Origin: Nitrospirota bacterium
Lineage (GTDB): Bacteria; Nitrospirota; Nitrospiria; JACQCE01
Direction of reading: 5' to 3'
Assembly (NCBI GenBank): GCA_016201765.1
Contig: JACQCE010000084.1
Location: 1 to 63,259 of the forward strand
Length of the DNA: 63,259 nucleotides
Shown: piece by piece, positions 1-63,259 of the stretch
Layout: the number at the start of each line of letters is the position of its first letter
Position numbering within the stretch: the stretch's first letter is position 1
Position numbers and translations under genes: made by a program
The notes under the pieces: generated by a model
What the model saw: only the letters and a program-made list of their open reading frames with translations
What the model was told of the DNA's origin: nothing
The model's database searches: none

Positions 1-214
1 ACGCCGCCGTGGCGTCGCGATAATTGCCGGCCGCCCGGTGCTCCAGGCGGACCGACCGGTCGAACTCCAGGACCAGCGTCATGAGCAGCGCCACGACCAG
101 CAGCGCCAGGAGCAGCGCCGCGCCGCGTTCCGACCGCCCCGCCCGGCCCGTCCACTCGAACCGACGCCGCGCGCTTGTGGCGTCGACCGGCTCTTTGCTA
201 TACTGCGCCCGCAT
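1..214 (-). CDS. gspK: T2SS minor pseudopilin GspK, N-terminal fragment (gene runs off the left edge)
   Basis: Own translation of the minus strand from ATG 214: MRAQYSKEPVDATSARRRFEWTGRAGRSERGAALLLALLVVALLMTLVLEFDRSVRLEHRAAGNYRDATAA. It shows RG-x-ALL, a hydrophobic helix, then A-x-N-Y-RD, as in GspK N-termini. Absent from the ORF track because it is open at the window edge. Confidence 0.55.
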   Translation of the reverse strand, partial: MRAQYSKEPVDATSARRRFEWTGRAGRSERGAALLLALLVVALLMTLVLEFDRSVRLEHRAAGNYRDATAA

Positions 215-1113
215 GTCCGCGTCACGTTCTCGTGAACTCTCCGCCCGGCTCGGGGCCGTCCTCCTGTTGACGGCCGTGGCGCTCATGGCCGGTTGCGGCA
301 AGGGCGGCAAGGTGACGTTGCAGGCGCAGTTCGCCACCGGCACGAAGAATACGGCCGGCGACAACGGCGACGGCAGCGGTGACAGCTGGAACGACAACAA
401 ACTGACGCCGACCGGCTTCGCCATGGCCATTCAGAGCGCCACATTGACCGGCTCGGGCGTCAGCTTCACGATTTTCGATAAAGGCGATCCCGACGATGCA
501 CTCTTCATTCGACTGTATAACAGCCCCACCAAGATCACGGTTCCCCCCGACAATAATAATGATCTGGGCATCGGCACCTATGACACGCTCGAGCTGAAGG
601 TCGTTTTTTATGAAACGGCGATCGAGGTCGCTGATTCCACCGCCACCCATATCCGCCGGTTGCGGACCTATTTTCAAAATTATATCGAACCGCTCGCCAC
701 CAACAGCCCGACCGTCACGGCCCATGACCAGTTGATCAGTGACAGCGACATGACCGTGCCGCCGGAGACGGACGCCGATCCCACAGCGCTCGGCGCCGGC
801 GGTCGTGACCTGCGGTGGATCAACCCCGCCGACGGCAGTCGCTGCAGCACGCGGGCCGCCTGCGAAGACGCCGGCACTCCCTACCAGGTTGACATGACGC
901 ACTTTCCCACTGATCCCACTGACTACCCCACCGTGACGATCGGCATCCCGCACATCGTCGTCGATTCCAGCACGGATGCCAATTTCATCATCACGCTCAC
1001 AACCAAGATTCAAAATCTCTTTTTCTATGATGAAACCGATCCGGCCTCCCCCGCAGACACCCTGTTTTGGAATCGGTCCCCCCAACTTCTCCGCCACCGT
1101 CACCGAGCAGTAA
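213..1113 (+). CDS. putative secreted lipoprotein with an apparent +1 frameshift at the C6 run 1078-1083
   Basis: ATG 213. Signal peptide plus lipobox (LLLTAVALMAGC). Protein-like composition up to about residue 290. After the C6 run the +1 frame reads NFSATVTEQ-TAA (stop 1111-1113), 2 nt from the gspM stop. The in-frame continuation to 1814 is antisense to gspM and looks like junk. Confidence 0.5.
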
Positions 1114-1115
1114 CC

Positions 1116-1745
1116 CTACAACGGCCTGGGTTGACCGGGTTCCGCCGCCGGATTCGGCGCCGGAGCGTTCGGCTGGCCGGCCTTCAGTTGCCCTTCCTTC
1201 ATCTGCCCTTCCTTCATCTGATACACGGCCACGGTGATCGCGGCGTCAAGCAGATCGGGCTCGTTGAACCGGCTCTTGATCTCCAGCCGCTTGGTGCGCA
1301 ACCGCTCCGTCGGCTGCTCCAGCCCGGAAAGAAACGCCGTGATCTGTCCAAGCGTCACCTGTTCCAGCCGCACCTCCACGGCGAGTTCCTGATAGCGCTC
1401 AAAGGACGACTCCGGCTGCGGTTTGATCCCGGCCAGATGGGGTTTGCCGACTTTCTCCAGCACCGTCTTTTCCACAAAGGTCGAGAGGGAGAAATCGGCC
1501 GCCTGCGATCCCACGGCCCTGTCCACCTCCCCGCGGAGCCGGCCGTACTCCTCCTGCAATCGGGCCAGCTGCTCCAGCTCCTTCTGCTTCTGCGGGATCA
1601 ACCGGTCCAGCATGGCCATCTGCTGCAGCAGGGGATCGATCCCGAGCATATAGACCAGCAGGCCGGCCACGATCACCGCGCCCCAGCCGAGCACCAGCTG
1701 TTCCCGCCAGGAAAGCCGCCGCCACATTTCGCCGGCCGTCGTCAT
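1116..1745 (-). CDS. gspM: T2SS inner-membrane protein GspM-like
   Basis: About 200 aa with a single N-terminal TM (WGAVIVAGLLVYMLGI) and a coiled coil. Position directly after gspL with a 4-nt overlap. Tandem MKEGQ repeat near the C-terminus. Confidence 0.6.
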   Translation of the reverse strand: MTTAGEMWRRLSWREQLVLGWGAVIVAGLLVYMLGIDPLLQQMAMLDRLIPQKQKELEQLARLQEEYGRLRGEVDRAVGSQAADFSLSTFVEKTVLEKVGKPHLAGIKPQPESSFERYQELAVEVRLEQVTLGQITAFLSGLEQPTERLRTKRLEIKSRFNEPDLLDAAITVAVYQMKEGQMKEGQLKAGQPNAPAPNPAAEPGQPRPL

Positions 1746-3223
1746 CCGGTGTTCCCCGCCGGCGCGACCGGCGGCGCAAAGTTCAGTTCCACCTTGAAGC
1801 GCACGTGCTGCTGATCCGCGCTCATCCGCGCGTCGCTGATCGCCACCTGCGACGCCGACTCCACCTGCCGCAACAATTCCTTGACCCGGTCGACCGCCTC
1901 GAACGACCCGACCTCGCCTTCAAACCGGACGTCGGCGCCGGCGATCGTGATCCGGTCCACCTTCAACTCCGGCAGCGCCTGCAAGGCCTGCGTCAGGCGG
2001 TCCAGCACCAGCAAGGCGCCGGGCTCCCCTTCGCCGAGAAAGGCGGCGCGGCGGCTGAGCGTCTGCATCGCGCTCCTGGCCTGCTCCAGCTCATTGACCA
2101 CGCCCCGCACGTCCGTGAAGGTGCGGCTGAACAGCGCCCGCTGCTCCGCTTTGAGCGCGGAGTAGGCCCGCGCTTTCAGATAATAATGGGCGAATAGATC
2201 CGCGCCGGCCAGCAGGGCGAGCACCGTCAGCGCGGCGATCAGACCGACCGAGCGCCGACGGGCGCGACTGCGCTCCAGCGGCGACCGGAACTCCGCCTGG
2301 CGGAAATTGAATGATTCCTCCGGCGACCGCAGCGCCGCGCCGATCGCCTGGGCGAAAGGTCGCGCCGCGTCGCCCTCCCCCGCCGCATCCGTCGGGTGGA
2401 GCCAGGAGGGAATCTCTTCGATCAATGGCGCACCGAGCTCCCCGCTCAACCGGCCGGTCAGCCCGGAACCCTCGGCCTCACCGGCCCGGGCGCCGCAGAC
2501 GAGCAGCGCGGTCACCTCCGTCCGCTCCTCCAACGCGAAGAAATGCACGGCCCGTTTCAGTTCGACCAGCAATGCGTTGTCCCCGTCCGACGACCGGCCG
2601 GCCCGGCCGGACAAGGTGCGGGCATGCAGCAACCGCCCGCCGCGGCAGACGGCCAGTGTGGTCGATGCATCGCCCAGTTCGAGCACGGCGAGCGCGCTCC
2701 CCGATTCCGTGGTCGGTGGAACCACCGCGCGGGCCCAGCGGGCCAGGGCCGAGGGACCCACTTCCACGACCGCGGGATCGATCCCCGCTTCTTCGGCGAC
2801 CTCCAGCAGGCCGGTCAGCCGGTTTTTGGGCAGGACCACAGCCAGCACGCGGCTGCCGGTCGGCGTCATCTGCAGGGCCGCGGGGCTGATGACCACCTGG
2901 TCGAGGTCAAACGGCAGGAGCGATTCGATCTCGAAGGGCAGCACCTGGCTGACTTTCTGCGGATCTTGAAAGGGGACCGTCACGATCCGTGTGGTCACCT
3001 GATCGCCGGGGAGCGACAGGACGATCTGGTCGGCATGGAACCAACCCGCCGCCGCCAGCTCGCGCAGGGCCTGCACCACGGCCGACCGGTGATCGACCCG
3101 ATCGGGAGGGGGCAGCGGCCGCACCTGCCAGCCGTCGACCCTGGACTGGCGCAGGCCGCCGGTCACACGAACCAGCCGGATCGCCTCCGCGCCCATCTCC
3201 ACCCCGACGGTCCGGCGCGGCAT
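1742..3223 (-). CDS. gspL: T2SS protein GspL-like (PilM-like cytoplasmic domain, TM, PilN-like periplasmic domain)
   Basis: 493 aa. The N-terminal actin-like fold pattern (VGVEMGAEAIRLVRV...) is followed by a TM (VGLIAALTVLALLAGADLF) and a periplasmic domain. Synteny between gspJ and gspM. Confidence 0.65.
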   Translation of the reverse strand: MPRRTVGVEMGAEAIRLVRVTGGLRQSRVDGWQVRPLPPPDRVDHRSAVVQALRELAAAGWFHADQIVLSLPGDQVTTRIVTVPFQDPQKVSQVLPFEIESLLPFDLDQVVISPAALQMTPTGSRVLAVVLPKNRLTGLLEVAEEAGIDPAVVEVGPSALARWARAVVPPTTESGSALAVLELGDASTTLAVCRGGRLLHARTLSGRAGRSSDGDNALLVELKRAVHFFALEERTEVTALLVCGARAGEAEGSGLTGRLSGELGAPLIEEIPSWLHPTDAAGEGDAARPFAQAIGAALRSPEESFNFRQAEFRSPLERSRARRRSVGLIAALTVLALLAGADLFAHYYLKARAYSALKAEQRALFSRTFTDVRGVVNELEQARSAMQTLSRRAAFLGEGEPGALLVLDRLTQALQALPELKVDRITIAGADVRFEGEVGSFEAVDRVKELLRQVESASQVAISDARMSADQQHVRFKVELNFAPPVAPAGNTG

Positions 3224-3846
3224 CAGAATCCCTTGGTTGGAAGCGACACGAGGGTGCGAAACTCCTCCCGTGACCCTTCCGTCTCCGCAAATGTCAGCAC
3301 GAGTTCCACCAGATCAGGGAGGGCGTGCCGGTCGGTCGTGTTCCAGGCGGTCGCCCATTCTCCCTTGGCATAGAACCGGAATTCCACGCCGGCCAGCCCG
3401 TCGGCCATCATCACCCGCTCCAGTCCGCCGCTGAGCAAAAACGGATTCGATTGTTCCTCCCGCCACAATTGCACACCGTGCGGGCCCGACTCGGCCTGAT
3501 AGTTGATGACGGCCAGTTCGACGGCCGGCGGCTGCGTCGGATACCAGACGTGCGATCGGCTGGTGAACTGCAACCGCCCGATCGATCCCCCCCCCTGCTC
3601 CTCCGTCGCGCCCGTGAAGAAGGTTTCATCCCGTTGTTCATCCCATTCCGCGGCGGTCAATTCGTCGGACAGGCGCGACAGGACCACCCGGGCGGCCTGC
3701 GCGGAGGCGCCCCGCAGCGTCGCCCGATCGATGGCCGACGTGGTCGCCCGAAAGCTGGCGAAGACCGTGGCGGCCACCACGGCCAGCAGCGCCACGGCGA
3801 GCAACAGCTCCAACAGCGTAAAACCGTACGAAGATCCATTGCGCAT
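3223..3846 (-). CDS. gspJ: T2SS minor pseudopilin GspJ-like
   Basis: Prepilin N-terminal methylation motif YGFTLLELLLAVALL. About 200 aa. ATG 3846 is chosen over the longer ORF start 3945 because that would overlap gspI. Confidence 0.65.
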   Translation of the reverse strand: MRNGSSYGFTLLELLLAVALLAVVAATVFASFRATTSAIDRATLRGASAQAARVVLSRLSDELTAAEWDEQRDETFFTGATEEQGGGSIGRLQFTSRSHVWYPTQPPAVELAVINYQAESGPHGVQLWREEQSNPFLLSGGLERVMMADGLAGVEFRFYAKGEWATAWNTTDRHALPDLVELVLTFAETEGSREEFRTLVSLPTKGF

Positions 3847-3919
3847 CCGACGGAGGGATCGGGGGGGGATGAGGAGCTCGCCTCCCGATGGAGCGGGTGA
3901 TCGCGCAAACGCGGGCGGA

Positions 3920-4363
3920 TTACAGTGGCGTGGGTTCTTGCACATAGGTGACCAACGTGACCTGTTCCTGGCGGGCTCCCTCCGGCCAACTGACCGTCAC
4001 GGTCAACTGGGCCCAGTCGGACACCAGCGTGGGGTCCATCTGTTGATTCCAGGCGTAGCCCGGATAGTGCTCGCCGAAATCGCCTGATGATAGCTGGCGA
4101 TCCGCCTCGGCCACCCGGCTGAGCTCTTCAAGCTTCGCCTTGGCCAGCGACGTGGCGGTCACCAGATGGCGGGCATGCGCCTGCAAGGCGACATCGCGGT
4201 TGCGCAGCGTCAGCAATGCGATCAACGCCACGGCCAGCACGGCCACCGCCACCATGATCTCCAGCAGCGTAAAACCGGAGGAATGCCGGGAACTATGCTG
4301 TCCCACTTTCCACTTTCCACTTTCCACTCTCCACTCTCCACTTTCAACTTTCAACTTTCTCAC
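3920..4363 (-). CDS. gspI: T2SS minor pseudopilin GspI-like
   Basis: SGFTLLEIMVAVAVLAVALIAL prepilin motif and a GspI-sized body. GTG 4363 overlaps the gspH stop (GTGA). An alternative GTG at 4306 would give a normal 11-aa leader. Confidence 0.7.
   Translation of the reverse strand: MRKLKVESGEWRVESGKWKVGQHSSRHSSGFTLLEIMVAVAVLAVALIALLTLRNRDVALQAHARHLVTATSLAKAKLEELSRVAEADRQLSSGDFGEHYPGYAWNQQMDPTLVSDWAQLTVTVSWPEGARQEQVTLVTYVQEPTPL
4303..4358. repeat. tandem heptanucleotide repeat, 8 units (CCACTTT x3, CCACTCT x2, CCACTTT, CAACTTT x2)
   Basis: Read directly from the sequence. It lies in the 5' end or leader of gspI, immediately after the gspH stop. Confidence 0.9.
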
Positions 4364-4929
4364 GACCCGAACTCCACCTCCCCCGTGGACACCGTGACGC
4401 GCCCCGTCAGGGGATGGGGCACCACCGACAGCACGCCCTCCGACTGCATGCCGTTCCGTTGTTCCAGATGGAGGATCACGGCATCCAGCCGGCCGATGGG
4501 ATAGAAATAGAGCGCGGCCTCGCCGTCGGTGATCTTTTCCCGTTGCGCCGTGACCAGATCGTGAAACCGCACGCCGGCCGGCAGCGTTTCCGTGTCGTCA
4601 AGCGGCACGAAGACCATGGCGTTGTCGACCTGTTGCAGCACCTCCGGTTGGTATCGCTCGGTGCCGATGTCCACGCGAAGCCGGTAAATCTGACGGGTGA
4701 CCACGGCGCGCTCATACAGCCGTTCGATCTCGGCCGTCATCTGTCGGCCCGCTTTGCGCAATGAGCCCTCCGTCCAATGCTCCAGCACCGGATAGGCAAT
4801 CCCGACGAGCAGGACGATCAGCGCCATCACAACCACGAGCTCGATCAGCGTAAAGCCGGCTGGTCCGAAGACCCACTGGGGATAATTTCTCTTGTGCTTC
4901 ATTCGAAAATCGAAAATTCCCCTCTCCAT
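4360..4929 (-). CDS. gspH: T2SS minor pseudopilin GspH-like
   Basis: AGFTLIELVVVMALIVLLVGIA prepilin motif. Synteny after gspG. Alternative start at 4902 (MKHKR). Confidence 0.65.
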   Translation of the reverse strand: MERGIFDFRMKHKRNYPQWVFGPAGFTLIELVVVMALIVLLVGIAYPVLEHWTEGSLRKAGRQMTAEIERLYERAVVTRQIYRLRVDIGTERYQPEVLQQVDNAMVFVPLDDTETLPAGVRFHDLVTAQREKITDGEAALYFYPIGRLDAVILHLEQRNGMQSEGVLSVVPHPLTGRVTVSTGEVEFGS

Positions 4930-4930
4930 C

Positions 4931-5371
4931 TTAATCTAAATCCTGGCTGTTGAGATCCCGGCTCGTCCCCTCCCCGCCGGCTTCGCCGTCGGCGCCGTAG
5001 GACAGCAGGTCATACTCGGGGTTTCGAATGCCGGGGCTCAGGTAGATGTAGGGCCGCTTCCACGGATCGACCGGCACCTTGGGCAGGTAGCCGCCCTTTT
5101 TCCAGTTCATCGGCTGCGGCGTCGAGGTCGGCTCGGTCACCAGCGCCTCCAGCCCCTGTTCCGTGGTCGGATAGACGCCGTTGTCCAGCTTGTAGAGTTC
5201 CAGCGCGCTTTCGATGTTCTTCATCTGCGCCTTGGCCGCCGTCACTCTCGCCTCATCCGTGCGTCCGACCAGCTTGGGCGCAACGAGGGCGACCAGCAGC
5301 GCCAGAATGGTGATCACCACCATCAGCTCGATGAGCGTGAACCCGTCCTGACCTTTCCCGTCTTGCTTCAT
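4931..5371 (-). CDS. gspG: T2SS major pseudopilin GspG
   Basis: DGFTLIELMVVITILALLVALVAPKL. Also AKAQMKNIESALELYKLDNGVYPTTEQGLEALV and GGYLPKVPVDPWKRPYIY, which are canonical GspG motifs. Confidence 0.9.
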   Translation of the reverse strand: MKQDGKGQDGFTLIELMVVITILALLVALVAPKLVGRTDEARVTAAKAQMKNIESALELYKLDNGVYPTTEQGLEALVTEPTSTPQPMNWKKGGYLPKVPVDPWKRPYIYLSPGIRNPEYDLLSYGADGEAGGEGTSRDLNSQDLD

Positions 5372-5377
5372 GCGCGT

Positions 5378-6661
5378 CTACCTCACCGTTTGGCTCATAT
5401 CGAAAATCGGCAGCAACACCGACAGCACGATGATCATGACGATGCCCCCCATAAACAGGATCAACACCGGCGTGAGCAACGAGGTCAGCACCCCGACCGT
5501 CGTCTCCACCTGATGATCGTACGCGTCGGCGACTTTTTTGAGCATCTGGGTCAACTCGCCGCTCCGCTCGCCGACCGCGATCATTTGAATGACGAAACCG
5601 GGGAACAGGCCGCTGCGCTGCAAAGGGCCGGCAATGCTCTCGCCTTCCCGGATGTTGTGCGCCGCCTCCTCGATCGCCCCCTCCAGCACCATGTTGCCCA
5701 CCACGCCCTTGACGATGCCCAGCGCCCGGAGCAACGGGATGCCCGACGCCAGGAGCGTGCTCAGCGTCAGGGCAAACCGGGAGAGCGCCACCATGCCGGC
5801 CAGGCGGCCGAAGATCGGCAGCTTCAACAGCCACCGGTCGCGCCGCAAACGGCCTTCAGGCGACGACAGGGCGCGTTGGGCCCACATCAGCCCCCCGGCC
5901 AGAAGCAGCGCCAGCGCCCACCAATAGTCGCGAAGCCACTGACTGGTTCCCAACAGGATCTGCGTCGGCAGGGGCAGGGCCTGATGCACGTCGGTAAACA
6001 CCTGGGCGATCTGCGGCATGACAAACAGGATCAGAAAGAACAGAATCGACAGGCTCACGACCAGCAGCACGACCGGATAGGTGACGGCCGCAAGGATGCG
6101 GCTCCGCAACCGGGCCTGGTATTCGAGCATTTCGGCCAGCCGCAGCAACATCACCCCCAGCGTGCCGCTCTGCTCCCCGGAGCGGACCATGTTCAAATAG
6201 AGCGACGAAAAGACATCCGGATGGAGGCTCAACGCGTCGGCCAGCGACGCCCCTTCCTTGACCCCCTCCCGGACGCCGATCCAGATTTTGCGGGCCTGTT
6301 GCCGGTCGATCTGTTCGATGAGCGAGGTCAATCCGTCCATGAGCGGCAGGCCGGCGCCGATCATCGTGCTCAATTGCCGGGTCATCACCGACAGCTCCGG
6401 CAACGACAGATGCGACCGCCGCCAGCGCCCCCACCGTTCGAACAGGTGAACCGCCGGCTGCCGGCCCGCCTCGGTCAGCGGCGTTCCCTGCGCCCCCCGG
6501 CCGTCCGGCGCTGCGGCGGGCGCGTCGCTCTCCAAGACATCGGTGGGGAAAATGCCGGTCTTGCGCAATTTGGACCGGGCCAGCCGGGGGCTGTCCGCAT
6601 CGATGACGCCGCTGACGGCGCGCCCTTCGGGGGTCAGCCCTTTGTATTCGTACACGCTCAT
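5378..6661 (-). CDS. gspF: T2SS inner-membrane platform protein GspF
   Basis: 427 aa with two GspF repeats and 3 TM segments. Starts MSVYEYKGLTPEGRAVSGVIDA, a typical GspF N-terminus. Confidence 0.9.
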   Translation of the reverse strand: MSVYEYKGLTPEGRAVSGVIDADSPRLARSKLRKTGIFPTDVLESDAPAAAPDGRGAQGTPLTEAGRQPAVHLFERWGRWRRSHLSLPELSVMTRQLSTMIGAGLPLMDGLTSLIEQIDRQQARKIWIGVREGVKEGASLADALSLHPDVFSSLYLNMVRSGEQSGTLGVMLLRLAEMLEYQARLRSRILAAVTYPVVLLVVSLSILFFLILFVMPQIAQVFTDVHQALPLPTQILLGTSQWLRDYWWALALLLAGGLMWAQRALSSPEGRLRRDRWLLKLPIFGRLAGMVALSRFALTLSTLLASGIPLLRALGIVKGVVGNMVLEGAIEEAAHNIREGESIAGPLQRSGLFPGFVIQMIAVGERSGELTQMLKKVADAYDHQVETTVGVLTSLLTPVLILFMGGIVMIIVLSVLLPIFDMSQTVR

Positions 6662-6730
6662 TATATTATTTGGGAATCATCGGGTGAATCGTTGGACTGG
6701 CTCGTCTGCGACGAGAGCCAGACTGCCGCG

Positions 6731-8443
6731 TCAAACCACCTGCTGCTGCGTCACCCTCAACACCTCTTCGGCCGTGGTCACGCCCTGAAGCACCTTCTCC
6801 ATGCCGTCGGACCGCAACGTCCGCATCCCGGCCGCCACGGCGGCCTCGTTGATGGCCCCCGCATCCGCCTTGGCCATGATCAGCCGTCGGATCTGATCGT
6901 CCACCACGAGGATTTCATAAATCGCCACGCGGCCCCGGTAGCCGCTGCCGCCGCAGGTGGGGCAGCCCGCGCCGCGGGCCAGCGTGACCGGTCGTCCATC
7001 CGGACGGCCCAGCCCCAGACGGGCCAGCTCTTCGGGCGCCGGGGCATACGACTGCCGGCAGGCCGAGCAGATCGTCCGCACCAGCCGCTGGGCCACGATG
7101 GCGACCACCGACGAGGCGACCAGGAAGGGCTCGATCCCCATGTCGACCATCCGCGTCACCGCGCCGGCGGCGTCGTTGGTGTGCAGCGTGGAGAAGACCA
7201 GATGGCCGGTCAGCGCCGCGTGGATGGAGATCTCCGCCGTTTCCGCGTCGCGGATTTCGCCGACCAGAATCACGTCGGGGTCCTGGCGCAGAATCGACCG
7301 CAGGCTGCTGGCAAAGGTCAGGTTGATCTTGGGATTGATCTGCATCTGACCGATGCCCTTGAGCTGGTATTCAATCGGATCTTCGATGGTCAGGATGTTC
7401 TTGTCCGGCGAGTTGATCTGGCTCAACGCGGCGTAGAGCGTGGTCGTTTTGCCGCTGCCCGTCGGGCCCGTCACCAGCAGGATGCCGTGGGGCAGGCGGA
7501 TCAACTGATCAAACCGCGCCCGCTGCGCCGGCGGAAGACCCAGCAGGTTCAGATCGAGCAGCAAATGCTCCTTGTCCAGGAGCCGCAGCACCGCCCGTTC
7601 GCCGTTGGCGACCGGAATGATCGAGACGCGGATGTCCACCTCCCGGTCGCCGATTCGGATGCCGATCCGGCCGTCCTGCGGCGTCCGCCGTTCAGCGATG
7701 TCCAGTCCCGCCATGATTTTGACCCTGGAAATCAACGCGGCGTGCACCCGCTTGGGCGGCGTGAGCACGTTGTGCAGCACGCCGTCGATGCGGTAGCGCA
7801 CCACCACCTCCCGTTCGTACGGCTCGATGTGAATGTCGCTGGCCCGCTCCTTCACCGCCCTGAACATCAGCGAGTTGAGTAAACGGATGATCGGCGCGTC
7901 CTCCGTCGCGGTCAGGAGGTCGGTCGTCTCCTCGATCGATTCGGCGAGCTGGCTCAGGCGGGCGCTGTCGAAATCTTCGATGACGTCCTGGGCCGTTTCC
8001 TGGGCCTGTTCGTACAGGGCATGGAGGACGTCCGCGATCGCTTCCGATGAGGCCAGCACCGGCGTCACCGGCACGCCGGTCAGCAACCGGACGTCGTCGA
8101 TCACCTGCAGGTTGAGGGGATTGGCGATGGCCACCGGCACCTGACCGTGCTCTTCGACCAGCGGCACCAGCTCGTAGCGTTTGGCAAATGAGAGGGGAAT
8201 CTTGGCCAGCAGCGCGCTGTTGACCGACGCGCGGGGCAGCACGGGGAGCACGGGCAGGTCGAACTGACGCCCCAGCGCCTCCAAAAACTGTTCGCGGGTC
8301 GCGTAGCGCAGCTTGATCAGGATTTCCCCGATGGGGGCGCCGCTTTCGCGCTGCTGCGCGAGCGCGTGATCCAACTGGGCCTCCGTGACGCCGGCCATCT
8401 CCCGGAGCAGCTCACCCAGCCGTTTCTGCAACTCCACCGCCAT
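6731..8443 (-). CDS. gspE: T2SS ATPase GspE
   Basis: Walker A GPTGSGKTTTLYA, Asp box, Walker B and the tetracysteine CSACR...CPTCGGSGYRGR. Start taken at MAVELQKRL (8443), 4 nt after the gspD stop. Confidence 0.9.
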   Translation of the reverse strand: MAVELQKRLGELLREMAGVTEAQLDHALAQQRESGAPIGEILIKLRYATREQFLEALGRQFDLPVLPVLPRASVNSALLAKIPLSFAKRYELVPLVEEHGQVPVAIANPLNLQVIDDVRLLTGVPVTPVLASSEAIADVLHALYEQAQETAQDVIEDFDSARLSQLAESIEETTDLLTATEDAPIIRLLNSLMFRAVKERASDIHIEPYEREVVVRYRIDGVLHNVLTPPKRVHAALISRVKIMAGLDIAERRTPQDGRIGIRIGDREVDIRVSIIPVANGERAVLRLLDKEHLLLDLNLLGLPPAQRARFDQLIRLPHGILLVTGPTGSGKTTTLYAALSQINSPDKNILTIEDPIEYQLKGIGQMQINPKINLTFASSLRSILRQDPDVILVGEIRDAETAEISIHAALTGHLVFSTLHTNDAAGAVTRMVDMGIEPFLVASSVVAIVAQRLVRTICSACRQSYAPAPEELARLGLGRPDGRPVTLARGAGCPTCGGSGYRGRVAIYEILVVDDQIRRLIMAKADAGAINEAAVAAGMRTLRSDGMEKVLQGVTTAEEVLRVTQQQVV

Positions 8444-8447
8444 GCCG

Positions 8448-9902
8448 CTACCGCACGACGGAGTCGTTTCCGCCCTGCAACAGAATGGGATCATAGCGCT
8501 CGCGGTGTTCCACCTGCTCCTGCGTGAGGAAGTCGCCGGTTTCCCCCTGCTTCCGCTCCTTGATCGCCGTCAAGTCCGACTGGTCTTTGACGATGTAGGG
8601 CGTCAAAAAAATCATCAGGTTGGTTTTCAGGGTTCTGTTGGACCGGAACTTGAACAGCCACCCCAACACCGGAATGTCGCCGAGCAGCGGAATTTTCCGC
8701 TGCGAGATGAGCTGATCGTTTCGAATCAATCCGCCGATCACGACGGTCTGGCGGCTGTTCACGATGATGGTCGTCGTCGCGGAGCGCTTGGTGGTCGTCG
8801 GCCCGACGGCCAGCGTCCCCACCTGCTGGCTCACCGACTCCTGGACGGTCGAAATCTCCTGAAACAGATCCAGCTTGACGACCTCATCCACCATGATGTG
8901 CGGTGTCAGCCGCAGCGTCACGCCGACGTCCTTGCGCTCGATCTTGGTGAGCACGGTTCCCCCGCTCGTTTCGCTCTGGCCGCTGGGGAACGGGCGGTTC
9001 TCTCCGACGATGATTTCCGCCTCCTTGTTGTCGCTGGCCAGCAACTGGGGGGTGGAGAGGATATTGACGTCGGACATGGTCTGGAGCGCGTGGAGCGCAG
9101 CCCGAATATTAATCGGTTGAATCGAGATACCGGACGGCAGGTTGACCAGATTGAACAGATCCTCCGGGGGCTGGTTGGCTCCGCCGATGACCGTCAGATT
9201 GGAGGAGGCATCGGTGTAACCGAACAACGCGGTCACATCCATTCCCAATTCTTTCAACCGATCGAGGCCGACCTCCATGATCACGGCCTCCACGTAGACC
9301 TGCCGCCGCTTCACATCCAGCTGCCGGATGATCTTGGTCAGGGTGTCGTAATCGCTCTGAGACGCGGTGACGATCAGGGAATTGGTCGACTTGTCCGCGG
9401 CCACCTGGATGGGGCCCTCGAACCGGTTCCCCGTCGATGAGACGCGTTGCGTCACGCCGCCGGGGGGGCGGGGCGCCTGCTGCAGACCACCCAGCAGCTT
9501 GGCGACGTCCTCGGCCGTCGCGTTTTCCAACGCGTAGATGTAGAGATTGCGATCCGGCACGCTCTCGGCCGTCGGCACGATCTGGATGATCTCCCCGTTC
9601 GGGACGGCCCGGAACCCCTTCAATTCCAGCACCGCCTCAAACACATGGTAGGCCTTTTGCACGGAAATCTTCGCCGGCGAGTAAATGGTGACCTTGCCCT
9701 TGACTTTCTCATCGATGACGAAATTTTTTCCGATCAGTTCGCTGATGAATTTGACGAAGATGGGCAGCTCGACGTTGGTGAAATCGATCGTCACCCACTG
9801 GGCGGCCGGCGCCGTCCCTTCGGGCAGCGCGGCCAAGGCCGTCCGGCCCTGCCCCATTCCCCACACCAGCAGGACCGCCAGCAACAGTTTAGTGAATTTC
9901 AT
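8448..9902 (-). CDS. gspD: T2SS secretin GspD (short form)
   Basis: Signal peptide MKFTKLLLAVLLVWGMGQGRTALA, N0/N1-like domains and a secretin core (VVIGGLIRNDQLISQRKIPLLGDIPVLGWLFKFRS). Start 9902 overlaps the gspC end. Confidence 0.85.
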   Translation of the reverse strand: MKFTKLLLAVLLVWGMGQGRTALAALPEGTAPAAQWVTIDFTNVELPIFVKFISELIGKNFVIDEKVKGKVTIYSPAKISVQKAYHVFEAVLELKGFRAVPNGEIIQIVPTAESVPDRNLYIYALENATAEDVAKLLGGLQQAPRPPGGVTQRVSSTGNRFEGPIQVAADKSTNSLIVTASQSDYDTLTKIIRQLDVKRRQVYVEAVIMEVGLDRLKELGMDVTALFGYTDASSNLTVIGGANQPPEDLFNLVNLPSGISIQPINIRAALHALQTMSDVNILSTPQLLASDNKEAEIIVGENRPFPSGQSETSGGTVLTKIERKDVGVTLRLTPHIMVDEVVKLDLFQEISTVQESVSQQVGTLAVGPTTTKRSATTTIIVNSRQTVVIGGLIRNDQLISQRKIPLLGDIPVLGWLFKFRSNRTLKTNLMIFLTPYIVKDQSDLTAIKERKQGETGDFLTQEQVEHRERYDPILLQGGNDSVVR

Positions 9903-10758
9903 ACGCGAGCGTAACGGGCTGGGACCGCCGTTGCAGATCGACGTTGATGGCGGCTTCATTCCGGAGCTGTTCAAACGCTTTGAGCAGGTTTTGCGGATCA
10001 TTCACCTCGACGCCGTTAATCCGCTGGAGCACATCGCCTTCCTTGAGGCCGATCTCGGTGAAAAAGCTGCCGGGTTGCATGCTGAGCACCTGAAACCCGT
10101 TGGCCTTTCCGCCGATGAAATTCGGAATCAGACGGGCCTGGGTCAGCAGTTTCGGAAGATTGGCGAGCGCGGCTTCGATCTTGCCCCGGTCGATGAGCCA
10201 ATGATTCGCCGCCACTTCCCGCACCCCGCCCGCCGCCGCGGACGGGCCGCCGGCCGGCGCCGCCCCGGGCACCTCCTCCTGCACGGCGAGTTGCTGCAAC
10301 GCCCCGCCCACGCGGATCGTGATGGCATAGCGTTCGATGCCGACCAGTTGCGCGCCGCCGGGCAGCAGATCGCCGACGCGGTAGAGATTCTGGGCGCTGT
10401 TGCTTTTCTCCTCCAGCACGGCGAAGCCGAAGTCGCCTCCGCCCGTCACGGTGCCCACAAGGTGATGGGTCGCTTCAATCACCACCGGCGGCGCTGCGGC
10501 CGGCGAAACGGCCGTATTACCACGTTGATTGGGGTTGAACAGGTTGCCCCGCAGAATAGCGTCCACATCGGCCGTGGACGGCGGGATCGCCGCCGTTCTC
10601 GCGGACGGTCGCGACGGCGGCATGGAGGCTTCGATCGTCGCCCCCATCAAGAGATTGGCGGCGTCGGCGGCCAGATAGGCCGCGGCCGCCAGGACCCCGA
10701 CGGTCAGCAGGCGTTGCCGCCAATGCCACCAGACTATGTTCAGACGATGTGATGTCAT
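9889..10758 (-). CDS. gspC: T2SS protein GspC with C-terminal PDZ domain
   Basis: N-terminal TM (LLTVGVLAAAAYLAADAANLL), an HR-like region and PDZ (GFQVLSMQPGSFFTEIGLKEGDVLQRINGVEV). Confidence 0.7.
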   Translation of the reverse strand: MTSHRLNIVWWHWRQRLLTVGVLAAAAYLAADAANLLMGATIEASMPPSRPSARTAAIPPSTADVDAILRGNLFNPNQRGNTAVSPAAAPPVVIEATHHLVGTVTGGGDFGFAVLEEKSNSAQNLYRVGDLLPGGAQLVGIERYAITIRVGGALQQLAVQEEVPGAAPAGGPSAAAGGVREVAANHWLIDRGKIEAALANLPKLLTQARLIPNFIGGKANGFQVLSMQPGSFFTEIGLKEGDVLQRINGVEVNDPQNLLKAFEQLRNEAAINVDLQRRSQPVTLAYEIH

Positions 10759-10779
10759 TGGCGAGATTCCCCGATCCCC

Positions 10780-10808
10780 ATTATTCCTCGCTGTCGGATG
10801 AATGTCAA
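10780..10808 (-). promoter_or_regulatory. sigma70-type promoter upstream of gspC
   Basis: Minus strand reads TTGACA-17 nt-AATAAT, about 20 nt upstream of the gspC start. Confidence 0.5.
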
Positions 10809-10860
10809 GTCAACCAGGGGCGGGGAAAATCAACGAAAAGAACGGACGGCGGCGCGGCGG

Positions 10861-13188
10861 TCAGCCGGAAGTCGCTCCGCGCCTGGGCGCCGTTCCCACA
10901 CCGGTCTGTCCGGCGGACCGAGGCAGCCCGGGATCGGACAGAAAGAGGTGGGGAAAATCCGGGGGGGCCAGCACCTGCGAGATGAAGAGATCGATCAGCG
11001 GATCGGCCGGCGCGACGGTCAGGCCCCGTTGGGCGGCCAACTGCCGCAACGCCTGCTCCGTGTCCGGCCCCACCAGTCCGTCCACGCGCCCATGATAGAT
11101 GCGCCGCTCGCGCAACTGGCGCTGCAGCCACCGGACCACCGGGTCCTCCCCGTTGATCGGCCCCGGCCACCGCCAGCCGTTCAGCGGACGCCAGTAGAGC
11201 CGGACCACGCCCGTCAACTCCCGCTCGATCGTGTCGGCCGGTCGGGAGAGAAATCCCACCCCGGGGTCAAGCAGCACGACCCGGCCGGCGACGACCCGGC
11301 TGATCACGACGGGGCGCGGCGGTTCGCCCGGCGCGTCGCCCTTTCTCATGACGATCGCGGGATAATCCAGCTTCAGCAGCTCCTGGACGGTCAGCGGCGC
11401 CTGCAGCAATTCCAGCCGCCGCCCGCCGGCCAGCGCCTCCGGATCAAGACTCAACACGCCGCCCGGTTCCTTCGGCGGCCAGTCGGGCACCGCCCCCCAC
11501 TGGCGCAGCAGCATCAGCAGGGCCGCCCGCTCCATGAGTTCGGGCGAGCCGCTCTTCCCAACGCGAATCACCTCATCGTCATCCACAAACCATGCCCGTT
11601 CCGGCGCGGGGTCCGGAGCGGTCTCGGCGCGAAGCGCCGACGCCGTCTCCCGGCGCGCGTCGACGGTCCGCACATCGGCCGGGACCGAAGCCGCCTGGTC
11701 CGTCCGCACGTGATCCGCTTTCAATGCCACACGCAGCCGGTCGGCCGGGGACGTGTCCGACGCCTTCGGGATCTCAAGCGATGGCGCGCGCGGCGCGGCG
11801 ACCATCACTTCAGCCGGCAGCAGGGGAAGGCGGATCATCGATGTCAGGGAGGGAAGTGGGCGCATCGGACTGTCCGCCGTGGCGATGGGATCTGAAGGGG
11901 TGACGGCAGCCGGTGACGGCGGCTCGGGAAGCGCCGGGGAAAAACGTTCCGGCGCCGCGGGAGTCGGAGCAAGCGGCAGGGCTTCCTGCGAAGCTTCCTG
12001 CCGGGGTGATGGTGCCTGTCCGGTCAGGGGTTGCCGTAACCACGGGTCTTCGACGTCATCCGTCGAAGGAAGGAGGTTGAGTATTTGACCGGGCGCCTGC
12101 GTGGTCGTCTGTGTGGGCGGCGGAATCGGATGGGCGGCCAGGTCGCTGATGGACGGCAGCGGAGGGGCGAGGGGCAGGAGTGGCTCAGACTGTTCGCGGG
12201 CCATGAGTGCGGGCGGAAACCGCTGTTCGAGGGAACCCGTCTTCCACCACATGCCGCCCAATCCGGCCAGCAGCGAGACGAGTCCGATGACGGCCACGCG
12301 CAGCATCGGATCGGACCGGCGTCGAACGGGCTGGATCGGCGTCTCCTGCGTCAGGTAGGAAGGGGGCGGCTCCGTCACCGGCAGAATGGGCGTCAACTCG
12401 CCGACGGCCTGGCTCATCAGATAGCCGGAAATCAGCCGGGTGCCGCGCACGTACGCGGCCAGCAGCGCCCGGTCGCAGAGCGCATTGATCAGCCTGGGCA
12501 CCCCGCCGGAGTAACGATACACCAGCTCCAACGCGGCGGGCTCGAAGTGGACCGCTTCGCGGCCGCCGGCCCGCCACAACCGGTACTGGATGTAATCGGC
12601 CACCTCCTGCGACTCCAGCGGCGTCAAACGGGCGCGAACGACAATGCGCTGGTTGAGCTGGCGGAGCTGCGGCAGTTCCAGCTTGTCCAGCAGCTCCGGC
12701 TGGCCGACCAGCAGAATCTGCAGCAGTTTGGCCCGGGACGTTTCGAGGTTCGACAGCAGCCGGATCTCCTCCAGACACTCCACCGACAGCGTCTGCGCCT
12801 CATCAACGATCAGCGCGGCGTTGCCGCCCTGCATGAGCTGCTCGAGCAAGAACTGGTTGAGCCCGTCCGTCAGAATTTTTTTCGAATAACTCTGATCGCC
12901 CACGCCGAAATCATGGTTGATCGACTGGAGCAGTTCGACGGTCGTCAGGTTCGGGTTGAAGACCAGGGCGCTCTTGACGCGCGGCCCCAATTGCTCGATG
13001 AGCAGGCGGGAGAGGGTGGTCTTCCCCGTGCCGACCTCGCCGGTCAGCACCATGAAACCTTTGCGCTCCCTGACGGTGTAGAGCGCCTGGTTGAACGCCT
13101 CTTCGTGGCGGGTCGTGAAAAAAAAGAAGTGCGGGTCCGGGGTGGATTGAAACGGGAGGCGGCGAAACTGGAAAAACTGTTGATACAT
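10861..13188 (-). CDS. gspA: GspA/ExeA-like AAA+ ATPase with C-terminal peptidoglycan-binding domain
   Basis: MYQQFFQFRRLPFQSTPDPHFFF matches the ExeA N-terminus. Walker A GEVGTGKTT. A TM and Pro-rich spacer. C-terminal PG_binding_1-like RWLQRQLRERRIYHGRVDGLVGPDTEQALRQL. Start at the internal Met (13188) is preferred to the TTG at 13230. Confidence 0.8.
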   Translation of the reverse strand: MYQQFFQFRRLPFQSTPDPHFFFFTTRHEEAFNQALYTVRERKGFMVLTGEVGTGKTTLSRLLIEQLGPRVKSALVFNPNLTTVELLQSINHDFGVGDQSYSKKILTDGLNQFLLEQLMQGGNAALIVDEAQTLSVECLEEIRLLSNLETSRAKLLQILLVGQPELLDKLELPQLRQLNQRIVVRARLTPLESQEVADYIQYRLWRAGGREAVHFEPAALELVYRYSGGVPRLINALCDRALLAAYVRGTRLISGYLMSQAVGELTPILPVTEPPPSYLTQETPIQPVRRRSDPMLRVAVIGLVSLLAGLGGMWWKTGSLEQRFPPALMAREQSEPLLPLAPPLPSISDLAAHPIPPPTQTTTQAPGQILNLLPSTDDVEDPWLRQPLTGQAPSPRQEASQEALPLAPTPAAPERFSPALPEPPSPAAVTPSDPIATADSPMRPLPSLTSMIRLPLLPAEVMVAAPRAPSLEIPKASDTSPADRLRVALKADHVRTDQAASVPADVRTVDARRETASALRAETAPDPAPERAWFVDDDEVIRVGKSGSPELMERAALLMLLRQWGAVPDWPPKEPGGVLSLDPEALAGGRRLELLQAPLTVQELLKLDYPAIVMRKGDAPGEPPRPVVISRVVAGRVVLLDPGVGFLSRPADTIERELTGVVRLYWRPLNGWRWPGPINGEDPVVRWLQRQLRERRIYHGRVDGLVGPDTEQALRQLAAQRGLTVAPADPLIDLFISQVLAPPDFPHLFLSDPGLPRSAGQTGVGTAPRRGATSG

Positions 13189-13282
13189 GCCGGGTGGCGG
13201 TACTTTGTCATAGAACACCTGCCTTGTCAATAGATTTTGTGGTATAAAGGGGCGACCACCACAAAGGCTGGGGTATCGACTG

Positions 13283-13723
13283 ATGGCGAGATGGCTGTTA
13301 ATGGGGGTGTTGCTGCTGGCCGCGTTCGGGGCCGGCTACCTGGCCGGCGGCCGCGAACAGCGGAGCGTGCAGCAGAATCTGCAGCAGCTCAAGGATGAGA
13401 TGGCGCGGCGGACGGTGGAACTGGAACGGCACGTGACGGTCGCGCGCATGCGCGGCCACCTGCTCGAAATGCGCGACGCGCTGACGACCGCCCAGACCCA
13501 CATCGAACACCAGAATTTCGGCATGGCCCGCGAGGCGCTGGCCAGCGCGCAGCGCTCGTTTCAGTCGGCCCTTCAGCTGGATGAAAAAAATTCGCTGGCC
13601 CGTTTACGGCCGATCGAACGGGAGCTGGCGCGCTTGAAGGAGGCGCGCACGTTCGGTCCGTCGTCGATCGATACCATCGACCGGATCAAACAGCAAATCC
13701 GGGAGAACGGCGAATCACGGTAA
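13283..13723 (+). CDS. hypothetical membrane-anchored coiled-coil protein
   Basis: An N-terminal TM (WLLMGVLLLAAFGAGYLAG) followed by heptad-like charged sequence. No recognisable family. Confidence 0.4.
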   Translation: MARWLLMGVLLLAAFGAGYLAGGREQRSVQQNLQQLKDEMARRTVELERHVTVARMRGHLLEMRDALTTAQTHIEHQNFGMAREALASAQRSFQSALQLDEKNSLARLRPIERELARLKEARTFGPSSIDTIDRIKQQIRENGESR

Positions 13724-13727
13724 TCGA

Positions 13728-15911
13728 CTAGGAAGACCGCGCCAGTGCCGACGGGAGGTCGGCATAGAGCACCACGCGGTTGCGCCCCTGGGCCTTGGCG
13801 CCATAAAGCGCCTTGTCCGCCACGCTGACCAGTTGATCGGGACCGGCGGCATCGGTCGGCGCCGACGCAATCCCGATGCTCAGCGTCACCGGAATGGCCA
13901 CCCCTGCCAGGCCGAATCGTCCCCGTTCAATCACCTTCCGGATCCGCTCCGCCATCTTGGCCGCCTGCGCGGCGGAGGTCTTGGGCAGCAGCACGGCAAA
14001 TTCCTCCCCGCCGTAACGCCCCACCGTGTCCACCTTCCGCGCCAGTTGCTTGAGCAACGCGGCCACCTGCTTGAGGATGCGGTCCCCGGCCTGGTGGCCG
14101 TGGGTGTCGTTGATCCGCTTGAAGTGATCCAGATCGATCATCATCAACGCGAGGGATTCGCCGTGGCGCTGCGCCTGCTCCCACTCATAATGCAGCCGGC
14201 CGTGGAAGGCCCGGTGATTCAGAATGGCCGTCAACCCGTCGATGGAGGCCAGCCGCTCCACCTCTTCATGGAGCTGGGCGTCGGTGATCGCCTGGGCGGC
14301 CTGGTTGCAGAGAATCGACAGCAGATGCTGGTGGGTGGCGGTAAAGGCCGACGGCACATCGGACAGACACAAGAGCAGGCCGATCACGCGATCCTGCGCG
14401 ATCAGCGGAAGACCGAGGAACGATCGCGCGGGCAGCCGAAGCTTCGATTTCGACGGGAAAAACCGGGTCGGCTGCTCATCCGACAGGTGCGACAGCAGGA
14501 CCGGCTGGCGGTTTTTCACCACCAGACTGACCAGGCCGTCCGTCAGGGCGAAGGTTTGATTGAGGGCGCGTTCCTTGTGCTGGCCCTCGGCCACGCGAAC
14601 CTCCGCGCGCCGCTCCCCCTCGTCAAGCAGACAGAGGATGCTCGTATCCGCCTGGACGAGCTTTTGGGTCAACCCGGTCATCGTTTCGAGACGATGCTGC
14701 AGATCGAGCCGCGAGTTGAGCAGCTGGCTCGCCTCCAGCAGCCGGGAAATTTCGCCCCCTTTCTCCGCCATGCGCCGCTGCTGCCGCAAATCCTCCAGTT
14801 GGGCCCGCAGGCAGCCGGCCGTCTGGAGCAGGAGTTGCTCCTCCCGGTCGCCCAACACCCCCGTGCGCTGGCTGTCGACACAGAGCACGCCTTCCAACCG
14901 GCCCTCCGCCATCATCGGCATCACCAGCAGCGACCGGACGGCGGCCGGGATACGATAGTAGTCCGGCAATTGCCGGGTCGGATCCAGCCGGCCGTAGAGG
15001 CAGGGTTTGCGCTCCTTGGCGGCCCATCCGATCGGCCCATGACCCACGGCCACGGACCATTCGTCGCGATAGTCCTTCGCAGCCCCCCCCACGCACAGTT
15101 CCAGGTGCAGCCGGTCGTCGCCGGGCTGATAGAGAAACAGCACGCAGCTGCGCGCCTGCGGGATGGCCTGCTTGAGCAGGCCCAGCAATTGGCGCCCCCG
15201 CTCCCGAAAGCGGACCCGCAGCCACGCGGCCTGCTCCTCCTGAGGGGTTTGAAACAGCAGCGGCGGCGCCTGCGCGGGATCGAAGAACCGCTCCCGTTGT
15301 TGCTGCTCCTCCAAGACGGAGGCCGCGCGCGCCGTCTGCCGGCGCAGCGACTCCAGCCTCCGCCAGACGATCAAGGGCACGCCCTGCGTGAGCCCGATCA
15401 ACAACACCCCCTGCCAGATTGGAAACGCGGTCCAGCCGTGCACGTTCAGCAACCACAGGAAGGCGGCACAGAGCGCCGCCGCCACGACCACCTGAAACCA
15501 GCGAAGGGGCAGCACCAGCGACGCCCCCAGGGTCAGCAACGGATAGATGATCAGGGCCGGGGTCGTGCCGTCAGCGGAGGCCCAGCGAAACAACCACTCC
15601 TGCACCATCGGCAGGGCCATCAGGAAGAGCGCGCCGCGCCGCCTTGGAGAAAAATAGCCCCGTTGAAGCCCCCGCCACACCAGCCATCCAGCGGCGGCAA
15701 ACCAGAGCAGGCCCATCACGACGGCCAGCGCGGTTGACGGAGGACCGTTCCGCCAGATCATGAACTGGCCAAGCACAAGGGCAACGGCCACCGCCATCAC
15801 GGCGGAACCGAATACGATCACCCCCATCGGCCGTCCGCCATCCCGACCGCCATCCCGGCTGCCAACACGGCTCAATGCCCGGCCGCGTCCATGCGATTTC
15901 AGATCCGCCAC
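13728..15911 (-). CDS. membrane-bound GAF-GAF-GGDEF diguanylate cyclase
   Basis: About 6 TM segments in the N-terminal region and two GAF-like regions. The GGDEF domain has LTAILNHRAF, DLDHFKRINDTHGH, an RKVD I-site 5 residues before the active site, and GGEEF. Confidence 0.85.
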   Translation of the reverse strand: MADLKSHGRGRALSRVGSRDGGRDGGRPMGVIVFGSAVMAVAVALVLGQFMIWRNGPPSTALAVVMGLLWFAAAGWLVWRGLQRGYFSPRRRGALFLMALPMVQEWLFRWASADGTTPALIIYPLLTLGASLVLPLRWFQVVVAAALCAAFLWLLNVHGWTAFPIWQGVLLIGLTQGVPLIVWRRLESLRRQTARAASVLEEQQQRERFFDPAQAPPLLFQTPQEEQAAWLRVRFRERGRQLLGLLKQAIPQARSCVLFLYQPGDDRLHLELCVGGAAKDYRDEWSVAVGHGPIGWAAKERKPCLYGRLDPTRQLPDYYRIPAAVRSLLVMPMMAEGRLEGVLCVDSQRTGVLGDREEQLLLQTAGCLRAQLEDLRQQRRMAEKGGEISRLLEASQLLNSRLDLQHRLETMTGLTQKLVQADTSILCLLDEGERRAEVRVAEGQHKERALNQTFALTDGLVSLVVKNRQPVLLSHLSDEQPTRFFPSKSKLRLPARSFLGLPLIAQDRVIGLLLCLSDVPSAFTATHQHLLSILCNQAAQAITDAQLHEEVERLASIDGLTAILNHRAFHGRLHYEWEQAQRHGESLALMMIDLDHFKRINDTHGHQAGDRILKQVAALLKQLARKVDTVGRYGGEEFAVLLPKTSAAQAAKMAERIRKVIERGRFGLAGVAIPVTLSIGIASAPTDAAGPDQLVSVADKALYGAKAQGRNRVVLYADLPSALARSS

Positions 15912-15929
15912 AACCGGTCCGTCCTCTTA

Positions 15930-16151
15930 TTACTTTCCCTCCGGCGCCTCCGGTGGAGCCGCCTGGGCCTTCTGACTGGCCGGCGGCCCCCCGGACGGTG
16001 ATGGCCGCGCGCGCCGGAGCTTTCGTTGCAACCGGCGCTGCCGCTTATGCATCAGACGGAAAACGGCCCCGTCACCGCCGCCCGCAGGCGCGGCGGTCAG
16101 TTTTCGGGTCAGGCGATTCAGGCGTTGCTCCAATTGCTGAACGGTCGGCAT
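15930..16151 (-). CDS. small Arg/Lys-rich hypothetical protein (73 aa)
   Basis: ATG 16151 is preceded by GGAGGAG with 6-nt spacing. Sits between the pseudopilin and the cyclase on the same strand. Sequence MPTVQQLEQRLNRLTRKL...HKRQRRLQRKLRRAR. Confidence 0.4.
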   Translation of the reverse strand: MPTVQQLEQRLNRLTRKLTAAPAGGGDGAVFRLMHKRQRRLQRKLRRARPSPSGGPPASQKAQAAPPEAPEGK

Positions 16152-16183
16152 GGTGCTCTCCTCCTCTGTGTGGCAGGGGCCGA

Positions 16184-16780
16184 TCACCACGTTCGATACG
16201 GGGTGTCGTCCAATGCCGTGTCTTCGCTGGTGGTATGAAGGTCATAGACATCATCCCCGCACCAGGATGCCGCATCGGGGTCGTCACGATAGCAGCGCAG
16301 TCCCCACTCGCGCGTTTGCGTTATGGGATCGATGGGAATGGCCCGCAGATAGCGCCTGATGTCGAGGCCGTTTACGGTGGCCTGTTCTCCGGACAATTTG
16401 ACTTCCAGCAGCGTCTCAAGCGTTTTAGGGTAGCCAAAATCGCTGCTGACATCCTTGCAGGTCAATTGGTTGACCTTGCACAACTCCCCCAACAGCTGGT
16501 TGCCGGCCCGGTTCCAATCGAGGTGAAACTGGTCGATGGCTTGACGGACGGTGCGCAGGTCCTGGCGCAATTCGAGTTCGCGCACCCGCTTGGTGTTCAT
16601 TTTGACCAACGGCATGGCAACGGTGGCCAGCACCAGTAGAATCGCCAGCGTCACCATCAGCTCAAGGAGGGTCACGCCCCGGGCGCCCGCAATGAGCCGG
16701 ACGACCAATCGACGACCGGGGGAACAGGAGGGGAGGATTCCCTGCACGGAATTCCAGCGTTGCCGTCGCCGGCCGATCAT
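16184..16780 (-). CDS. GspG-like pseudopilin paralogue (orphan)
   Basis: GVTLLELMVTLAILLVLATVAMP prepilin motif. QAIDQFHLD and RRYLRAIPIDP correspond to GspG motifs. The start is uncertain: ATG 16780, or an in-frame TTG nearer the cleavage site. Confidence 0.75.
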   Translation of the reverse strand: MIGRRRQRWNSVQGILPSCSPGRRLVVRLIAGARGVTLLELMVTLAILLVLATVAMPLVKMNTKRVRELELRQDLRTVRQAIDQFHLDWNRAGNQLLGELCKVNQLTCKDVSSDFGYPKTLETLLEVKLSGEQATVNGLDIRRYLRAIPIDPITQTREWGLRCYRDDPDAASWCGDDVYDLHTTSEDTALDDTPYRTW

Positions 16781-16878
16781 TGCGCTCCGCAAGGACAACG
16801 TCCGCTTAGTGTGCGCGGGCGGCACGGTCGGCCACCGATCGGCGGACCGCAATTCCCACGACAGGGCTGCTCACACAC

Positions 16879-19329
16879 CTACCGAACAACGACGACTCCG
16901 CGGCGGGCCGTCACCGACACCGGCGCATGATCGGGGCCGGTGAACGCGCCCGGCTCCACCGTGACCGATGACGCACCCGAGGCCTTGCTTCGAAACACCA
17001 GGGTGCAGAGCACGCCCGAGCCTTGCGCGCCGCGCACGTCCGACAGACGGGTGATGCGCAGATCAATTTGGCCGGGTTCGGACGAGGGAATCGCGGAAAA
17101 CGACGTGGCCCACCCCTGCTGGCTCAACAACCCGCCTTCAACCGCATGATCAAATTCCAGCACGGCGGGATCGTAGGTCACGACAAACTCGGCCTCGGAC
17201 AAGCCCGACACCGCATCCGCCCGGATGATCATGTTCGCCTGCTGGCCTTCGGCCACCGAGAGTTGCTCCGGCGCCACGCGGATCATCGCGCTCGGAGCGG
17301 GCGGCGACAGACCAGGCAGATAGGCGCCCGAGGGAAAGGGCGGCGGCGTTCGAACAGGAGGCGGAGGCATCGGAGGCACCGGCACCTCCTGCTGGACAGG
17401 CGGTTCCGGCATCGGCGGCGGTTCGAACATCGGCGGCGGCTGGACAAACTCGCCCGAATCCCCGCCCGAACCGCCCCCACCACCCGATGCCCCGCCGAAC
17501 GACAGCCCGGAGAAGAGCGGGGCGGTCGAATAGGCCTCTTCCGTCCCCGACCAGAAGGCCAGCAGATCGTCGCCGGGCGGTTCCAGTCGTCGGACCACGT
17601 GCGGCGTGATGGTCATGATCAGATCGGTTTTCACCTTTTGCTGCTGGGTATGAGAAAACAATTTGCCAAGGAACGGAAGATCACCCAGCACGGGGATCTT
17701 GTTGGCCGATGTCCGATCCTGATCACCGATCAAGCCACCGATGACCACCGTCTCCCCGTCGTGCACATTGAGGGTCGTCTCAGCCGTCCGGTTGCCAAAT
17801 TTGAACTGTTTGGTTTCCGGAACCAAGTCGCCCAGCGTCGTCACATCAAGGCTGAGTTTCATCCGCACGTCATTGTTCAGATAAATGATCGGCTCAATGC
17901 TCACCTTGATGCCGGTGTCCTTGTACTCCGTCGACGTCGTGACCGTGGTGCCCCCCACCGTCGTCGCCGTGCCGCTGTTGGAGCTGGACGTGCTGAGCAG
18001 AATCGGCACCTTGTCGCCGACGTTGATTTTTGCCGTGCCGCCGTTGAGCACCCGCAACCGTGGATTGACCAGGGTCTGGGCGTCGGAATCCTGCTTGATC
18101 AGATCCACCACCACCGTGGGCAGCGTCAGGAAGACGTTGCTGTTGGTCAACTTGGTGAGCTGGTTCAACGTCATGGTCCCGCCGGGAGCCGTGGCCCCAG
18201 GCGGCCCGATGCCGCCCGAGACCGTATTGCTCGGCACCAACTGCCACCCGTACGTGAGCAGTTTCGTCCGATCCACCTCGATGACTTCCACATCGAACAT
18301 CACCTCGGCCACCGCCCGGTCGTTCGCCGCGATGATCTTGGCCGCCAGGTCGAGCTTGTCGGTCGAGTCCCGCATGACGATGGCGTTCAAATCGTTGTTG
18401 ACGAACACGCGCCGCGTGTCCAGCATCGTCCGCAGCAGGTTGACCATCTCCTTGGCCGGCACCACCGACATGTAAAAGGTGCGGATCTGCAGATCTTCGT
18501 ACTGGTTCGCCTTGGCCTTGGTCTTGGGCGCGATCAGAATCGTTTTCTCATTGATCCGCTTCATGAACAGATTGTTGGTGGCCAGGATCAGGTTCACCGC
18601 CTGGGGAAACGAGGCGTCCTTGAGGAAGACGGTGACCGGATCGTCGCGCACGTCCCGATCGAATAAGATATTGATGCCGTAACTCTTGGAGAGCAACTCG
18701 AACACTTCCTTCAGGCGGGCGCCCTGGAATTTGATCGTGATCGGTTCCTTCGAGCTCAGGGCCAGCCCCTCTGCCGAGTTGGCCGTCCGCTTTCGTTCGG
18801 TCAGCTGCATGACCGCCTGCTGGGCGTCGACCAGCGACGGGTTTTTCTCCAACGCTGATTCGAATTCGGCCAGCGCCTCGTCCAGCCGGCCGGCCTTCAT
18901 CAACTGGCGGCCGGCGGCCACGCTGACATCGGCCTGCCGGGCCTGCACCGCCTCGTCAAACGCGGCACGGTGCTCCGGCTTGGCGGGGTCATACGCAATC
19001 GCCCGCTTGAACTCATCGAGCGCCGGCTCGATCTGGTGGTCTTTCAGGAGCGTCCGGCCCCGTTCGTAATGGATGGTGGCGGCCTTGAGCCGGGCCTGGT
19101 CCAACTGCCGGCGCAATGCGGGGTCATCAGGAGAGCCCTTGACGGCTTGCTCGTACAGGACGACGGCGCCGTCCCAATTACCGGCCGCGCCGAGCTGGTC
19201 GGCCAGCCGTGTCTCCCGGTTGGCCAGGCAGCCGGCGACCATGAGGGCCGCGACGCCGCACACAAACAGCGACCGCCCCCGCCGCAGGCCACGCCACAGG
19301 ATGGATCGTCGAGCCATCGACGACATCAT
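16879..19329 (-). CDS. lipoprotein secretin with N-terminal TPR region and a C-terminal Pro-rich linker plus cohesin-like domain
   Basis: Lipobox LMVAGC and TPR-like repeats. STN/Secretin_N modules (ITIKFQGARLKEVFELL..., LQIRTFYMSVVPAKEMVNLL...). Secretin core (VVIGGLIGDQDRTSANKIPVLGDLPFLGKLFS). Then a G/P-rich linker and a 135-aa beta-rich domain (FVVTYDPAVLEFDHAV...GVLCTLVFRSKASG). Confidence 0.8.
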   Translation of the reverse strand: MMSSMARRSILWRGLRRGRSLFVCGVAALMVAGCLANRETRLADQLGAAGNWDGAVVLYEQAVKGSPDDPALRRQLDQARLKAATIHYERGRTLLKDHQIEPALDEFKRAIAYDPAKPEHRAAFDEAVQARQADVSVAAGRQLMKAGRLDEALAEFESALEKNPSLVDAQQAVMQLTERKRTANSAEGLALSSKEPITIKFQGARLKEVFELLSKSYGINILFDRDVRDDPVTVFLKDASFPQAVNLILATNNLFMKRINEKTILIAPKTKAKANQYEDLQIRTFYMSVVPAKEMVNLLRTMLDTRRVFVNNDLNAIVMRDSTDKLDLAAKIIAANDRAVAEVMFDVEVIEVDRTKLLTYGWQLVPSNTVSGGIGPPGATAPGGTMTLNQLTKLTNSNVFLTLPTVVVDLIKQDSDAQTLVNPRLRVLNGGTAKINVGDKVPILLSTSSSNSGTATTVGGTTVTTSTEYKDTGIKVSIEPIIYLNNDVRMKLSLDVTTLGDLVPETKQFKFGNRTAETTLNVHDGETVVIGGLIGDQDRTSANKIPVLGDLPFLGKLFSHTQQQKVKTDLIMTITPHVVRRLEPPGDDLLAFWSGTEEAYSTAPLFSGLSFGGASGGGGGSGGDSGEFVQPPPMFEPPPMPEPPVQQEVPVPPMPPPPVRTPPPFPSGAYLPGLSPPAPSAMIRVAPEQLSVAEGQQANMIIRADAVSGLSEAEFVVTYDPAVLEFDHAVEGGLLSQQGWATSFSAIPSSEPGQIDLRITRLSDVRGAQGSGVLCTLVFRSKASGASSVTVEPGAFTGPDHAPVSVTARRGVVVVR

Positions 19330-19368
19330 ACCACGCCCCTCCGGCCTGTCAAGGCAGGCCGCCGTGCG

Positions 19369-20292
19369 TTACTGCAGGAATTGCCTGAAGTAATCGGCCG
19401 TGCGCCGCAGCCCCTCTTCCAACGTCACCCTGGGCGCCCAGTCCGTCGCTTTGCGCAGTCGAGACGCGTCCAGACAGCTGCGGGCGACCTCGCCGGAGAT
19501 CTCCGGCCCGTGCTGCTCGCGCACATCGGCACCCACCGCCCGCTTGAGCAGGGCACAGAGGTCGTTGACCGACGTTTCCTGCCCCGTCCCGACGTTGAAC
19601 ACCCCCTCCTGCCCGCTGTGCAGGACAGCCATGTTGGCGTCCACGATATCATCGACAAAAATGAAATCGCGCGTCTGCCGGCCGGTGCCGTTGATCAACG
19701 GCGGCTCGCCGCGCAGCAGTTTTTGCGTGAACACCGCCACGACGCCGGCCTCCCCGAAGGGATCCTGCCGAGGGCCGTAGACATTGCTGTACCGAAGACA
19801 GGCCGTCGCCAGCCCCGAACTTTGCCGGAAATAGTAGAGAAAATGCTCGCCGGCCAGCTTGCTCACCCCGTACGGGTTCAACGGATGGGCGGGATGCTCT
19901 TCCGTGGCGGGAAAGGTTTGCTGTTCGCCGTAGACGGCCCCGCCGGAGGAGGCGAAGACCACGCGCCGGACGCCGTATTTGACCGACAATTGCAGGACGT
20001 TGAGCAGTCCGAGAATGTTCACCTGGGCGTCGAACAGCGGATCCTTGACCGACCGGCGGACATTGATCTGGGCCGCATGATGGCTGATGATTTCCGGCCG
20101 TTCCTTTTTGAAGACCCGTTCCAGTTTCGTGCTGAGAATGTCGGCTTTGTAAAAATGCGCCTTCGGATTGACCCGTTTGCGCTTGCCGGTGGACAGATCG
20201 TCCACCACCGACACCTCGTAATTCTCCTCCACCAGCCGGTCCACCAAATGAGACCCGATAAAACCCGCGCCACCCGTCACCAACACCCTCAC
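19369..20292 (-). CDS. NAD-dependent epimerase/dehydratase (UDP-glucose 4-epimerase-like)
   Basis: VLVTGGAGFIGSHLVDRL Rossmann motif and YGVSKLAGE catalytic YxxxK. GTG 20292 overlaps the tlyA stop (GTGA). Confidence 0.85.
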   Translation of the reverse strand: MRVLVTGGAGFIGSHLVDRLVEENYEVSVVDDLSTGKRKRVNPKAHFYKADILSTKLERVFKKERPEIISHHAAQINVRRSVKDPLFDAQVNILGLLNVLQLSVKYGVRRVVFASSGGAVYGEQQTFPATEEHPAHPLNPYGVSKLAGEHFLYYFRQSSGLATACLRYSNVYGPRQDPFGEAGVVAVFTQKLLRGEPPLINGTGRQTRDFIFVDDIVDANMAVLHSGQEGVFNVGTGQETSVNDLCALLKRAVGADVREQHGPEISGEVARSCLDASRLRKATDWAPRVTLEEGLRRTADYFRQFLQ

Positions 20293-21152
20293 GATTCCAC
20301 TCCTCCCGCCTGCGATCCGCCGGCCTGACTCTCCCATTGCAGCCACAAAAAACATTCCTGATTCCCCTTCGGACCCGGCAGGACGCTCGGCGCGCTCGCC
20401 GCCACGCGATAGCCCGCCTCCACCGCGGCGGCGGCCACCTGCCGGAGGGCCGACTCACGCAACGCCGGATCGCGCACGACCCCGCCCCGGCCCACCTGAC
20501 CGCGTCCGACTTCAAACTGCGGCTTGACCAGCACCAGCAGATCGGCCGCATCGGCCAGCCACGCCCGCAGCACGGGCAGCACCAGCCGGAGCGAGATGAA
20601 CGACACGTCCGCCGTCACCAACCCCACCCGCTCCGGCACAACGCCCGGCGCCCCCGTCGCCCCCGGCTCCATTGTCCGGATATTCGTCCGTTCGATGACC
20701 ACGACGCGGGGATCCTGCCGGAGCGACCAGGCCAGCTGGCCGTAGCCGACATCCACCGCATAGACCCGCCCCGCCCCGTGCTGGAGCAAACAATCCGTAA
20801 AGCCGCCCGTCGAGGCGCCCACATCCATCGCCACCCGACCGGCCACGGACAGGCCGAACGCGGCCAGCGCACCCTCCAGTTTGACCCCGCCCCGGCTGAC
20901 ATACCGCGGCCCGCCGTCCACCGTCACATCCGCATCGGTCGCCACGCGGGCGCCCGGTTTGTCGATCACACGGTCGGCCACCCGCACCGAGCCGCCCATG
21001 ACCAGACGCCGGGCCTGCTCCCGGCTGGTCGCGCAGCCCCGTTCCACCAGCAACTGATCGAGCCGCATCATCGACAAACCAGCCGCCCGACCACCACCCG
21101 GCGCCGCACCCAGCACGGCGATCGCCCCCGACCCGGACGGCTTACGCCTCAC
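20289..21152 (-). CDS. tlyA: TlyA-family rRNA 2'-O-methyltransferase
   Basis: S4 domain MRLDQLLVERGCATSREQARRLV, YVSRGGVKLEGAL and the SAM motif MDVGASTGGFTDCLL. The start may be the internal MM at 21071. Confidence 0.85.
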   Translation of the reverse strand: MRRKPSGSGAIAVLGAAPGGGRAAGLSMMRLDQLLVERGCATSREQARRLVMGGSVRVADRVIDKPGARVATDADVTVDGGPRYVSRGGVKLEGALAAFGLSVAGRVAMDVGASTGGFTDCLLQHGAGRVYAVDVGYGQLAWSLRQDPRVVVIERTNIRTMEPGATGAPGVVPERVGLVTADVSFISLRLVLPVLRAWLADAADLLVLVKPQFEVGRGQVGRGGVVRDPALRESALRQVAAAAVEAGYRVAASAPSVLPGPKGNQECFLWLQWESQAGGSQAGGVES

Positions 21153-21532
21153 TGTTTCCTCCGGTCGCCGACGGTGTCCCCATCGGAGTCGTCCTCATCG
21201 TCCACTCCGTCGGTCTCGTCCTCATCGTCATCGCCGCCCGAGTCTTCCTCGTCGTCCTCGTCGTCGTCCTCGTCACCCTCAAAACCGTCACCGGGACGGC
21301 CCCGCCCCGGGCGATCCGAGAAGGGCTGCAGCCGTTTCTTGCCGTCCTTGTCCGTCACCAGGATTTCGACCTTGCGTTCGGCCTCCTCCAGCATTTTCAT
21401 GCACTGTTTGGACAGTCTGATTCCCTCTTCAAACCGTTTGAGGGAGTCCTCCAGCGACAGGTCGCCCTGTTCCAGCGCCCGGACGATGCCTTCCAACCGG
21501 CCCAGCGCTTCTTCGAATTTTCCCGCGGCCAT
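21149..21532 (-). CDS. xseB: exodeoxyribonuclease VII small subunit with a long acidic C-terminal tail
   Basis: FEEALGRLEGIVRALEQGDLSLEDSLKRFEEGIRLSKQC is the canonical XseB core. ATG 21532. The tail GDEDDDEDDEEDSGGDDDEDETDGVDDEDDSDGD is unusual. Confidence 0.85.
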   Translation of the reverse strand: MAAGKFEEALGRLEGIVRALEQGDLSLEDSLKRFEEGIRLSKQCMKMLEEAERKVEILVTDKDGKKRLQPFSDRPGRGRPGDGFEGDEDDDEDDEEDSGGDDDEDETDGVDDEDDSDGDTVGDRRKQ

Positions 21533-21579
21533 AAGTCCTCCATTATACCTGATGAAACCGGAACCCGACACACACGGCA

Positions 21580-22986
21580 CTAGGCCGATTCGGTCGCCGG
21601 CCAGGAACGCCGGCGGCGGACCTCTTCCACGTTCGCAAGCAATTCCCCTTCGTGCAACAGAATGGTGAGGCGCTCGCCCGGCGCCACGGACCCGGCCGAC
21701 CGGAGAATCCGGCCGTCGGAGAGCCGCCGGGCAATACTGTAGCCGCGGCCCAGAATCGCCAGGGGGCTCAGTCCGTGCAACTGCGCCAGCCGGTGCTCCA
21801 CCTGGGTGCGGCGCGCCTGTTCCTGCCGGCGCATCTGCCCCGTCAACCACTCCTGCAACTGACCAAGACGCCCCAGCGTCGCGCGAATCGAGTCCAGCGG
21901 CAAGCGGGCCTGAAGGCGGAGGGTCACCGCCGTCAGGCGTTCCCCCTGCCGGTTCAACACGCGGGGCAGGACAACCCGGAGCCGTTCGCCCAACTCATCC
22001 GCCCGCAGGAGCGCGGCTTCAATCGCGCGCTGCGGATCGATCAGCGCCCGGCGCTCGTGGCGGACATGCTCGCGCCGCCGTTCGATCAACAACCGACACG
22101 AGCGGACCACTTCCTGCCGGAGCTGGCTCACCCGGTCGGTCAGTTCCGCCTTGGTCCGCACGACCAGTTCCGCGGCCGCGGAGGGCGTCGGGGCGCGAAG
22201 GTCGGCCACAAAATCGGCGATGGTCACATCGGTCTCATGCCCGACCGCCGAGATGACCGGGACCGTGGAGCGGGCGATGGCGCGGGCCACCGCCTCCTCA
22301 TTGAACGCCCAGAGATCCTCCAGCGAGCCGCCGCCCCGGCCGACGATGATCACATCGGCCAGCCCCAATGCGTTCAATTCGTCGATCGCGCCGGCGATCC
22401 GGTCGGCCGCGCCCTCCCCCTGGACGGGCACGGGATTGATCACCACCTGCACGTTGGCGAAGCGGCGGGCCAGCACCGTCAGCATGTCCCGGATCACCGC
22501 GCCGGTCGGCGACGTCACGATCCCCACCCGTCGGGGCAGCGCCGGCAGCGGCCGTTTGCGCGCGGCATCGAACAACCCTTCGGCGGCCAGCCGTTCCTTG
22601 AGTTGCTCGAAGGCGGCCTGCAGCGCCCCCACTCCGACCGGCTCCAGATAATCAACGATCAGCTGATAGTCGCCGCGCGGTTCATACACGGTCAGGTGGC
22701 CCCGCGCCAGGACGGCCCGGCCATCGGCCGGCACAAACTTCAGCCGGCGGCCGCCGGTGCGAAAGAGCACCGCACGCAACTGTCCGGTGCGGTCTTTGAG
22801 CGAAAAATAGAGATGGCCGGAGGGCGGGCAACGGAGGTTGGAGACCTCCCCCTCCACCCAGACGTCGCCGAACGTGGTCTCCAGTTGGACTTTGACCAGC
22901 GCCGTCAGTTCCGACACGGTCAAAATGCGCCGGCCCTGAGGCATCAGCCGTTCCTGTTGTTCCCGTGTCATGGTCGCGCGCAGCAT
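21580..22986 (-). CDS. xseA: exodeoxyribonuclease VII large subunit
   Basis: OB fold (LTVSELTALVKVQLETTFGDVWVEGEVSNL...GHLYFSLKD) and the catalytic region GIVTSPTGAVIRD. Start at ATG 22986 or 22971. Confidence 0.85.
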   Translation of the reverse strand: MLRATMTREQQERLMPQGRRILTVSELTALVKVQLETTFGDVWVEGEVSNLRCPPSGHLYFSLKDRTGQLRAVLFRTGGRRLKFVPADGRAVLARGHLTVYEPRGDYQLIVDYLEPVGVGALQAAFEQLKERLAAEGLFDAARKRPLPALPRRVGIVTSPTGAVIRDMLTVLARRFANVQVVINPVPVQGEGAADRIAGAIDELNALGLADVIIVGRGGGSLEDLWAFNEEAVARAIARSTVPVISAVGHETDVTIADFVADLRAPTPSAAAELVVRTKAELTDRVSQLRQEVVRSCRLLIERRREHVRHERRALIDPQRAIEAALLRADELGERLRVVLPRVLNRQGERLTAVTLRLQARLPLDSIRATLGRLGQLQEWLTGQMRRQEQARRTQVEHRLAQLHGLSPLAILGRGYSIARRLSDGRILRSAGSVAPGERLTILLHEGELLANVEEVRRRRSWPATESA

Positions 22987-22989
22987 GGG

Positions 22990-23048
22990 GAAATTGGGAC
23001 GTGTCCCTATTCTTGCCACGGGTGAATCCATTCAACGGACCCACTACC
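22990..23048. repeat. half copy (right arm) of the GGGACACGTCCC palindromic repeat element
   Basis: GAAATTGGGACGTGTCCCTATTCTTGCCACGGGTGAATCCATTCAACGGACCCACTACC aligns with the right half of the full copy at 45419-45557. Confidence 0.8.
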
Positions 23049-23115
23049 TGATTGCCGTATTCTCAACTACCATTTTCGACTGGGACGTGTTAGAACTACC
23101 TGACGACCGCTCCCC

Positions 23116-24858
23116 ATGGCCCGCCCGTTGCCTCAAATTTCCCGCCTGCTCGCCTTTATCCGTCCCTACCTCGCCTCGATGGCGATTGCGGCCGTGTTGC
23201 TGATGGGGGTGGCCGGGTTGAATCTGGCCATGCTCTGGATGACGCGTGACGTCATCAATTCGCTTTCCGGTCACGCGCCGATTCCCCGGCTGAACACGGC
23301 CATCGTCGCCATTGTCCTGCTGTTGGCCGTGCACTCCGTGCTTACGATGGGCCACAGTTACCTGGTCGCGGCGATCGGGCAGCGGGTGGTCAGGGATTTT
23401 CGGGTTCATCTGTTCACCCATCTGGCGGGGCTGTCGATCAGTTTTTTCAACCGGCGCCGGACCGGCGAGCTCATCTCCCGGCTGACCAACGATGTGCAGG
23501 TGATCCAGCGTTTTACGACCGAGGTCCCCATCAATCTGGCCAAGCAGGTCGTCACACTCGTCGGCGGCCTGGGGATGCTCTTCTACATCAACTGGCGCCT
23601 CTGTTTGTTGATCCTGGGCGTGCTGCCCCTGATCGCGCTGACCGGCCTGTTGTTCGGCCGCCGCCTCAAAAAACTCTCCACCGTCATCCAGGACCGTACG
23701 GCTGAAACCACCACTGTCCTGGAAGAGGCGCTCTCCGGCATCCGCGTGGTCAAATCATTCGTCGCCGAAGCCCATGAAGCCGGGCGGTTCGGCCACCAGG
23801 TGGAGCAGACGACCCGCGCCGCGCTGAGTCGGGCCGCCGTCCTGTCGATCTTCATTCCCATCATCACATTTTGCACCTTCGGGTCGGGCGCGGCCATTCT
23901 CTGGTACGGCGCCCGGCAGGTGCAGGCCAATGTGTTGACGCCGGGCGATTTGATCGTCTTTTTGCTGACGATGGGCATTCTGATCGGCCCCTTTGGCGCC
24001 TTCGCCCACCTTTTTTCGCAGATCAAAGAGATGCAGGGCGCCACCCAGCGGGTCTTTGAGATTCTGGACCTGGCTCCGGAGGTCATCGACCAGCCCGGCG
24101 CCAATCCGCTGCCGCCGATCGAGGGGCGGGTCGTGTTCGACCGCGTCAGCTTTCAGTACACGTCGGACGCCCCGGTCCTGGAGGAGATCGCCTTCGAGGC
24201 CAGACCCGGCGAGCTGGTCGCGCTGGTCGGCCCCAGCGGCGCGGGGAAAAGCACGCTCATCCAGTTGCTGCACCGTTTCTATGATCCGACCAAGGGACGC
24301 ATCGAGATCGACGGCCATGACATCCGCGCGGTCCAACTGGCGTCGCTGTACCGGCAAATCGGCCTCGTCCCCCAGGAAACGCACCTGTTCGGCGGCACGA
24401 TCCGCGAGAACATTCTGTACGGCCGGCTGACCGCCACGGAAGAGGAGATGATCGCCGCCGCGCGTGCGGCCAACATCCACACCTTCATCGCCGATCTGCC
24501 GAAGGGGTACGACACGATCGTCGGGGAGAAGGGGCTGATGCTGTCGGCGGGACAACGGCAGCGGGTGTCGATCGCGCGGGCCATTTTGAAAAACCCCCGT
24601 CTCCTGCTGCTGGACGAGGCGACGTCGTCGCTCGACAACGAGTCCGAAGCGCTCATCCAGGAGGCGCTGGAACGGCTCATGAAGGGGCGGACCACCTTCG
24701 CCATCGCGCATCGGCTGACGACCATCCAGAACGCCCACCGCATCCTGGTGATTGAAAAGGGGCGGCTGGTGGAGCAGGGCACGCACCAGGAACTGCTGGC
24801 CCGCAAGGGCCTCTATCATCATTTGTACACGATGCGGCTGGCCGGCGTGGAGTTGTAA
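23116..24858 (+). CDS. ABC exporter, fused permease/ATPase (MsbA-like)
   Basis: Six-TM domain followed by Walker A GPSGAGKST, signature LSAGQRQRVSIARA and Walker B LLLLDEATSSLD. Confidence 0.9.
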   Translation: MARPLPQISRLLAFIRPYLASMAIAAVLLMGVAGLNLAMLWMTRDVINSLSGHAPIPRLNTAIVAIVLLLAVHSVLTMGHSYLVAAIGQRVVRDFRVHLFTHLAGLSISFFNRRRTGELISRLTNDVQVIQRFTTEVPINLAKQVVTLVGGLGMLFYINWRLCLLILGVLPLIALTGLLFGRRLKKLSTVIQDRTAETTTVLEEALSGIRVVKSFVAEAHEAGRFGHQVEQTTRAALSRAAVLSIFIPIITFCTFGSGAAILWYGARQVQANVLTPGDLIVFLLTMGILIGPFGAFAHLFSQIKEMQGATQRVFEILDLAPEVIDQPGANPLPPIEGRVVFDRVSFQYTSDAPVLEEIAFEARPGELVALVGPSGAGKSTLIQLLHRFYDPTKGRIEIDGHDIRAVQLASLYRQIGLVPQETHLFGGTIRENILYGRLTATEEEMIAAARAANIHTFIADLPKGYDTIVGEKGLMLSAGQRQRVSIARAILKNPRLLLLDEATSSLDNESEALIQEALERLMKGRTTFAIAHRLTTIQNAHRILVIEKGRLVEQGTHQELLARKGLYHHLYTMRLAGVEL

Positions 24859-24864
24859 ACCCCA

Positions 24865-26082
24865 ATGGAAGATCGATTCACACCCCTGTTCTCGGTCGCG
24901 TGCGGCCTGTGGCTGGTGGGCGCCGCCGGCTGCACGAGACCGCCCGCCGATGAAGGGCCGCCGATCTTTCAGGCGCCGGTGCACTATCATGTCGGGCTGA
25001 ATCCCATATCGATTCTGACAGCCGATCTGAACGGCGACGGCCGGCCGGATCTGATCACCACCAATCTCAACAGCAACAACGTGTCGGTCCTGCTGGGGCG
25101 GCCGGTCCCGCCCGCCCGGCAAACCAGCCAGGAGGGGGAAGCCGGGCTCCTGTTCAATGAGCACGTCATGTACGATGTGGGGGCGCGGCCGCGGACGGCG
25201 GCGTTGGGCGACTTTAATCGCGACGGCCGCCTGGATCTGGCGGTGGCCAACAATCAAAGCGACGATCTGTCGATTCTGCTGGGCAGGGGCGACGGCACGT
25301 TCGGAAGCGCCACCACGCTCCCCGCCGGACGGTCGCCCCTGGCGATCGAGGCGGGTGATTTAAACCACGACGGGGTCGCCGACCTGGTCGTGGCGCTGCG
25401 CTTTGATCATTTGCTGGTCTATCTCGGACGGGGTGATGGCAGCTTCGCGCCGCCGGTCAATTACGATCCCGGCGACACGCCCACGGCCGTGCTGTTGAGC
25501 GACCTCAACGGGGACGGCCACTTGGACGTCGTCGTCTCCAACAACGGCCCGATGACCAGCAGCGTCGCCCTCTTCTGGGGCTCGGCCACCGGCGCGCTGG
25601 AAGCGGGACCGCGCTACGCTGCGAAGAAGCAGCCGCTTTTTTCCGCTGTGGGGCGCTTGAACGACGACACCCATCCGGATCTGATCGCGGTGACACCCTT
25701 TGCCAATAGCCTGATGGTGTTTTTCGGCGACGGCCGGGGACCGTTTGCGGAACCGCCGACCCAGCTCAGCACCGATGTCGAGCCGGTCGCCGTCGCGATC
25801 GGCGATTTCAACGGGGACGGCCACGGTGACCTGGCGGTCACGAATTCGGGCAGCAGCGCCATTTCCATCCTGCTGGGTGACGGCAACGGCCACTTCCGGA
25901 AACCCCAGTTGTATCGGGCCGACAGCCGGCCGATGGGGCTGGTTGCGCTGGATCTGGACGGCAACGGGTTGACCGACTTGGCGATTGTGAACAACTTTTC
26001 GAACAACGTCTCGGTGCTGATGGCCCTCCCGCCCCAGGCCGCTCCACGGCCGGCGGCAACGGCGCCACCGGTATCACCGTAA
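24865..26082 (+). CDS. FG-GAP/VCBS repeat lipoprotein (beta-propeller)
   Basis: Lipobox LVGAAGC. About seven repeats of DLNGDGxxDLxxxN....vSvLLGxGdGtF. Confidence 0.75.
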   Translation: MEDRFTPLFSVACGLWLVGAAGCTRPPADEGPPIFQAPVHYHVGLNPISILTADLNGDGRPDLITTNLNSNNVSVLLGRPVPPARQTSQEGEAGLLFNEHVMYDVGARPRTAALGDFNRDGRLDLAVANNQSDDLSILLGRGDGTFGSATTLPAGRSPLAIEAGDLNHDGVADLVVALRFDHLLVYLGRGDGSFAPPVNYDPGDTPTAVLLSDLNGDGHLDVVVSNNGPMTSSVALFWGSATGALEAGPRYAAKKQPLFSAVGRLNDDTHPDLIAVTPFANSLMVFFGDGRGPFAEPPTQLSTDVEPVAVAIGDFNGDGHGDLAVTNSGSSAISILLGDGNGHFRKPQLYRADSRPMGLVALDLDGNGLTDLAIVNNFSNNVSVLMALPPQAAPRPAATAPPVSP

Positions 26083-26083
26083 A

Positions 26084-26140
26084 GGGTCAAGGGGCAGGGG
26101 TCAAGGAAAAGAGTTGGAAGCAACCCTCACTTATCGCCGG
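26084..26140. repeat. heptanucleotide-periodic low-complexity tract
   Basis: GGGTCAA GGGGCAG GGGTCAA GGAAAAG AGTTGGA AGCAACC CTCACTT. It shares GTAAAGGGTCA(A)GGGG and CCCTCACTT strings with the tract at the right window edge. Confidence 0.6.
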
Positions 26141-26207
26141 GTCAAGAGAATGGTGATTCTCTGATCTGGAGTCGGTTTATTCGTCGCGCCCGCCGGCGCT
26201 CGCTCAA

Positions 26208-26237
26208 GTCAGGGGGAGTCACCGCCCTCCCCCTGAC
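26208..26237. terminator. GC-rich hairpin between convergent genes (bidirectional terminator candidate)
   Basis: GTCAGGGGGAG-8 nt-CTCCCCCTGAC, an 11-bp perfect stem. No clear U tract. Confidence 0.45.
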
Positions 26238-26251
26238 AACCCCCAGCGGCC

Positions 26252-27040
26252 TTATGAATCGGTTTCCTTTATTTGCAGTCGCTCGATTGCCGTCGCCCGG
26301 CCGGTGGATGGATCGACCGTGACCACCGCGCCCTGCAGAATCGCCGGCCCGTCGGCCGTTTCGAACCGCGTGGGCATCTGGGTGAGGAATTTCCGGATCG
26401 CCGATCCGGGTGTGATCCCGATCACCGACCCCAGCGGGCCGGTCATCCCGACGTCGGTCAGATACGCCGTCCCCTGGGGCAGGATCTCCTCGTCGGCGGT
26501 CTGCACATGCGTATGGGTGCCCAGCACCGCCGTGACCTGACCGTCCAGATGCCAGCCCATGGCGCGTTTCTCCGAGGTCGCCTCCGCGTGCATGTCGACG
26601 ATGATGATCTTGGTCGTCGCGCGCAGCCACTCCAGCTCCCGCCGCGCGGCCTGAAAGGGACAGTCGGTCATCGGCATGAAGACGCGGCCCATCAACTGCA
26701 GCACGCCGATCCTGTGGCCTGAGTCCAGTTCGGCGACGTAGCGGCCCAAGCCCGGCGCCTGCTCCGGATAATTGGCCGGTCGAAGGATCCGCCGCTCCTT
26801 GGCGAGATAGTCGAGCGCCTCCTTCTTGTCCCAGACGTGATTGCCGGTCGTCAGGACGTCGATCCCCATGGCGAACAATTCATCGGCGATCTTGGGCGTG
26901 ATGCCGAAACCTCCGGCGGCGTTCTCGGCGTTGCCGATCACCAGGTCGACGCCATGCTCGGCCTTGACCTCCGCCAGCCGATGCGCGATCACGCGCCGTC
27001 CTGGATCACCGACGATATCGCCTATCAACAACACTTTCAT
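26252..27040 (-). CDS. ymdB: YmdB-like metallophosphoesterase (2',3'-cyclic nucleotide phosphodiesterase family)
   Basis: MKVLLIGDIVGDPGR...VIGNAENAAGGFGIT...TTGNHVWDKKE motifs. Conserved pairing downstream of rny. Confidence 0.85.
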   Translation of the reverse strand: MKVLLIGDIVGDPGRRVIAHRLAEVKAEHGVDLVIGNAENAAGGFGITPKIADELFAMGIDVLTTGNHVWDKKEALDYLAKERRILRPANYPEQAPGLGRYVAELDSGHRIGVLQLMGRVFMPMTDCPFQAARRELEWLRATTKIIIVDMHAEATSEKRAMGWHLDGQVTAVLGTHTHVQTADEEILPQGTAYLTDVGMTGPLGSVIGITPGSAIRKFLTQMPTRFETADGPAILQGAVVTVDPSTGRATAIERLQIKETDS

Positions 27041-27060
27041 GCCGTTTCTCTCCTTGCTCT

Positions 27061-28626
27061 TTATTTGGCTGTTTCCACGTACCGGCTTTCCCGGATCACC
27101 GTGACCTTGATCTGGCCGGGATAGGTCATTTCCTTTTCAATCCGGTGGGCCAGATCCCGCGCGATGTGCGCCGCCTGGGCGTCCGACAGCTCCTCGTGGC
27201 GCAGAATCACCCGCACTTCACGGCCGGCGCGGATGGCATAGGCCTTGTCCACGCCGGTGTAGGAGACGGCCAGCCCTTCCAGTTGCTGCAGCCGCTTGAT
27301 GTACGAGGCATGCTGCTCCCGCCGGGCGCCGGGTCGGGCCGCCGACAGCCCTTCGGCAATGGCCACCAAGGCCGATTCGGGACAGATGAATTCGATATCG
27401 CCGTGATGGCCCGCAATCGCGTTGACCACTTTGGGCGACTCCCCGTAGCGGCGGGCCAGATCGGCCCCGAGATTGGGGTGCGTCCCCTCCTCTTCGTGGC
27501 TGAGCGCCTTGCCGATGTCGTGCAGCAACGCCGCCCGACGGGCCAGCTTCACATCCAGCCCCAGTTCGTGGGCCATCATGCTGCATAGATAGGCCGCCTC
27601 CCGCGCGTGGAAGAGGTTGTTCTGGCCATAGCTGGTCCGGAAGCGCAACCGGCCCAGCGTCTTGACCAGTTCCGGGTGCAGCCCCTGAATCTCCAGTTCC
27701 AGCAGCACCTTTTGCGCCTCCGACACCATGTACTCGTCCATTTCCTTCTTGACCTTTTCAACAATCTCTTCGATCCGGGCCGGATGGATGCGGCCGTCGC
27801 CCATCAATCGTTCCAGGGCGACGCGGGCGATTTCCCGGCGCAGCGGGTCGAACCCGGAGATGACGACCGCCTCCGGCGTATCGTCCACAATGATGTCCAC
27901 GCCCGTGGCCGCCTCGAGGGCGCGGATGTTGCGCCCTTCCTTGCCGATGATCCGCCCCTTCATCTCGTCATTGGGCAGTTGCACCACGGAGACCGTCGCC
28001 TCCGCCACGCAGTCGCCGGTGACCCGTTGCATGGCGTCAACGATCACCTCGCGCGCCCGCCGTTCGGCCGTCTCCTTGATCTCTTCGTCGATCTGGCGAA
28101 GCCGCTTGGCCGCCGCGAGCCGCGCGTCCTCTTCCATCATCGTCATGAGCCGCCTGGTCGCCTCCTCGGCGTTCATCCCGGCCAGTTGCTCCAGGCCGCG
28201 CTGCTGCTCCTTGATCAGCCGGTCGTACTGCTCTTCCCTCTCAGTCGCGCTCTTTTCCCGCCCGGTCACCGTCCGCTCGCGATGATGCAGATCCGATTCA
28301 CGGCGATCAGTCGATGAGACCCGGCGTTCCAATTGCGCCTCGCGCTGCTGAAGCCGCTGTTCCCGTTCGTTCGCCTCGGCCCGCCGCTGCCCCAGGGCGG
28401 TTTCGGCCGATGATTGCGCCTGCAGCAGGAGTTCCTTCGCCGCCAGCTCCGCATCCTTCCGCCGGGCGGCGGCGTCGCGCGCCGCTTCGTCCAACAGGCG
28501 CTGCGCCTGCTGCTGCGCATCGGTCAATCGCTGCTGATCACGCCGTCGTCCCTGACGATCCGCCGCCAGCCACCCCGCCAGGCCGCCGATCATCAGCCCC
28601 ACCACACCCAGCATCCATGGTGTCAT
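27061..28626 (-). CDS. rny: ribonuclease Y
   Basis: N-terminal TM, long coiled coil, KH domain (GRIIGKEGRNIRALEAATGVDIIVDD) and HD domain (LLHDIGKA). AAGGAG Shine-Dalgarno 7 nt upstream of the ATG. Confidence 0.9.
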   Translation of the reverse strand: MTPWMLGVVGLMIGGLAGWLAADRQGRRRDQQRLTDAQQQAQRLLDEAARDAAARRKDAELAAKELLLQAQSSAETALGQRRAEANEREQRLQQREAQLERRVSSTDRRESDLHHRERTVTGREKSATEREEQYDRLIKEQQRGLEQLAGMNAEEATRRLMTMMEEDARLAAAKRLRQIDEEIKETAERRAREVIVDAMQRVTGDCVAEATVSVVQLPNDEMKGRIIGKEGRNIRALEAATGVDIIVDDTPEAVVISGFDPLRREIARVALERLMGDGRIHPARIEEIVEKVKKEMDEYMVSEAQKVLLELEIQGLHPELVKTLGRLRFRTSYGQNNLFHAREAAYLCSMMAHELGLDVKLARRAALLHDIGKALSHEEEGTHPNLGADLARRYGESPKVVNAIAGHHGDIEFICPESALVAIAEGLSAARPGARREQHASYIKRLQQLEGLAVSYTGVDKAYAIRAGREVRVILRHEELSDAQAAHIARDLAHRIEKEMTYPGQIKVTVIRESRYVETAK

Positions 28627-28742
28627 TTGTCGCTCCTTTGGTCGTCAGCGTTCAACGTCCGCCCGCGCGGCCCTGCGCGCTTCGTCACAGGACGGAATGG
28701 ACATGACACACACTGCACATACACGACTGGATGGAAGAAGCA

Positions 28743-28761
28743 GCCCGGCAGACTGCCGGGC
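28743..28761 (-). terminator. hairpin terminator candidate ending the zapA-side transcript
   Basis: GCCCGGCA-GAC-TGCCGGGC, followed on the minus strand by UGCUUCUUCC. Confidence 0.4.
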
Positions 28762-29154
28762 GCGGGATCGATCGGTCAGACCGGATCAGTCAGAAACAGA
28801 CAGGAGACGCAAGCGAGGGGCACCACGATTCACCCGGCCAATGGTCTTCCGCTCATCATGGCGCCCCTGATGGGGAGGGATGCCGCGGATCGGGCGACCG
28901 GCGTCAGGGTTGAAGGGGGTTGCACCACCTGAAAGAAACCAGCTCACGCTCTTGATCTCGTTGAATGCTCTGCTCATGTCGCGCCCGAACGGCGCTTTCT
29001 GAAGATCACAATGGTCGCTACCGATCACATCCCGCCTCTTCCAGCCCCGCCTGCCCCGCGTCATCAACCGACCGACAGGCACGGCGGTTCATCACTGACA
29101 TAACGAGGCCACCTTAGCAAAGCCCCGGGGGAAAAGCAAGGCGGGCAAAATCGG

Positions 29155-29267
29155 GGTAGTGGGTCAGTTTCACCGTGACCTGTCTCAAAAATAGGGACAC
29201 GTCCCAATTTCCTCATGCGGCGCGCGGCAATCAACGAAATTGGGACGTGTCCCTATTTTGGCCACGG
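29155..29267. repeat. truncated copy of the GGGACACGTCCC palindromic repeat element (right terminal repeat missing)
   Basis: About 90% identical to 45419-45531. It ends exactly at the zapA stop codon. Confidence 0.85.
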
Positions 29268-29579
29268 TTAATGCAAATGAAGATCGTCGAATTCCTCTTC
29301 AATGCTCTCGATCAAATCCCGCGTTTTGCGGCCGATCTGCCGGATCGCCATCTGATGGTGCTGCTGTTCATCGGCCAGCCTCCGGTAGTCGTGCGCGATG
29401 TTGATCGCCGACAGGACCGCCAGCCGGCGCAGATCGTTGGTTTTCGTCTTGGCCGCGACTTCCCGGATTTTTTTGTCCACGTACCGGGCCAACTCCCGGA
29501 CGTAGGGCTCGTCGGCGTCGCCGCGCAGGGTGTATTGCTGGCCGAAAATTTCGACCACCACCGGCTTGGACGTCTTCAT
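29268..29579 (-). CDS. zapA: cell division protein ZapA
   Basis: 103 aa. VVVEIFGQQYTLRGDADEPYVRELARYVDKKIREV...LRRLAVLSAINIAHDY is the ZapA signature. ATGA overlap with the upstream gene. Confidence 0.85.
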   Translation of the reverse strand: MKTSKPVVVEIFGQQYTLRGDADEPYVRELARYVDKKIREVAAKTKTNDLRRLAVLSAINIAHDYRRLADEQQHHQMAIRQIGRKTRDLIESIEEEFDDLHLH

Positions 29580-30940
29580 GGTCGTTCCTCCCCAGCCCGC
29601 TGCGCCACCGCCCCCATGAGCTGCCCCATTTCCTTCAGCAACTCCACGAGCTGGACGCTCCACGTTTCGGCATCCGGATGCTCGATCACCAGCACCCCGT
29701 CCCCCTGCGTGCCCAGATCGAAGGGGAGATAGAGCAGCTTCTGCGGCTCCTGGACCAGCAGGAGCGGCTCCAGGGAGGCGGCCGTCAGCATGACGGTCCC
29801 CCGCCAGGGATGCTCGGTCGGCGCCCACGACGCCCGCGAGGTCGGCGCCGATGCACAGGCCACCCACCCGCTCGCGCGGGGTCCCCGTCGATACAAACGG
29901 CAGGAGGCGGCGGACAATTGATCGGCAATCATCTCGACGCCCAACCGGCACGCCTCGCCGGCCGGCAACTCCCGTCCGATGACCTCTTTAATCCCGCGCC
30001 GGATCCGATCGCGCACCCCGGATTCGCGGGCCCATTCCAGCTGCATGCCCCGGCACAAGGCCCCCGCCAGGCGGATCGCCAGCCATGAGAGCGCAAATTG
30101 ATCCGACGGACTTGGCGCCGGCTCTTCCAGGGACGGACGGGCCAGAACCATCACGCCGACCGGACGCTCCTCCAGGACCATCGGCACCGCGGTCAGCGTT
30201 TCCCTCCGACCGGTGTCATCACGCTGCACGCAATGAACCATGCGTTGACGATCGACCGCCTGCTGTGCGAGACCGGCATAGAACAACCGCTCCCCCCCGG
30301 AGGCCGCCAGGCCCCGCGCCCGTTCCAGCAACAGGCGCCGGCCCCAACCGCGATGGACAAAGAGCGCGCAGGCTGACGAACCGGAAAGCCATTGCATCCA
30401 CCACGTCATCCGTTCCAACAGCAACGGCCAGGGCGCGCCACCGGTCAGTCGTTCCAGGAATAATTCAAATTGGTCAATGCCGCCCCGGGCCGGTTCGCCG
30501 TTGTCCCCTTCCTCGTCGGCCCCCTCCTGATCCCCCACATCTTCCAATGACGCGGAGGAAGACAGCGGGCGAGCCACGGAGGAGGCATTCGCCTGCACCT
30601 GCAGGGCGGCGCGCAGGCGCCGGCAGATGGCGAGATCTTCAGGTCGAAGCAACAACGCGGTGGAGGGAAGCATGGCCTGGACGCGCCGCAACAGGGCGTC
30701 ATCCTGAATCGAGGCGATCACCAGATCGGGCGGCTCCAGCTCCGCCAGCGCCTCAACCGAGTCACGGATAAGCGGCGGACCGCCGGAGTCCGACCAGCGA
30801 AACCCCAGCGTCTCAACCTGGTAGATCAGCGCCCGCCGGTCGGGTTCGATCACCAGCAGGACGCGCGTTGACGGATCGGCATTCAGCCACGACAACAGGT
30901 GCAGGCCGGGCTCACCGCCGCCGATCAGGACCGCCTTCAT
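29576..30940 (-). CDS. hypothetical protein, Rossmann-like N-terminal region plus two GAF-like domains
   Basis: MKAVLIGGGEPGLHLL... at the N-terminus. Two segments with a GAF-like pattern (…PVGVMVLARPS…, …DGVLVIEHPD…). Translationally coupled to both flanking genes. Confidence 0.55.
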   Translation of the reverse strand: MKAVLIGGGEPGLHLLSWLNADPSTRVLLVIEPDRRALIYQVETLGFRWSDSGGPPLIRDSVEALAELEPPDLVIASIQDDALLRRVQAMLPSTALLLRPEDLAICRRLRAALQVQANASSVARPLSSSASLEDVGDQEGADEEGDNGEPARGGIDQFELFLERLTGGAPWPLLLERMTWWMQWLSGSSACALFVHRGWGRRLLLERARGLAASGGERLFYAGLAQQAVDRQRMVHCVQRDDTGRRETLTAVPMVLEERPVGVMVLARPSLEEPAPSPSDQFALSWLAIRLAGALCRGMQLEWARESGVRDRIRRGIKEVIGRELPAGEACRLGVEMIADQLSAASCRLYRRGPRASGWVACASAPTSRASWAPTEHPWRGTVMLTAASLEPLLLVQEPQKLLYLPFDLGTQGDGVLVIEHPDAETWSVQLVELLKEMGQLMGAVAQRAGEERP

Positions 30941-31506
30941 CAGGACCGTCGTTCCACGGAGCCGTTGCCCGGCTTCTCCCGTCTGGTCAGCAGCCCGCTC
31001 TCGATCAATTCCTCGATGACCGCCCGCGTGCGGCCGGGCAGCATGGCGGCCACCGCGCCCTTGCCTCCGCCGGATTCCGCGGCAGGCTGCGCGAATGAGT
31101 CCGACGGGCCGGTGGTCGCCGCTTCGGGCGCGATCATCCGCCCAATCGATTCGATCAATTGTTCAAACGGGAAGGGACGGACGAGCCATTCAATCGGGCC
31201 GTGATCGCCCCGCTGGATCGACAGGGGCGGGGCGGCCTGGTCGGTCAGAAAAAGAATCGGCGTGGCCGCCACGGCCGCCACTTTTTGCAGGCGGCGCGCC
31301 AGCTCAAGACCGTGGCTCCGGCCCAACAACCATTCCGCGATCAACAACCGGGGTCGGTGCACGATCGCCGCCACCACGGCCTCCTCAATATCCGAGGCGA
31401 CCTCGACCCGGTAACCGTGCTCGCGCAATCGATGGGCGTACAGTTGCTGAAGCTTGGGATGATCGGCCAGAATAACGAGTTGTGCGGATGCGGCCACTGC
31501 CCTCAC
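30940..31506 (-). CDS. atypical (pseudo-)receiver domain protein
   Basis: Aligns with CheY-like receivers, but the acidic pair is AD, the phospho-acceptor position is Glu (LLIAEWLL), Thr is kept (LFLTD) and Lys is replaced by Arg (LVRPF). Confidence 0.6.
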   Translation of the reverse strand: MRAVAASAQLVILADHPKLQQLYAHRLREHGYRVEVASDIEEAVVAAIVHRPRLLIAEWLLGRSHGLELARRLQKVAAVAATPILFLTDQAAPPLSIQRGDHGPIEWLVRPFPFEQLIESIGRMIAPEAATTGPSDSFAQPAAESGGGKGAVAAMLPGRTRAVIEELIESGLLTRREKPGNGSVERRS

Positions 31507-31532
31507 GCGCAGGTAAGATCTACGTTGCGGCC

Positions 31533-31561
31533 ACTATACAATGCGGCCATTTGAGTGTCAA
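31533..31561 (-). promoter_or_regulatory. sigma70 consensus promoter for the receiver-GAF-zapA operon
   Basis: Minus strand reads TTGACA-17 nt-TATAGT. Confidence 0.6.
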
Positions 31562-31587
31562 GCATACGATGTAGCACACGATGCCAT

Positions 31588-32505
31588 TCAGATGACATTG
31601 ACCGCGACGCCATTTAACACATAGGTAAAACTGATGGTCAGATCCCACTGCGAGCGATGCCAGCTTTTGGGCAGCGGCTGGTACGGGGCCAACCGTTTCA
31701 CCGCCCGGAGCGCCTCACCATCGAGCAGTGCAAAGCCGGAGCTTTGCATCAACTCCGCCGCCTTCAGCGTCCCATCCTCCAGGATGGTAATTTTGAGGAC
31801 CGTCTGCCCTTGCTGGCCCCGATCCCCGGCCTCTTTGGGATATTTCCAGATCAACTCCAATGTCCGGGCGATCTGGGCGATGTAGGAAAGATACTGCAGA
31901 TCCTCCGTATTGACCTCATACGGCGCCTTCGATTTCGGTTGATCGGTAAAGAGTCTGGCCAGCCGGTCGATCTCCTCCCGGCTGACAAACGGCAGCCCCT
32001 GCGGGGGGGCGGCGTTCCCGGGCTGCTCCGCGGCCGAAGGTGGCACCGGCGGCGCCCCGGCGCCTGTTGAAGGTTCATGGCCCGCGGTCGGCGGCAGGAT
32101 CATGGCCGGATCGCCCAGGACCATTGTGTCACGGCCGGCGTCGCGCCCCCGCGCGTTCCGTTCGGCCCGGGTCGACGGCGCGGACCGGACGGCCGGCGCC
32201 GACCCTGCACGACCGAGCGGCGCCGGCTTCAGATTGTTGGGCCGCGAAGGCAGATGGGTCGTCGGACCGATCGGCAGCTCGTTGACCACGTCGGGATCGA
32301 GCAGCGTGACCGTCAACGGGGGAGTGAGATCATCGCGGTGGGAGGCGCTGACCCATGCGGGCAATCCCCTCACCAGAAACCACGCCAGGATCAGATGCAG
32401 AAGGATCGAGCCGACCACGAACCGGCTGCGCAATCGCCCATCCCGATCCGCCCACCAGAGGGGCTCCCACTCCGTCCGTTGGATCGCCTCCGCCATGATG
32501 ATCAT
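31588..32505 (-). CDS. TonB-family protein
   Basis: N-terminal TM, a Pro/Ala-rich spacer and a TonB_C-like end (GQTVLKITILEDGTLKAAELMQSSGFALLDGEALRAVKRLAPYQPLP). Confidence 0.65.
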   Translation of the reverse strand: MIIMAEAIQRTEWEPLWWADRDGRLRSRFVVGSILLHLILAWFLVRGLPAWVSASHRDDLTPPLTVTLLDPDVVNELPIGPTTHLPSRPNNLKPAPLGRAGSAPAVRSAPSTRAERNARGRDAGRDTMVLGDPAMILPPTAGHEPSTGAGAPPVPPSAAEQPGNAAPPQGLPFVSREEIDRLARLFTDQPKSKAPYEVNTEDLQYLSYIAQIARTLELIWKYPKEAGDRGQQGQTVLKITILEDGTLKAAELMQSSGFALLDGEALRAVKRLAPYQPLPKSWHRSQWDLTISFTYVLNGVAVNVI

Positions 32506-32764
32506 TATATGTCCGCTCCCCGAAAAGGGTCAATGGAGTGTCACGTGTCCGGACAACAGGAGCGCTGCGCGGCCAATGAAATCAAAAGACGGCTTGGGGC
32601 GTGGGGGCATTGGAGGGCGCACGCTGCGACGGGGAAGGAGCAGCGAGTCTGTGCGCGCCGCCGAGTCGGTGAGGCGGCCGGATTCCGACAGTTCGCCCGC
32701 ACAGGCCCCCACATCTAATCATCGGTTGCAGCGTCGAGGAGCGCTATGATAGCGTGCAGTTCAT

Positions 32765-33862
32765 ATGCCCATTGAATTGACCAACTTGGCCGCCCTGTCG
32801 AAGGCCGAATTGCAACGGCTGACCGCCCGGTGGGGTTGGTCGCGCTACCGGACCGCCCAGGTGTGGGAGTGGCTCTATCGCCGCCGGGCCGTCTCATTTG
32901 AATCGATGACGAACCTGAGCGTCCAGATGCGGACCGAGCTGGCGCAACGGGCCTGCATCCGCTGGCCCGTGGCGGTCGAGCGGCGGATCGCCGCCGATGG
33001 CACGCGCAAGCTGCTGATCGGGCTGGAGGACGGCCGCCGGATTGAATCGGTGCTGATCCCCGATGACCGCCGGTTGACGCTCTGCCTCTCCACGCAGGTC
33101 GGCTGCACGCTCGATTGCGGCTTTTGTCTGACGGGCACAATGGGGCTGACTCGCAACCTGAAGGCCTACGAAATCGTCGGGCAGTGGGTCGTCGCGCAGC
33201 AGGAGCTTGACGAGCGGCCTGAAGGGCTTCCCCGTCGCCTGACCAATTTGGTTTTCATGGGGATGGGCGAGCCGCTCGCCAACCTGCCGGCGCTGACCGA
33301 TGCGCTGACCCGGCTGACCGATCCGCACGGCGTTGCCTTTCCGCCGCGCCGGATCACCGTCTCCACCGCCGGGCTGGCGCCGCAGATCGCCGAATTGGGC
33401 CGGTTTCAACCGGCCGTCAATCTGGCCGTGTCGCTCAACGCCACGGATGACGCCACGCGGGCGAAGATCATGCCGCTCGCCGCCCGCTATTCGATCGAGG
33501 AGCTCATGGCCGCCTGCCGGGCCTACCCCCTGGGCCCCCGCCGGTTCATCACGTTTGAGTATGTGCTGCTGGACCGGGTCAACGATTCGGACGACGATGC
33601 CCGCCGGCTGGTGCGGTTACTGCGGGGCATGCGGGCGAAGGTCAATCTCATCCCCTGGAATCCCTATCCGGGCACGCCCTTTCGGCGGCCGGCCGATGAG
33701 CGGATCGCCCGTTTTCAAACCATCCTGCTCGACGCCCGCGTCCCGACCTATATCCGCAAGAGCAAGGGGCAGGAGATTCTGGCCGCCTGCGGGCAATTGC
33801 ACAGCGCAGAGGGGGAAAAGACCCCGCAATCCGTTCAACCACTGCACCCGGCCTGGTCCTGA
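32765..33862 (+). CDS. rlmN: 23S rRNA/tRNA A2503-C2 methyltransferase RlmN (radical SAM)
   Basis: YRTAQVWEWLY, the CxxxCxxC cluster STQVGCTLDCGFCLTG, and GMGEPLAN. Confidence 0.9.
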   Translation: MPIELTNLAALSKAELQRLTARWGWSRYRTAQVWEWLYRRRAVSFESMTNLSVQMRTELAQRACIRWPVAVERRIAADGTRKLLIGLEDGRRIESVLIPDDRRLTLCLSTQVGCTLDCGFCLTGTMGLTRNLKAYEIVGQWVVAQQELDERPEGLPRRLTNLVFMGMGEPLANLPALTDALTRLTDPHGVAFPPRRITVSTAGLAPQIAELGRFQPAVNLAVSLNATDDATRAKIMPLAARYSIEELMAACRAYPLGPRRFITFEYVLLDRVNDSDDDARRLVRLLRGMRAKVNLIPWNPYPGTPFRRPADERIARFQTILLDARVPTYIRKSKGQEILAACGQLHSAEGEKTPQSVQPLHPAWS

Positions 33863-33889
33863 TCGCCCACCCGTGTCTTCGACCGTTCG

Positions 33890-33919
33890 TTGACATCACT
33901 TTTTTCCATCTGATACGAT
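33890..33919 (+). promoter_or_regulatory. sigma70-type promoter upstream of the M16 peptidase operon
   Basis: TTGACA-18 nt-TACGAT, followed by GAGGAGG 6 nt before the TTG at 33944. Confidence 0.45.
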
Positions 33920-33943
33920 GGCCGTCGTTTGAGGAGGCGTTAT

Positions 33944-35296
33944 TTGAATCGGCCATCCGTTCTTCCGTTCCGATTTGTCGTATGGTTCTGGTTGCTGCTT
34001 CTACCGGCCGCCGCGGCCGCCGCTCCGCCCTTTTCCGCCACGCTTGAGAACGGCCTGACCGTCTATATCCTGGAAGAGCCGAAGGCGCCGGTCGCCACGA
34101 TCCAGGTCTGGTATCACGTCGGCGGCCGGAACGAGCTGAGCGGCCGGACCGGTCTCGCGCACCTGCTGGAACACATGATGTTCAAGGGCACCACCAACCA
34201 CGGCAAGGGCGAATATTCCCGGCTGATCGCCAAAAACGGCGGGACGGAAAACGCGTTTACGGCCAACGACGAAACGGTCTATTTCAGCAATCTGGCCAGC
34301 GACCGGACGGAACTGGGGCTGGAACTGGAGGCCGACCGGATGGCCAATCTGCTGCTCGATCCGAAGGAGGCCATGCTCGAACGCGACGTGGTCAAGGAAG
34401 AGCGGCGGATGCGGACGGATGACGATCCCCAATCGCTGCTCGTCGAAACAGGCTACGCGCTGGCCTTCCTGGCCCACCCCTACGGCCGGCCGGTCATCGG
34501 CTGGATGGAGGACATCAGCCGCCTGACGCGCGACGACATGGCCGCCTTCTACCACCGCTATTACACGCCCAACAACGCGACGCTGGTCGTCGTGGGCGAT
34601 GTGTCGGCCAAACGACTGATGCCGGTCATCCAACGGACGTTCGGCTCGATCCCGTCCCGCCCGGTCGCATTTGATCCGATCACGCCGGAGCAGCCGCAAC
34701 TGGGCGAGCGCCGCTTCGTACTGAAGCGTGAAGCGCAACTGCCCGTCGTCTTCATGGGCTACCACGTGCCGAACTACAGCGGCGCCGATGCCGCCGCGCT
34801 CGAAGTGCTCGGCACGATTCTCTCCTCGGGCAAGAGTTCCCGTCTCTACCGGAATCTGGTGTATCAACAGCGCGTCGCGCTCAGCGCCGACGGCGGCTAC
34901 GATCCGCTGTCGATCGATCCCGACCTCTTTTACTTCTACGGCATGGCCCAACCGGGCCATACGCACGAAGAGCTGGAGGCCTCGCTCGATCAGGAGATCG
35001 CAAAACTTCAGAATGAACTGGTCGGCGACCGGGAGCTGCAAAAGGCGAAAAACGGCCTGCTGGCCGGCTACATCTTCGGGCAGGACTCGAACTTTTTCCG
35101 CGCCATGCAGATCGGCCGGACGGTCAACGTCGGCGCCGGCGTCGGCTACATCGACAGCTACGTGCCGCGCATTCAGGCCGTCACCAGGGAGGCGGTCCGG
35201 CGGGCCGCGCAACAGTATCTCGTCAAGGATCACCGGACGGTCGGCTATCTCGTCCCGCTCCCGCCCTCTTCGACACCGGGGACGCCAGCGCCATGA
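33944..35296 (+). CDS. M16-family zinc peptidase (active subunit)
   Basis: Signal peptide and the HxxEH motif GLAHLLEHMMFKGT. TTG 33944 is preferred because the GAGGAGG Shine-Dalgarno lies inside the longer ORF call (33929). Confidence 0.85.
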   Translation: MNRPSVLPFRFVVWFWLLLLPAAAAAAPPFSATLENGLTVYILEEPKAPVATIQVWYHVGGRNELSGRTGLAHLLEHMMFKGTTNHGKGEYSRLIAKNGGTENAFTANDETVYFSNLASDRTELGLELEADRMANLLLDPKEAMLERDVVKEERRMRTDDDPQSLLVETGYALAFLAHPYGRPVIGWMEDISRLTRDDMAAFYHRYYTPNNATLVVVGDVSAKRLMPVIQRTFGSIPSRPVAFDPITPEQPQLGERRFVLKREAQLPVVFMGYHVPNYSGADAAALEVLGTILSSGKSSRLYRNLVYQQRVALSADGGYDPLSIDPDLFYFYGMAQPGHTHEELEASLDQEIAKLQNELVGDRELQKAKNGLLAGYIFGQDSNFFRAMQIGRTVNVGAGVGYIDSYVPRIQAVTREAVRRAAQQYLVKDHRTVGYLVPLPPSSTPGTPAP

Positions 35297-36696
35297 TCCC
35301 ACGGCGCCTCCGCCGCCCGCACCACCCATCCCGCCGCAGACGGATGAGCGGCGCAATGGCCTTGCTTGCGGCGCTGGGGCTGGCCCTGCTCGTGGTCGCC
35401 CCTCCATCGGCGCAGGCCGCGGCCATCAAACCCGTCCGCTGGGTCACCAAATCGGGCATCGATGTGCTCTTTGTCGAACGTCACTCGCTGCCCACGGTGC
35501 ATCTGCAATTGCTGATCAAGGCCGGCGGGGCGCTTGATCCGAAGGGCCGGGAAGGCACCGCCAACCTGGCGGCCTCACTGCTCGATGAGGGCACCGACAG
35601 CCGCTCCTCCCAGCAGATCGCCGAGGCGGTTGATTTCATCGGCGCGTCGCTGTCGGCCAGCGCCAGCCCCGAATCCACCGTGATTTCGCTGAACGTGCTG
35701 AAAAAAGATCTCAAGGCCGGCATGGAGCTCTTCAGCGACGTGCTGCTGCACCCCGCCTTTCCCGAGGAGGAATTGAAGCGGGTGCGTCAGCAGATCATCG
35801 GCGGCCTGATCGCGGAGGAGGATGAGCCCGAAGCCGTCGCCCACAAGGCCTGGCAGGAGCTGGTCTACGGCACGCATCCCTTTCATCATCCAACCGAAGG
35901 CTATCGCGAATCGCTCCCCGCGATCACGCGCGAGGAGCTGATCGCGTTCCATCACCGCTACTATCAGCCCCGGCTGGCGATCGTGGCCGTGGTCGGCGAC
36001 CTGACGCGGAAAGAGGTGGAACGGCTGCTGGCCGATCATCTGGGCCAGTGGAAGAACAGCGATCAGCAGGCGCCCCCGACGGTGCCCGCACCGAACCCGA
36101 CGGCGCCGCAGACCAAACTGATCGACAAGGAGCTGACCCAGTCGACGATCATCCTGGGCCACCTGGGCCTCTCCCGCAACCACCCGGACTATTACGCCGT
36201 CAGCGTGATGAATTACATCCTGGGCGGCGGGGGCTTTTCCTCGCGTTTGATGAAGCAGATCCGGGACAATCAGGGGCTGGTCTACGGCCTCTCCAGCGGC
36301 TTTCACGCCATGAAGGCGGGCGGCAGCTTCTCAATCGACCTGCAGACGAAGAATGCCACGGCCAATCAGGCGCTCGCCGAAACGATGAAGGTGATCGGAC
36401 AGTTTCAGGCCGACGGCGCGACCCAGCAGGAGCTGGACGAGGCCAAGGCCTACCTGATCGGCAGTTTTCCGCTGCGAATGGACACCAATGCCAAGCTGGT
36501 CGGGCTGCTGACCAGTCTGGAATTTTACAATCTCGGCCTGGGCTATCTGAACGACTATCCCAAGAAGATCGCCGCCGTCACGCTGGCGGACGTCAAACGC
36601 GTCGCCGCGCGCTACATCCGCCCGGATCAGATGACAATGGTCGTGGTCGCCAAACAGTCGGAGGCCAAGATCGCCTCGCCCAAGGGGGGATCATGA
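35293..36696 (+). CDS. M16-family peptidase (non-catalytic partner subunit)
   Basis: M16 fold pattern without HxxEH. ATGA overlap with the preceding gene. Signal peptide ALLAALGLALLVVAPPSAQA. Confidence 0.8.
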   Translation: MIPRRLRRPHHPSRRRRMSGAMALLAALGLALLVVAPPSAQAAAIKPVRWVTKSGIDVLFVERHSLPTVHLQLLIKAGGALDPKGREGTANLAASLLDEGTDSRSSQQIAEAVDFIGASLSASASPESTVISLNVLKKDLKAGMELFSDVLLHPAFPEEELKRVRQQIIGGLIAEEDEPEAVAHKAWQELVYGTHPFHHPTEGYRESLPAITREELIAFHHRYYQPRLAIVAVVGDLTRKEVERLLADHLGQWKNSDQQAPPTVPAPNPTAPQTKLIDKELTQSTIILGHLGLSRNHPDYYAVSVMNYILGGGGFSSRLMKQIRDNQGLVYGLSSGFHAMKAGGSFSIDLQTKNATANQALAETMKVIGQFQADGATQQELDEAKAYLIGSFPLRMDTNAKLVGLLTSLEFYNLGLGYLNDYPKKIAAVTLADVKRVAARYIRPDQMTMVVVAKQSEAKIASPKGGS

Positions 36697-37517
36697 TCAC
36701 CCTGTCACAGGAACGTTCGGAGAGTCCGGCCTATCAGAGACTGCTGGCGCAGCTGCGCGAGTTCGATTCGGTCCTCGTCGCCTTCTCCGGCGGCGTGGAC
36801 AGCGCGCTGCTGCTGCGCGTGGCCCATGACCTGCTGGGCGACCGGGCCGCCGCGGCCACCGCCACGTCGCCCACCTATCCGGCCGAACAACTGGCGCGCG
36901 CCACGGCGCTGGCCGCCGGGATCGGGAGCCGTCACATTGTGTTCGCCTCCCGCCAGATGGAGCGCGCGCCGTTCGTTGACAACCATCGTGATCGTTGCTT
37001 CCATTGCAAGGACGAGCTGTACGAACAACTGGCCCGCGTGGCGGCCGACGAGGGCTATGCCGTCGTAATCGACGGCACCAACTCGGATGATCTCGGCGAT
37101 GTCCGGCCGGGCATCGCCGCGGCCCGCCGCTGGGGCGTGAAGAGCCCGCTGGCGGAAGCGGGGCTGACCAAGCAGGCCATTCGCGCGCTGAGCCGGTCCC
37201 TCCAGCTCCCCACGTGGGACCAGCCCGCCTCCCCCTGTCTCTCCTCGCGGTTTCCCTATGGAACGACGATCACCCCCGAGCGGCTGCGCCGGGTGGAAGA
37301 GGCCGAGGAACGGCTGCACGCGCACGGCCTCCGGGAAGTGCGCGTCCGCTACCACGGCGACATCGCCCGGATCGAGATGGCCGCGGAGGACTGGGCCCGT
37401 TTCACCGAAACCCCGGAGCTGCGCCGTCGCATTGCCGACGCCCTGCACGACGCGGGATTTCGGTACGCCACCATCGATCTGGATGGCTATCGACAAGGAG
37501 AGTTCAATGCGCGCTGA
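36693..37517 (+). CDS. larE: LarE-like ATP-dependent sulfur transferase (PP-loop ATP pyrophosphatase)
   Basis: PP-loop VAFSGGVDSALLL, plus DGTNSDD and PCLSSRFPYG motifs. ATGA overlap with the upstream stop. Confidence 0.75.
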   Translation: MITLSQERSESPAYQRLLAQLREFDSVLVAFSGGVDSALLLRVAHDLLGDRAAAATATSPTYPAEQLARATALAAGIGSRHIVFASRQMERAPFVDNHRDRCFHCKDELYEQLARVAADEGYAVVIDGTNSDDLGDVRPGIAAARRWGVKSPLAEAGLTKQAIRALSRSLQLPTWDQPASPCLSSRFPYGTTITPERLRRVEEAEERLHAHGLREVRVRYHGDIARIEMAAEDWARFTETPELRRRIADALHDAGFRYATIDLDGYRQGEFNAR

Positions 37518-38328
37518 ATCGTCCACCATGTCCGCCGGCGCCCCGTTCCTCCGTGCGCTGGGGCTGACCGCCGCTCTCGGCCTTTCGCTGCCGGCATTCG
37601 TATGTGCCGCCCCGCCCCCGCCCGCCGGGCCCGCACCAGGAAAAGACGCCAAGACCGAAGCGCCGCCCGACAAGCCCGCTCCATCATCCGAACCGGCCGC
37701 GCCGGCGCCGTCCGACAAGCCGCTGCCGGCCTTCCCTGATCTGACCGGGGCCTTTACCTCCAAGTCGATCCTGAGGTCAGTCGTACAAAATTTCACCGGC
37801 ACACTCAAACGGCACGGACGGAAGATTTATCTGGAGGAGGAATCGACCTCCAGCGGACCGGTCGGCTATAACGAATACTTCGTCTATGATCTGGACAAGA
37901 ACATGCTGTACCGGCTCCTGAGGGACGAGCAGATCTACTTTGAAACGCCGCTGTCGATCGAGCAGCGGGTGGAGGCGATCCGCAAGGGGTGGGTGCCGGC
38001 CGAGGGGCCGTTTACGTTCGGCAACGTCACGGTCACCCTTTCATCCCGGGACATTCCCCTGCGACCCGACACCATTGATAAACGGAACGTCGAACTCCGG
38101 CTCAGGGAAATCACAGCCGAGATTCCGGCCATCGGCACCGTGCCGGCCCGAACCGTCAGGTACTATACGTTTGTCTGGTTGGATCCGGCGCTGACCCTGC
38201 CGGTGAGGATTTCCTACGGCGCCAACAACACCCATTCAATCGTGGAATACCGGGACATTGCGACCCAGTCGGTTGATGCGTCGCTCTTCGACATTCCGAA
38301 AAACTACGTCAACCTGACGCCCTATTAA
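37507..38328 (+). CDS. secreted hypothetical protein (Pro/Ala-rich linker plus beta-rich domain)
   Basis: Signal peptide FLRALGLTAALGLSLPAFVCA and a low-complexity PAPxxP stretch, then a globular domain. No family recognised. Confidence 0.55.
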   Translation: MRAESSTMSAGAPFLRALGLTAALGLSLPAFVCAAPPPPAGPAPGKDAKTEAPPDKPAPSSEPAAPAPSDKPLPAFPDLTGAFTSKSILRSVVQNFTGTLKRHGRKIYLEEESTSSGPVGYNEYFVYDLDKNMLYRLLRDEQIYFETPLSIEQRVEAIRKGWVPAEGPFTFGNVTVTLSSRDIPLRPDTIDKRNVELRLREITAEIPAIGTVPARTVRYYTFVWLDPALTLPVRISYGANNTHSIVEYRDIATQSVDASLFDIPKNYVNLTPY

Positions 38329-38368
38329 TGCACCGAAGCCGATCGATGCATCGATCGGCTTCGGTGCA
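38329..38368. terminator. 40-nt perfect palindrome (bidirectional terminator candidate)
   Basis: TGCACCGAAGCCGATCGATGCATCGATCGGCTTCGGTGCA begins at the third base of the stop codon of the 37507-38328 gene. Confidence 0.6.
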
Positions 38369-38439
38369 ATCTGCGGTCTGAACGTTCAATGGCCGCAGTG
38401 TATCAGGCGGTGGGTCAAAACCCGGCGGGAGCGCCGGGC

Positions 38440-38952
38440 TTACTGCCGTCTGGACCACCCCGACTGCGCGGCCGCCAGCGCCTCTTCGATCAACCGTTTG
38501 TCGTCCTCAGCCGTCAGCCGGCGGGACAAAATCTGCTCCGCCACCGCCATGACCAGGTCGACGGTTTCAGCCCGAAGCTCATCGCGCAGCCGGCCCCGTT
38601 CGCGCGCCATTTCCTCCTGCGCGTCCCGCACCATCGCCGTCGCCTGCTGCTCGGCCCGTTTCTGACTTTCATCCGCCTGGCGCTGCGCCTGGCGCCGGGC
38701 TTCCTCCAAAATCGCCTGGGCCTCGGCCTGGGCCTGCTTGAGCCGCCGCTCATAATCGGCCAACCGGGCCTCGGAATCGCGCCGCGCCTGCTCCGCCCGG
38801 TCCAGATCCTCCTTGATCTTCCGTTCCCGCTGCGCGAGCATGTCAAGAATCGGCGGCAACCCGAATTTGTACAACCCCGCCATCAGAATGGTGAAGGAAA
38901 TCACGCTCCAGAAGGTCAGCGAGACGAAAAAACTGGTGTCGAACTGCGGCAT
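38440..38952 (-). CDS. atpF: F-type ATP synthase subunit b-like protein (orphan)
   Basis: N-terminal TM and LPPILDMLAQRERKIKEDLDRAEQ followed by a long charged helix, the subunit b architecture. No other atp genes in the window. Confidence 0.7.
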   Translation of the reverse strand: MPQFDTSFFVSLTFWSVISFTILMAGLYKFGLPPILDMLAQRERKIKEDLDRAEQARRDSEARLADYERRLKQAQAEAQAILEEARRQAQRQADESQKRAEQQATAMVRDAQEEMARERGRLRDELRAETVDLVMAVAEQILSRRLTAEDDKRLIEEALAAAQSGWSRRQ

Positions 38953-39033
38953 GGCCCTGCTCCCCTATTCCTTGGTGATCAAGATCAAAAAAACCGGCGG
39001 CATCTAATCAAATCGGGGCCGGCTTGTCAAGCT

Positions 39034-39115
39034 ATAAAGGGGACAGGCTACTTTTTAGCTCGCTGCGATTGAAGTGTTATGCCACCTACTCGAAAAAGTA
39101 GCCTGTCCCCTTTAT
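39034..39115. repeat. 23-bp perfect inverted repeat with 36-nt spacer
   Basis: ATAAAGGGGACAGGCTACTTTTT (39034-39056) and AAAAAGTAGCCTGTCCCCTTTAT (39093-39115). The right arm contains the stop codon of the upstream gene. Confidence 0.85.
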
Positions 39116-41994
39116 TCCCAGGCCTCATCGATGAGCTGCGCCACATGCTTGACCTCGGCCCGCCCCTTCAGGCCGGTGGCCAGCTGCATCATGCAGGCGG
39201 GACAACTGGTCGCCACGACCGACGCCCCGCTTTGCTCGACCGCCTCCGCCTTGCGCGAAAAGATCCGGCGGGCCATTGACGCCTGTTTGACCAAAAACGT
39301 CCCGGCGCCGCCGGCGCACCGGTCGGCATCGGCCATTTCCACGTACCGGGCGCCCGGCAACCGGCGCAGCAGTGTGCGCGGCGCCTCGCCGGCGCCGGCC
39401 GCCCGCAAATGGCAGGAAGCGTGGTAGGTCACCACCCGTTCCGATCCGCCGGACGCAGCCGGCCTGGCCGTCAGGGGCAGCGGCCCGTGTGCGGCCTGAT
39501 GCTCGGCGAGATACTCGCTGATATGGCGCACACGCCGGCTCAAATGAGCCGCCCGCTCCCGCCACGCCGGATCGTCAAACAGCCCGGCATAATCCTTGAG
39601 CTTGAACGTGCAGGAGGCGCAGCCGGTGACCACCGTTTCGAATCGGAGCAGGGATTCCAAATTTTCCTGGGCATAGCGGCGGACCAACTCCCGGTGGCCG
39701 TAGGTTTCAATCGGCGTGCCGGAACAGCGCTGTCGTGGCAGGACGACCGTGGCGCTTGTCCGGCGCAGCAGCCGGATCACCGCGTCGCCGACGCCATCCT
39801 GAAAATAATTGGCCGCGCAGCCGTGAAAGTAAGCGACGGCGCCCTTGCCCGGTCCCACCCCGCCTTCCTCGGTCAGAGCGCGATGCCGTTCCCGGAGTAA
39901 ACGCCGGGCAAATCGTGGCAGGGCGATCGCTGGTGAGAGGCGCGCCTCCGGCCCCAACCCGCGCAGCCACGGCCGCGTCAGTCTGTCGATCACCCATCGA
40001 CCCGGTGGATGATCCCATAACGGCTGGCTCCAGCCGAGCAGCTTGATCGCCGGTTCGAACAACTCCGGCCGATCCAGCCACCGGAAGATTTGGCCGGCCC
40101 TTGGATTGGGCCGTTCCGAGCGCCGCTGCAGGACCACTTCCGAGACGTCGATGCCGGCCGGGCAGACGGTCCGGCACGATTTGCAATTCAGGCAGGCGTC
40201 CACCACCCGCTGCGCCGTTTCATACCGATAGTCCGGCGCCGTGAGAATGTGATACCAGCCGCGCGCCGCGTTCGATTCCTCGCGCTCGACGTCATACACC
40301 GGGCAGACGGCATTGCACTTGCCGCAGGTGGCGCACGGCTTGGCAAACCGCGCGGCATCGAGATGGGCCGTCAACGGAGCCTCACTCAATTTTACGCCGG
40401 GATTGAGCAGCCCCGTCGGATCGATCAGCCGCTTGATCTCGGTGAACAACCGATAGAGCTCCTCCCCATAGTACGCGCGAACGAACCCCGCCCGGACCCG
40501 GCCGTCGCCGTGCTCGCCGCAGATCGACCCGCCGAACCGTTCGATCACGGTCGTATGAATCTCCTTCGCCAGCCGGACCATCGTCTCCACATCGGCCGGC
40601 GCGTTCAGATCGAGGAGCGGATTGACGTGGGCGTTGCCGTTGCCGATGTGGCCGTAGATCGCCACCGCCACGCCGCGCTCATCGAACAACCGGCGCAGAT
40701 AGCCGATCAGTTCCGGCAGCCGGTCGGGCGCGACGACCACGTCATCGGCGAAGTTGATCGGCTTTTTCTTCGCGTCGTACCGGTAGAGCGTCGGATAGAT
40801 CGCCTTTCTCGCCGCCCAGAGCGCGGCCTGTGCGTCCGGCTCCGTGGCAATTCGCGGCGGCTCGCTCAATCGATACCGGCCGGCGACGGCCAAAAGCGCG
40901 GCCGGACGCGCAGCCAGTTCCCCATCATCAAACTCCACAAGGAGCATCGCCTGCGAGCCGGCCGGGACCTGATAGTGGGCGCGGCCGATCAGATCGAGCG
41001 TATAACCGTCCAGCATCTCCAGCGCCGAAGGGCCGAGCGCCAGCAGGTCATTGACCGCATGGCCGACCTCGTCCAGTCGCTCGAAGAACAACAGCGCCGT
41101 CACCGTCCGTTCGGGGCGCGGCACCAGTTGCAGCGTCGCCTCCAGCGTCACGCCCAGCGTGCCCTCGCTGCCGATGAAGAGCTGGTGCAGATCCAAGCGC
41201 CCGTGCGCCAGGCCGTCGGCCAACGCAAACAGATTGTAGCCGGTTGAGTTTTTGCTGACCGTCGGCCGTTTGGAGTTGATCAGATCGCGGTGCTCGCGCA
41301 CCAGCCGAATCAATTCGGCCACCCACGGCTGCGCCTCGATCAGACGGGCCAGCTCGATCCCGTCGAGTTGGTAACTCTTGGCCGTCAATCGGCCGCCGTC
41401 GGCCAGGATCACCTGCATCGCGATGGTATTGTCTTTGACGGCGCCGTATTTGAGCGTGTGAGGTCCCGCGGAATTGTTCGCCAGCATCCCGCCGAGTTTG
41501 CACATCTCGCCGCTGGACGGATCGGGCGCAAACCAGAGACCGGAGGCGGCCAGGTGCCGGTTCAACTCGGCATAGACCATCCCCGGCTCGACCCTGACCC
41601 GGCGCCGTTCGGCATCAATCTCCAGCAGCCGCCGCATCCGCGAAGTATCGAGAATGATCCCCTCGCCGATCGCGCTACCTGTCAGATTCGTCCCGCCGCT
41701 CCGCGCCGTCACCGAAACCCCGTGCTCGCGCGCCGCGGCCAGAATCGCCGCCACATCCTCGGCTGACTCGGGGAGCGTAATGACACACGGCGTCAGCTTA
41801 TAAATGCTCGCATCAATTGAATAGGCCGTCCGGGCGGGCTCATCATCCAGCACCTTGGCGGCGCCGAGACGAGAACGCAGAGTGTCGATCAACAGGCGGT
41901 CGGTTTGGAGCGGAGTGCTGGAGGGGGCCGTCACAATGCGGCCATTATAGCAGCCGGTTCCCATCCGCTCAATGCGCGGTTGCCTCTCCCCCAA
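39112..41994 (-). CDS. FAD-binding oxidase fused to 4Fe-4S and CCG (cysteine-rich) domains (YdiJ/GlcD-GlcF-like)
   Basis: FAD_binding_4 pattern (RSGGTNLTGSAIGEGIILD), ferredoxin motifs CATCGKCNAVCP and CLNCKSCRTVCP, and two CCG-like repeats at the C-terminus. Confidence 0.8.
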   Translation of the reverse strand: MGERQPRIERMGTGCYNGRIVTAPSSTPLQTDRLLIDTLRSRLGAAKVLDDEPARTAYSIDASIYKLTPCVITLPESAEDVAAILAAAREHGVSVTARSGGTNLTGSAIGEGIILDTSRMRRLLEIDAERRRVRVEPGMVYAELNRHLAASGLWFAPDPSSGEMCKLGGMLANNSAGPHTLKYGAVKDNTIAMQVILADGGRLTAKSYQLDGIELARLIEAQPWVAELIRLVREHRDLINSKRPTVSKNSTGYNLFALADGLAHGRLDLHQLFIGSEGTLGVTLEATLQLVPRPERTVTALLFFERLDEVGHAVNDLLALGPSALEMLDGYTLDLIGRAHYQVPAGSQAMLLVEFDDGELAARPAALLAVAGRYRLSEPPRIATEPDAQAALWAARKAIYPTLYRYDAKKKPINFADDVVVAPDRLPELIGYLRRLFDERGVAVAIYGHIGNGNAHVNPLLDLNAPADVETMVRLAKEIHTTVIERFGGSICGEHGDGRVRAGFVRAYYGEELYRLFTEIKRLIDPTGLLNPGVKLSEAPLTAHLDAARFAKPCATCGKCNAVCPVYDVEREESNAARGWYHILTAPDYRYETAQRVVDACLNCKSCRTVCPAGIDVSEVVLQRRSERPNPRAGQIFRWLDRPELFEPAIKLLGWSQPLWDHPPGRWVIDRLTRPWLRGLGPEARLSPAIALPRFARRLLRERHRALTEEGGVGPGKGAVAYFHGCAANYFQDGVGDAVIRLLRRTSATVVLPRQRCSGTPIETYGHRELVRRYAQENLESLLRFETVVTGCASCTFKLKDYAGLFDDPAWRERAAHLSRRVRHISEYLAEHQAAHGPLPLTARPAASGGSERVVTYHASCHLRAAGAGEAPRTLLRRLPGARYVEMADADRCAGGAGTFLVKQASMARRIFSRKAEAVEQSGASVVATSCPACMMQLATGLKGRAEVKHVAQLIDEAWE

Positions 41995-42064
41995 AAGAGA
42001 ATTGACTCTTCACCGCCGGATGCGATAACGTTTTTGAATCGAGGGGAGAAAAGGGGTTATCGCG

Positions 42065-43237
42065 ATGAAAGTGAGAACACCGTGGTTGAGCGTCGTGGTT
42101 GTTGCATTTTCTTTGCTGCTGATCTGGGGCTGCGGCAGCGGGGGCACGGGAACATTGAGCGTCTCCATGACCGATGCCAGCCCCTGCGGCTTTGATCAGG
42201 TCAACGTGACCGTGTCCAGTGTTCGTGTTCATGAAAGTGCCACGGCAAATGAGAACGATGCGGGCTGGAGTGAGATCACGTTGTCCCCTCCTCAAAAGAT
42301 CAATCTGACCGCCCTGACGAACGGGGTATTGGCAGAGCTCGGGCAGACCGCCCTGCCGGCCGGCCATTACACCCAGCTCCGGCTGGTGCTGGTCCCCAAC
42401 AGTCCAAGTGAGCCGCTGAACAACTCCGTCGTGCCGACAGGGGGCTCCGAGGTTCCCCTTGAGACGCCCAGCGCCGTGCAGAGCGGAGTGAAACTCATTC
42501 ATGAATTTGATGTCGCCGCCGACACGCTGGTAGATCTGGTGCTGGATTTTGACGCCTGCCGGTCCATCGTCGCAAAGGGCAATGGCGGGTATCTCCTCAA
42601 ACCGGTCATTTCGGTCATCCCGACCATCGTCAGCGGCCAGATCGCCGGTGTGGTGGATCCGGCGCTATCCGGCTCAAATCCGGTGGTCTATGCCGAGCAG
42701 GACGGGCACGTGGTCAAATCCACCATCCCCGATGAGAACGGGAACTTCGTGCTGTCTCCCCTTCAAGAGAGCTCCACGGCCGGGGATTACGACGTCGTGA
42801 TCACCGCCGATGCCCACGTCACGGCGGCGATTCACTCGGTCCCTGTGACAGCCCAAGCCGCCACCACGGTCAGCACCAGCGGCGCACCGATCCAGTTGGA
42901 CGGGTCGACCACCCACTCCGTGAGCGGGACCGTCTTGCCCGTGAGTGCAGAAGCCTTGCTGCGCGCAACGCAGACCTTCTCGTCGGGCCCCGCCATCGAG
43001 GTTCGATCCGTTTCGGCCACTCTTTCGGACGGCTCCTATGTGATGACCCTGCCGACGGGCGACCCGTTGCTGGGAGACTTTGGCGGTGGAAGTCTGCCGA
43101 TTACGCTGACCGCCGATTCATCGATTGCCGGAAAATATGATTTGGAAGCTTCAGCCGTGGGATATCAGACCCAGAGCGTGCCGATTGACATCAGCAGCGG
43201 TGATATAACCAACCAGAATTTTACCCTAACACCGTAA
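42065..43237 (+). CDS. DUF4382-like lipoprotein with Ig/carboxypeptidase-regulatory-like repeats
   Basis: Signal peptide ending in a Cys (LLIWGCGSGG). LSVSMTDASP...VNVTVSSVRVH...LPAGHYTQLRLVL pattern. Confidence 0.6.
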   Translation: MKVRTPWLSVVVVAFSLLLIWGCGSGGTGTLSVSMTDASPCGFDQVNVTVSSVRVHESATANENDAGWSEITLSPPQKINLTALTNGVLAELGQTALPAGHYTQLRLVLVPNSPSEPLNNSVVPTGGSEVPLETPSAVQSGVKLIHEFDVAADTLVDLVLDFDACRSIVAKGNGGYLLKPVISVIPTIVSGQIAGVVDPALSGSNPVVYAEQDGHVVKSTIPDENGNFVLSPLQESSTAGDYDVVITADAHVTAAIHSVPVTAQAATTVSTSGAPIQLDGSTTHSVSGTVLPVSAEALLRATQTFSSGPAIEVRSVSATLSDGSYVMTLPTGDPLLGDFGGGSLPITLTADSSIAGKYDLEASAVGYQTQSVPIDISSGDITNQNFTLTP

Positions 43238-43258
43238 CAACCCTATAAGCTGTCTATA

Positions 43259-43292
43259 GATGACCCCGGGCGCAAGCCCGGGGTCATCTTCT
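43259..43292 (+). terminator. rho-independent terminator
   Basis: GATGACCCCGGGC-GCAA-GCCCGGGGTCATC followed by TTCT. Confidence 0.7.
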
Positions 43293-43416
43293 GGCCCTTA
43301 CTGGCAGGCGCACCTATAGTAGAATAGTAGAAACCCACGGGCAGAGCCGTCGAAGCGGAAACGCCAGCCGACACACCACAAACAACTTAAAATATTACAG
43401 GCTTTCATGGGGAAGA

Positions 43417-43491
43417 TGGTGGGCGATGCTGGTATCGAACCAGCGACCTCTTGCGTGTGAAGCAAGCGCTCTACCACTGAGCTAATCGCCC
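43417..43491 (-). tRNA. tRNA-Val (anticodon CAC), CCA encoded
   Basis: Manual cloverleaf: GGGCGAT TA GCTC AGTGGTA GAGC G CTTGC TTCACAC GCAAG AGGTC GCTGG TTCGATA CCAGC ATCGCCC A CCA. Confidence 0.9.
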
Positions 43492-43512
43492 GATCAGAAA
43501 CGTGACCGGGGC

Positions 43513-43541
43513 AGTATACCGCGCGTGGAATCTCTCGTCAA
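43513..43541 (-). promoter_or_regulatory. sigma70 consensus promoter of tRNA-Val
   Basis: Minus strand reads TTGACG-17 nt-TATACT, 21 nt upstream of the tRNA 5' end. Confidence 0.6.
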
Positions 43542-43548
43542 CGCATGC

Positions 43549-45240
43549 TCAGTGTGATCTGCTATAGAGGCTGCCGTCTTTTTCCAACGGATGGCGATCG
43601 AGTTTAGACTCCATAGCCTTGGAGATATCCAGCGTCATAAGAAAATCTGTTAGTTTATCCAGTGACGCGGAGTCCAGTTTGCTGATGAAGTCAGGCATCA
43701 AGCTCTTTCCCCCCGGTGACATCGGCTCGAATCCCTGCACAATAAACGCACTGGGAACCATAATCGACTCCATGATGTACTCCCTTGGTGTCTTTGCATG
43801 GGCTTTGCCGGCTTTCACAACCGCCTGATACTCCGGAGAGGCAATCCGCTGAGCAGCGCTCGTACCGCTCACCAATAACGGGCCGATTGCACCCATCCTG
43901 GCAAAGCTTACCTCTGGTATTTTATGACACGCAGCACATCCTAGCTTTGTAATGATCTGAACAGCCGAATCATCTGGTCCTATCGTCAGGTTTTTATCTT
44001 GCCGGGCCTGGTTCGTTAGAGGTAGATACACCCGTTCGGCCGGTAGAATAAACTTCTCATAGGCGGCCTGCATGACGCGAATGGGCGGCGGCTGTTGCCC
44101 ATCGTAAACATATAACCATCTGTTTACCAAAATCATTTCGCTGATCGTCAAGCTGATCGGGGGCCTATTAATTGTCGCGTAGGGACTTTCCCGATCATTG
44201 GTGCCTTTCACACCGAATCCCGGCACCACATAGCACGACGTGCAGACATTCGATTCCGCCAAATACTCCATGGCTGTCGTGGCCCGGCCGCTGCCCTGAA
44301 ACGCCTCGGTCTGTATGGTATCGGGATGCAGATACCCCGGTTCTTTAATCCGCGTGGCTGCCCGCTTGATGATGCCAGACAAATTTGGCGCCCGGTCACC
44401 GATATCAGTCGGTTTGAAGGTATGACAAAGAGGACATTGCCCTTTGCCAATCCCCCGTCCCGCTAAACCGGCTGACCCAAAAATAAGATACTCACCGGCT
44501 TTGACCAACTCCGCTTCTGACATTGATTCAAGTTTTGTCATCATCAAATCGGCATCGCCACCAACAGAGGCGGCACGATCAAGCTCATAAGAGTCTTTTA
44601 TCTCATTTGTTCTATCGACGATTTGAAGCAATGATTGTTCAGCTCCCAGACGAACACTGATGTCATCATCTTTTAGTGCGGAGACGAGTGGTCGGATTCG
44701 AGGGTCTCTCAACTGCCCCAGCGCTTCGGCAGCATGTAGGCGAACACCAACTGAGTAATCAGACAGCATGCCGATGATCAAATTGATCACGCGGTAATCA
44801 TCAAACCAAACCAACGCATCAATGGCTTCCCGACGAACAGCTGAGTCCTCGTCCTTTAAAACCAACATCAAGGGATCGATGGCCTGCTCCTTCTTGATCC
44901 GACCCAATGCCCGAGCAGCCAGCAAACGGACCCGAGAATCCCTGTCCTTCAGTGCATGGATGAGCAGTTTCACCGTTCGATCATCCGGCATTTCGGTCAA
45001 CGCGGCCACGGCAGTGGTTGCGACATCCGAATTCCCATCTTTGAGGGTGGCAATCAGCGGCTTTACAGCACGCGGATCCTTTAACTGATATAGCGTGACA
45101 ACAGCGAGGCGACGAGTTTCAGGATTGGCACTCTTTAAGTCAGACAACGCCGATTGAAGATCTCCCGCAACACCTTCAGCGGTACCGCCCAGACCACCAA
45201 CCAGTATGAGACACAATCCAACCAGGTAGCGGATTTTCAT
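43549..45240 (-). CDS. HEAT-repeat protein fused to a di-haem c-type cytochrome domain (secreted)
   Basis: Signal peptide. About six PBS-lyase/HEAT repeats (DPRAVKPLIATLKD..., RVRLLAARALGRI...). Two CxxCH motifs (CPLCH, CAACH). GAGGTGA Shine-Dalgarno 5 nt before the ATG. G+C is visibly lower than in the flanks. Confidence 0.75.
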   Translation of the reverse strand: MKIRYLVGLCLILVGGLGGTAEGVAGDLQSALSDLKSANPETRRLAVVTLYQLKDPRAVKPLIATLKDGNSDVATTAVAALTEMPDDRTVKLLIHALKDRDSRVRLLAARALGRIKKEQAIDPLMLVLKDEDSAVRREAIDALVWFDDYRVINLIIGMLSDYSVGVRLHAAEALGQLRDPRIRPLVSALKDDDISVRLGAEQSLLQIVDRTNEIKDSYELDRAASVGGDADLMMTKLESMSEAELVKAGEYLIFGSAGLAGRGIGKGQCPLCHTFKPTDIGDRAPNLSGIIKRAATRIKEPGYLHPDTIQTEAFQGSGRATTAMEYLAESNVCTSCYVVPGFGVKGTNDRESPYATINRPPISLTISEMILVNRWLYVYDGQQPPPIRVMQAAYEKFILPAERVYLPLTNQARQDKNLTIGPDDSAVQIITKLGCAACHKIPEVSFARMGAIGPLLVSGTSAAQRIASPEYQAVVKAGKAHAKTPREYIMESIMVPSAFIVQGFEPMSPGGKSLMPDFISKLDSASLDKLTDFLMTLDISKAMESKLDRHPLEKDGSLYSRSH

Positions 45241-45271
45241 GGCATCACCTCGATACAGGGGAGAAGAACAT

Positions 45272-45349
45272 CAGCGACCTCTTGCGTGTGAAGCAAGCGC
45301 TCTACCCTTCGTGGGAGGCCTCAGGGCAAGCCACTGAGCTAATCGCCCG
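45272..45349 (-). pseudogene. truncated tRNA-Val copy (positions 1 to about 52) with a 26-nt insertion in the D-loop and no T-arm
   Basis: CAGCGACCTCTTGCGTGTGAAGCAAGCGCTCTACC and ACTGAGCTAATCGCCCG are identical to 43441-43475 and 43476-43492 respectively. CTTCGTGGGAGGCCTCAGGGCAAGCC is inserted between them. Confidence 0.75.
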
Positions 45350-45374
45350 TCTTGATGGCTTGATTGGAGCGGTC

Positions 45375-45403
45375 ATTGTAATGAATGGCCGGAACGGTGT
45401 CAA
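45375..45403 (-). promoter_or_regulatory. sigma70 consensus promoter upstream of the broken tRNA-Val copy (now facing the cytochrome gene)
   Basis: Minus strand reads TTGACA-17 nt-TACAAT. Like the intact tRNA promoter, it is preceded by a GCATGCG string. Confidence 0.55.
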
Positions 45404-45418
45404 TCGCATGCCGTTGGC

Positions 45419-45557
45419 GGTAGTGGGTCAGTTTCACCGCAACCGGCTCAAAAATAGGGACACGTCCCAATTTCCTCGTGCGACGCACGGCACGCAACGA
45501 AATTGGGACGTGTCCCTATTTTTGCCACGGTGGAATCCAGCAAACTGACCCACTACC
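45419..45557. repeat. complete 139-bp palindromic repeat element (MITE/REP-like)
   Basis: 16-bp perfect terminal inverted repeats GGTAGTGGGTCAGTTT / AAACTGACCCACTACC. The inner 26-bp inverted repeat CAAAAATAGGGACACGTCCCAATTTC is itself centred on a near-palindrome. Confidence 0.85.
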
Positions 45558-45743
45558 CCGTTGGCACATTCAAAGCTGATCGGGGCCGTCTCTGGTCGTT
45601 CAAAAATGTGCGCCATGGAGCAAAACTGCCTATTTCAAATCGATGAAGGTCATGGTGACAACCTGAATGAACAGGAATTCAACCCATTGATTTTCCATTG
45701 CTTGAATACCCTCAAGCCATTCGGGTCCGCCAGGGCATGGTAC

Positions 45744-45759
45744 TGGCACATCCCTTGCT
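45744..45759 (+). promoter_or_regulatory. sigma54 (-24/-12)-type promoter candidate
   Basis: TGGCAC-ATCCC-TTGCT has exact consensus GG/GC spacing. It lies about 90 nt upstream of the riboswitch. Confidence 0.4.
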
Positions 45760-45847
45760 TCATTTCTATACCCGTGTGTGGTTTGCCTCTGCACACAGAG
45801 GATAGACAGCCGGTCCGCTCCCCCCGGAATCCGGGCCGGCTCATGAG

Positions 45848-45945
45848 ACACGCCACCGAAAGAGCAAACCCGTCGTAAGGCGGGGACGCAGAGCCACCGG
45901 TCCCGGACCGCCCTCACGGGATCGAGGAGCCGCCGAAGTGGATGT
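45848..45945 (+). promoter_or_regulatory. c-di-GMP-I (GEMM-I) riboswitch
   Basis: GCAAACC-CGTC-GTAA-GGCGG-GGACGCAGAGCCACCGG...GCCG compares with the Vc2 core GGCAAACC-hairpin(GAAA)-GGGACGCAAAGCCUCCGG. The P2 stem CCCGTC/GGCGGG is capped by a GNRA loop and a P3 stem follows. Confidence 0.75.
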
Positions 45946-45948
45946 GGG

Positions 45949-45991
45949 GAAAGCCCATTCGCCTCTGGTGAATGGGCTTTCCTTCTGTCTG
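45949..45991 (+). terminator. riboswitch expression-platform terminator
   Basis: 12-bp perfect stem GAAAGCCCATTC-9 nt-GAATGGGCTTTC followed by CTTCTGTCT. Confidence 0.6.
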
Positions 45992-46037
45992 AAATTGAAC
46001 ACGGGCACACCCTCAGAGCAGACCCCAAAAACACACA

Positions 46038-47591
46038 ATGCCACGACCGACCTCCGTGCAGCCCCATCCGGACGCCACCCTCCTGATTGTCGATGACGAT
46101 CCGGGCGTGCAACAGTCCTGCCGTCTCCTCCTCCGCCGGCAGGGTTACCGCACGCTCGAAGCGCAGGACGGCGCCACGGCGCTGTGCATGGTCAAAACGC
46201 ACCCGATCGATGTCTGCCTGATCGACCTGACGCTCCCCGACGGCCACGGGCTCGACCTGCTCGAACGGCTGCGCGAACTGCAACCGCAGGCGCTGGCCAT
46301 TGTGATCACGGGCGATCAGGAGCGCGCGCCTTTACTTCGCTCGCTGCAACTGGGCGTGAAAAATTACCTCCACAAACCGTTTGCCGCGGAACAACTGGTC
46401 CATATGGTCGATCACGCCATCGAGGAGGACCGGCAGGCGAAAAACCGCATCCGCGCGAATATCGTCGGCCCGCTGTTCGAACTGAGCGAACGGTTTCTCT
46501 CCGACATCGATTTGCACGCAACGTTCCAGGGCCTCGTCCAGATGGCCGCGCAGCAGACGGACGCGGACACGGCCTCGCTCATGGTGCTCGACGACTCGAC
46601 GCAGACGCTCGCGATCGAGGCGGCCGTCGGCCTGCCGGCGGACATTGTCGCCGCGGCGCGCCTCCGGCTGGGCGAGGGGATCGCCGGCTGGGTCGCCGCG
46701 ACGGGGGAACCGCTGATCCTGATTCCCGGCGTCTGCGCGCACGCGGATGTGCGGGGACGCCTGCTGCGCCGGGAGTTGACCGCAACGCTCTGCGTGCCCC
46801 TGCTGCGCAAGGACCGGGTGGTGGGAGTGCTCAACGTGGGCAAACACCGTCCCGGCGCCTCGTTCACACAGGGCGACATCGAGATGGTCTCGGTGCTCTG
46901 CCGGCAGGCGGCCGTGCTGGTCGACAACGTCCGGCTGTTCAACGAGGTGTCGGCAAAGGTCGGCGAGCTGGAAACCGCGCATTTCGACACGATCAAGGCG
47001 CTCGCCGGCGCGCTGGAGAGCAAGGATTTCTACACGCGCCACCACAGCGACCGCACCGTGGTCCACGCCGAACTGACCGGACAACGACTCGGTCTGTCGA
47101 TCGAGGAGCGGCTGCACCTGCGCTACGCCGCGATCCTGCACGACATCGGCAAGATCGGCATCCCGGAGACCATCCTCAACAAGCCGGCCCGTCTGACGGA
47201 GGAGGAATACGCGCTCATGAAGCGCCACCCGCTCATCGGCGCGGCCATCGTGGAGCACGTCGCCTTTTTACGCCCCGTGCTGCCGCTGATCCGCCACGAT
47301 CACGAACGGTGGGACGGCCTCGGCTATCCCGACGGGCTCCAGGGGGAGGCGATTCCCATCGGTGCGCGGATCATCGCCGTGGTGGACGCCTATGACGCCA
47401 TGGCGGTCGACCGGATCTATCGCAAAGCGCCGGGCCACGAGTTCGCGCTGTGTGAACTCCGCCGCTGCGCCGGCACACAGTTCGATCCCGCGGTGGTCGA
47501 GGCGTTTTTATCGATTGTCATGCACCCCGGTTCCGGGCCGCCGGCGACCGATCACGAACGCGGCGGCACGGGGGTGTTTTACCCCAACTGA
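46038..47591 (+). CDS. response regulator with REC-GAF-HD-GYP domains (c-di-GMP phosphodiesterase)
   Basis: REC (LLIVDDD..., CLIDLTLPDG, KPF), a GAF region, and HD-GYP (HHSDRT, LHDIGKIGIP, HHERWDGLGYPDGL). Confidence 0.85.
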   Translation: MPRPTSVQPHPDATLLIVDDDPGVQQSCRLLLRRQGYRTLEAQDGATALCMVKTHPIDVCLIDLTLPDGHGLDLLERLRELQPQALAIVITGDQERAPLLRSLQLGVKNYLHKPFAAEQLVHMVDHAIEEDRQAKNRIRANIVGPLFELSERFLSDIDLHATFQGLVQMAAQQTDADTASLMVLDDSTQTLAIEAAVGLPADIVAAARLRLGEGIAGWVAATGEPLILIPGVCAHADVRGRLLRRELTATLCVPLLRKDRVVGVLNVGKHRPGASFTQGDIEMVSVLCRQAAVLVDNVRLFNEVSAKVGELETAHFDTIKALAGALESKDFYTRHHSDRTVVHAELTGQRLGLSIEERLHLRYAAILHDIGKIGIPETILNKPARLTEEEYALMKRHPLIGAAIVEHVAFLRPVLPLIRHDHERWDGLGYPDGLQGEAIPIGARIIAVVDAYDAMAVDRIYRKAPGHEFALCELRRCAGTQFDPAVVEAFLSIVMHPGSGPPATDHERGGTGVFYPN

Positions 47592-48775
47592 ATCACCGCG
47601 CACTTCAAGTAATCCGTCTCGGGCACGGCCAGCAGCACCGGATGATCGACGCCCTGCCCCCGCCAGGCCAGCAACCGGGCCGGCCGACCCACATCCACCG
47701 CCGCCTCCAGCAGTAACGCGCGGAATAATTCCGGCTGCAGATGATAGGAGCAGGAGCAGGTCAGCAGAAAGCCGCCGGGCCGCAACAACTTCATCGCCCG
47801 CAGATTGATCTCCTTGTAGCCGCGCAGCGCGTCGGCCACCCGTGTCCGGCTTCTCACAAAAGAGGGCGGATCGAGGATCACCAGATCGAACCGCTCTTCG
47901 TCGTCGCTGCGCCGTTTCAGCTCATCAAAGAGATTGCCCGCGACGAACCGGCAGCGATCGGCCAGGCCGTTGGCGGCCGCGTGCGCCCGGGCCGCCGCCA
48001 CCGCATCCTCGGACAGATCGATGCCGACCACCTCGGCGGCGCCGGCGCGCGCCGCGTGCAAACTCCACAAGCCGGTATAGCAGGCGCCGTCCAGGACGCG
48101 ACCACCAGCCGCCAATCGATCAACCAGCGCGTAGTTGTCGGCCTGATCAAGATAAAGTCCCGTCTTCTGGCCGTTCAAACAATCCACCTGCACATCAAAA
48201 CCGAAGAGACGGAGCGAGACGACACCATCGTGCGCGCCGGCAAGCCATCGTTTCTCCTGCGGCAACCCCTCCTGCTTCCGGGCGTTGACCTCGTGGCGGG
48301 CCAGCATGGCGGCAGACCGGCAGAGCGATTGAAGAATCGGCGTGATCACCGGCAGCACGCGGTCGATGCCGGCGGTGAGCGCCTGCACGACCAGCAATTC
48401 GCCGTACCGGTCGACGATCAAACCCGGCAATCCATCCCCCTCGCTAAAGATGAGCCGGCAGGCGGGCGCATCCGGTTTCAATCGGGCGCGCAAGTCGATC
48501 GCCCGACGGATCCGGCCGGTCCACCACGCTTCGTCGATCGGTTCGTCCCGCCAGGTGAGCAATCGAACGAGAATGACCGAGGCCGGATTGGCGTAGCCGC
48601 GCCCGACGAAGCGGCCGCGATGATCGACCACGTCAACCAGGGCGCCGGGCTCCAGATCGGCCGGCACGGCAGCCACTTCGTTACGGTAGATCCAGGGATG
48701 GCCCGACAGCGGCCGGTCCGCCTCACCGGACTTGAGCGTCAGCGTGATGGTATGAGCACGCGCGGCGCGACTCAT
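47579..48775 (-). CDS. rlmI: class I SAM-dependent rRNA m5C methyltransferase (RlmI-like)
   Basis: PUA-like N-terminus (HPWIYRNEV), a SAM-binding region (VLDGACYTGLWSLHAA) and DLVILDPPSF. ATG 48775 follows the stop of the upstream gene. Confidence 0.75.
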   Translation of the reverse strand: MSRAARAHTITLTLKSGEADRPLSGHPWIYRNEVAAVPADLEPGALVDVVDHRGRFVGRGYANPASVILVRLLTWRDEPIDEAWWTGRIRRAIDLRARLKPDAPACRLIFSEGDGLPGLIVDRYGELLVVQALTAGIDRVLPVITPILQSLCRSAAMLARHEVNARKQEGLPQEKRWLAGAHDGVVSLRLFGFDVQVDCLNGQKTGLYLDQADNYALVDRLAAGGRVLDGACYTGLWSLHAARAGAAEVVGIDLSEDAVAAARAHAAANGLADRCRFVAGNLFDELKRRSDDEERFDLVILDPPSFVRSRTRVADALRGYKEINLRAMKLLRPGGFLLTCSCSYHLQPELFRALLLEAAVDVGRPARLLAWRGQGVDHPVLLAVPETDYLKCAVIQLG

Positions 48776-49662
48776 CCCGCCACCGTCAATACCACGCCCA
48801 GCAGCATGACCAGCGCGCCGGCCAGGCGTTGCACGATTCGAGGTTCGCCGAACCACCAGGCGCCGTAGGCCATGCCGAAGAGCATGCTCGTCCGCTTGAT
48901 CGCGATCATATAGGCCACGTTGGCCTGAACGATCGCCAGCACGTGCGCCACGATCGAGACGGCGTCAAACCCGCCGATCGCCATCAAGTCCCGGCGCCAC
49001 ACGGACGAGAGACCGCGCCATCCGATCGCAACGACGACCACCGGCAGAAACGCCAGCGCCAACGCCAGAAAATAGACGGCCGCAAAAAAGATCGGCCCGG
49101 AATGCAGGATCGCCTGCTTGCCAAGATTCGACGTCACGCTGTAAATCGCGGCCGCGGCCATCATGTAGCGGGAGCCCCGTTCCCGCCAGAGCAGCCGGAA
49201 CGGCTGCCACACCCCCTCGCGCCACGTGTGGCCGTGGAGCAGAAATGCGCCCAGCACAATGCACCCGATCCCCGCACCACCCACCATCGACGGGATTTCA
49301 CCCAGCATAACGGCCGAAGTGCCGAGCAGGAAGACCGGCGTCAGGGAGAGCAACGGCAGCGTGAGCGAGAGCGGCGACGCCTGCAATGCCTTCACATAGA
49401 AGACCAGCGCCAGCAACTCCAGCGGAATCATCACGACGAGCAGCCGCCAGAAGGTCCGATCGACCGGGGGGATTTCGATCAGCAACAACAGCGCCACCAG
49501 CCATGGCGCGGCGTAGAGCAAACGCGCCCACGCGGCCAGGTACGGCAGGGCCGCCGCATCGTGCGTCGTCGGCTCGCCATGCCGGCTGAAAAATTTTTTG
49601 ATCAGCGCGTCGGCCGTCGCCAGAGCAAATGCCGATAACAACGCATATCCGACCCATGCCAT
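48772..49662 (-). CDS. EamA/DMT-family transporter
   Basis: About 10 predicted TM helices arranged as two EamA-like halves. Confidence 0.75.
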   Translation of the reverse strand: MAWVGYALLSAFALATADALIKKFFSRHGEPTTHDAAALPYLAAWARLLYAAPWLVALLLLIEIPPVDRTFWRLLVVMIPLELLALVFYVKALQASPLSLTLPLLSLTPVFLLGTSAVMLGEIPSMVGGAGIGCIVLGAFLLHGHTWREGVWQPFRLLWRERGSRYMMAAAAIYSVTSNLGKQAILHSGPIFFAAVYFLALALAFLPVVVVAIGWRGLSSVWRRDLMAIGGFDAVSIVAHVLAIVQANVAYMIAIKRTSMLFGMAYGAWWFGEPRIVQRLAGALVMLLGVVLTVAG

Positions 49663-49700
49663 GGCGGGGGATCATAGCATGAATGGCGTTCGATTTCCCC

Positions 49701-49729
49701 TTGCAGCGGCGGAACAATCCCTCTATAAT
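49701..49729 (+). promoter_or_regulatory. sigma70 consensus promoter
   Basis: TTGCAG-17 nt-TATAAT. An in-frame GTG lies 7 nt after the -10 element. Confidence 0.55.
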
Positions 49730-49735
49730 GGCCCC

Positions 49736-49963
49736 GTGTCTGGTCGTGCCAAGCGTCGTCCCACGCGTCGAGCCAAACGGTCCGCACCGTCCTCCGCCGG
49801 CCGTTCCCATTCCTTTTTGACCAATTCAGAAGGCCAGCGGCGCGCCATCATTCTGGATATGAATTACTACCTGAAGCTCCTCGCGGAACTGCACACGCTG
49901 CGGGCGCAGTCCAAACAACGCGGCGCCGGCCCTTCACGGGGCGGGCGCCGGTCGTCCCGCTGA
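49736..49963 (+). CDS. small basic hypothetical protein, possibly translated from a leaderless mRNA
   Basis: GTG 49736 sits at the expected transcription start. VSGRAKRRPTRRAKR...QRRAIILDMNYYLKLLAEL faintly resembles a Phd/YefM antitoxin C-terminal region. Weak call. Confidence 0.3.
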   Translation: MSGRAKRRPTRRAKRSAPSSAGRSHSFLTNSEGQRRAIILDMNYYLKLLAELHTLRAQSKQRGAGPSRGGRRSSR

Positions 49964-49993
49964 ACCGTCGCCATTGATCGGAACGCTTTTCTT

Positions 49994-50929
49994 GTGAATA
50001 TTTTGGTGTTCGGTTATCAGACGATCGGCTGCGCCTGTCTGGAGGTGTTGTTGGAGGCCGGCGTGACCGTGGCCGGCGTGGTCACGGCGCCGGGTGAGCC
50101 CCCCTCCGACAAATGGTTTCGATCGATGCAGGAGCTGGCCCGCGCCCGGTCGCTTCGGTGTCTCATGCCGGAAAAGATCAATGACCCGGACGTGATCACA
50201 TCAATCCGGTCGCTCCGGTCCGATGCCTTCTTCCTGTTTGACTATCCGCAGCATGTCAACCCGGACCTGCTCGCACTGCCGCCGCGGGGCGCGATCAATC
50301 TGTACGCCACCCGGCTTCCCGAGTTTCCGGGCCATGCGCCGCACGTCCGGGCCGTCATGCACGGCGCCGCCGCCACGGGCGTCACGCTGCATGACATTGC
50401 GCCGGCCACGGCCGGGCTGATCGCCCGGCAGACGGTGCCGATCGGCTGGACCGACTCGGCCTATGAGGTCTACATCAAACAGGTCGCCGCGGCCGTGGAG
50501 CTGCTGCAACGCATGCTGCCCGATCTGCTCTCCGGCCAGGCCGTGCGGACGCCGTTGCCACCCGCGTCGACTCCGTCCTTCGGCCCGCTGAAACCGGAGG
50601 AGTGCCTGATCGATTGGAATCGGCCCGGAACAACGCTGTACAATCTGATTCGCGCCGTTACCCGCCCCTATCCGGGGGCCGTCACCGGCTTTCGTGGGCG
50701 GCGTTGCACGATCTGGAAGGCCGACGTCCGGCCCGCGCCGCAGACCGGCCGGCGGGCTTCGCCCGGACGCATCATGAAATTGGTGCCGTTCCAGGTCGAC
50801 ACCGGCGACGGCCTGCTGCGGCTTCGTGAGCTGCAACTGGAGGGAGAGCCGGCGATGACGAGCGACGCCTTTATCGAACAACATCAGGTCGCGGTCGGCG
50901 ACTCGTTTACAACGGAGGCATCCGTATGA
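49994..50929 (+). CDS. formyltransferase-fold protein (Fmt/ArnA-N-like), catalytic residues substituted
   Basis: Fmt-like N- and C-domains. The SLLP motif region reads INLYATRLPEFPG (His replaced by Tyr). The LDTG Asp position reads ATAG. Confidence 0.7.
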   Translation: MNILVFGYQTIGCACLEVLLEAGVTVAGVVTAPGEPPSDKWFRSMQELARARSLRCLMPEKINDPDVITSIRSLRSDAFFLFDYPQHVNPDLLALPPRGAINLYATRLPEFPGHAPHVRAVMHGAAATGVTLHDIAPATAGLIARQTVPIGWTDSAYEVYIKQVAAAVELLQRMLPDLLSGQAVRTPLPPASTPSFGPLKPEECLIDWNRPGTTLYNLIRAVTRPYPGAVTGFRGRRCTIWKADVRPAPQTGRRASPGRIMKLVPFQVDTGDGLLRLRELQLEGEPAMTSDAFIEQHQVAVGDSFTTEASV

Positions 50930-51198
50930 CTGTTGATTTCTGGTTGCTGATCGGCCTGGCCGGCCAGGGGCTCTTCTTCATGCGCTTCATCGTCCAGTGG
51001 ATTGTGTCCGAGCGACGGAAGGCCAGCGTCATCCCGGTGTCATTCTGGTACTGGAGCATCGGCGGCAGCCTGGTGTTGTTGTTCTACGCCGTCCACCAGC
51101 GCGATCCGGTCTTCATTCTCGGGCAATCGCTCGGCAGCGTCATTTATGTCCGCAACCTCATGCTGATCGGTCGACAGAATGCGCAACGGCCGGTTTGA
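50926..51198 (+). CDS. lipid-A-disaccharide synthase N-terminal domain (LAB_N) membrane protein
   Basis: 90 aa, 3 TM. FFMRFIVQWIVSERRKASVIPVSFWYWSIGGSLVLLFYAVHQRDPVFILGQ is the LAB_N pattern. Confidence 0.7.
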   Translation: MTVDFWLLIGLAGQGLFFMRFIVQWIVSERRKASVIPVSFWYWSIGGSLVLLFYAVHQRDPVFILGQSLGSVIYVRNLMLIGRQNAQRPV

Positions 51199-52849
51199 TG
51201 TCACGCCGCCGGCGGCTCACCGCCGGACGCTCATCGGCCTGTCGCTCTTTCTGTTGTTCCTCGGGCTGGTGCCGCGCGAACTATGGGGGGTTGATGAGCC
51301 GCTGGTCGGCACCATCATCCGCGAAATGCTGGTCGACGGCCAGTGGCTGGTTCCCCATCTGAACGGCGAGCTCTATGCCGAAAAACCGCCGCTCTATTTC
51401 TGGCTCTCCGCCCTGCCGGCCCTTCTGACCGGCACGTTGATCCCGTTGTGGATGCGGCTGCCTTCCACGCTCGCGGCGATCGGCTGTCTCTGGCTCACCT
51501 ATCGCATGGGCGTCCGGCTGTTCAACGCCCGAACCGGCCTGCTGGCCGCCGGGATCCTGGCCACCAGCCTGCTCTTCGCCCTGTCATCCCAGATCGCCCG
51601 GATGGACATGCCGCTCGTCTGGTGCATCATGGCCATTCTCTATTGTTTCATCCGGTTCATGCAGGAGGAGTCACCCGCCGCGGCGGATCGCTGGGCCCTG
51701 GCCATCTACCCGCTGGTCGGCCTGTCCTTTCTCACGAAGGGGCCGATCGGACCGGTGGTGCCGGCGTTCGTGATCGGCAGCGTGCTCCTCTGGCAGCGCG
51801 ACTGGCGGGGGGTGCTGCGTCTCCGCCCGATCGTCGGCCCCCTGCTGGCCTGCGCCGTCGTCCTCGTCTGGCTGATTCCGGCCGTGCGTCAGGAGGGCAT
51901 CGACTACGCCAAAATTCTGATTCTGCAGCAAAGCATCGGACGCGCCATCAGTTCGTTCTCACATGACCGGCCGTTTTATTATTACCTCTACACGTTCCCC
52001 GTCACGTTTCTGCCGTGGCTGCTGTTCCTCCCGGGCGCCTTCTGGTGGCTGTGGCGCCAACGCGACTCGCTCGGATGGCGCGGGGCCTATCTGGTCAGCT
52101 GGACAGTGGGGCTGTTTCTCTTCTTCACCGTCATGAGCGGCAAGCTGGTCATCTATCTGCTGCCGCTCTTTCCCGGCCTGGCGCTGATCATCGCCGCCTG
52201 GTGGGATTCATTTCTCGCCTCTCCCGACGCCGCAGGTGACGCCGCCGGAACAACCCCCGGGGAGACCCCAAAGAAAATCAACGACCCCCGGTGGCTGACT
52301 TGGCTCACCATCGCGTCCGTGGCGATCTTTCCGGTGGCCGCGATCGTGACCACCATCGGTCGATTTACCCCGCCTGAGATTCCATTCTGGCTGCCGTTGG
52401 TCACGGCCGGGGCAACCGTGCTGGCGGCCGTCATGGTGTTCCGTCGCTTCCGACAGCCGTTTCCCCTCCGGTTATTTGCCGCCTTGCTGATCGCGACCGG
52501 TCTGGCCCTGGGCGTGACGAGGGTCGCCATCATGTCGCTCGATGACGTGCAGTCCCCCACGCGACTGGGATTATTTCTGCGGGAGTACAAGAATGACGTG
52601 GAGGCGATGGCCATTTACAAAGTGCGGGCCGGCATGCTCAACTTTTACGCCGAACACCGGTTTGACCAGCTGGCCGAACCGGCCGACGTCCAGCGCTATC
52701 TGAACCGGCCGACGCCGGCGCTGTGCGTCATCGACTACCGGTCGCTGCCCAAGATCTGGACGGAGTTGCCGCCGGATCTGCGCGTGCTCAAGGAGGAGAA
52801 GATGGGCCGGCTGCGCCTGCTGGTCATCGCCAACGCCGCAGTGCGGTAA
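51179..52849 (+). CDS. GT39/GT83-family glycosyltransferase (ArnT/PMT-like)
   Basis: Polytopic membrane protein. DEPLVGTIIREM and YAEKPPLYFWL match ArnT/PMT family loop-1 motifs. Confidence 0.75.
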   Translation: MRNGRFDVTPPAAHRRTLIGLSLFLLFLGLVPRELWGVDEPLVGTIIREMLVDGQWLVPHLNGELYAEKPPLYFWLSALPALLTGTLIPLWMRLPSTLAAIGCLWLTYRMGVRLFNARTGLLAAGILATSLLFALSSQIARMDMPLVWCIMAILYCFIRFMQEESPAAADRWALAIYPLVGLSFLTKGPIGPVVPAFVIGSVLLWQRDWRGVLRLRPIVGPLLACAVVLVWLIPAVRQEGIDYAKILILQQSIGRAISSFSHDRPFYYYLYTFPVTFLPWLLFLPGAFWWLWRQRDSLGWRGAYLVSWTVGLFLFFTVMSGKLVIYLLPLFPGLALIIAAWWDSFLASPDAAGDAAGTTPGETPKKINDPRWLTWLTIASVAIFPVAAIVTTIGRFTPPEIPFWLPLVTAGATVLAAVMVFRRFRQPFPLRLFAALLIATGLALGVTRVAIMSLDDVQSPTRLGLFLREYKNDVEAMAIYKVRAGMLNFYAEHRFDQLAEPADVQRYLNRPTPALCVIDYRSLPKIWTELPPDLRVLKEEKMGRLRLLVIANAAVR

Positions 52850-52934
52850 CGCCGCGCTGGGCGCTTAGCCCCTATCAGGGTGCCGTGGGCCGGTGGGTTA
52901 TGAACGGTAGCTCAGGGCGTGGGGGCATTGCCAA

Positions 52935-52955
52935 CTCAAAAGCAGGGCTTTTGAG
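52935..52955. terminator. short hairpin between convergent genes
   Basis: CTCAAAAGC-AGG-GCTTTTGAG. Confidence 0.3.
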
Positions 52956-53015
52956 GAATTCAGCCGATGACACTTCCCTGCCCCTGCCGTACAGGCCCCC
53001 ACATTCAATGACCTG

Positions 53016-53837
53016 CTATTGCGCCAGATCGTGGTGCTCCCGTCTCAGCCAAAAGAGCACCAGGGGGAAATAACCGGCGTAGAGCAACAGCTCCAGCAGC
53101 GAGGGATGGGAGCGGTAGCCGAACAGACCGGCCACCAATGAGCCGAACAGGCTGCGCTCGCTCAAGAGCCAGGAGCTGTCCCAAAACGGTTCGATGAGCG
53201 GCGGCAGCAAACCGGCGGCAATCAACCGCCCGCCGGCCGAAGAGAGCATGCCCGCCGCAATGAACAGCAGCAGCACGCCCGTGACTTTGAAAAACAACCG
53301 GAGATCCAAATGGCCGAACCCCTTGAAAAAGAGCCAGGCCATCACAATCCCGACAGCCACCCCCACCAGGCCGCCAATTACCTGAAGTGAGATATCAGCC
53401 ACCGGACCCGCCTGCAGGACCAATCCCCAGAGAAACAGGACCGTCTCCACCCCCTCACGGAACACCCCGACAAACGCCAGCGTTCCCAACGCCCAGAGCT
53501 GATGGCGCGCCAGTGCTTGATCCGCCTTGCTGAGGAGTTCTCCCTTGATTTCCCTGGCATTATGGTGCATCCAGACCACCATGTAGGTCAGCACCGCCAC
53601 GGCCGCCAGGAGAATCAACGCATCGAGCAGATCCTCCCCGATGCCCTCGACAAATCTCGTCGCCAGGCTGGATGCCCCGGCAAAGAGGCCGCTGGCCAGG
53701 ACGGCCAGCAGCGCGCCGCCAAGAATGTATCGAAACTCGTGTTGATGCCCGATTTTCCTCAGATAAGCCAGTAAAATCCCGACGATCAACGCCGCTTCAA
53801 TCGTTTCCCGCCACGTAATGACAAATGTTGCCAGCAT
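53016..53837 (-). CDS. FTR1/EfeU-family high-affinity iron permease
   Basis: Two REXXE motifs (WRETIEAAL, FREGVETVLF) and 7 TM. Confidence 0.85.
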   Translation of the reverse strand: MLATFVITWRETIEAALIVGILLAYLRKIGHQHEFRYILGGALLAVLASGLFAGASSLATRFVEGIGEDLLDALILLAAVAVLTYMVVWMHHNAREIKGELLSKADQALARHQLWALGTLAFVGVFREGVETVLFLWGLVLQAGPVADISLQVIGGLVGVAVGIVMAWLFFKGFGHLDLRLFFKVTGVLLLFIAAGMLSSAGGRLIAAGLLPPLIEPFWDSSWLLSERSLFGSLVAGLFGYRSHPSLLELLLYAGYFPLVLFWLRREHHDLAQ

Positions 53838-53861
53838 ATCAGGGTATCCGTTCTGTTAAGG

Positions 53862-54209
53862 TTATTCGATGACCAGACGTCCAGTGGCCGTCTTGGGATT
53901 GAATTCTCCAAAAAACTCATAGACGCCCGGTTTCAATGCCGGCAACCGGATGGTGATGGTGCCTCCCCCCCGGACCAGCTTTTCCCGATTCAGCGCCGTG
54001 CTTTCAAACTCCTCAGGTGTGGCATCCGCGTTGGTCACCTTCAACACAATCGGGCTTCCCGCCTTTGCCCGCACTTCAGTCGGCTCGAAACGATGCCCAC
54101 GGATCGTCAGCGCCAGTTCCTGATCGGCCCAAACCGGCGCCGCAGCCGCCATGCCAACACAGATTGCGACCGCCCCGCCCCACCACGCCATCCGCCCCGC
54201 ACGCGTCAT
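53862..54209 (-). CDS. periplasmic cupredoxin-like protein
   Basis: Signal peptide AICVGMAAAAPVWA, then LTIRGHRFEPTEVRAKAGSPIVLKVTNADATPEEF...GVYEFFGEF. Start chosen after the fur stop. Confidence 0.6.
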   Translation of the reverse strand: MTRAGRMAWWGGAVAICVGMAAAAPVWADQELALTIRGHRFEPTEVRAKAGSPIVLKVTNADATPEEFESTALNREKLVRGGGTITIRLPALKPGVYEFFGEFNPKTATGRLVIE

Positions 54210-54213
54210 CCCG

Positions 54214-54681
54214 TCACCCCCGTTTGCCCGATCCATGGTCATGACAATCCGCGCACAGGCCGTACAACTCCAACTTGTGCCGCCGGATCACAAAACGGTG
54301 GCGGCGGGCGACCTGTTCCTGCAACCGTTCGATATGCTGGTTCTCAAACTCGGTGATCTCCCCGCACTGGGTGCAGATCAGGTGATCATGGTGGTGCTTG
54401 TCGTAGACGGGATCATACCGGGTGTGGCCGTCGCCGAATTGGCGCGCTTCGGCCAGCCCGAAGCGGCAGAACAACCCCAGCGTCCGGTAAATGGTCGACA
54501 ACCCGATCCGGCTCTCCTTTTTCAACACTTCCCGATAGATTTCCTCCGCCGTGACATGGCGGGCCATGCCGACAAACACCTTGAAAATCTCCTGCCGTTG
54601 CCGTGTAAACCGCAGATGATTCCTGGTGATCTGGGTCTTGAGCAGCGTGGGCTGGACCGGGGCGCGCATGTTGATTCGCAT
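54214..54681 (-). CDS. fur: Fur-family transcriptional regulator
   Basis: Winged helix (RFTRQRQEIFKVF...HVTAEEIY..., STIYRTLGLF). Metal sites HHHDHLICTQCGEITEF and CADC. Confidence 0.85.
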   Translation of the reverse strand: MRINMRAPVQPTLLKTQITRNHLRFTRQRQEIFKVFVGMARHVTAEEIYREVLKKESRIGLSTIYRTLGLFCRFGLAEARQFGDGHTRYDPVYDKHHHDHLICTQCGEITEFENQHIERLQEQVARRHRFVIRRHKLELYGLCADCHDHGSGKRG

Positions 54682-54690
54682 GTTTATTAT

Positions 54691-54717
54691 TGAAAACGAT
54701 TTCTATTATCGTTTTCA
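54691..54717. promoter_or_regulatory. Fur-family operator-like palindrome
   Basis: TGAAAACGAT-7 nt-ATCGTTTTCA. The minus strand reads ...GAAAACGATAATAGAAATCGTTTTC with a GATAAT hexamer. It sits directly downstream of the fur -10 element. Confidence 0.55.
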
Positions 54718-54745
54718 TTTTATCGGCTCCATCGTCCCCTGTCAA
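54717..54745 (-). promoter_or_regulatory. sigma70 consensus promoter of the fur-cupredoxin-FTR1 operon
   Basis: Minus strand reads TTGACA-17 nt-TAAAAT. Confidence 0.6.
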
Positions 54746-55044
54746 GCCCGGCCCGCCTGCTGTAATCCCAAAATAGAAATGTCCGCTTTTGCCACGATAG
54801 AAATGTCCTCATTAGCCCTCAGACAACCGTCCCTCCAGAGAATGGTAGGGTTTGAGGGTAGAGGGATCAGATCAATCTCTGGGGGCAAGATCGAGAGGAA
54901 AACGGACCTCAGATAACGCTTGGTAGAATTTTATATCCTGGAAAAGAATGGACCGTCGCTTACGATAGATTAAAAACCGGACATTTCTACTTTGGGAGGA
55001 ACAGGACATTTCTAATTTGGTAGTACAAGCCCGGCCCGCCTGCT
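54743..55044. mobile_element. 264-bp non-autonomous insertion (54762-55025) flanked by 19-bp direct repeats
   Basis: Direct repeats CAAGCCCGGCCCGCCTGCT at 54743-54761 and 55026-55044. Terminal inverted repeats CCAAAATAGAAATGTCC / GGACATTTCTAATTTGG. TAGAAATGTCC occurs twice at each end (54774, 54798; complement at 54979, 55004). Low G+C and no credible ORF. Confidence 0.7.
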
Positions 55045-55072
55045 TGACACCCGAAACAATCCTCGCTACTAT
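55044..55072 (+). promoter_or_regulatory. sigma70 consensus promoter of ispB (very short leader)
   Basis: TTGACA-17 nt-TACTAT. The ATG at 55082 lies 10 nt after the -10 element. Confidence 0.6.
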
Positions 55073-55081
55073 GGAACGCCC

Positions 55082-56116
55082 ATGACGCCCCCGTTTGCCG
55101 ATTCGCCCCGGCTTGCCCCCTCCACCGCCGGCTTTGCCAACATCGATCAGGTCTGGGAGGCGTGCCGGGAGGATTTACAGGCGCTGGAGGGCCGGATCCG
55201 CTGCGCCATCGATTCCAACGCGCCGATCATCAACCACGCCGCGAGCTACCTCTTTTGCAGCGGCGGCAAACGCATCCGGCCGCTGCTGCTGATCCTGTCC
55301 GCGCGGTTGTGCAACGAGCGGGAGCGCCAGGACCGTCTCCTGCTGCTGGCCAGCGCGGTCGAGTACATTCACACGGCCGCCCTGTTGCACGACGACGTCC
55401 TGGACGACGCCGCCATGCGCCGGGGCCGCGAGACGGCCCGGCTCCTCTGGGGGAACAAGGCCAGCATCCTGGTCGGCGATTATCTCTATGCCCATGCCCT
55501 TGACCAGGTCATCGCGCTGGGCAACACCGCCATTCAGGCGGCGCTGGCCGAAACCTGCCGGAGCATGGTCGAGGGCGAAGTGCTGCAGCTCTCCCAGCGC
55601 CGCAACGTCAACATCAGCGCCGGCGATTACGTGAAGATCATCGACCACAAGACCGCCTGTCTCATTTCGACGACCTGCATGCTGGGCGCCCTGCTCGACA
55701 GCGCGGCTCCCGCCAAAAAAGCGGCGCTGGCGCAATTCGGCCGCCACCTGGGCATCGCCTTTCAACTGTCGGACGACGCCCTTGATTACAGCGCCAGCCA
55801 GCACAAGCTTGGGAAGGCGCTCGGCCAGGATCTCTACGAGGGCAAGATCACGCTGCCGCTGTTGCACCTCCTCTCGGCCTGCACCCGCGAGGAACGGACC
55901 GTGGTGGAACAGATCATCGAGCGGGGCGAGACCCCCGCCCATGATCTCGATACGATCCTGCGCCTGATGGAGCGCTATCAATCGGTGGCCTATACGCTTG
56001 AGGAGTCCCGCCGATTTATCGCCCTGGCGATCGAAGAGCTCCGAGCCTTCCCGCCCTCCCCCTACCGGGACGCCCTCGAAATCGTCGCCGACTACGTGGT
56101 TTCCCGTGACCATTAA
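55082..56116 (+). CDS. ispB: polyprenyl (octaprenyl/heptaprenyl) diphosphate synthase
   Basis: First DDxxD LLHDDVLDD and second FQLSDDALDY. GKRIRPLLL. Confidence 0.85.
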   Translation: MTPPFADSPRLAPSTAGFANIDQVWEACREDLQALEGRIRCAIDSNAPIINHAASYLFCSGGKRIRPLLLILSARLCNERERQDRLLLLASAVEYIHTAALLHDDVLDDAAMRRGRETARLLWGNKASILVGDYLYAHALDQVIALGNTAIQAALAETCRSMVEGEVLQLSQRRNVNISAGDYVKIIDHKTACLISTTCMLGALLDSAAPAKKAALAQFGRHLGIAFQLSDDALDYSASQHKLGKALGQDLYEGKITLPLLHLLSACTREERTVVEQIIERGETPAHDLDTILRLMERYQSVAYTLEESRRFIALAIEELRAFPPSPYRDALEIVADYVVSRDH

Positions 56117-56156
56117 CCGCTCCGCCGGCCGCGCCGCGACCGTCTGAATCCGACCC

Positions 56157-57503
56157 ATGCCGCTGATCCGCCCGTTCCGCGCCATCCGCTATAATCCTGC
56201 GCGGTTTCCCGATCTGACGCCCCTGCTGACACCGCCGTATGACATCATTTCTCCGGACGAGCAGGAGGGCTACTACACGCGCCACCCGCACAACATGATC
56301 CGGATCGACCTGAACCGGGTCCGGCCGGCCGATTCCGAGACGGACAACCGGTACCTGCGGGCCGCCCGCCACTTTGCCGACTGGCGGCACGATCAGACCT
56401 TCATCCAGGACGAGACCCCCTCGTTCTATCCGGCCTCAATCCGCTATGCCCCGGCGAAGGGCGAGACGAAAACCCTGCTGGGGTTTTTCGCGCTCGTCCG
56501 GGCGGAGCCGTTCGAATCGGGCCAGATTCTTCCACACGAACTGACCTTCGCCTCGGCGAAGCAGGATCGCCTGCAACTGCTGCGCCACTGCCGGGCCCAT
56601 TTCAGCCCGATTCTGCTGCTGGCCCCGGATCCAACGGGACGGCTCCGCCCCCTCCTGGAACGGGCGATTGCCGCCTCCGTGCCGGCCGGCCGGGCCGTGG
56701 TGGACGCCGCCACGGTGCAGGAGGCGTGGCGACTGACCGATCCCCCGCTCATCAGCGAACTGGGCGGGCTCATCGCCCAGGCCCCCCTCATGATTGCGGA
56801 CGGTCATCACCGGTACGAGACCGCGCTCAACTACCGCAAGGAAATCGCCGCCGATGCCCAGGCCCGGCAGGCGCTCGGTCCGGCCGCCGAGTTTTGCCTC
56901 GCCTTTATCACGGCCAGCCATGATCCCGGCTTGTCCATTTTGCCGACGCATCGCGTGCTGGCCCGATTGCCCGGGTTTGATGCCGGCCGGTTGCTCGATC
57001 GATTGAAAGAGCGCTTTTCCATCCTGCCGCTGGCCGTCGATCCAGCCTCGCCCGATGCCATGCCGGCGCTCACGGCCGCCATGCAACAGCATGGCCGGAC
57101 GCAGCCGACCTTCGGACTGGTTGTGGGAGCACGGGAGGATGGATCGCCCGCGCGACTCTGGGTGCTCACGGCCAACGAGCCCGTGGCGGCGCAGTTGGAC
57201 GTCCGCATTCTTCAATCGGAAATTTTTGAGACGTTGTTGCACCTGCAGGAGGAGTCGGCGGTCGCCGACGGCCAGCTTCGGTACGTCAAGGATGCGACCC
57301 AGGCGGCCCGCCAGGTTCTGAGCAGCGAAGCCCAACTCGCCTGTTTGCTGAATCCCACACCGATTGATGCCATAGAAACGATCGCCAGAACCGGCGGCCG
57401 GATGCCGAGAAAGACCACCTATTTTCTGCCCAAACCGCTGACCGGATTCGTCCTCTACCCCGTCGACCCCGCCGCACTGCCCGATCCACCTACCCGCCCT
57501 TGA
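56157..57503 (+). CDS. DUF1015 family protein
   Basis: MPLIRPFRAIRYNP...LTPPYDIIS...IADGHHRYETAL is the conserved DUF1015 pattern. Confidence 0.75.
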   Translation: MPLIRPFRAIRYNPARFPDLTPLLTPPYDIISPDEQEGYYTRHPHNMIRIDLNRVRPADSETDNRYLRAARHFADWRHDQTFIQDETPSFYPASIRYAPAKGETKTLLGFFALVRAEPFESGQILPHELTFASAKQDRLQLLRHCRAHFSPILLLAPDPTGRLRPLLERAIAASVPAGRAVVDAATVQEAWRLTDPPLISELGGLIAQAPLMIADGHHRYETALNYRKEIAADAQARQALGPAAEFCLAFITASHDPGLSILPTHRVLARLPGFDAGRLLDRLKERFSILPLAVDPASPDAMPALTAAMQQHGRTQPTFGLVVGAREDGSPARLWVLTANEPVAAQLDVRILQSEIFETLLHLQEESAVADGQLRYVKDATQAARQVLSSEAQLACLLNPTPIDAIETIARTGGRMPRKTTYFLPKPLTGFVLYPVDPAALPDPPTRP

Positions 57504-57534
57504 CAGGGCGCCGGGGCAGCCAGTAGGTTATGCC

Positions 57535-58227
57535 ATGGTTGCCGTACGACCGCTGATCTCCATCATCGTGCCCGTGCTGGATGAGTCGGCCACACTCGCC
57601 GCCACCTTGCACCCGCTGGTCGGCGTCCCGGACAGCGAATTGATCATCGTGGACGGTGGAAGCCGGGACGGGACGGTCACTGTGGCCGGCCAATTCACCG
57701 GAGAAGTCTTTCAAGGCGCGCGGGGACGGGCCAACCAGATGAATTTCGGCGCCCTGCAGGCCAAGGGGGAGATCCTGCTCTTCCTGCACGGCGACACCGC
57801 ACTGCCCTCGTCGGCACTGGACATGGTCCGCCGCACATTGGACGATCAGACGGTCGCCGGCGGGGCCTTTCGGCTCCGGATCGCGTCGCCGTGCCGCGTC
57901 TTGAAAATTATTGCCTGGGGCGCCAATCTCCGGAGCCGCTATTTCGGGCTGCCCTACGGGGATCAGGCCTTGTTCGTGCGTCGGACGGTCTTTGAGACCA
58001 TCGGCGGCTTTGCGCCCTGGCCGTTGATGGAAGACGTCGATCTGGTTCGACGGATCAAACGGGTCGGACGGGTGGCGCTCCTGCCGGACGCCGTGACCAC
58101 ATCGGCCCGCCGTTGGGAACGGGAGGGCGTGCTCTGGACAACGGCCCGAAACAGTTTGCTCCTGGCCGGCTTTTGGCTGGGGATTCCTCCCGCCTGGCTG
58201 GCGCAATGGTATCGCGTGATCCGCTAG
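57535..58227 (+). CDS. family 2 glycosyltransferase (TIGR04283-like)
   Basis: ISIIVPVLDE...LIIVDGGSRDGT...LFLHGDT...YGDQALFVRR. Confidence 0.75.
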   Translation: MVAVRPLISIIVPVLDESATLAATLHPLVGVPDSELIIVDGGSRDGTVTVAGQFTGEVFQGARGRANQMNFGALQAKGEILLFLHGDTALPSSALDMVRRTLDDQTVAGGAFRLRIASPCRVLKIIAWGANLRSRYFGLPYGDQALFVRRTVFETIGGFAPWPLMEDVDLVRRIKRVGRVALLPDAVTTSARRWEREGVLWTTARNSLLLAGFWLGIPPAWLAQWYRVIR

Positions 58228-58272
58228 AATATGGGCCGTAGCCCGTCATCTCATCAACAGAAAGGAACAGAT

Positions 58273-58668
58273 ATGGCATCGTCGGGATTGGGTCTTGCCA
58301 AGACAACCGATCTAGATTATGAGCAGGCGATCGCCAAAGTCATTGATGAACTGAAGAAGGAAGGGTTCGGCGTCCTGACCGAGATCGACGTCAAAGAGAC
58401 GCTCAAAAAGAAGCTGGGCATTGAATTCCGCCCCTACAAAATTCTCGGCGCCTGCAATCCGACACTGGCCCACCAAGCGCTGCAGAAAGAGGTTGAATTG
58501 GGCATGTTTTTACCCTGCAACGTCATCGTCTACCGGGCGGACGACGGCCGGACGGTCGTCAGCGCCGTCGATCCGAAGATCGCCCTCGGCCGCTTGAACC
58601 GGCCCCAGTTGGAACCGATCGCCGATGAAGTCGCCGCCCGGCTGAAACGGGTCATCGCCGCCGTCTGA
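58273..58668 (+). CDS. DUF302 domain protein
   Basis: EGFGVLTEIDVKETLKKKLG...YKILGACNP...LPCNVIVY. ATG 58273 is preceded by AAAGGAACAG. Confidence 0.75.
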   Translation: MASSGLGLAKTTDLDYEQAIAKVIDELKKEGFGVLTEIDVKETLKKKLGIEFRPYKILGACNPTLAHQALQKEVELGMFLPCNVIVYRADDGRTVVSAVDPKIALGRLNRPQLEPIADEVAARLKRVIAAV

Positions 58669-58676
58669 CGCCGCGC

Positions 58677-59216
58677 ATGGCTTCCGAGATCATCCTGTTG
58701 CCCGACAATTTTCGGATCGACCCGTCCGCCTTCATCGCCCCAAACGCCACGTTGCTGGGGCAGGTGACCGTCGGTCCGGAGGCCAGCGTCTGGTTCGGCG
58801 TGGTCATCAGGGCCGATCTGGCGCCAATCACGCTCGGCCGGGCGACCAACATTCAGGATAATTCCGTCCTGCACGTGGACGCCGGCAAGCCCGTCATCCT
58901 GGGCGACCACGTCACGGTCGGCCACCGGGCGATCGTCCACGGGGCCACGGTGGAATCCCGGGCCCTGATCGGCATGGGGTCCATTATCCTGAACGGGGCG
59001 GTGATCGGGGCCGAATCGGTCATCGGGGCCGGGGCCCTCGTCACGGAACGAGCCGTCATCCCGCCCCGGTCGCTGGTCCTGGGCGTCCCGGGCAAAGTGG
59101 TCCGGTCCGTCACGGAAAAAGAGCTGGCCTATATCGCCCACGCCTGGTCGGCCTATGTCGAGTACGCCCGGCGGTACCGCGCCGAGGGGCGCCGGCCTTA
59201 TGCACCACCCCCTTAA
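58677..59216 (+). CDS. gamma-class carbonic anhydrase-like hexapeptide-repeat protein
   Basis: Left-handed beta-helix repeats. VWFGVVIRADLAPITLGRATNIQDNSVLHVD and GHRAIVHG (His ligands). Confidence 0.8.
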   Translation: MASEIILLPDNFRIDPSAFIAPNATLLGQVTVGPEASVWFGVVIRADLAPITLGRATNIQDNSVLHVDAGKPVILGDHVTVGHRAIVHGATVESRALIGMGSIILNGAVIGAESVIGAGALVTERAVIPPRSLVLGVPGKVVRSVTEKELAYIAHAWSAYVEYARRYRAEGRRPYAPPP

Positions 59217-59233
59217 CCAGCCACCAATAGGAC

Positions 59234-59263
59234 TTGACGACCCTATTTTGATCATGGTATAGT
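59234..59263 (+). promoter_or_regulatory. sigma70 promoter with extended -10, upstream of cspA
   Basis: TTGACG-18 nt-(TGg)TATAGT. Confidence 0.55.
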
Positions 59264-59308
59264 GATATTGCTTAGCAGGACGACAGAGTACGTGATCGAT
59301 CAGAGACG

Positions 59309-59345
59309 CCGCAGCCGAGAAGTCCCACGCAGCTGCGGTTTTTTT
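59309..59345 (+). terminator. intrinsic terminator-like hairpin plus U7 inside the csp 5' leader
   Basis: CCGCAGC-16 nt-GCTGCGG followed by TTTTTTT, about 115 nt upstream of the csp ATG. Confidence 0.5.
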
Positions 59346-59461
59346 GTGTGCTCGCTGTCAGACCGCACGCTGTTCGACCCGCAGGCACCCACAATCAGCA
59401 GGTTCGGCACCGTTTCCCATGACGGGAAGCCCTGCGGCCGGACAGAGAGGTGAAGTAGAAC

Positions 59462-59662
59462 ATGGCACGAGGCACAGTCAAATGGTTCAACGCCACGAAG
59501 GGCTACGGCTTTATCGCCCAGGACAGCGGCAAGGACGTATTTGTGCACTATTCGGCGATTCAAGGCGACGGGTACAAAACCCTCGAAGAGGGACAGACCG
59601 TCGAGTTTGAAATCACCGAAGGCCCCAAGGGCCCGCAAGCCAGCAACGTGACGAAGGTCTAA
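59462..59662 (+). CDS. cspA: cold-shock protein (CspA family)
   Basis: [15 protein letters not shown] (RNP1) and VFVHYSAI (RNP2). 66 aa. Confidence 0.95.
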
Positions 59663-59683
59663 ACCCCTTCCATCGCATGTGAC

Positions 59684-59730
59684 ACCAACGCCCCATTCCG
59701 GGTCACCGGGATGGGGCGTTGGTCTTTCAG
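59684..59730. terminator. terminator hairpin between convergent csp and comF
   Basis: ACCAACGCCCCAT-14 nt-ATGGGGCGTTGGT followed by CTTTC. Confidence 0.65.
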
Positions 59731-60497
59731 GCGGAGCCGGGCCGGATCTGCCGGGCGACGGTCAGCGCCTGCACCGGGCCAGCGCCGGCCCGCGTCAACA
59801 CCCGTGCGCACTCGTGCACGGTGGAGCCCGTCGTCATCACGTCATCGATCAGCAGAATCCTCCTGCCCTCCACCGGTTCAACGTCCCGAACGAGGAACGC
59901 CTGCCTGACGTTGCGACGCCGTTCGGCCGCATCCAGGCCGACCTGCGCCTGCGTCGGCCGCGTCCGTTCGAGCAGATTCCACCAGAGCGGCCACCCCGTC
60001 TCCCGGCAGACGACCTGCGCCAGCGCCAGCGCCTGATTGAACTCCCGTTCGCGCAGCCGTTGCACATGCAGCGGCACGGGGACGACGCCGTCGACCGGCC
60101 CCAATTCCTCCAGCAGCGGCAGCAGCAAGGCGCCCAACGACCGGGCCAGCAGCCGCCGGCGCTGATATTTCATCAGATGAATGGCCGAGGCGGCGACCCC
60201 GTCATAGGCCACGGCCGAGCGGGCGCGCTCAAACGGCGGCTCCCGGTCGCGACAGGCCGAGCACAGGTGCGTCGGACTGTAAAGCAGCGCGGCGGATGAC
60301 GCAAACGGCAGTCCGCAGCGCGGACACCAGGGCCGGGACAGGTGGGGCATCGTCCGCCAGCACTGGGCGCAAAAATAGGGATTGTCAGGCATCGACGGTT
60401 GCGCCCGGCAGACCGTGCAGACCGACGGCCACAACCACTGGAACAACCGCCTGGCCCCCCCGATAATGTGATCTCGCGTTCTGCGGCCGGTCATCAA
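59727..60497 (-). CDS. comF: ComF-family protein (phosphoribosyltransferase domain with N-terminal zinc ribbon)
   Basis: CxxC pairs (CTVCR, CAQCW, CPRCG, CSAC) and the PRT motif ILLIDDVMTTGST. Confidence 0.8.
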   Translation of the reverse strand: MMTGRRTRDHIIGGARRLFQWLWPSVCTVCRAQPSMPDNPYFCAQCWRTMPHLSRPWCPRCGLPFASSAALLYSPTHLCSACRDREPPFERARSAVAYDGVAASAIHLMKYQRRRLLARSLGALLLPLLEELGPVDGVVPVPLHVQRLREREFNQALALAQVVCRETGWPLWWNLLERTRPTQAQVGLDAAERRRNVRQAFLVRDVEPVEGRRILLIDDVMTTGSTVHECARVLTRAGAGPVQALTVARQIRPGSA

Positions 60498-60575
60498 TGA
60501 GCACTACAGGTCGTCACAGTGGAAACTCGGACCCCAGCCGGAATTTAAGAGGGTGTTGAGGAGTGTGTCCTATGG

Positions 60576-60777
60576 GCAGGCCGGTCAAAAAGTTCCACGA
60601 CCCGCTTGCGCGGGTGCCCCGAGGCCGCAGGGAGCGAGAAACCGGAGTCCGACCATCTCGCAGAGCGGTGGTCGGATGAGGATTTCCGACGGGGCACCCA
60701 TTGCGGCGCAGCCATTGCCTCGCCGTTATGACGATAGACCGTGAGAACGCAGCAGGTGAACTTTTTCAACGGCCTGC
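60576..60777 (-). ncRNA. candidate structured RNA or palindromic element (about 200 nt, nested helices)
   Basis: Outer arms GCAGGCCGGTCAAAAAGTTCCAC / GTGAACTTTTTCAACGGCCTGC. Inner helices GGGTGCCCCG/CGGGGCACCC and CCGACCA/TGGTCGG. On the minus strand there is a CCCGC-GCAA-GCGGG GNRA hairpin. No credible ORF. Confidence 0.35.
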
Positions 60778-62168
60778 TAGGTGGACAGGGAACGGAACGA
60801 AACGCCCGACGCCTCACCCGCGGGATAGACGGACGGCTCGGACGGCGGAGCGGCTTTCATCCGCGGCGTGATGATCGGCGTCGCCAGGAAGCTGTTCCAC
60901 TGTTCGCAGCGGGGACAGCGGCCCGACCATTCGGTCGTGTGATAATCACAATGAGGACAGTAGTAGGGAACCAGGACCCGTTTCTTCAAATCGAGCGCCT
61001 TTTTGAATTCCTCAACGGCCGCCGGCCGGTCGCCACGGCGCAGATAGAGATTGCCCAACACCTTGTGCAGGTCCGGAAACCGGGTGTTGGACGTGTCGAT
61101 CGCGGCCAGCAACTCCAGCGCCTCATCGATCATTTCCAGCCGGTAATAGAGTTTGCCCAGATAAAACTGGAGCACGGGATTGCCGGGATCGCGCGCCATC
61201 GCCTGCCGGTAGAAATCAATCACCCCGGCCGGATCGCCCGCGTCCAGGAGCAGATCCTCCAGACGGTGCAGCAGCACCAGGCTGGACGTCGTCCAGTAGG
61301 CCTTGCGCCACACCTCAACGGCCTGGTCCGGTTTGCCCTCGCCGATCAGCAGCCGCCCCAGGCCGATATAGGCGGGCACAAAATTCCGATCGAGCTTGAT
61401 CGCGCTCCGAAAATGGCGCCGGGCGGCATCCGGAGAGTCCTGCAGCATCGCCTGCTGGCCGGCTTCGTATTTGATACCCAACAGGCGGGCGCGTTCCTGC
61501 GGCTCCTCCTCGCCGGCCATCTCCTTGAGAAAGCGCTCCTGCAACCCGTGCGCCTCCTCCCACTGGTGCAACTCCATGCACAGATCGCGCAGGCGGATCA
61601 TCGCCGCGCGATTGTCCTTGTCGTGGGCCAACGCCTCACGCAACACCAGCGCCGCTTCATCGTGACGGCGGATCGCCTCCAGGTCATCGACCAGCGCCAG
61701 CACCGCCTCCATGTCCCGGTCGCCCAGGCTCTTCGCCTTCCGGTGCAACCGCAGCGCCTCCTGAAACACCCCCTGGGCCCGTTGCAGCGCGCCCAAACGG
61801 ATCAGGGCGGTCCGATGATTGGGATCCAGCGACAGGATCTTCTCAAACCACCCGATCGCCTCCTTCCGTTTCCCGGAGGCTTCCGCGTTGATCGCCAGAA
61901 CCAGCCATTCCTTCACCCGCTGCTCGGCCCGATGGCGACGCGCCTCCCTCCAGCTCCGGAGCAGGCGGCGGAATTCGCGAATGCCCCCCATCCCCAGCAC
62001 GACCAGACCGCCGAGGACAAACGCGGTCAAACCGAACTGGATTAGCGAGAGTTCGTAGCTGCGCGCGTCCGACAACCGCACCTGGACGCTGCCCGGATTG
62101 AGCCAGTCAAGATAGGCCACGACGCCGAGAAACGTGAAGAGCAACGCAATGCCGAACAGGGTTTTCAT
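60777..62168 (-). CDS. lapB: LapB/YciM-like TPR plus rubredoxin-type zinc protein with a LapA-like (DUF1049) two-TM N-terminus
   Basis: Two N-terminal TMs with the LNPGSVQV...YELSL pattern, about 8 TPRs, and C-terminal CPHCDYHTTEWSGRCPRCEQW. Confidence 0.75.
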   Translation of the reverse strand: MKTLFGIALLFTFLGVVAYLDWLNPGSVQVRLSDARSYELSLIQFGLTAFVLGGLVVLGMGGIREFRRLLRSWREARRHRAEQRVKEWLVLAINAEASGKRKEAIGWFEKILSLDPNHRTALIRLGALQRAQGVFQEALRLHRKAKSLGDRDMEAVLALVDDLEAIRRHDEAALVLREALAHDKDNRAAMIRLRDLCMELHQWEEAHGLQERFLKEMAGEEEPQERARLLGIKYEAGQQAMLQDSPDAARRHFRSAIKLDRNFVPAYIGLGRLLIGEGKPDQAVEVWRKAYWTTSSLVLLHRLEDLLLDAGDPAGVIDFYRQAMARDPGNPVLQFYLGKLYYRLEMIDEALELLAAIDTSNTRFPDLHKVLGNLYLRRGDRPAAVEEFKKALDLKKRVLVPYYCPHCDYHTTEWSGRCPRCEQWNSFLATPIITPRMKAAPPSEPSVYPAGEASGVSFRSLST

Positions 62169-62503
62169 TTCTCACCCGCCCCGGTCGAGGGACCGCCCAA
62201 TGGCTTAACAGACCGCCGGCGGCCGGCAGGGGGCTGGGTCGGCGGCTTGAGCGTCAACCGGTCGAGCTGCGCGCCCGTCACCTTCACCTTCTTCGCATCC
62301 CCCCAGAGCTGGTCCAAGCCGTAGAACTCCCGCATCTCGGTCTGGAAGATATGGACGATGACGTCGGTATAGTCCATGAGAATCCAGTTGGCATGCCCCG
62401 CGCCCTCCACGCTCAACGGGGCGCAACCGGCCTCGGCCAGCGTCTTGTCGACCGCCTCGGCCACGGCCTGCACCTGCCGGTGGGACGCCCCCGAACAGAG
62501 CAC
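62165..62503 (-). CDS. rsfS: ribosomal silencing factor RsfS, N-terminally truncated
   Basis: LCSGASHRQVQAVAEAV...WILMDYTDVIVHIFQTEMREFYGLDQLWG is the RsfS core. The in-frame upstream sequence reads TAG-NVSALTSLAEYFV, so the first roughly 20-25 residues of the family are absent. Confidence 0.65.
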   Translation of the reverse strand: MLCSGASHRQVQAVAEAVDKTLAEAGCAPLSVEGAGHANWILMDYTDVIVHIFQTEMREFYGLDQLWGDAKKVKVTGAQLDRLTLKPPTQPPAGRRRSVKPLGGPSTGAGEK

Positions 62504-62539
62504 GAAGTACTCGGCGAGGCTGGTCAGGGCGGAAACGTT

Positions 62540-63077
62540 CTATGAAGCCACCGACTCAGGCAAGAGCGCCTCCACCGGGCGCCCGGCGTGAATCGCCTCC
62601 CGGATCGCCGTGGAGGAGACCGGACAGGGCGGCAGGTGGACGAGCCAGATTCTCCCTCCGGCCGACAGCGATATCCGCTCCTGCGTCAACTCCCCCCGAT
62701 CCAGCGCCTCCAACCGTCCCACCTCCTCCTGAGCCAGCAACGGCAACTGGTGAAGCGAGAGAAACGACCGGTTGGGCCGGGAGATGACGATAAATTCGCA
62801 GAGTGAAATCAGCCGCCGATAGTCGCGCCAGCTAAGAATGTCGGCAAACGCATCGGCCCCGACCAGGAAAAAGAGCGCGTCCTCCGGGTGCTCATGACGC
62901 AACGCCGCGACCGTGGCGATCCGCCGCCGGCGCCAGCGCCGAGGCCTTGAACGGCGGAGTGCCCGCGGGAATGAAGATGATTCGATCCAGCGCCATGAGC
63001 TGCCGGACCTGGTCGGCCACGGTCAGATGGCAGGTGTGAATGGGGTTAAACGTCCCGCCGAAGAGGCCGATGTTCAT
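62540..63077 (-). pseudogene. nadD: nicotinate-nucleotide adenylyltransferase NadD, disrupted by an internal deletion or frameshift
   Basis: N-terminal fragment MNIGLFGGTFNPIHTCHL...IPAGTPPFK...AADR is in one frame (63077-62892). The remainder IATVAALRHEHPEDALFFLVGADAF...SSTAIREAI is in another (62902-62540). The segment between the two (about 25-30 aa in family members) is missing. Confidence 0.65.
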
Positions 63078-63081
63078 GAGG

Positions 63082-63259
63082 GCAGTAGCCAGTAGACGGT
63101 AGGCAGTAGACAGGAAATATAAAGCAGTAGGCAGGAATCAGTAGGCGGTAGCCAGGGAACAACTTCATTTGCCATATTTAATCTCTTCCTGTCTACCGTC
63201 TACTGCCTACTCTCTCTGCTATCCCCTGACCCTTTACTCCCTCACTTGCCCCTCACCCA
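63082..63259. repeat. heptanucleotide-periodic repeat region forming an imperfect inverted repeat
   Basis: Left arm: GCAGTAG CCAGTAG ACGGTAG GCAGTAG ... GCAGTAG GCAGGAA TCAGTAG GCGGTAG. Right arm: TCTACCG TCTACTG CCTACTC TCTCTGC ... The two arms surround an AT-rich core. Confidence 0.75.

Follow-up and report, generated by a model that had tools for sequence, protein, structure and literature searches.

A secretin–pseudopilin module of Nitrospirota with a facultative diguanylate cyclase beside a type II secretion cluster

Four minus-strand genes in a 63,259-nucleotide stretch of Nitrospirota DNA (hereafter the window) encode a secretin, a prepilin-type protein, a 73-aa basic protein and a GAF-GAF-GGDEF cyclase, 0.5 kb from gspA-C-D-E-F-G-H-I-J-L-M. 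Comparison with related loci suggests that only the first three constitute a widely conserved Nitrospirota secretion/pilus module, the cyclase being an optional add-on that was lost in close relatives. On balance we favour a model in which one transcription unit combines this conserved core with the facultative cyclase, and an MshEN-type ATPase, here GspE, is the likely receiver of the signal. The best-supported link to c-di-GMP appears to be indirect, via the MshEN motif of the neighbouring GspE. The present evidence does not bring to light a new class of secretion device driven by c-di-GMP; the locus looks like a lineage-specific version of already known machinery.

An ORF check and Pfam/NCBIfam profiles bore out the four genes and the domains named in the original prediction. 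The locus contains:

19325–19352 (−): sigma-70-like promoter, TTGACA-16-TATGAT with an extended −10 TG, 7 nt before ATG 19317
16879–19329 (−): TPR lipoprotein secretin (Pfam domains and lipobox)
16184–16708 (−): prepilin-type protein (N_methyl motif; longest ORF to 16852)
15930–16151 (−): 73-aa basic mini-protein (ATG 16151)
13728–15911 (−): predicted membrane-bound GAF-GAF-GGDEF diguanylate cyclase (Pfam/NCBIfam)
13283–13723 (+): 146-aa signal-anchored coiled-coil protein (cc146), convergent, its stop 4 nt from the cyclase stop

The four genes are probably one operon, as suggested by spacings of 18 and 32 nt and by the lack of internal promoter or terminator calls. The remaining gap first claimed, 26 nt, presupposes the longest pilin ORF; with the likely pilin start at TTG 16708 or ATG 16780, the secretin–pilin gap is ∼ 100–170 nt. 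The promoter has 11/12 matches, with 0.6 sites expected in shuffles, and its hexamers and spacing to the ATG are kept in loci L081, L085, L001 and L005 while the spacer diverges. Because it ends 7 nt before ATG 19317, the secretin mRNA is probably leaderless. The cc146 gene bounds the operon; it is conserved in the syntenic clade (dN/dS 0.23–0.38) and its product has no Pfam match. All four operon genes are under purifying selection relative to their homologues (dN/dS 0.15–0.20 for the secretin, 0.13–0.18 for the pilin, 0.19–0.45 for the mini-ORF and 0.22–0.23 for the cyclase) and are therefore not chance ORFs. No c-di-GMP riboswitch was found in the secretin/gsp locus. The only c-di-GMP-I riboswitch of the window lies at 45853–45937, before a REC-GAF-HD-GYP gene.

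For the secretin, ATG 19317 is the most likely start (812 aa); it comes immediately after the conserved promoter-like element. Its domains, in DNA coordinates, are:

18814–19209 (−): TPR region
18523–18735 (−): N0-like STN/FecR_C domain
18310–18483 (−): Secretin_N
17590–18099 (−): Secretin, followed by a Gly/Pro-rich linker
16903–17259 (−): cohesin-like domain

PF00263 places the protein in the secretin superfamily (140.8 bits, cutoff 27.5). Other Pfam matches include TPR_2/TPR_11 and the STN/FecR_C-like (N0-like) domain, and the only Secretin_N detected is borderline (27.8 bits, cutoff 28.2). By its lipobox (MVAGC, with Cys34 invariant in 17 homologues) it is a liposecretin, that is, a self-piloting lipoprotein, with acylation predicted. 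The TPR region gives weak NCBIfam matches to the TPR lipoproteins Tgl, PilW and TraC, and the arrangement suggests a pilotin fused to its secretin. The closest solved relatives in a PDB profile search were GspD (6i1x, 141 bits) and PilQ. However, the protein falls well short of the GspD model (TIGR02517, 156.5 versus 351.35 bits) and has its TPR N-terminus instead of N0-N1-N2-N3. Assignments as PilQ (TIGR02515, 138.2 versus 284.35 bits, no AMIN domain match) or as MshL/MSHA (TIGR02519, MshL/MshN fusion, 101.6 versus 250.2 bits) were rejected. A cohesin domain, absent from the original prediction, covers aa 691–809 (PF00963, 27.5 bits, cutoff 24.1). The same family is annotated in many homologues, and no dockerin partner was found among the window ORFs scanned. 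Searches of the accessible literature found nothing specific on a TPR-secretin-cohesin protein or on Nitrospira/Manganitrophus secretion modules.

The second gene encodes a type IV pilin or pseudopilin (PF07963, 22.6 bits, cutoff 21.2; TIGR02532, 23.7 bits, cutoff 16.3) with the leader MVVRLIAGARG, cleavage between G and VTLLELMV, Glu at +5, a mature length of 163 aa and four invariant Cys. It fails the GspG model (TIGR01710, 33.8 versus 88.85 bits, N-terminal 58 residues only) and does not match T2SSG (PF08334). In a PDB profile search only the N-terminal helix matched known pilins and GspG, leaving the head fold unmatched; an AF2 model (pLDDT 74) had no significant Foldseek match in the PDB, with EpsG and PulG appearing only at E > 1. 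An in-frame search returned 206 homologues (55–97% identity), and the family forms 85 clusters at 50% identity (E ≤ 1e-30). Identity across Nitrospirota, cultured Nitrospira included, is 55–66%.

In 73 of 74 related loci the gene immediately after the secretin encodes a prepilin, and in 22/55 a GspE/PilB-like ATPase gene is found within 10 kb of the pair. Outside the window's clade these ATPases are ∼ 40–50% identical to the window's GspE. Two dissected loci read secretin-pilin-pilin-LysM-GspF-GspE-x-PilN-PilO (L018) and GspG-GspF-GspE-x-PilN-x-x-secretin-pilin-pilin (L072), and a third reads GspC-secretin-pilin (L053). The ATPase counts, together with the GspF and PilN-like genes of L018 and L072, indicate that the pair is part of a type IV filament machine resembling the T2SS. 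The recurrent prepilin and the nearby ATPase and platform sets are also why we rejected an analogy, drawn from TPRs, an outer-membrane channel and c-di-GMP, with synthase-dependent polysaccharide porins.

In the window the nearest such machinery is the gsp cluster:

10861–13230 (−): GspA/ExeA-like ATPase (AAA_22) with a C-terminal peptidoglycan-binding domain, first gene of the cluster
1116–10758 (−): remainder of the cluster after gspA (NCBIfam/Pfam), as follows
9889–10758 (−): GspC
8448–10001 (−): GspD (NCBIfam equivalog, 370.9 bits, cutoff 351)
6731–8446/8494 (−): GspE (NCBIfam equivalog, 703.5 bits, cutoff 630)
8264–8422 (−): MshEN-type c-di-GMP-binding motif, GspE N-terminus, RLGELLREMAGVTEAQLDHALAQQ-RESGA-PIGEILIKLRYATREQFLEALGRQ
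5378–6661 (−): GspF
4931–5371 (−): GspG
3223–4929 (−): H/I/J-type pseudopilins
1742–3223 (−): GspL-like protein
1116–1745 (−): GspM

The set had been described as full. Components A, C, D, E, F, G, H, I, J, L and M are indeed present, but GspK and a prepilin peptidase were not detected anywhere in the window. The claim that the module itself has no dedicated ATPase, platform or prepilin peptidase was upheld, as a Pfam scan of the ORFs in the 63-kb window found no second ATPase, no second platform and no prepilin peptidase. Our view of the genome is this window, and a dedicated ATPase and platform may be encoded elsewhere.

MshE and a Pseudomonas aeruginosa T2SS ATPase bind c-di-GMP via the MshEN motif, whose consensus is a tandem of 24 residues, RLGxx(L/V/I)(L/V/I)xxG(L/V/I)(L/V/I)xxxxLxxxLxxQ, with a 5-residue spacer (PMC5013675). 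The GspE of the window carries this motif domain (NF053729, 52.9 bits, cutoff 38) and is predicted to bind c-di-GMP. Its motif I retains R, L, G, L, L17, L21 and Q24 and departs from the consensus by an Arg for L/V/I at position 7 and a shifted Gly. Motif II retains G, L/I, L21 and Q24 and starts with Pro-Ile instead of Arg-Leu. Conservation of the motif extends to loci that lack the cyclase as well as to those that have it.

Which machine serves the secretin and pilin is the point on which our model faces its strongest competitor. The secretin, pilin and mini-protein might work with a separate GspE/PilB-GspF-PilMNO set of the L018 type encoded elsewhere, their adjacency to gsp being coincidental. 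This is a real but doubtful possibility. The ATPases found near this secretin type speak for it, those of L018 and L072 falling below both the GspE and the PilB cutoffs, as do the Manganitrophaceae, which have no gsp cluster within 10 kb downstream of the module, and the canonical GspD and GspG that the neighbouring cluster already possesses. On the other hand, the window offers no second ATPase, platform or prepilin peptidase, and the module adjoins gspA throughout the window's clade wherever the sequence extends far enough.

We prefer, with some reserve, the one-unit model outlined at the start. Its own conserved, probably leaderless promoter would drive all four genes. The core would consist of a self-piloting liposecretin (TPR pilotin-like N-terminus, N0/N1, barrel, Pro-rich linker and cohesin-like domain), a dedicated disulfide-bonded prepilin-type protein and a small basic helical protein, and would form the outer-membrane and filament end of a T2SS-like type IV filament machine. 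Other lineages appear to encode the whole machine, including an ATPase like GspE/PilB, a platform of the GspF type, connectors resembling PilN/PilO or GspC, and a further pilin, which is GspG-like. Here the secretin and pilin would use the ATPase and platform of the GspE system, or an unseen set elsewhere in the genome. The facultative membrane-bound cyclase would add a c-di-GMP input upon operon expression, most likely received by an MshEN-type assembly ATPase, for which the neighbouring GspE is the sole candidate in 63 kb. Gene content, domains, selection and patterns of conservation are observed directly; co-transcription, cyclase activity, c-di-GMP binding by GspE and the choice of inner-membrane platform for the secretin are what we infer from them.

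The cyclase is the variable part of the locus. Its catalytic and regulatory motifs are:

14028–14039 (−): I-site RKVD (aa 625–628)
13998–14012 (−): GGEEF (aa 634–638)

The intact GGEEF, the RxxD I-site and the polytopic GAF-GAF-GGDEF architecture are as originally described, with about five hydrophobic segments in aa 29–183 and two GAF domains. PF00990 (169 bits) and TIGR00254 (181.5 bits) identify a diguanylate cyclase, whose activity is predicted. A word-seeded search, which scored 8000 candidates only, yielded at least ten relatives of matching architecture (40–91% identity). Of 55 loci for which 4 kb or more of downstream sequence was available, the cyclase follows the secretin–pilin pair in five and is missing in 50. 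It is absent from L085, L004 and L002, whose secretins are 82%, 77% and 75% identical and in which the order secretin-pilin-mini-cc146-gspA is kept, and a search of the spacers of cyclase-less loci found no GGDEF remnants. L086 and L066 likewise lack it and retain the secretin, pilin and mini-protein. An NJ tree implies at least two losses. The idea of four genes conserved as one unit thus survives for the core but not for the cyclase; lack of co-conservation, which the original prediction had named as counting against itself, was found for the latter and not for the former.

The secretin-pilin-mini-cyclase order nevertheless recurs in six further independent contig lineages, namely L081, L089, L091 and L005 and, with inserted genes, L009 and L011. 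The last two are Manganitrophaceae with ∼ 45% secretin identity to the window's clade, and the cyclase is 39% identical over 554 aa to its counterpart in L011, which occupies the corresponding place. A cyclase after secretin–pilin in two well-separated clades is more linkage than one would expect of a random passenger. This bears on the view that the cyclase is a functionally unrelated passenger, kept by residual synteny, perhaps expressed by read-through and feeding a general c-di-GMP pool. The syntenic TlyA-epimerase-secretin-pilin-...-cc146 region, found in the same clades, includes genes unlinked to secretion; the cyclase has been lost repeatedly; the riboswitch and the REC-GAF-HD-GYP gene give the window other c-di-GMP components; and the GspE MshEN motif stays where the cyclase is gone. 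We still regard a passenger as unlikely, given the 18-nt gap to the mini-ORF, the failure to find a promoter-like site directly before the cyclase, and the retention of its place after secretin–pilin in the distant clade despite inserted genes.

The opposite view, that of the original prediction, is an integrated c-di-GMP-coupled export or fibre device with the cyclase as a structural and functional part and the mini-protein as its c-di-GMP-binding adaptor. The tight same-strand spacing, the recurrent gene order and the shared context of all close cyclase orthologues for which context was examined (L005, L081, L089 and L091; 66–86% identity) are what it would predict, and the mini-protein does contain RxxxR strings. 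The mini-ORF has a Shine-Dalgarno sequence (GAGGAGGAG, 16158–16166) 7 nt upstream of ATG 16151 and encodes two helices, one N-terminal (MPTVQQLEQRLNRL) and one basic (FRLMHKRQRRLQRKLRRAR), plus a Pro/Ala tail that varies. It directly follows the pilin gene in the window's clade and in L003, L007, L009, L010, L011, L014, L066 and L086, among them Manganitrophaceae and loci without the cyclase. No Pfam or NCBIfam family matched the protein, and a search for PilZ-type D/NxSxxG, MshEN or other known c-di-GMP motifs found only generic RxxxR within the poly-basic helix. The adaptor idea therefore gains no support. Since the cyclase disappears without remnant while the core stays, and a 40% identical cyclase relative (P0250) sits in a context without a secretin, we consider an integrated device improbable.

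A bolder proposal is that the trio is an autonomous, uncharacterised envelope device, widespread in Nitrospirota, whose cohesin-like domain would dock a specific partner or cargo and which in some lineages would be wired locally to a dedicated cyclase, with the mini-protein as a novel type of small c-di-GMP effector; we give this very little weight. That the secretin and pilin are functionless, decaying leftovers of a lost machine is scarcely credible: they lack the own ATPase, platform and second pilin of their distant relatives, but their dN/dS is 0.13–0.20, every invariant residue is kept, the lipobox Cys and the four pilin Cys among them, and the promoter is conserved.

These results define a conserved, experimentally untouched secretin–pseudopilin(–mini-protein) module in Nitrospirota, a phylum that includes nitrite and manganese oxidizers and plays an important part in nitrification and the cycling of manganese. 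The architecture of the secretin, in which a pilotin-like TPR domain is fused on and the tail is cohesin-like, is unusual. A natural experiment is also at hand in sister lineages that have or lack the predicted co-transcribed cyclase; it could show how a c-di-GMP input is added to type IV filament machines.

Among known machines, L018 and L072 resemble the 'generic' type IV filament systems (Denise et al., 2019; PMC6668835) in having an ATPase, platform, pilins and secretin that match neither T2SS nor T4aP equivalog models; the module of the window cannot be called such a system by itself because it comprises only a secretin and one pilin. The T2SS is similar in several respects. Solved GspD structures are the nearest matches to the Secretin and Secretin_N domains, the signal peptide of the partner protein is of class III, and in other genomes GspC-, GspF- and GspE-like genes lie beside homologues. 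Judged by eye, the C-terminal pattern of the pilin, RRYLRxIPxDPxT..., is reminiscent of the conserved C-terminal region of GspG and may correspond to it. The module differs from the T2SS in its lipobox and TPR N-terminus instead of N0-N3, its cohesin-like C-terminus instead of a plain S-domain, a secretin far below the GspD cutoff, a pilin that fails the GspG model, and the lack of an ATPase and platform of its own. Liposecretins such as HxcQ and BfpB share the N-terminal lipobox with its invariant Cys, and the TPR pilotins PilF/PilW/Tgl resemble the TPR region. To our knowledge, previously described systems have either the TPR pilotin as a protein of its own or a liposecretin without TPRs. 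Compared with MshE/MshEN control (Vibrio cholerae MshE, P. aeruginosa PA14_29490), the cyclase lies in a predicted unit with a second secretin and pilin, not with the ATPase, and the motif, whose binding is predicted from sequence, stays in relatives without the cyclase. The likeness to that control lies in the tandem 24-residue motif domain of GspE (PMC5013675) and in a diguanylate cyclase gene that adjoins the machine.

The four genes lie on the minus strand, as originally predicted, in the order secretin, pilin, 73-residue mini-protein and cyclase. The secretin gene, its upstream element and the gene facing the operon are:
16879–19329, minus strand: secretin, an 816-residue ORF with domain matches
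19317–19352, minus strand: promoter-like element TTGACA-N16/17-TATGAT-N7-ATG ahead of the secretin
13283–13723, plus strand: convergent gene for a signal-anchored coiled-coil protein of 146 residues without a family match

The secretin has TPR repeats, an STN/FecR_C-like N0 region, Secretin_N and Secretin domains (the latter 140.8 bits) and, after a Gly/Pro-rich linker, a C-terminal cohesin-like domain (27.5 bits, cutoff 24.1) that the original prediction lacked. The Cys of its lipobox (MVAGC) is invariant in 17 homologues. The start codon is probably ATG 19317. In the window the promoter-like site reads TTGACA-16-TATGAT; the element is conserved in five lineages, L081, L085, L001 and L005 among them (L-numbers denote fetched loci with secretin homologues or metagenome contigs). 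Because ATG 19317 lies only 7 nt past this conserved −10 element, the secretin mRNA is probably leaderless. The pilin carries a class III signal peptide (G|VTLLELMV, Glu at +5), and 16708 or 16780 is a likelier start for it than 16852. The same-strand run stands, but the first gap is ∼100–170 nt instead of the 26 nt proposed. The mini-ORF follows, with the expected strong Shine-Dalgarno sequence (GAGGAGGAG). The last gene encodes the predicted polytopic cyclase (727 residues, ∼5 hydrophobic segments, two GAF domains, a GGDEF domain at 169 bits), in which GGEEF (residue 634) and the RxxD I-site (RKVD, residue 625) are intact.

The genes gspA(exeA)-C-D-E-F-G-H-I-J-L-M begin ∼0.5 kb beyond the cyclase, past the convergent gene; this set had been described as full, but GspK was not detected. 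As predicted, no ATPase, platform or prepilin peptidase accompanies the four genes, and the window's other ORFs contain no GspK, prepilin peptidase, second ATPase or second platform. Within the gsp cluster (1–10758) neither GspK nor GspO is detectable, and a 293-residue ORF 3′ of gspM (222–1103) has no Pfam or NCBIfam match. The convergent gene always separates the secretin operon from the next gene, which is gspA in the window's clade and a HEAT or ABC1 gene in Manganitrophaceae and L086.

Neighbourhoods were compared in 80 genomic loci with secretin homologues, plus further metagenome contigs. The closest secretins belong to metagenomic Nitrospirota of the Nitrospiria; those of Candidatus Manganitrophaceae are ∼45% identical. 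In 73 of 74 non-redundant loci the secretin is followed within 1.2 kb by a prepilin-motif gene; among these loci are Undibacterium, other Burkholderiales, a spirochaete and a candidate-division genome (30–35% secretin identity). The pilin is more conserved than the secretin (55–66% identity in cultured Nitrospira sp. KM1 and M1); its homologues share four invariant Cys and a C-terminal pattern, and a profile search gave 85 clusters at 50% identity (E ≤ 1e-30). A second, shorter GspG-like pilin comes next in 45/66 loci, and a GspE/PilB-like ATPase is found within 10 kb of the secretin in 22/55. Three gene orders are:
L018: secretin-pilin-pilin-(coiled-coil/LysM)-GspF-GspE-x-PilN-PilO
L072 (Undibacterium): GspG-GspF-GspE-x-PilN-x-x-secretin-pilin-pilin
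L053: GspC-secretin-pilin

The ATPases and platforms of the dissected loci score below T2SS and T4aP equivalog cutoffs alike. On this basis the secretin–pilin pair forms the outer end of a type IV filament machine that is T2SS-like but non-canonical. Many Nitrospirota encode the pair apart from the machine's inner-membrane parts; a separate platform elsewhere in the genome was considered as a rival to the GspE/F pair next door. In L053 (8932–12760) and L054 a GspC-like gene (T2SSC + PDZ) directly precedes the TPR-secretin and the pilin lies 3′; neither locus contains an ATPase or platform gene. In one Nitrospirota lineage (L088/L016, 12018–16702) three cytochrome c7-type genes come after secretin and pilin, together with genes for a cupredoxin and a TPR protein. 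In another (L087, 12330–22340) the pilin precedes a 660-residue TPR protein, a HEAT protein and a giant protein (> 2900 residues; Amidase_6, MG2, CARDB), possibly cargo or an adhesin.

The cyclase behaves differently from the pair. A word-seeded search (8000 candidates scored) found at least 10 relatives of the same architecture (40–91% identity); the four close ones with fetched context (L005, L081, L089, L091; 66–86%) share the window's context, and one 40% relative sits elsewhere. A GGDEF gene follows the secretin in only 5/55 loci (L081, L089, L005, L009, L011). In L085, L004 and L002 (82%, 77% and 75% secretin identity) the convergent gene and gspA-C-D-E-F-G come immediately after secretin, pilin and mini-protein, and no cyclase remnant was found in the spacer. 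In a neighbour-joining tree L089, which has the cyclase, is nested among cyclase-less loci, and L005 and Manganitrophaceae, which have it too, fall outside; this implies an ancestral cyclase lost at least twice. The Manganitrophaceae chromosome L011 has the order secretin-pilin-mini(72 residues)-patatin-TM-GAF-GAF-GGDEF-...-convergent gene, with a cyclase that shares 39% identity over 554 residues with that of the window. On these patterns the cyclase's linkage is old but dispensable, and the cyclase itself facultative. That it is a functionally unrelated passenger was considered: the flanking TlyA and epimerase genes show synteny equal to its own, and the linkage in L011 is set against this. 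In L009, on the chromosome of Ca. Manganitrophus sp. GAC4, the mini-ORF is broken across two frames (12870–13111) and the GGDEF domain (14750–16321) ends after 81/161 profile positions, while the related L011 is intact; these could be assembly frameshifts or true pseudogenization. Elsewhere in the window, at 29576–31506 (minus strand), a 454-residue protein with only a weak GAF_3 match adjoins a receiver-domain protein upstream of zapA, where L086, L007 and L026 have a distinct GAF-GGDEF paralogue.

For the cyclase, these patterns go against the integrated four-protein device first proposed; that device, with the mini-protein as adaptor, was considered as a rival reading. An iterated profile search placed the mini-protein directly 3′ of the pilin, on the same strand, in the window's clade, L003, L007, L009 (frameshifted), L010, L011, L014, L066 and L086. 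It has two conserved helices (xVxxLExRLxxL and the basic LxKxxRRLQRKxRR) and a variable tail, matches no Pfam or NCBIfam family and lacks a PilZ-type second motif. Because cyclase-less loci (L085, L002, L004, L086, L066) retain it, it belongs with secretin and pilin rather than the cyclase; a role as c-di-GMP adaptor is neither supported nor excluded. Pairwise dN/dS of the window against five relatives (secretin 0.15–0.20, pilin 0.13–0.18, mini-ORF 0.19–0.45, cyclase 0.22–0.23, convergent gene 0.23–0.38) excludes chance ORFs and decaying remnants; the rival reading of a decaying remnant is thus disfavoured by selection.

The neighbouring GspE begins MAVELQK-RLGELLREMAGVTEAQLDHALAQQ-RESGA-PIGEILIKLRYATREQFLEALGRQ and matches the NCBIfam MshE-related c-di-GMP motif model (52.9 bits, cutoff 38). 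It has the same tandem 24-residue motif that binds c-di-GMP in Vibrio cholerae MshE and a Pseudomonas aeruginosa T2SS ATPase (PMC5013675). Since the motif is conserved with and without the cyclase, c-di-GMP sensing looks general to the window's T2SS, the adjacent cyclase being one possible source. No riboswitch was found in the secretin/gsp locus. Further off are:
45853–45937, plus strand: c-di-GMP-I riboswitch (Rfam RF01051, 45.6 bits, gathering score 35)
46038–47591, plus strand: REC-GAF-HD-GYP (HD_5) gene, ∼100 nt downstream of the riboswitch

Together they look like a c-di-GMP phosphodiesterase under feedback control by its own substrate. Separately, GC falls to 0.54–0.57 at 42000–46000 (∼0.64 elsewhere), and an FTR1 iron permease adjoins a FUR-family regulator at 53016–54681 (minus strand). 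The low-GC stretch holds:
42065–43237: DUF4382 protein
43417–43491, minus strand: tRNA-Val(cac)
43549–45240: HEAT-repeat protein

Gene anatomy and conservation are shown directly; the signal flow and the platform used are inferred as follows. A single promoter would serve all four genes; the secretin, a lipoprotein to which a TPR pilotin-like domain is fused, would insert into the outer membrane; and the pilin, once processed by a prepilin peptidase whose gene lies elsewhere, would be assembled on a platform of the GspE/F type, either the one next door or another that is unseen. Signals reaching the cyclase at the membrane and GAF domains would raise c-di-GMP, which the assembly ATPase would sense through its MshEN domain.

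No TPR-secretin-cohesin protein or secretin-pilin(-mini) module was described in the literature searched, and the predicted pilin head gave no significant structural match. The three strongest new facts are the deep conservation of this module in Nitrospirota, the unusual secretin architecture and the existence of natural lineages that carry the cyclase alongside others that lack it. The secretin scores below the equivalog cutoffs for GspD, PilQ and MshL, as does the pilin against the GspG model; every element is of a known kind, namely a liposecretin, a pseudopilin, a GGDEF cyclase and an MshEN-regulated ATPase.

Follow-up and report, generated by a model that had tools for sequence, protein, structure and literature searches.

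It has been known that islands and prophages integrate into bacterial tRNA genes (Reiter 1989; Campbell 1992; Williams 2002; summarised in PMC8371274). In these classical elements, the 3' part of the tRNA gene is repeated and the working tRNA keeps its own promoter. The pTN3-like integrases, which are SSV-type 'suicidal' integrases of the archaeal Thermococcales, use the 5' half of a tRNA gene as attB (Cossu 2017, PMC5495485; PMC8371274). Upon such an insertion the tRNA is rebuilt with a promoter from the element and the old tRNA promoter reads into the element, an outcome said to be seldom seen in bacteria (PMC8371274). They are carried by archaeal plasmids and viruses of many kb whose attP is part of the integrase gene itself, and integration splits this gene into int(N) and int(C). 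The dusA-associated islands, which are large and encode a dedicated integrase family, replace the 5' end of a protein-coding target gene by their own 5' sequence with a putative promoter and leave a remnant behind (PMC4482086). In tRNA-promoter switching, a protein gene that stands right behind a tRNA promoter without a terminator is driven by it; the described case is a native duplication of 9.2 kb and was confirmed by reporter assays. Elements of the CIME type are flanked by att sites, lack an integrase and are mobilised in trans. To our knowledge, no cognate integrase-bearing element has been described for the genome studied here. Integration into tRNA genes is already known as a kind, and the 5' polarity has been described for the archaeal pTN3-like integrases and is rare in bacteria; the locus described below is a real and fairly ordinary integration scar with unusual front-end polarity.

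The window, that is, the whole stretch of 63,259 nucleotides that was analysed, is a Nitrospiria contig, and the loci of its relatives are labelled with L-numbers. When ARAGORN, which the initial annotation had proposed for both copies, was run, the only tRNA called in the 63-kb window (n=1) was the intact, functional-looking tRNA-Val(CAC) with an encoded CCA at 43417-43491 on the minus strand (Rfam, 73.1 bits). The broken copy at 45272-45349 lies on the same strand and 1857 nt upstream, in keeping with the same orientation and 1.8-kb distance first annotated, and it is composed of two parts. The first part (45331-45349, minus strand) contains the C at position -1 and nt 1-18 of the gene and is 100% identical to 43474-43492. 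The second part (45272-45306, minus strand) contains nt 17-51, namely the 3' strand of the D stem, the anticodon arm, the variable loop and the first four bases of the T stem, and is 100% identical to 43441-43475. The repeat finder reports the same pairs as perfect direct repeats of 19 and 35 nt, with spacings of 1857 and 1831 nt, respectively, indicating that 26 nt (CTTGCCCTGAGGCCTCCCACGAAGGG, one copy in the window) are inserted at 45305-45330 on the minus strand. These repeats agree with the earlier statement that the copies are identical except for a 26-nt insertion in the D loop, and they bound the insert with tRNA sequence as attL and attR do in tRNA-targeting elements.

Direct comparison reveals that the stretch common to both copies extends from the -1 base (C) to nt 51 of the gene, which corresponds to standard tRNA position 52. 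The identity had been recognised correctly, but it had been counted as 52 nt plus one flanking nt, and gene numbering gives 51 nt plus the -1 base. A perfect identity of 52 nt cannot be due to chance. Beyond the common block the intact gene continues with GTTCGATAC and the broken copy with ATGTTCTTCT, and the 3' part of the tRNA (GTTCGATACCAGCATCGCCCACCA) occurs once in the window. Compared with a complete cloverleaf, the broken copy is not a tRNA gene: its T arm is missing, as already stated in the initial annotation, together with the T loop and the 3' acceptor strand, and neither ARAGORN nor Rfam calls a tRNA there. Neither the window nor any of the fetched loci yielded a source of the 26-nt segment; no stretch of at least 11 nt recurs elsewhere in the window, and the segment is missing from the tRNA-Val genes of L003, L004, L091 and L096. 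The first part of the segment resembles an imperfect inverted copy of the adjacent CTCAGTGGC, a likeness for which an excess over chance could not be demonstrated.

Each copy is preceded by a promoter on the minus strand, and the two are the best promoter-like sites of the region in the promoter scan. P2 (TTGACA-17-TACAAT, 45375-45403, 11/12 matches) is the native tRNA-Val promoter and now stands 5' of the broken copy and of a cytochrome gene, and P1 (TTGACG-17-TATACT, 43513-43541, 10/12 matches) precedes the intact tRNA-Val. Both had been called consensus promoters preceded by GCATGCG, and both are indeed near consensus; GCATGCG, present in 7 copies in the entire window, directly adjoins each -35 hexamer.

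The comparison with relatives determines which copy is the older one. L003 and L004 represent the empty site: both contain the RR-GAF-HD gene, one intact tRNA-Val and the FAD oxidase gene, and the cytochrome gene is absent. The empty-site comparison that had been called for was thus borne out by a single tRNA-Val between the same flanking genes in two relatives, and no relative was seen in which this arrangement occurs with both tRNAs functional and without a shift in composition. On the P2 side, the 75 nt preceding the broken copy share homology with the tRNA-Val promoters of L003 (z=10.6) and L004 (z=6.5), while the upstream region of the intact copy resembles neither of them (z=0.2 and 1.6, respectively), nor the region upstream of the broken copy (z=0.3). 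Of the two copies, only the broken one has a promoter with homology to those of L003 and L004, and it is therefore the ancestral gene. As judged from this homology, the ancestor is shown to have carried one tRNA-Val(CAC), with the promoter TTGACA-17-TACAAT, between the RR-GAF-HD gene and the FAD oxidase gene; today, P2 and nt 1-18 of the gene lie 1857 nt away from the remainder of a working tRNA gene. The DNA that was added contains, apart from the cytochrome gene, a second promoter that is not homologous to P2 and is correctly positioned for the intact tRNA. P1 shows a weak likeness to the tRNA-Val promoter of L091 (z=3.3) and shares only the two hexamers with that of L096 (z=1.4), and the promoters of L091 and L096 score z=4.0 against each other. 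In addition, nt 1-51 of tRNA-Val(CAC) do not differ between L003, L091 and L096, L004 has one mismatch, and the intact gene with its -1 base and nine bases of 3' flank is identical over 85 nt to the gene of L091.

On the other side of the intact tRNA, a spacer at 43238-43416, with a 14-bp perfect hairpin at 43258-43289, separates it from the convergent DUF4382 gene and is probably native. The order of tRNA 3' end, spacer, DUF4382 gene and FAD oxidase gene is also found in L099/L100, the closest right-side relative, with 84% nucleotide identity. We considered the low GC of the spacer as a foreign sign and rejected it, as 53% is the value of native intergenic DNA. The DUF4382 gene was likewise rejected as part of the insert; its GC3 is 0.72, and it adjoins the FAD oxidase gene also in L002, L091-95 and L099. 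On the left side, the contig of L102, whose RR-GAF-HD protein is 91% identical, stops 122 nt short of that gene, L103 (81%) contains other genes there and no tRNA-Val, and the contigs of L105/L106 are too short for the comparison.

The sole plausible gene between the repeats, within which two ORFs of 80 and 88 amino acids are nested, encodes a secreted HEAT-repeat dihaem cytochrome c of 563 amino acids (43549-45240, minus strand; Pfam HEAT_2 6e-31, Cytochrom_C 1e-4). The protein consists of a signal peptide, HEAT repeats at about residues 30-210 and a C-terminal dihaem cytochrome c domain with the motifs CPLCH and CAACH. By eye the gene had been described as AT-richer than the window, at about 45-50% GC; the direction of the difference stands, and the estimate was slightly low, since we measured 51.7% compared with 64.0% for the window. 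Its GC3 of 0.54, compared with 0.63-0.89 in all other likely genes, makes it the sole compositional outlier among 55 ORFs in 63 kb, which is what the proposed composition profile had been expected to reveal. When we searched 5.8 billion proteins, the nearest homologue was 56-57% identical, and more than 100 Nitrospirota homologues showed 46-62% identity over the C-terminal 55-60% of the protein. This region, the C-terminal approximately 320 residues with two CxxCH motifs, is homologous to the Nitrospirota dihaem cytochromes c that adjoin bd-like oxidase genes; P0005, for example, lies beside a Cyt_bd_oxida_I gene. The present gene, by comparison, stands alone between the two tRNA copies and outside any bd-like oxidase/cytochrome c cluster. 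The cytochrome gene is missing from 80 related loci, the contexts of its nearest homologues P0002, P0003 and P0005 contain no adjoining tRNA, and the contigs with the nearest homologues have 53-61% GC. On this sequence evidence, the cytochrome gene is foreign.

At its 5' end, the gene is joined to the broken copy by a junction and leader of 31 nt (45241-45271, minus strand), which contain the Shine-Dalgarno sequence GAGGTGA at 45245-45251 and an 8-codon mini-ORF starting at the junction ATG; the distance of 31 nt and the GAGGTGA match the earlier description. Between 45375 and the ATG of the gene (minus strand, to 45240), the promoter and terminator scans detected no other promoter-like site and no terminator. 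The gene is located directly downstream of a tRNA promoter with neither a terminator nor a promoter of its own, which is consistent with a putative capture of the old tRNA promoter by the cytochrome gene. At its 3' end, the -35 element of P1 begins 7 nt past the stop codon, and 57 nt separate the stop codon from the intact tRNA. The leader and the fragment fold no better than shuffled sequence (z=0.46 and -0.12, respectively). Rfam contains no family for the broken copy or the leader, its matches being the intact tRNA and a riboswitch that lies further upstream.

The initial annotation had stated that no integrase remains, and no recombinase gene was detected within or around the insert when the ORFs at 10.8-38 kb and 39-49 kb were scanned with Pfam; the region of 47.5-58 kb is syntenic housekeeping DNA. 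No integrase gene stands beside the tRNA repeats as it does beside the att sites of tRNA-targeting elements. To trace a donor or a second instance, 241 million metagenome contigs were scanned for copies of the identity block in which the next base is not G, which returned three contigs with an unrelated 3' fragment. A scan of viral contigs gave no match, and in the phage and plasmid collections the matches were limited to generic tRNA and HEAT sequences.

We favour, with moderate confidence, the explanation that foreign DNA of about 1.86 kb, with a promoter and a tRNA-Val-like segment in addition to the cytochrome gene, entered the tRNA gene by recombination in its 5' part and that the promoters were swapped in this way. 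The earlier proposal that foreign DNA was inserted into or next to the tRNA gene is upheld by the empty sites, the ancestral P2 and the outlier composition of the cargo. The accompanying claim that the 5' part was duplicated is not; the second copy, with its non-homologous promoter, more likely came on the incoming DNA. This DNA would most simply have been a circle of about 1.86 kb carrying P1, a leader, the tRNA-Val-derived segment, the 31 nt and the cytochrome gene, and it would have entered by a single recombination with the chromosomal gene inside the common 5' sequence, as a Campbell-type insertion. The 19-nt direct repeat (45331-45349) is a possible crossover segment. A crossover there would account for everything by one event, and the 26 nt and the missing T arm would then have belonged to an incoming degenerate tRNA-like segment; the 26 nt may indeed have arrived together with the incoming DNA rather than been inserted later. 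Excision across the same repeat would restore exactly the empty site of the L003 type. As the enzyme, a tyrosine-type integrase acting in trans would be our first choice and RecA acting on short identity the second. After the promoter swap, the incoming P1 would transcribe a tRNA composed of incoming 5' and native 3' sequence, and transcription from the native stable-RNA promoter P2 would enter the cytochrome gene through a leader of about 128 nt that stems from the tRNA fragment; because no terminator intervenes, it would probably run on into the tRNA. The donor, the enzyme and the expression from the old promoter are all elements that we infer.

Several observations weigh against this explanation. 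First, an integrative unit of one gene and 1.86 kb is unusually small. Second, the insert contains no recombinase, and neither a donor nor a second instance was found in the collections searched. Third, the 85-nt identity with L091 suits the import of a whole gene or repeated exchange better than a crossover in nt 1-18. Finally, the structure of the leader is at chance level, and the explanation gives no account of the GCATGCG at both -35 hexamers. A recombinase adjoining a sequence with CGGGCGATTAGCTCAGTGG would support integration in trans, and TTGACGAGAGATTCCACGCGCGGTATACT and ATGTTCTTCTCCCCTGTATCGAGGTGATGCC are sequences with which a donor could be traced among Nitrospirota assemblies.

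Compared with the known systems, the locus shares with classical tRNA islands the deviating foreign DNA in a tRNA gene (GC3 0.54 compared with 0.63-0.89), the direct repeats of tRNA sequence, the regenerated tRNA and the empty site in relatives (L003 and L004). It differs from them in that the 5' part is repeated, the common segment running from -1 to nt 51, and in that the working tRNA has received a new, non-homologous promoter; furthermore, an integrase is absent, the cargo is one gene of 1.7 kb, and one repeat is interrupted by 26 nt. With the pTN3-like elements it shares the 5' polarity, a rebuilt tRNA with an element-borne promoter and a displaced promoter pointing into the element, and at the level of sequence the polarity and the position of P1 at 43513-43541 fit an attB in the 5' half. 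The host here, however, is bacterial, and no int fragments lie at the repeats: the ORF behind the broken copy is the HEAT-cytochrome c gene, and only the 57 nt after its stop codon precede the intact tRNA. The replacement of the 5' end of the target together with its promoter, with a remnant left behind, is also seen in the dusA-associated islands, although their target encodes a protein, their size is large and their integrase family is dedicated. As in tRNA-promoter switching, a protein gene lies right behind a tRNA promoter without a terminator and would be driven by it, but the gene at this locus is of foreign origin and stands behind a truncated tRNA. The repeats around a short cargo without recombination genes are a feature shared with CIME-type elements.

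Of the other explanations, the one that survives best is nevertheless unlikely. Here, the captured DNA would have been a linear chromosomal fragment of a Nitrospirota donor with lower GC and would have carried the cytochrome gene and, behind it, the donor's complete tRNA-Val. Break repair or homology-facilitated illegitimate recombination would have joined the right end through homology within the conserved tRNA, with an illegitimate joint at tRNA nt 51 on the left, and neither site-specific recombination nor a true duplication would be needed; the insertion would be tolerated because the donor tRNA replaces the broken one. The identity of nt 1-51 among relatives (L003, L091 and L096, with one mismatch in L004) indicates that a donor gene would be identical without any att site. 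Other observations fit equally: P1 shares hexamers and a weak similarity with other Nitrospirota tRNA-Val promoters (z=3.3 for L091, compared with z=4.0 between L091 and L096), the intact gene and its nine bases of 3' flank are those of L091, an integrase is absent, the junction 'AT' ahead of GTTC could be filler, and the GC of the contigs with the nearest homologues (53-61%) would suit such a donor. On the contrary, the retention of host nt 1-51 upstream requires a homology anchor of at most 24 nt or two target copies, the 26-nt interruption demands a second event, and P0002, P0003 and P0005 have no adjoining tRNA.

It is quite doubtful that the two copies were a pre-existing tandem pair of tRNA-Val genes, one with a class A and one with a class B promoter, between which the cytochrome gene was inserted, clipping the 3' end of the upstream copy, so that the insertion itself duplicated or supplied nothing. 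L091 does contain a tRNA-Val with the promoter TTGACC-17-TATACT; its -1 and +9 flanks agree with those found here, as does the side of the DUF4382 and FAD oxidase genes on which it lies, and there is a loose likeness between TCTTCTCCCCTGT, which follows the break, and TCTTCCCCATGA, the 3' flank of the intact gene. However, the latter similarity is not significant (z=-0.1), and two copies are found in none of the relatives sampled, with one gene of class A each in L003 and the outgroup L004 and one of class B in L091. P1 and the L091 promoter, moreover, score z=3.3 with 7/17 spacer bases shared, compared with z=10.6 and 14/17 for class A orthologues at equal divergence, and the foreign gene ends merely 7 nt from the -35 element of P1.

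We give a still lower probability to an assembly artefact or an alternative resolution of the repeats. In that case, the tRNA behind P2 on the chromosome would have a complete 3' part in addition to the 26-nt insert, and P1, the tRNA 5' part and the cytochrome gene would be found elsewhere: on a circle of their own (1.83 kb), in a tandem array, or in another organism whose DNA was joined via the 35-nt repeat. The k=31 unitigs of SRR12113410 break exactly at this repeat (L001 corresponds to 45301..43463, and L090 ends at 43470) and so cannot distinguish the two resolutions. Nevertheless, ordinary reads reach across a 35-nt repeat, as do the large k-mers with which contigs of this size are assembled; both flanks are syntenic with relatives, and the alternative would leave the chromosome with a D-loop-disrupted tRNA-Val. 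Every junction is also found at 100% identity in an independent assembly, the SRR12113410 unitigs reproducing 'GCTG/ATGTTC', 'TGA-P1-tRNA start' and 'tRNA 3' part-spacer-DUF4382'. Finally, it is extremely unlikely that the truncated copy is kept by selection as a functional RNA element, for example a regulatory leader that resembles a tRNA, and is not a scar: the copy is perfectly conserved relative to the gene and sits in a 5' UTR, but it folds at the shuffled level (z=0.46 for the leader and -0.12 for the fragment), matches no Rfam family and has no second instance in the 241 million metagenome contigs, and its perfect identity is accounted for by a recent origin, which is suggested by a cargo gene that has yet to drift toward the base composition of the host.

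A further idea, which we regard as quite improbable, is that Nitrospiria harbour a family of tiny integrase-less cassettes whose attachment site would be a promoter plus a mimic of the tRNA-Val 5' part and which would swap promoters on insertion. Such a cassette would gain a strong stable-RNA promoter for its cargo and would pay for it with a promoter that keeps an essential tRNA alive. The class B promoters at the tRNA-Val genes of L091 and L096, the 85 nt that are identical in the window and L091, and the nearly coincident breakpoints at standard positions 52 (window) and 54 (L096) would then be traces of repeated activity.

The locus does not open a long-standing question; the instance is unique so far and its mechanism is inferred. 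Its interest lies in its rare polarity, as a clean bacterial case of insertion in the 5' part of a tRNA gene that is backed by relatives. In textbooks it is the 3' part that is replaced, and the known exceptions are the archaeal pTN3-like elements and a few bacterial cases. Island mappers that seek displaced 3' tRNA fragments beside integrases would miss such loci. For the biology of the Nitrospirota, the locus suggests that a horizontally acquired respiratory gene can come pre-wired to a strong promoter, which bears on the diversification of electron transport in this phylum.

The one tRNA that ARAGORN called in the window is a tRNA-Val(CAC) gene (43417-43491, minus strand; 73.1 bits in Rfam), and neither ARAGORN nor Rfam called a tRNA in the broken copy that lies upstream of it at 45272-45349 (-). 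A repeat finder revealed two perfect direct repeats on the same strand, one of 19 nt (43474-43492 and 45331-45349, spacing 1857 nt) and one of 35 nt (43441-43475 and 45272-45306, spacing 1831 nt), and the difference between the two spacings corresponds to the 26-nt segment CTTGCCCTGAGGCCTCCCACGAAGGG at 45305-45330, which occurs only once in the window. When we compared the copies base by base, they shared the -1 base and gene nucleotides 1-51, the last of which is standard tRNA position 52; beyond this point the upstream copy reads ATGTTCTTCT and the intact gene GTTCGATAC, and the T loop and 3' acceptor strand are present once in the window. The layout is thus as the initial annotation described it, a 5' copy with a 26-nt interruption, except for one base in the counting. 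A different tRNA-Val(CAC) fragment, extending from the 3' strand of the D stem through CCA, was found at 6844-6897 of L087 (also in L088 and L089), loci of an organism with 66% GC from a different metagenome set. With its degenerate T arm and without a 5' part, it resembles a displaced 3' fragment of the classical type, and it has no relation to the window's case.

The gene between the two copies (43549-45240, minus strand) encodes a 563-aa protein in which a signal peptide and HEAT repeats (Pfam HEAT_2, 6e-31) are followed by a C-terminal domain containing two CxxCH motifs, CPLCH and CAACH. This domain has more than 100 Nitrospirota homologues, some labelled 'nitric oxide reductase' or 'cytochrome c2' in their sources, and one adjoins a bd-like oxidase gene inside a cytochrome c gene cluster. 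The closest HEAT-fusion proteins share only 55-57% identity. The GC content of the gene is 51.7% compared with 64.0% for the window, so its AT-richness stands, although the estimate of 45-50% made by eye was a little low. Its GC3 is 0.54 compared with 0.63-0.89 in all 54 other likely genes, and it is the only compositional outlier in the 63 kb.

When the 960-aa FAD/FeS oxidase next door was used to scan genomes, one for each species, only Nitrospirota were returned, the top loci showing 75-82% protein identity. Two related loci, L003 (JBGPIL010000004) and L004 (JBFMAJ010000063), are the empty sites that an insertion predicts, with a methyltransferase, the RR-GAF-HD gene, one intact tRNA-Val(CAC) and the FAD oxidase in this order and without the cytochrome gene. 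The window aligns with L003 at 84% nucleotide identity from 49982 down to 45679, and a second aligned stretch runs through the promoter and on through the tRNA's 5' part. We aligned the 75 nt preceding each copy with the tRNA-Val promoters of L003 and L004. For the broken copy, homology is clear (z=10.6 with L003, z=6.5 with L004); for the intact copy there is none (z=0.2 and z=1.6), and its upstream sequence is not homologous to that of the broken copy either (z=0.3). By FAD oxidase identities, L004 lies outside the group of the window, L003 and the related loci L002 and L091. This position, together with the promoter homology of the broken copy, shows that the class A promoter arrangement is ancestral and the broken copy a remnant of the native gene.

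On the right side, the intact tRNA is separated from the FAD oxidase by a DUF4382 gene (42065-43237, plus strand; GC3 of 0.72) that L003 and L004 lack; the DUF4382-FAD oxidase pair is common to the window, L002, L091-95 and L099/L100. The latter two, the nearest relatives on this side (84% nucleotide identity), carry the tRNA-Val 3' end, a short spacer, DUF4382 and the FAD oxidase in this order. This order and the shared pair point to a native origin for the 3' part of the tRNA and everything right of it. The added DNA is only 45330-43474, or that interval moved by one repeat unit.

Between the cytochrome stop codon and the intact tRNA there are only 57 nt, in which lies a consensus promoter with correct spacing but no homology to its native counterpart. 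The foreign insert proposed initially is consistent with the empty sites, but a plain target-site duplication cannot account for such a promoter, so the incoming DNA must already have had a promoter followed by a tRNA-Val-like sequence. The most economical account would be that a small circular DNA bearing a tRNA-Val-derived segment underwent a single reciprocal crossover, within that segment, with the chromosomal tRNA-Val gene. For an exchange inside the 19-nt repeat, the incoming DNA would have brought along the 26 nt as well as the truncated 35-nt block, and reversal would yield exactly an L003-type empty site; if the exchange took place in the 35-nt block, the 26 nt would be a later insertion. 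As was noted from the sequence at first, no integrase is left, and the ORFs screened at 10.8-38 kb and 39-49 kb showed no recombinase domain; syntenic housekeeping DNA makes up the region at 47.5-58 kb. We tentatively consider that a site-specific recombinase acting in trans might have made the crossover, and RecA-dependent Campbell insertion is an unlikely route. It is similarly doubtful that a linear donor fragment with its own complete tRNA-Val was captured by break repair or homology-facilitated illegitimate recombination. A tandem tRNA-Val pair predating the insertion, set beside the single genes of L003 and L004, is quite improbable. An assembly artefact is very unlikely. Unitigs of run SRR12113410 from an independent Logan assembly (k=31) match the window at 100% identity, L001 (45301..43463) covering the break junction, the entire cytochrome gene, the second promoter and the tRNA start, and L090 running from the ATP synthase B gene through the FAD oxidase and DUF4382 into the spacer, as far as 43470. 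Both end within the 35-nt repeat, as k=31 predicts, and while they confirm all the junctions, they do not show which entry pairs with which exit across this repeat.

As a rule, DNA that integrates in a tRNA gene takes over its 3' part and leaves the gene its own promoter. According to a review, archaeal pTN3-like integrases are an exception and use the 5' half; a promoter of the element then expresses the rebuilt tRNA, the int(C) fragment next to the tRNA promoter may be transcribed from it, and such a situation is rarely encountered in bacteria (PMC8371274). In dusA-associated islands, the 5' end of the target is replaced and a putative promoter supplied (PMC4482086). The present locus behaves like the 5'-half type but has no split integrase, and it differs from classical islands in its polarity and missing integrase, which places it in neither group. 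From its sequence, we rate it as a probable representative of a known, rare kind.

The top two promoter-like sites of the region precede the two tRNA-Val copies, TTGACA-17-TACAAT (45403-45375, minus strand) before the broken copy and TTGACG-17-TATACT (43541-43513, minus strand) before the intact one. They are otherwise unrelated but share GCATGCG, which directly adjoins both -35 hexamers (43542-43548 and 45405-45411, minus strand) and is rarer in the window than expected (7 occurrences against about 27 in shuffles); either a common binding site for a regulator or a trace of recombination could explain it. No further promoter-like and no terminator-like site was found on the coding strand from the end of the native -10 at 45375 to the ATG at 45240. 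A transcript from the native promoter would have a leader of ~128 nt, in which 20 nt of native tRNA leader and the interrupted tRNA fragment (78 nt) precede a 31-nt stretch with the GAGGTGA ribosome-binding site. Having neither T arm nor 3' acceptor strand, the fragment should escape processing by RNase P. The leader folded no better than shuffled sequence, and no evidence of regulatory structure was seen in it. Transcription probably runs on past the cytochrome gene into the intact tRNA, given that only 7 nt lie between the stop codon and the second promoter. The junction also makes an 8-codon mini-ORF (45245-45271, minus strand; ATG TTC TTC TCC CCT GTA TCG AGG TGA) with a tRNA-derived AGAGG 6 nt upstream, whose stop codon falls within the Shine-Dalgarno of the cytochrome gene; this may be coincidence or translational coupling.

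Other elements were observed nearby. Just upstream of the native tRNA promoter lies a palindromic MITE-like element (45419-45557; 16-nt perfect outer arms GGTAGTGGGTCAGTTT, 44-nt inner arms), which is an insertion when the window is compared with L003 and L004. Further copies lie at about 29155-29262, lacking one outer arm, and about 22991-23048, a partial copy, and no transposase for the element was seen. A c-di-GMP-I riboswitch aptamer (RF01051; 45853-45937, plus strand), strongly conserved in L003 and L004, scored 45.6 bits against a gathering score of 35, and the GGC variant model gave 48.5 bits there, under its cut-off of 59. The aptamer precedes the RR-GAF-HD gene (46038-47591), which encodes an HD-GYP type c-di-GMP phosphodiesterase, by ~100 nt, and a c-di-GMP sensor ahead of a c-di-GMP-degrading enzyme suggests a feedback loop. 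In L103 (1-4700), whose RR-GAF-HD protein is 81% identical, YaeQ, a MazE/PIN toxin-antitoxin pair and other genes lie upstream of that gene, without a tRNA-Val. The RR-GAF-HD/tRNA-Val neighbourhood is a rearrangement hotspot in the clade.

Finally, three observations bear on the tRNA-Val gene itself. First, the L091 tRNA-Val (11682-11766, minus strand) and the window's intact copy match at 100% identity across 85 nt, a stretch that takes in the -1 base and the 9-nt 3' flank TCTTCCCCA, and the variable region starts at the identical base in both, with 4.4 kb (spermine-synthase-like and RMD1-like genes) in L091 versus 117 nt in the window; L099, a closer relative than L091, has a different flank. 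Second, the intact copy in the window, L091 and L096 all have a TTGACx-17-TATACT promoter before tRNA-Val, the rest of these promoters being only weakly similar (L091-window z=3.3, L091-L096 z=4.0, L096-window z=1.4). Third, L096, a related Nitrospirota contig of lower GC (55%), and likewise L097, carry beside an RMD1-like gene a 23-nt 3' fragment of the window-type tRNA-Val (3166-3191, minus strand) that starts at standard position 54, 1-2 nt from the window's break. An intact replacement tRNA-Val (6021-6095, plus strand), whose T arm differs and whose promoter is TTGACG-17-TATACT, lies inverted 2.8 kb from the fragment, and L096 thus mirrors the window in its truncated native gene, replacement copy and near-coincident breakpoint. 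These hints fall short of proof for a dedicated mobile cassette; taken together, they suggest that recombination has recurred at tRNA-Val(CAC) in the clade.

Follow-up and report, generated by a model that had tools for sequence, protein, structure and literature searches.

Predicted GEMM-I-class riboswitch with a conserved terminator-like hairpin in the leader of a Nitrospirota HD-GYP phosphodiesterase gene

Described GEMM-I riboswitches and the Nitrospirota leader

The GEMM RNAs occur upstream of HD-GYP and GGDEF genes, as listed in Table 2 of the 2007 description of the class (PMC1950547). According to that description, AAA links the two hairpins in all but 2 of 322 instances, a GYRA tetraloop lacking the 11-nt receptor represents one subtype, and in the ON-type instances the 5′ arm of the terminator overlaps the 3′ side of P2 (PMC1950547). 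Position 20 of the Vc2 aptamer contacts the first base of the ligand: a G there pairs with G-alpha of c-di-GMP and sets the c-di-GMP specificity, and an A at this position in the GEMM-I fold is the defining mark of GEMM-Ib (PMC6140456). Some RNAs with A20, such as Gs1761, are selective for cGAMP, and others bind both ligands: the values for c-di-GMP and cGAMP are 53 and 120 nM, respectively, in Vc2 G20A, and 30 and 463 nM in Cbe 1-2, which prefers c-di-GMP (PMC6140456), while the strongest cGAMP selectivity of an A20 RNA is approximately 1200-fold (PMC6456294). The structural determinants of this selectivity were left open by an NMR and ITC study of A20 aptamers (PMC6140456). As for the direction of switching, Cd1 is an experimentally established OFF switch in which the aptamer and terminator are adjacent and compatible, while pilM is an ON switch in which they are mutually exclusive (PMC9262584).

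We analyzed a stretch of 63,259 nucleotides from a Nitrospirota bacterium (contig JACQCE010000084.1), which is referred to as the window hereafter. The Nitrospirota, which include nitrite oxidisers and comammox relatives, play important roles in nitrogen cycling and wastewater biofilms, and to our knowledge their second-messenger circuitry is almost unstudied. The features of the focused locus are listed in Table 1.

Table 1. Positions of the features in and around the leader of the phosphodiesterase gene
Feature	Position	Strand	Remark
Sigma-54-type −24/−12 promoter	45744..45759	+	Exact TGGCAC-N5-TTGCT, TGGCACATCCCTTGCT
Conserved leader hairpin	45808..45841	+	AGCCGGTCCG / CGGGCCGGCT, CCCGGAA in loop
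Complete aptamer including P1	45849..45946	+	Rfam match spans 45853-45937 of the aptamer
A at Vc2 G20 equivalent	45863	+	cmscan: model position 11 (G) aligned to A, posterior '*'
Inter-hairpin linker AGA, not AAA	45890..45892	+	A47, G48, A49; A49 faces C45931 rather than U
C92 equivalent (presumed)	45933	+	GCCGAA aligned to consensus gCCgaa; invariant in alignment A2
Expression-platform hairpin, putative attenuator/terminator	45947..45983	+	16-17 bp, loop TCT, pyrimidine-rich tail TTCTGTCTG
C-rich, G-poor stretch 3′ of the hairpin, rut-like candidate	45988..46087	+	C/G 2.28 versus 1.02 in the rest of the ORF
Monocistronic REC-GAF-HD-GYP phosphodiesterase gene, 517 aa	46038..47591	+	Pfam domains

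When the whole window was scanned with cmscan, one match to the c-di-GMP-I family RF01051 was obtained on the forward strand (45.6 bits against a gathering threshold of 35; E 1e-5), and no other riboswitch was detected in all 63 kb. The initial annotation had placed a GEMM-I-class aptamer in the 5′-UTR of the REC-GAF-HD-GYP gene; this significant match and the Pfam domains described below bear it out, and the core strings quoted there were all found, namely, GCAAACC (45864-45870), the 6-bp stem capped by GTAA (CCCGTC-GTAA-GGCGGG), and GGACGCAGAGCCACCGG. The only sub-threshold Rfam matches in the leader, which is about 270 nt long, were chance matches of microRNA hairpins. The aptamer is closed by P1 (5′ strand, 45849-45856; 3′ strand, 45938-45946), and P1, the GUAA-capped hairpin, and P2 all form in its minimum-free-energy fold. 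The first hairpin, GC-AAA-CCCGTC-GTAA-GGCGGG-GAC-GC, comprises the 2-bp and 6-bp stems, the 3-nt internal loop, and the GNRA tetraloop of the class, and both this hairpin and P2 covary. In the alignment of 10 aptamer sequences, 94.6% of the cells in 26 pairs are paired and 9 pairs show changes on both sides; none of 500 shuffles reached these values.

The aptamer is nearly invariant across the orthologs, while its flanks diverge. RF01051 scores were 41.2-54.9 bits in 14 related loci, and matches above the gathering threshold lie upstream of the ortholog in L001, L003, L081-L083, L162, L164-L168, and L171-L175. When the distinct related Nitrospirota-type loci having upstream DNA were counted, a single sigma-54 motif, the aptamer, and the hairpin preceded the orthologous gene in all of them (12 of 12). 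These comparisons indicate that the GEMM-I-class riboswitch with a terminator-like hairpin before the phosphodiesterase gene is real and evolutionarily conserved. It is a new instance of a riboswitch class and a gene context that were both already known. To look for GEMM-I ahead of other HD-GYP genes, a custom model (R1) was also searched against about 160 loci (0.84 Mb), and only distant or weak matches appeared: an example from Caldicoprobacter (L055) with G20 and AAA, 1.7 kb upstream, and three further matches with E above 0.01. The aptamer was found neither at the REC-GAF-HD-GYP relatives with at most 35% identity nor at two relatives with 46-49% identity (L169 and L170), which retain sigma-54-type motifs. 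Judging from these searches, the association between the aptamer and the HD-GYP gene is lineage-specific.

The promoter motif TGGCAC-N5-TTGCT, which the initial annotation had reported upstream of the riboswitch, occurs exactly as described, with the −24 GG, the −12 GC, and the exact spacing of TGGCAC-N5-TTGCW, and it is the sole exact match in the window. By itself, this motif is not significant (15 of 100 shuffles contain one); it is significant because it is conserved across the orthologs. A scan of both strands of nine ortholog loci (56 kb) gave exactly one TGGCA[CT]-N5-TTGC per locus; the motif was invariably on the strand of the gene, and 38-130 nt separated its −12 GC from the aptamer downstream. 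The corresponding sequence is TGGCATGGTAGTTGC in L175, and L174 has the near match CGGCATGATCTTTGC. Transcription from sigma-54 promoters usually starts about 12 nt after the GC, and from this spacing the start is expected at approximately 45769-45771. When 33 large ORFs of the 63-kb window were scanned, no protein with the Sigma54_activat (enhancer-binding) domain was detected; the gene of the activator may lie outside the window. No relevant paper on sigma-54 together with a c-di-GMP riboswitch came up in our literature search. Between the promoter and the aptamer lies another conserved hairpin, for which 92% of the cells are paired in alignment A4; one of its pairs alternates between G:C and A:U in 3 sequences, and another appears as U:G, C:G, or U:A. 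No hairpin of this type is present in the low-GC relatives.

The expression-platform hairpin does not overlap the aptamer. It had been described as following the core immediately, and this holds for the 3′ strand of P1, which it directly adjoins, but not for the end of the Rfam match. Its arms (45948-45963 and 45967-45982) constitute an inverted repeat of 16 nt with 94% complementarity and a 3-nt loop, and its predicted energy is −29.5 kcal/mol. In alignment A3, 95.8% of the cells are paired and 3 pairs carry changes on both sides; the compensatory changes are AAAG/CTTT versus AGAG/CTCT and ATTC/GAAT versus ATCC/GGAT. The hairpin thus has the G+C-rich stem-loop of an intrinsic terminator. The run of at least 4-5 U expected right after the stem, however, is missing from the tail (UUCUGUCU), and a pattern scan called 0 terminators in 45200-46200. 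Of the "12-bp perfect-stem terminator" claimed initially, therefore, the conserved stem stands and contains a perfect run of 13 Watson-Crick pairs (GGAAAGCCCATTC/GAATGGGCTTTCC), whereas its function as a terminator is less certain.

The quality of the U-tract varies among the relatives. It is poor in the window (TTCTGTCT) and in L083 and L082 (GTCTGTCC or GACTGTCC), and partial in L003 (UUUCUUUUGUG). In three low-GC relatives (L171, L174, and L175), the homologous hairpins are followed by TTTTTTGTTT or TTTTTTATTT and have the U-run (UUUUUUGUUU) of canonical terminators. Because the U-tract is poor, termination in the window may be weak or Rho-assisted. The C-rich stretch downstream of the hairpin could be a Rho-loading (rut-like) region: orthologs whose U-tracts are poorest show its C-over-G enrichment, and L003, L165, and L171 do not.

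Ligand pocket and the encoded enzyme

The residue equivalent to G20 is A in the window and in all 12 related aptamers. The G that confers c-di-GMP specificity is thus absent, and the window bears, within a GEMM-I fold, the mark of GEMM-Ib (3′,3′-cGAMP) or bispecific riboswitches. The AGA linker, which departs from the AAA of RF01051, is common to the high-GC orthologs (9/9), while L171, L174, and L175 have AAA. The other pocket residues are retained: the intercalating A47 is A45890, and C92, which forms the Watson-Crick pair with G-beta, is presumably C45933, judging from an alignment to the Vc2 sequence. The core shows three deviations from the consensus (A20, G48, and A49.C), a combination that is fixed in one Nitrospirota clade and was seen only before this one HD-GYP gene.

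Because A20 is invariant and the linker is AGA in the clade of the window, the sequence does not settle the choice between c-di-GMP and 3′,3′-cGAMP. The A at position 20 suggests acceptance of c-di-GMP and possibly of cGAMP: the ligand most likely includes c-di-GMP, with 3′,3′-cGAMP possibly bound too, or even preferentially. The initial statement that the RNA senses c-di-GMP was accordingly too strong. It seems improbable to us that the three deviations define a GEMM-I subclass with changed specificity, for 3′,3′-cGAMP or for another dinucleotide such as linear pGpG or pApG. If they did, they would point to a non-c-di-GMP dinucleotide pathway in Nitrospirota, with the "eraser" of that pathway under direct RNA control and sigma-54 gating. 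The conserved A20/AGA pocket provides a natural test case for the basis of the selectivity between c-di-GMP and cGAMP in the GEMM-I RNAs.

The 517-aa protein, the exact sequence of which is absent from the contig index searched, contains Response_reg (residues 16-124; 4e-26), GAF (158-295; GAF_2, 2e-18), and HD_5 (322-486; 7.5e-37) domains. The REC and GAF domains ascribed to it earlier were thus recovered, including the phosphorylatable-site residue D63 together with D20/D21, T91, and K113 of REC, and the HD...GYP motifs are also present. The gene downstream is convergent (47579-48856, minus strand). The closest solved structures are PmGH (4mcw; 1.4e-45) and V-cGAP3 (5z7c; 3.8e-37), and the alignment to PmGH reveals the metal residues and the GYP motif in HD_5 (HD, H, ERWDGLGYP, and D). 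In the HH pair, Asp takes the place of one His (HDHE), a substitution shared by 40 of the 83 members with a scorable motif among 120 family members scanned. HD-GYP enzymes of the c-di-GMP type carry Rxx(K/R), and those of the cGAMP-specific PmxA type carry Rxx(Q/N). The DRIYRK of the protein gives RxxR, the c-di-GMP type, as in 111 of the 114 scorable members of the same 120. RxxR is nevertheless compatible with cGAMP hydrolysis, because V-cGAP3 also has it. Since a canonical GAF-GGDEF protein (13728-15911; GHQAGD...GGEEF; the sole GGDEF in the 63 kb) and an MshEN-domain ATPase are also encoded in the window, c-di-GMP signalling is present in this organism.

Direction of the switch and alternative explanations

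The aptamer and the hairpin coexist in every minimum-free-energy fold of the window. Alternative pairings, which the initial annotation had proposed to fold, were found in the low-GC relatives. In L171, L174, and L175, 8-11 nt of the aptamer 5′ strand (ACCGAUAAGAG) are complementary to the 5′ arm or loop of the terminator; these antiterminator duplexes have energies of −17 to −19 kcal/mol against about −6 ± 2 kcal/mol for shuffles, only 0-1 of 1000 shuffles reach them, and they are the minimum-free-energy fold during 17-35 nt of transcript growth. In the window, by comparison, an alternative that disrupts the aptamer, formed by CGCCGAAGUGGAUG and CAUUCGCCUCUGGUG, has the minimum free energy for 3′ ends at +31 to +36, thus for only about 6 nt of transcript growth, and the hairpin is approximately 13 kcal/mol more stable than this pairing. 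Comparably short intervals were found in 7 of 9 high-GC orthologs. Two candidate antiterminator pairings in the clade of the window, that of the P1 3′ strand with the 5′ arm of the hairpin and that of the aptamer 5′ strand with the loop of the hairpin, were compared with shuffles, and neither was better in most orthologs (fraction of shuffles at least as stable, 0.05-0.95).

The sign of the switch cannot be read directly from the sequence. An OFF switch, in which the ligand would promote termination and generate positive feedback, is favoured on the basis of the architecture, which is the adjacent and compatible one of Cd1 rather than the mutually exclusive one of pilM, the short minimum-free-energy intervals, and the homology to L171, L174, and L175, the protein identity to these relatives being 48%. 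The homeostatic loop suggested initially would need an ON switch, and the architecture and the low-GC antiterminators speak against it. On balance, we lean towards the following explanation as a whole. An enhancer-dependent sigma-54 promoter would transcribe the gene of a response-regulator-type HD-GYP cyclic-dinucleotide phosphodiesterase, and the aptamer in its leader would bind a 3′,3′-cyclic dinucleotide. The bound ligand would lock P1 and leave the adjacent hairpin free to form, and transcription would then halt before the ORF by intrinsic termination, possibly with the help of Rho. Without the ligand, aptamer strands would engage the hairpin 5′ arm in transient pairing, so that more polymerases read through. 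The enzyme would thus be made when an enhancer-binding protein fires and the dinucleotide is low, and would then be gated post-translationally via REC (Asp63) and GAF. Such a circuit would be a positive (double-negative) feedback that sharpens the switch between low and high states.

A c-di-GMP-selective ON switch, by which rising c-di-GMP would induce the phosphodiesterase as a homeostatic negative feedback, is unlikely in our estimate. The canonical diguanylate cyclase in the window and the many GEMM instances predicted as ON switches (PMC1950547) are in line with it. In addition, an open P1 would leave its 3′ strand free to pair with the tail CUGUC and so extend the hairpin, and the ligand-free hairpin could then terminate better. 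Against this, the hairpin begins only beyond P1 and forms alongside the folded aptamer, rather than overlapping the 3′ side of P2 as in the ON types, the antiterminators of the relatives consume aptamer strands, and c-di-GMP selectivity is not expected from the A that replaces G20 in all members. This A20 instead raises the prospect of a GEMM-Ib-type riboswitch selective for 3′,3′-cGAMP, in which case the HD-GYP protein would be a cGAMP "eraser," or cGAMP would cross-regulate c-di-GMP turnover, and cGAMP signalling would exist in Nitrospirota. We regard this reading as doubtful, even though the Geobacter cGAMP riboswitches have the same A20/A47/C92 pocket (PMC6140456), A20 has stayed invariant while the proteins of the lineages diverged to 48% identity, and the V. 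cholerae "3′3′-cGAMP-specific phosphodiesterase 3" (5z7c) ranks second among the solved homologues of the catalytic domain. A20 alone is insufficient, since neither Vc2 G20A nor the natural Cbe 1-2 binds cGAMP better than c-di-GMP, and the Rxx(Q/N) signature of the cGAMP-specific PmxA is missing from the enzyme. Moreover, the sole GGDEF protein in the window has the canonical Asp in place of the Hypr-type residue, which Hallberg reportedly identified as Ser in 2016, and our literature search turned up nothing on Hypr GGDEFs in Nitrospirota except a single passing co-mention.

The remaining explanation concerns the output: the hairpin might act in Rho-dependent termination or in mRNA stability or processing rather than as an intrinsic terminator, or the aptamer might be a decaying relic without output. 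The weak or missing U-tract of the window, L082, and L083, the C-rich, G-poor 100 nt that track the orthologs with poor U-tracts, the three core deviations, and the lack of a visible Shine-Dalgarno sequence to sequester in the leader are consistent with this explanation, to which we give a rather low probability. A relic is hardly compatible with a nearly invariant aptamer amid diverging flanks and with covarying helices, and the counterpart of the hairpin in the low-GC relatives is a textbook terminator; a Rho component is compatible with the favoured OFF switch rather than opposed to it. Under the favoured explanation, one transcript would integrate four inputs (the sigma-54 enhancer-binding protein, the binding of a cyclic dinucleotide to RNA, REC phosphorylation, and a GAF ligand), all acting on the enzyme that degrades the messenger. 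Should the switch indeed be OFF, the circuit would be a positive-feedback latch for the planktonic/biofilm decision, not a thermostat.

Comparison with known systems

The window resembles the RF01051 class, with the V. cholerae Vc2 as reference aptamer and the C. difficile Cd1 as reference OFF switch, in its score above gathering, P1, P2, the 5′-UTR position, the hairpin of 2 and 6 bp with the AAA/GAC internal loop and the GNRA (GUAA) tetraloop, and the retained A47 and C92; like Cd1, it has a terminator hairpin separate from the aptamer. It differs from the RF01051 reference in having A for G20, AGA for the AAA linker, an A.C closing pair of P2, a poor U-tract, a sigma-54-dependent promoter, and a Nitrospirota host. 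The short P2 without a tetraloop receptor is also a property of the c-di-GMP-I-GGC variant (RF03167), to which the window scores 48.5 bits, above its RF01051 score but below the RF03167 gathering threshold of 59. That variant has G20 and G47 (GCGAAG), while the window has A20, A47, and G48 (GCAGAG); on the grounds of the score and of A rather than G at both positions 20 and 47, identity with this variant was rejected.

The same fold and the A equivalent to position 20 (A14 of Gs1761) are shared with the GEMM-Ib RNAs (Gs1761 and Gm0970/pilM) and the bispecific Cbe 1-2. The Geobacter examples, however, are ON switches before cytochrome or pilus genes and are accompanied by a Hypr GGDEF synthase, whereas the logic in the window looks OFF, the gene encodes a phosphodiesterase, and no cGAMP synthase was seen in the 63 kb. 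As for the enzyme, the protein shares the HD, H, GYP, and D motifs in HD_5 and Rxx(K/R), here RIYR, with the HD-GYP enzymes (PmGH 4mcw, RpfG-type REC-HD-GYP, V-cGAP3 5z7c, and PmxA). It differs from the usual members in having HDHE in place of HHE before RWDGxGYP, and from the GAF-HD-GYP protein PmGH, with which it aligns over residues 146-493, in its additional N-terminal REC domain.

A GEMM-I aptamer upstream of the HD-GYP gene

The elements named in the initial annotation, namely the aptamer, the hairpin, the ORF and the sigma-54 motif, were all found in the window (see the table). The leader (45770–46040) was predicted to fold at −125.3 kcal/mol (z = −5.6 versus shuffles), and its match to Rfam RF01051 (c-di-GMP-I) was the sole riboswitch match in a scan of the entire 63 kb. 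The aptamer takes the standard GEMM-I fold, in the subtype that has a GYRA tetraloop (GUAA) but no 11-nt receptor; this subtype was described in the founding paper (PMC1950547). Three core positions depart from the consensus. One is A45863, aligned to the consensus G matching G20 of Vc2, the V. cholerae reference aptamer; all 12 of the 12 distinct related aptamers, the low-GC ones included, also have A there. Another is the inter-hairpin linker (45890–45892), which is AGA where the consensus is AAA; AGA is common to the nine high-GC orthologs and is not found in the low-GC relatives (L171, L174 and L175). The last is the closing pair of P2, A·C for the consensus A:U. A47 and C92 are retained. 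The Vc2 numbering was assigned to the Rfam columns through an alignment of the Vc2 and Gs1761 sequences. This numbering was cross-checked against the contact list of 4YAZ. The region scores 48.5 bits with RF03167 (c-di-GMP-I-GGC), slightly above its RF01051 score, because P2 is short and receptor-less; membership in this family was rejected, since the score falls short of the gathering threshold of 59 and position 47 lacks the hallmark G.

Features of the window related to the riboswitch and its surroundings
Feature	Position	Strand	Remarks
Type IV pilus/MSHA-like cluster	1742–19329		PilM_2, T2SSF, T2SSE ATPase with MshEN, two secretins
T2SSE ATPase	6731–8494	−	c-di-GMP-binding MshEN domain
GAF-GAF-GGDEF membrane protein	13728–15911	−	GHQAGD...GGEEF
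Palindromic intergenic repeat	about 22993–23009; about 29156–29291; 45419–45557		core TAGGGACACGTCCCAAT
tRNA	43420–43491		5′ of promoter region
HEAT-repeat protein	43549–45240	−	563 aa; weak cytochrome-c-like C-terminus
Sigma-54-type motif	45744–45759		TGGCACATCCCTTGCT
Leader hairpin	45808–45841		between promoter and aptamer; AGCCGGTCCG/CGGGCCGGCT, conserved loop CCCGGAAAU
P1 helix closing the aptamer	45849–45856 with 45938–45946	+	fold of 45770–46040
RF01051 match	45853–45937	+	45.6 bits; gathering score 35
Expression-platform hairpin	45947–45983	+	16–17 bp, directly after P1; fold of 45770–46040
C-rich stretch	45988–46087		leader end and first codons
REC-GAF-HD-GYP ORF	46038–47591	+	Response_reg 16–124, GAF 158–295, HD_5/HD-GYP 322–486

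In the alignment of ten distinct, mutually related sequences, 94.6% of the aptamer cells are paired and nine pairs are changed on both sides, values that none of 500 shuffles matched. By score, fold and covariation, the element is a member of the GEMM-I class; it lacks both G20, the c-di-GMP-defining base, and the AAA linker among the class criteria, and bears the one sequence feature that serves as the criterion of GEMM-Ib.

The close relatives of the protein (66–91% identity) derive from Nitrospiria/Nitrospirota metagenome-assembled genomes and from soil and sediment metagenomes. In all of their loci having upstream DNA (L001, L003, L081–L083, L162, L164–L168, L172 and L173), an aptamer above the Rfam gathering score lies immediately 5′ of the ortholog. 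The three low-GC relatives also carry it (53–54 bits), with a protein identity of only about 48% and a different synteny. It was not found at L169 and L170 or at the more distant REC-GAF-HD-GYP genes (≤35% identity), and a custom-model search of about 160 other HD-GYP loci likewise did not recover it. The only further GEMM-I-like match among the latter (L055 of Caldicoprobacter oshimai, 708–807) carries G20 and an AAA linker, as is standard; it probably regulates another gene, since the HD-GYP match lies 1.7 kb downstream of it. At L162 (1–1999) and L164 (1–1646), the divergent upstream neighbours encode a FIST-domain protein and a PAS-GGDEF-EAL protein, and thus the riboswitch-controlled HD-GYP gene adjoins other c-di-GMP turnover genes there.

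The probable sigma-54 promoter and the upstream region

The sigma-54-type motif of the initial annotation is conserved across the ortholog loci. It is the sole exact consensus in the 63 kb, which alone is not significant, as a match also turns up in 15 of 100 shuffles. Across the 56 kb of nine ortholog loci, searched on both strands, each locus has a single TGGCA[CT]-N5-TTGC, on the gene strand every time, with the −12 GC 38–130 nt 5′ of the aptamer; L175 also carries this motif, and L174 carries CGGCAT-N5-TTGC. Judging from the sequences, we take the sigma-54 promoter to be real and infer a transcription start near 45770, 5′ of the aptamer. The riboswitch-less relatives L169 (1891–1905, TGGCATCCGGTTTGC) and L170 (about 1909–1923, TGGCCTGAGTTTTGC), with 46–49% identity, also have −24/−12 motifs, 70–110 nt before the start codon. 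Within the gene family, sigma-54 dependence thus appears to predate the riboswitch, which seems to have been gained or lost later. In a limited literature search, no account of a cyclic-dinucleotide riboswitch driven by a sigma-54 promoter came up, and the promoter type is a modest novelty. The conserved leader hairpin downstream of the promoter shows one compensatory G:C to A:U exchange, plus U:G to C:G changes, and is not present in the low-GC relatives.

The palindromic element at 45.4 kb is a 139-nt inverted repeat located about 190 nt 5′ of the promoter. Such repeats, which look REP/MITE-like, are present in the window in two complete copies and a half copy (5 core matches versus 0.09 expected), and the leader alignment of the orthologous loci shows none. 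L001 and L003 have a tRNA, with an anticodon that appears to be CAC (Val), about 370 nt 5′ of the aptamer. In the window, the HEAT-repeat gene and the palindromic element separate the tRNA from the promoter, which looks like a lineage-specific insertion.

The enzyme and the ligand

Since the downstream gene is convergent, the regulated unit comprises the REC-GAF-HD-GYP gene alone, whose product has intact receiver residues. The HD-GYP domain reads HDHERWDGLGYP (47268–47309, residues about 411–424), whereas PmGH and V-cGAP3 have HHE(R/K)xDGxGYP; therefore, one metal-binding His is Asp in the window enzyme. Among the 83 scorable of 120 scanned family members, the DH form occurs in 40, HQ in 34 and the canonical HH in 9. 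The RxxR motif of the enzyme does not settle the ligand question, because it is also found in V. cholerae V-cGAP3, deposited as cGAMP-specific.

The proposed sensing of c-di-GMP is overstated, given the A at the G20 position. In Vc2, G20 contacts one c-di-GMP guanine on its Hoogsteen edge, and cGAMP riboswitches have A in its place (A14 of Gs1761) (PMC6140456). A20 is insufficient to fix the ligand, because such RNAs vary: c-di-GMP and cGAMP are bound at 53 and 120 nM by the Vc2 G20A mutant and at 30 and 463 nM by the natural Cbe 1-2 (PMC6140456), and Geobacter RNAs reach a cGAMP selectivity of up to about 1200-fold (PMC6456294). The ambiguous specificity of A20 variants is already well documented (PMC6140456). 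The canonical GGDEF protein, whose gene is flanked by the pilus cluster, and the MshEN ATPase show that the organism has conventional c-di-GMP signalling; no cGAMP synthase was seen within the 63-kb window. Overall, c-di-GMP is the likelier physiological ligand, possibly with bispecific recognition. A cGAMP-selective RNA is rather unlikely, and the remaining probability falls to another ligand or none. Should the RNA sense cGAMP and the enzyme degrade c-di-GMP, the two messengers would be linked by cross-talk instead of a feedback loop.

Possible termination and the sign of the switch

The expression-platform hairpin starts one nucleotide past P1, and all full-length folds contain it together with the folded aptamer. 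The terminator claimed for this site is borne out in part: the hairpin is conserved and covarying (95.8% paired; AAAG/CTTT to AGAG/CTCT and ATTC/GAAT to ATCC/GGAT as compensatory exchanges), but the U-tract is poor (UUCUGUCU; GUCUGUCC or GACUGUCC in L083 and L082), and a pattern scan called no terminator at the window leader. The hairpins of the low-GC relatives are textbook terminators, e.g., AAAAAACCTATCCTC...GAGGATAGGTTTTTTGTTT. The 100 nt 3′ of the hairpin is C-rich and G-poor (41 C and 18 G; C/G of 2.28 versus 1.02 over the remaining ORF) and may serve for Rho utilisation. Assistance by Rho is plausible, because this C-enrichment accompanies degenerate U-tracts among the orthologs and is missing from those with a good one. 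As no Shine-Dalgarno sequence is evident, there is no indication of translational control.

The low-GC relatives provide the clearest evidence on the sign. Their aptamer 5′ strand (ACCGAUAAGAG, with A20 inside) shares 8–11 nt of complementarity with the terminator, in its loop and upper 5′ arm. This alternative pairing has a predicted energy of −17 to −19 kcal/mol versus −6 ± 2 for shuffles (0–1 of 1000 as stable) and is the minimum-free-energy structure during 17–35 nt of transcript growth, lasting in L175 until the U-tract is transcribed. Because this antiterminator-like pairing consumes the aptamer 5′ strand, a ligand-locked aptamer would lead to termination and a free one to read-through, that is, to an OFF switch. 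The window alternative, in which the aptamer tail and the P1 3′ strand pair with the hairpin 5′ arm, has the minimum free energy only with the 3′ end at +31 to +36 (−48.7 versus −43.7 kcal/mol). Short alternative-fold windows occur in seven of the nine orthologs of this clade, where the pairing is not better than in shuffles; the modelled evidence is weaker there than in the low-GC relatives. On the whole, we lean toward an OFF switch.

An OFF switch before a degrading enzyme would form a double-negative, i.e., positive, feedback: a high dinucleotide level would shut off its own phosphodiesterase, and a low level would permit its production, given the firing of the sigma-54 activator. The homeostatic loop proposed earlier would require the opposite sign and is disfavoured by the architecture and the low-GC pairings.

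The gene context is already known, as the founding GEMM paper of 2007 (Table 2; PMC1950547) lists HD-GYP- and GGDEF-domain genes downstream of GEMM. In the pilM ON switch (PMC9262584) and the ON-type GEMMs of that paper (PMC1950547), the terminator overlaps the aptamer strands, unlike in the window; the arrangement of the window, with the hairpin separate from the aptamer, is the same as that of Cd1, an experimentally established OFF switch (PMC9262584).
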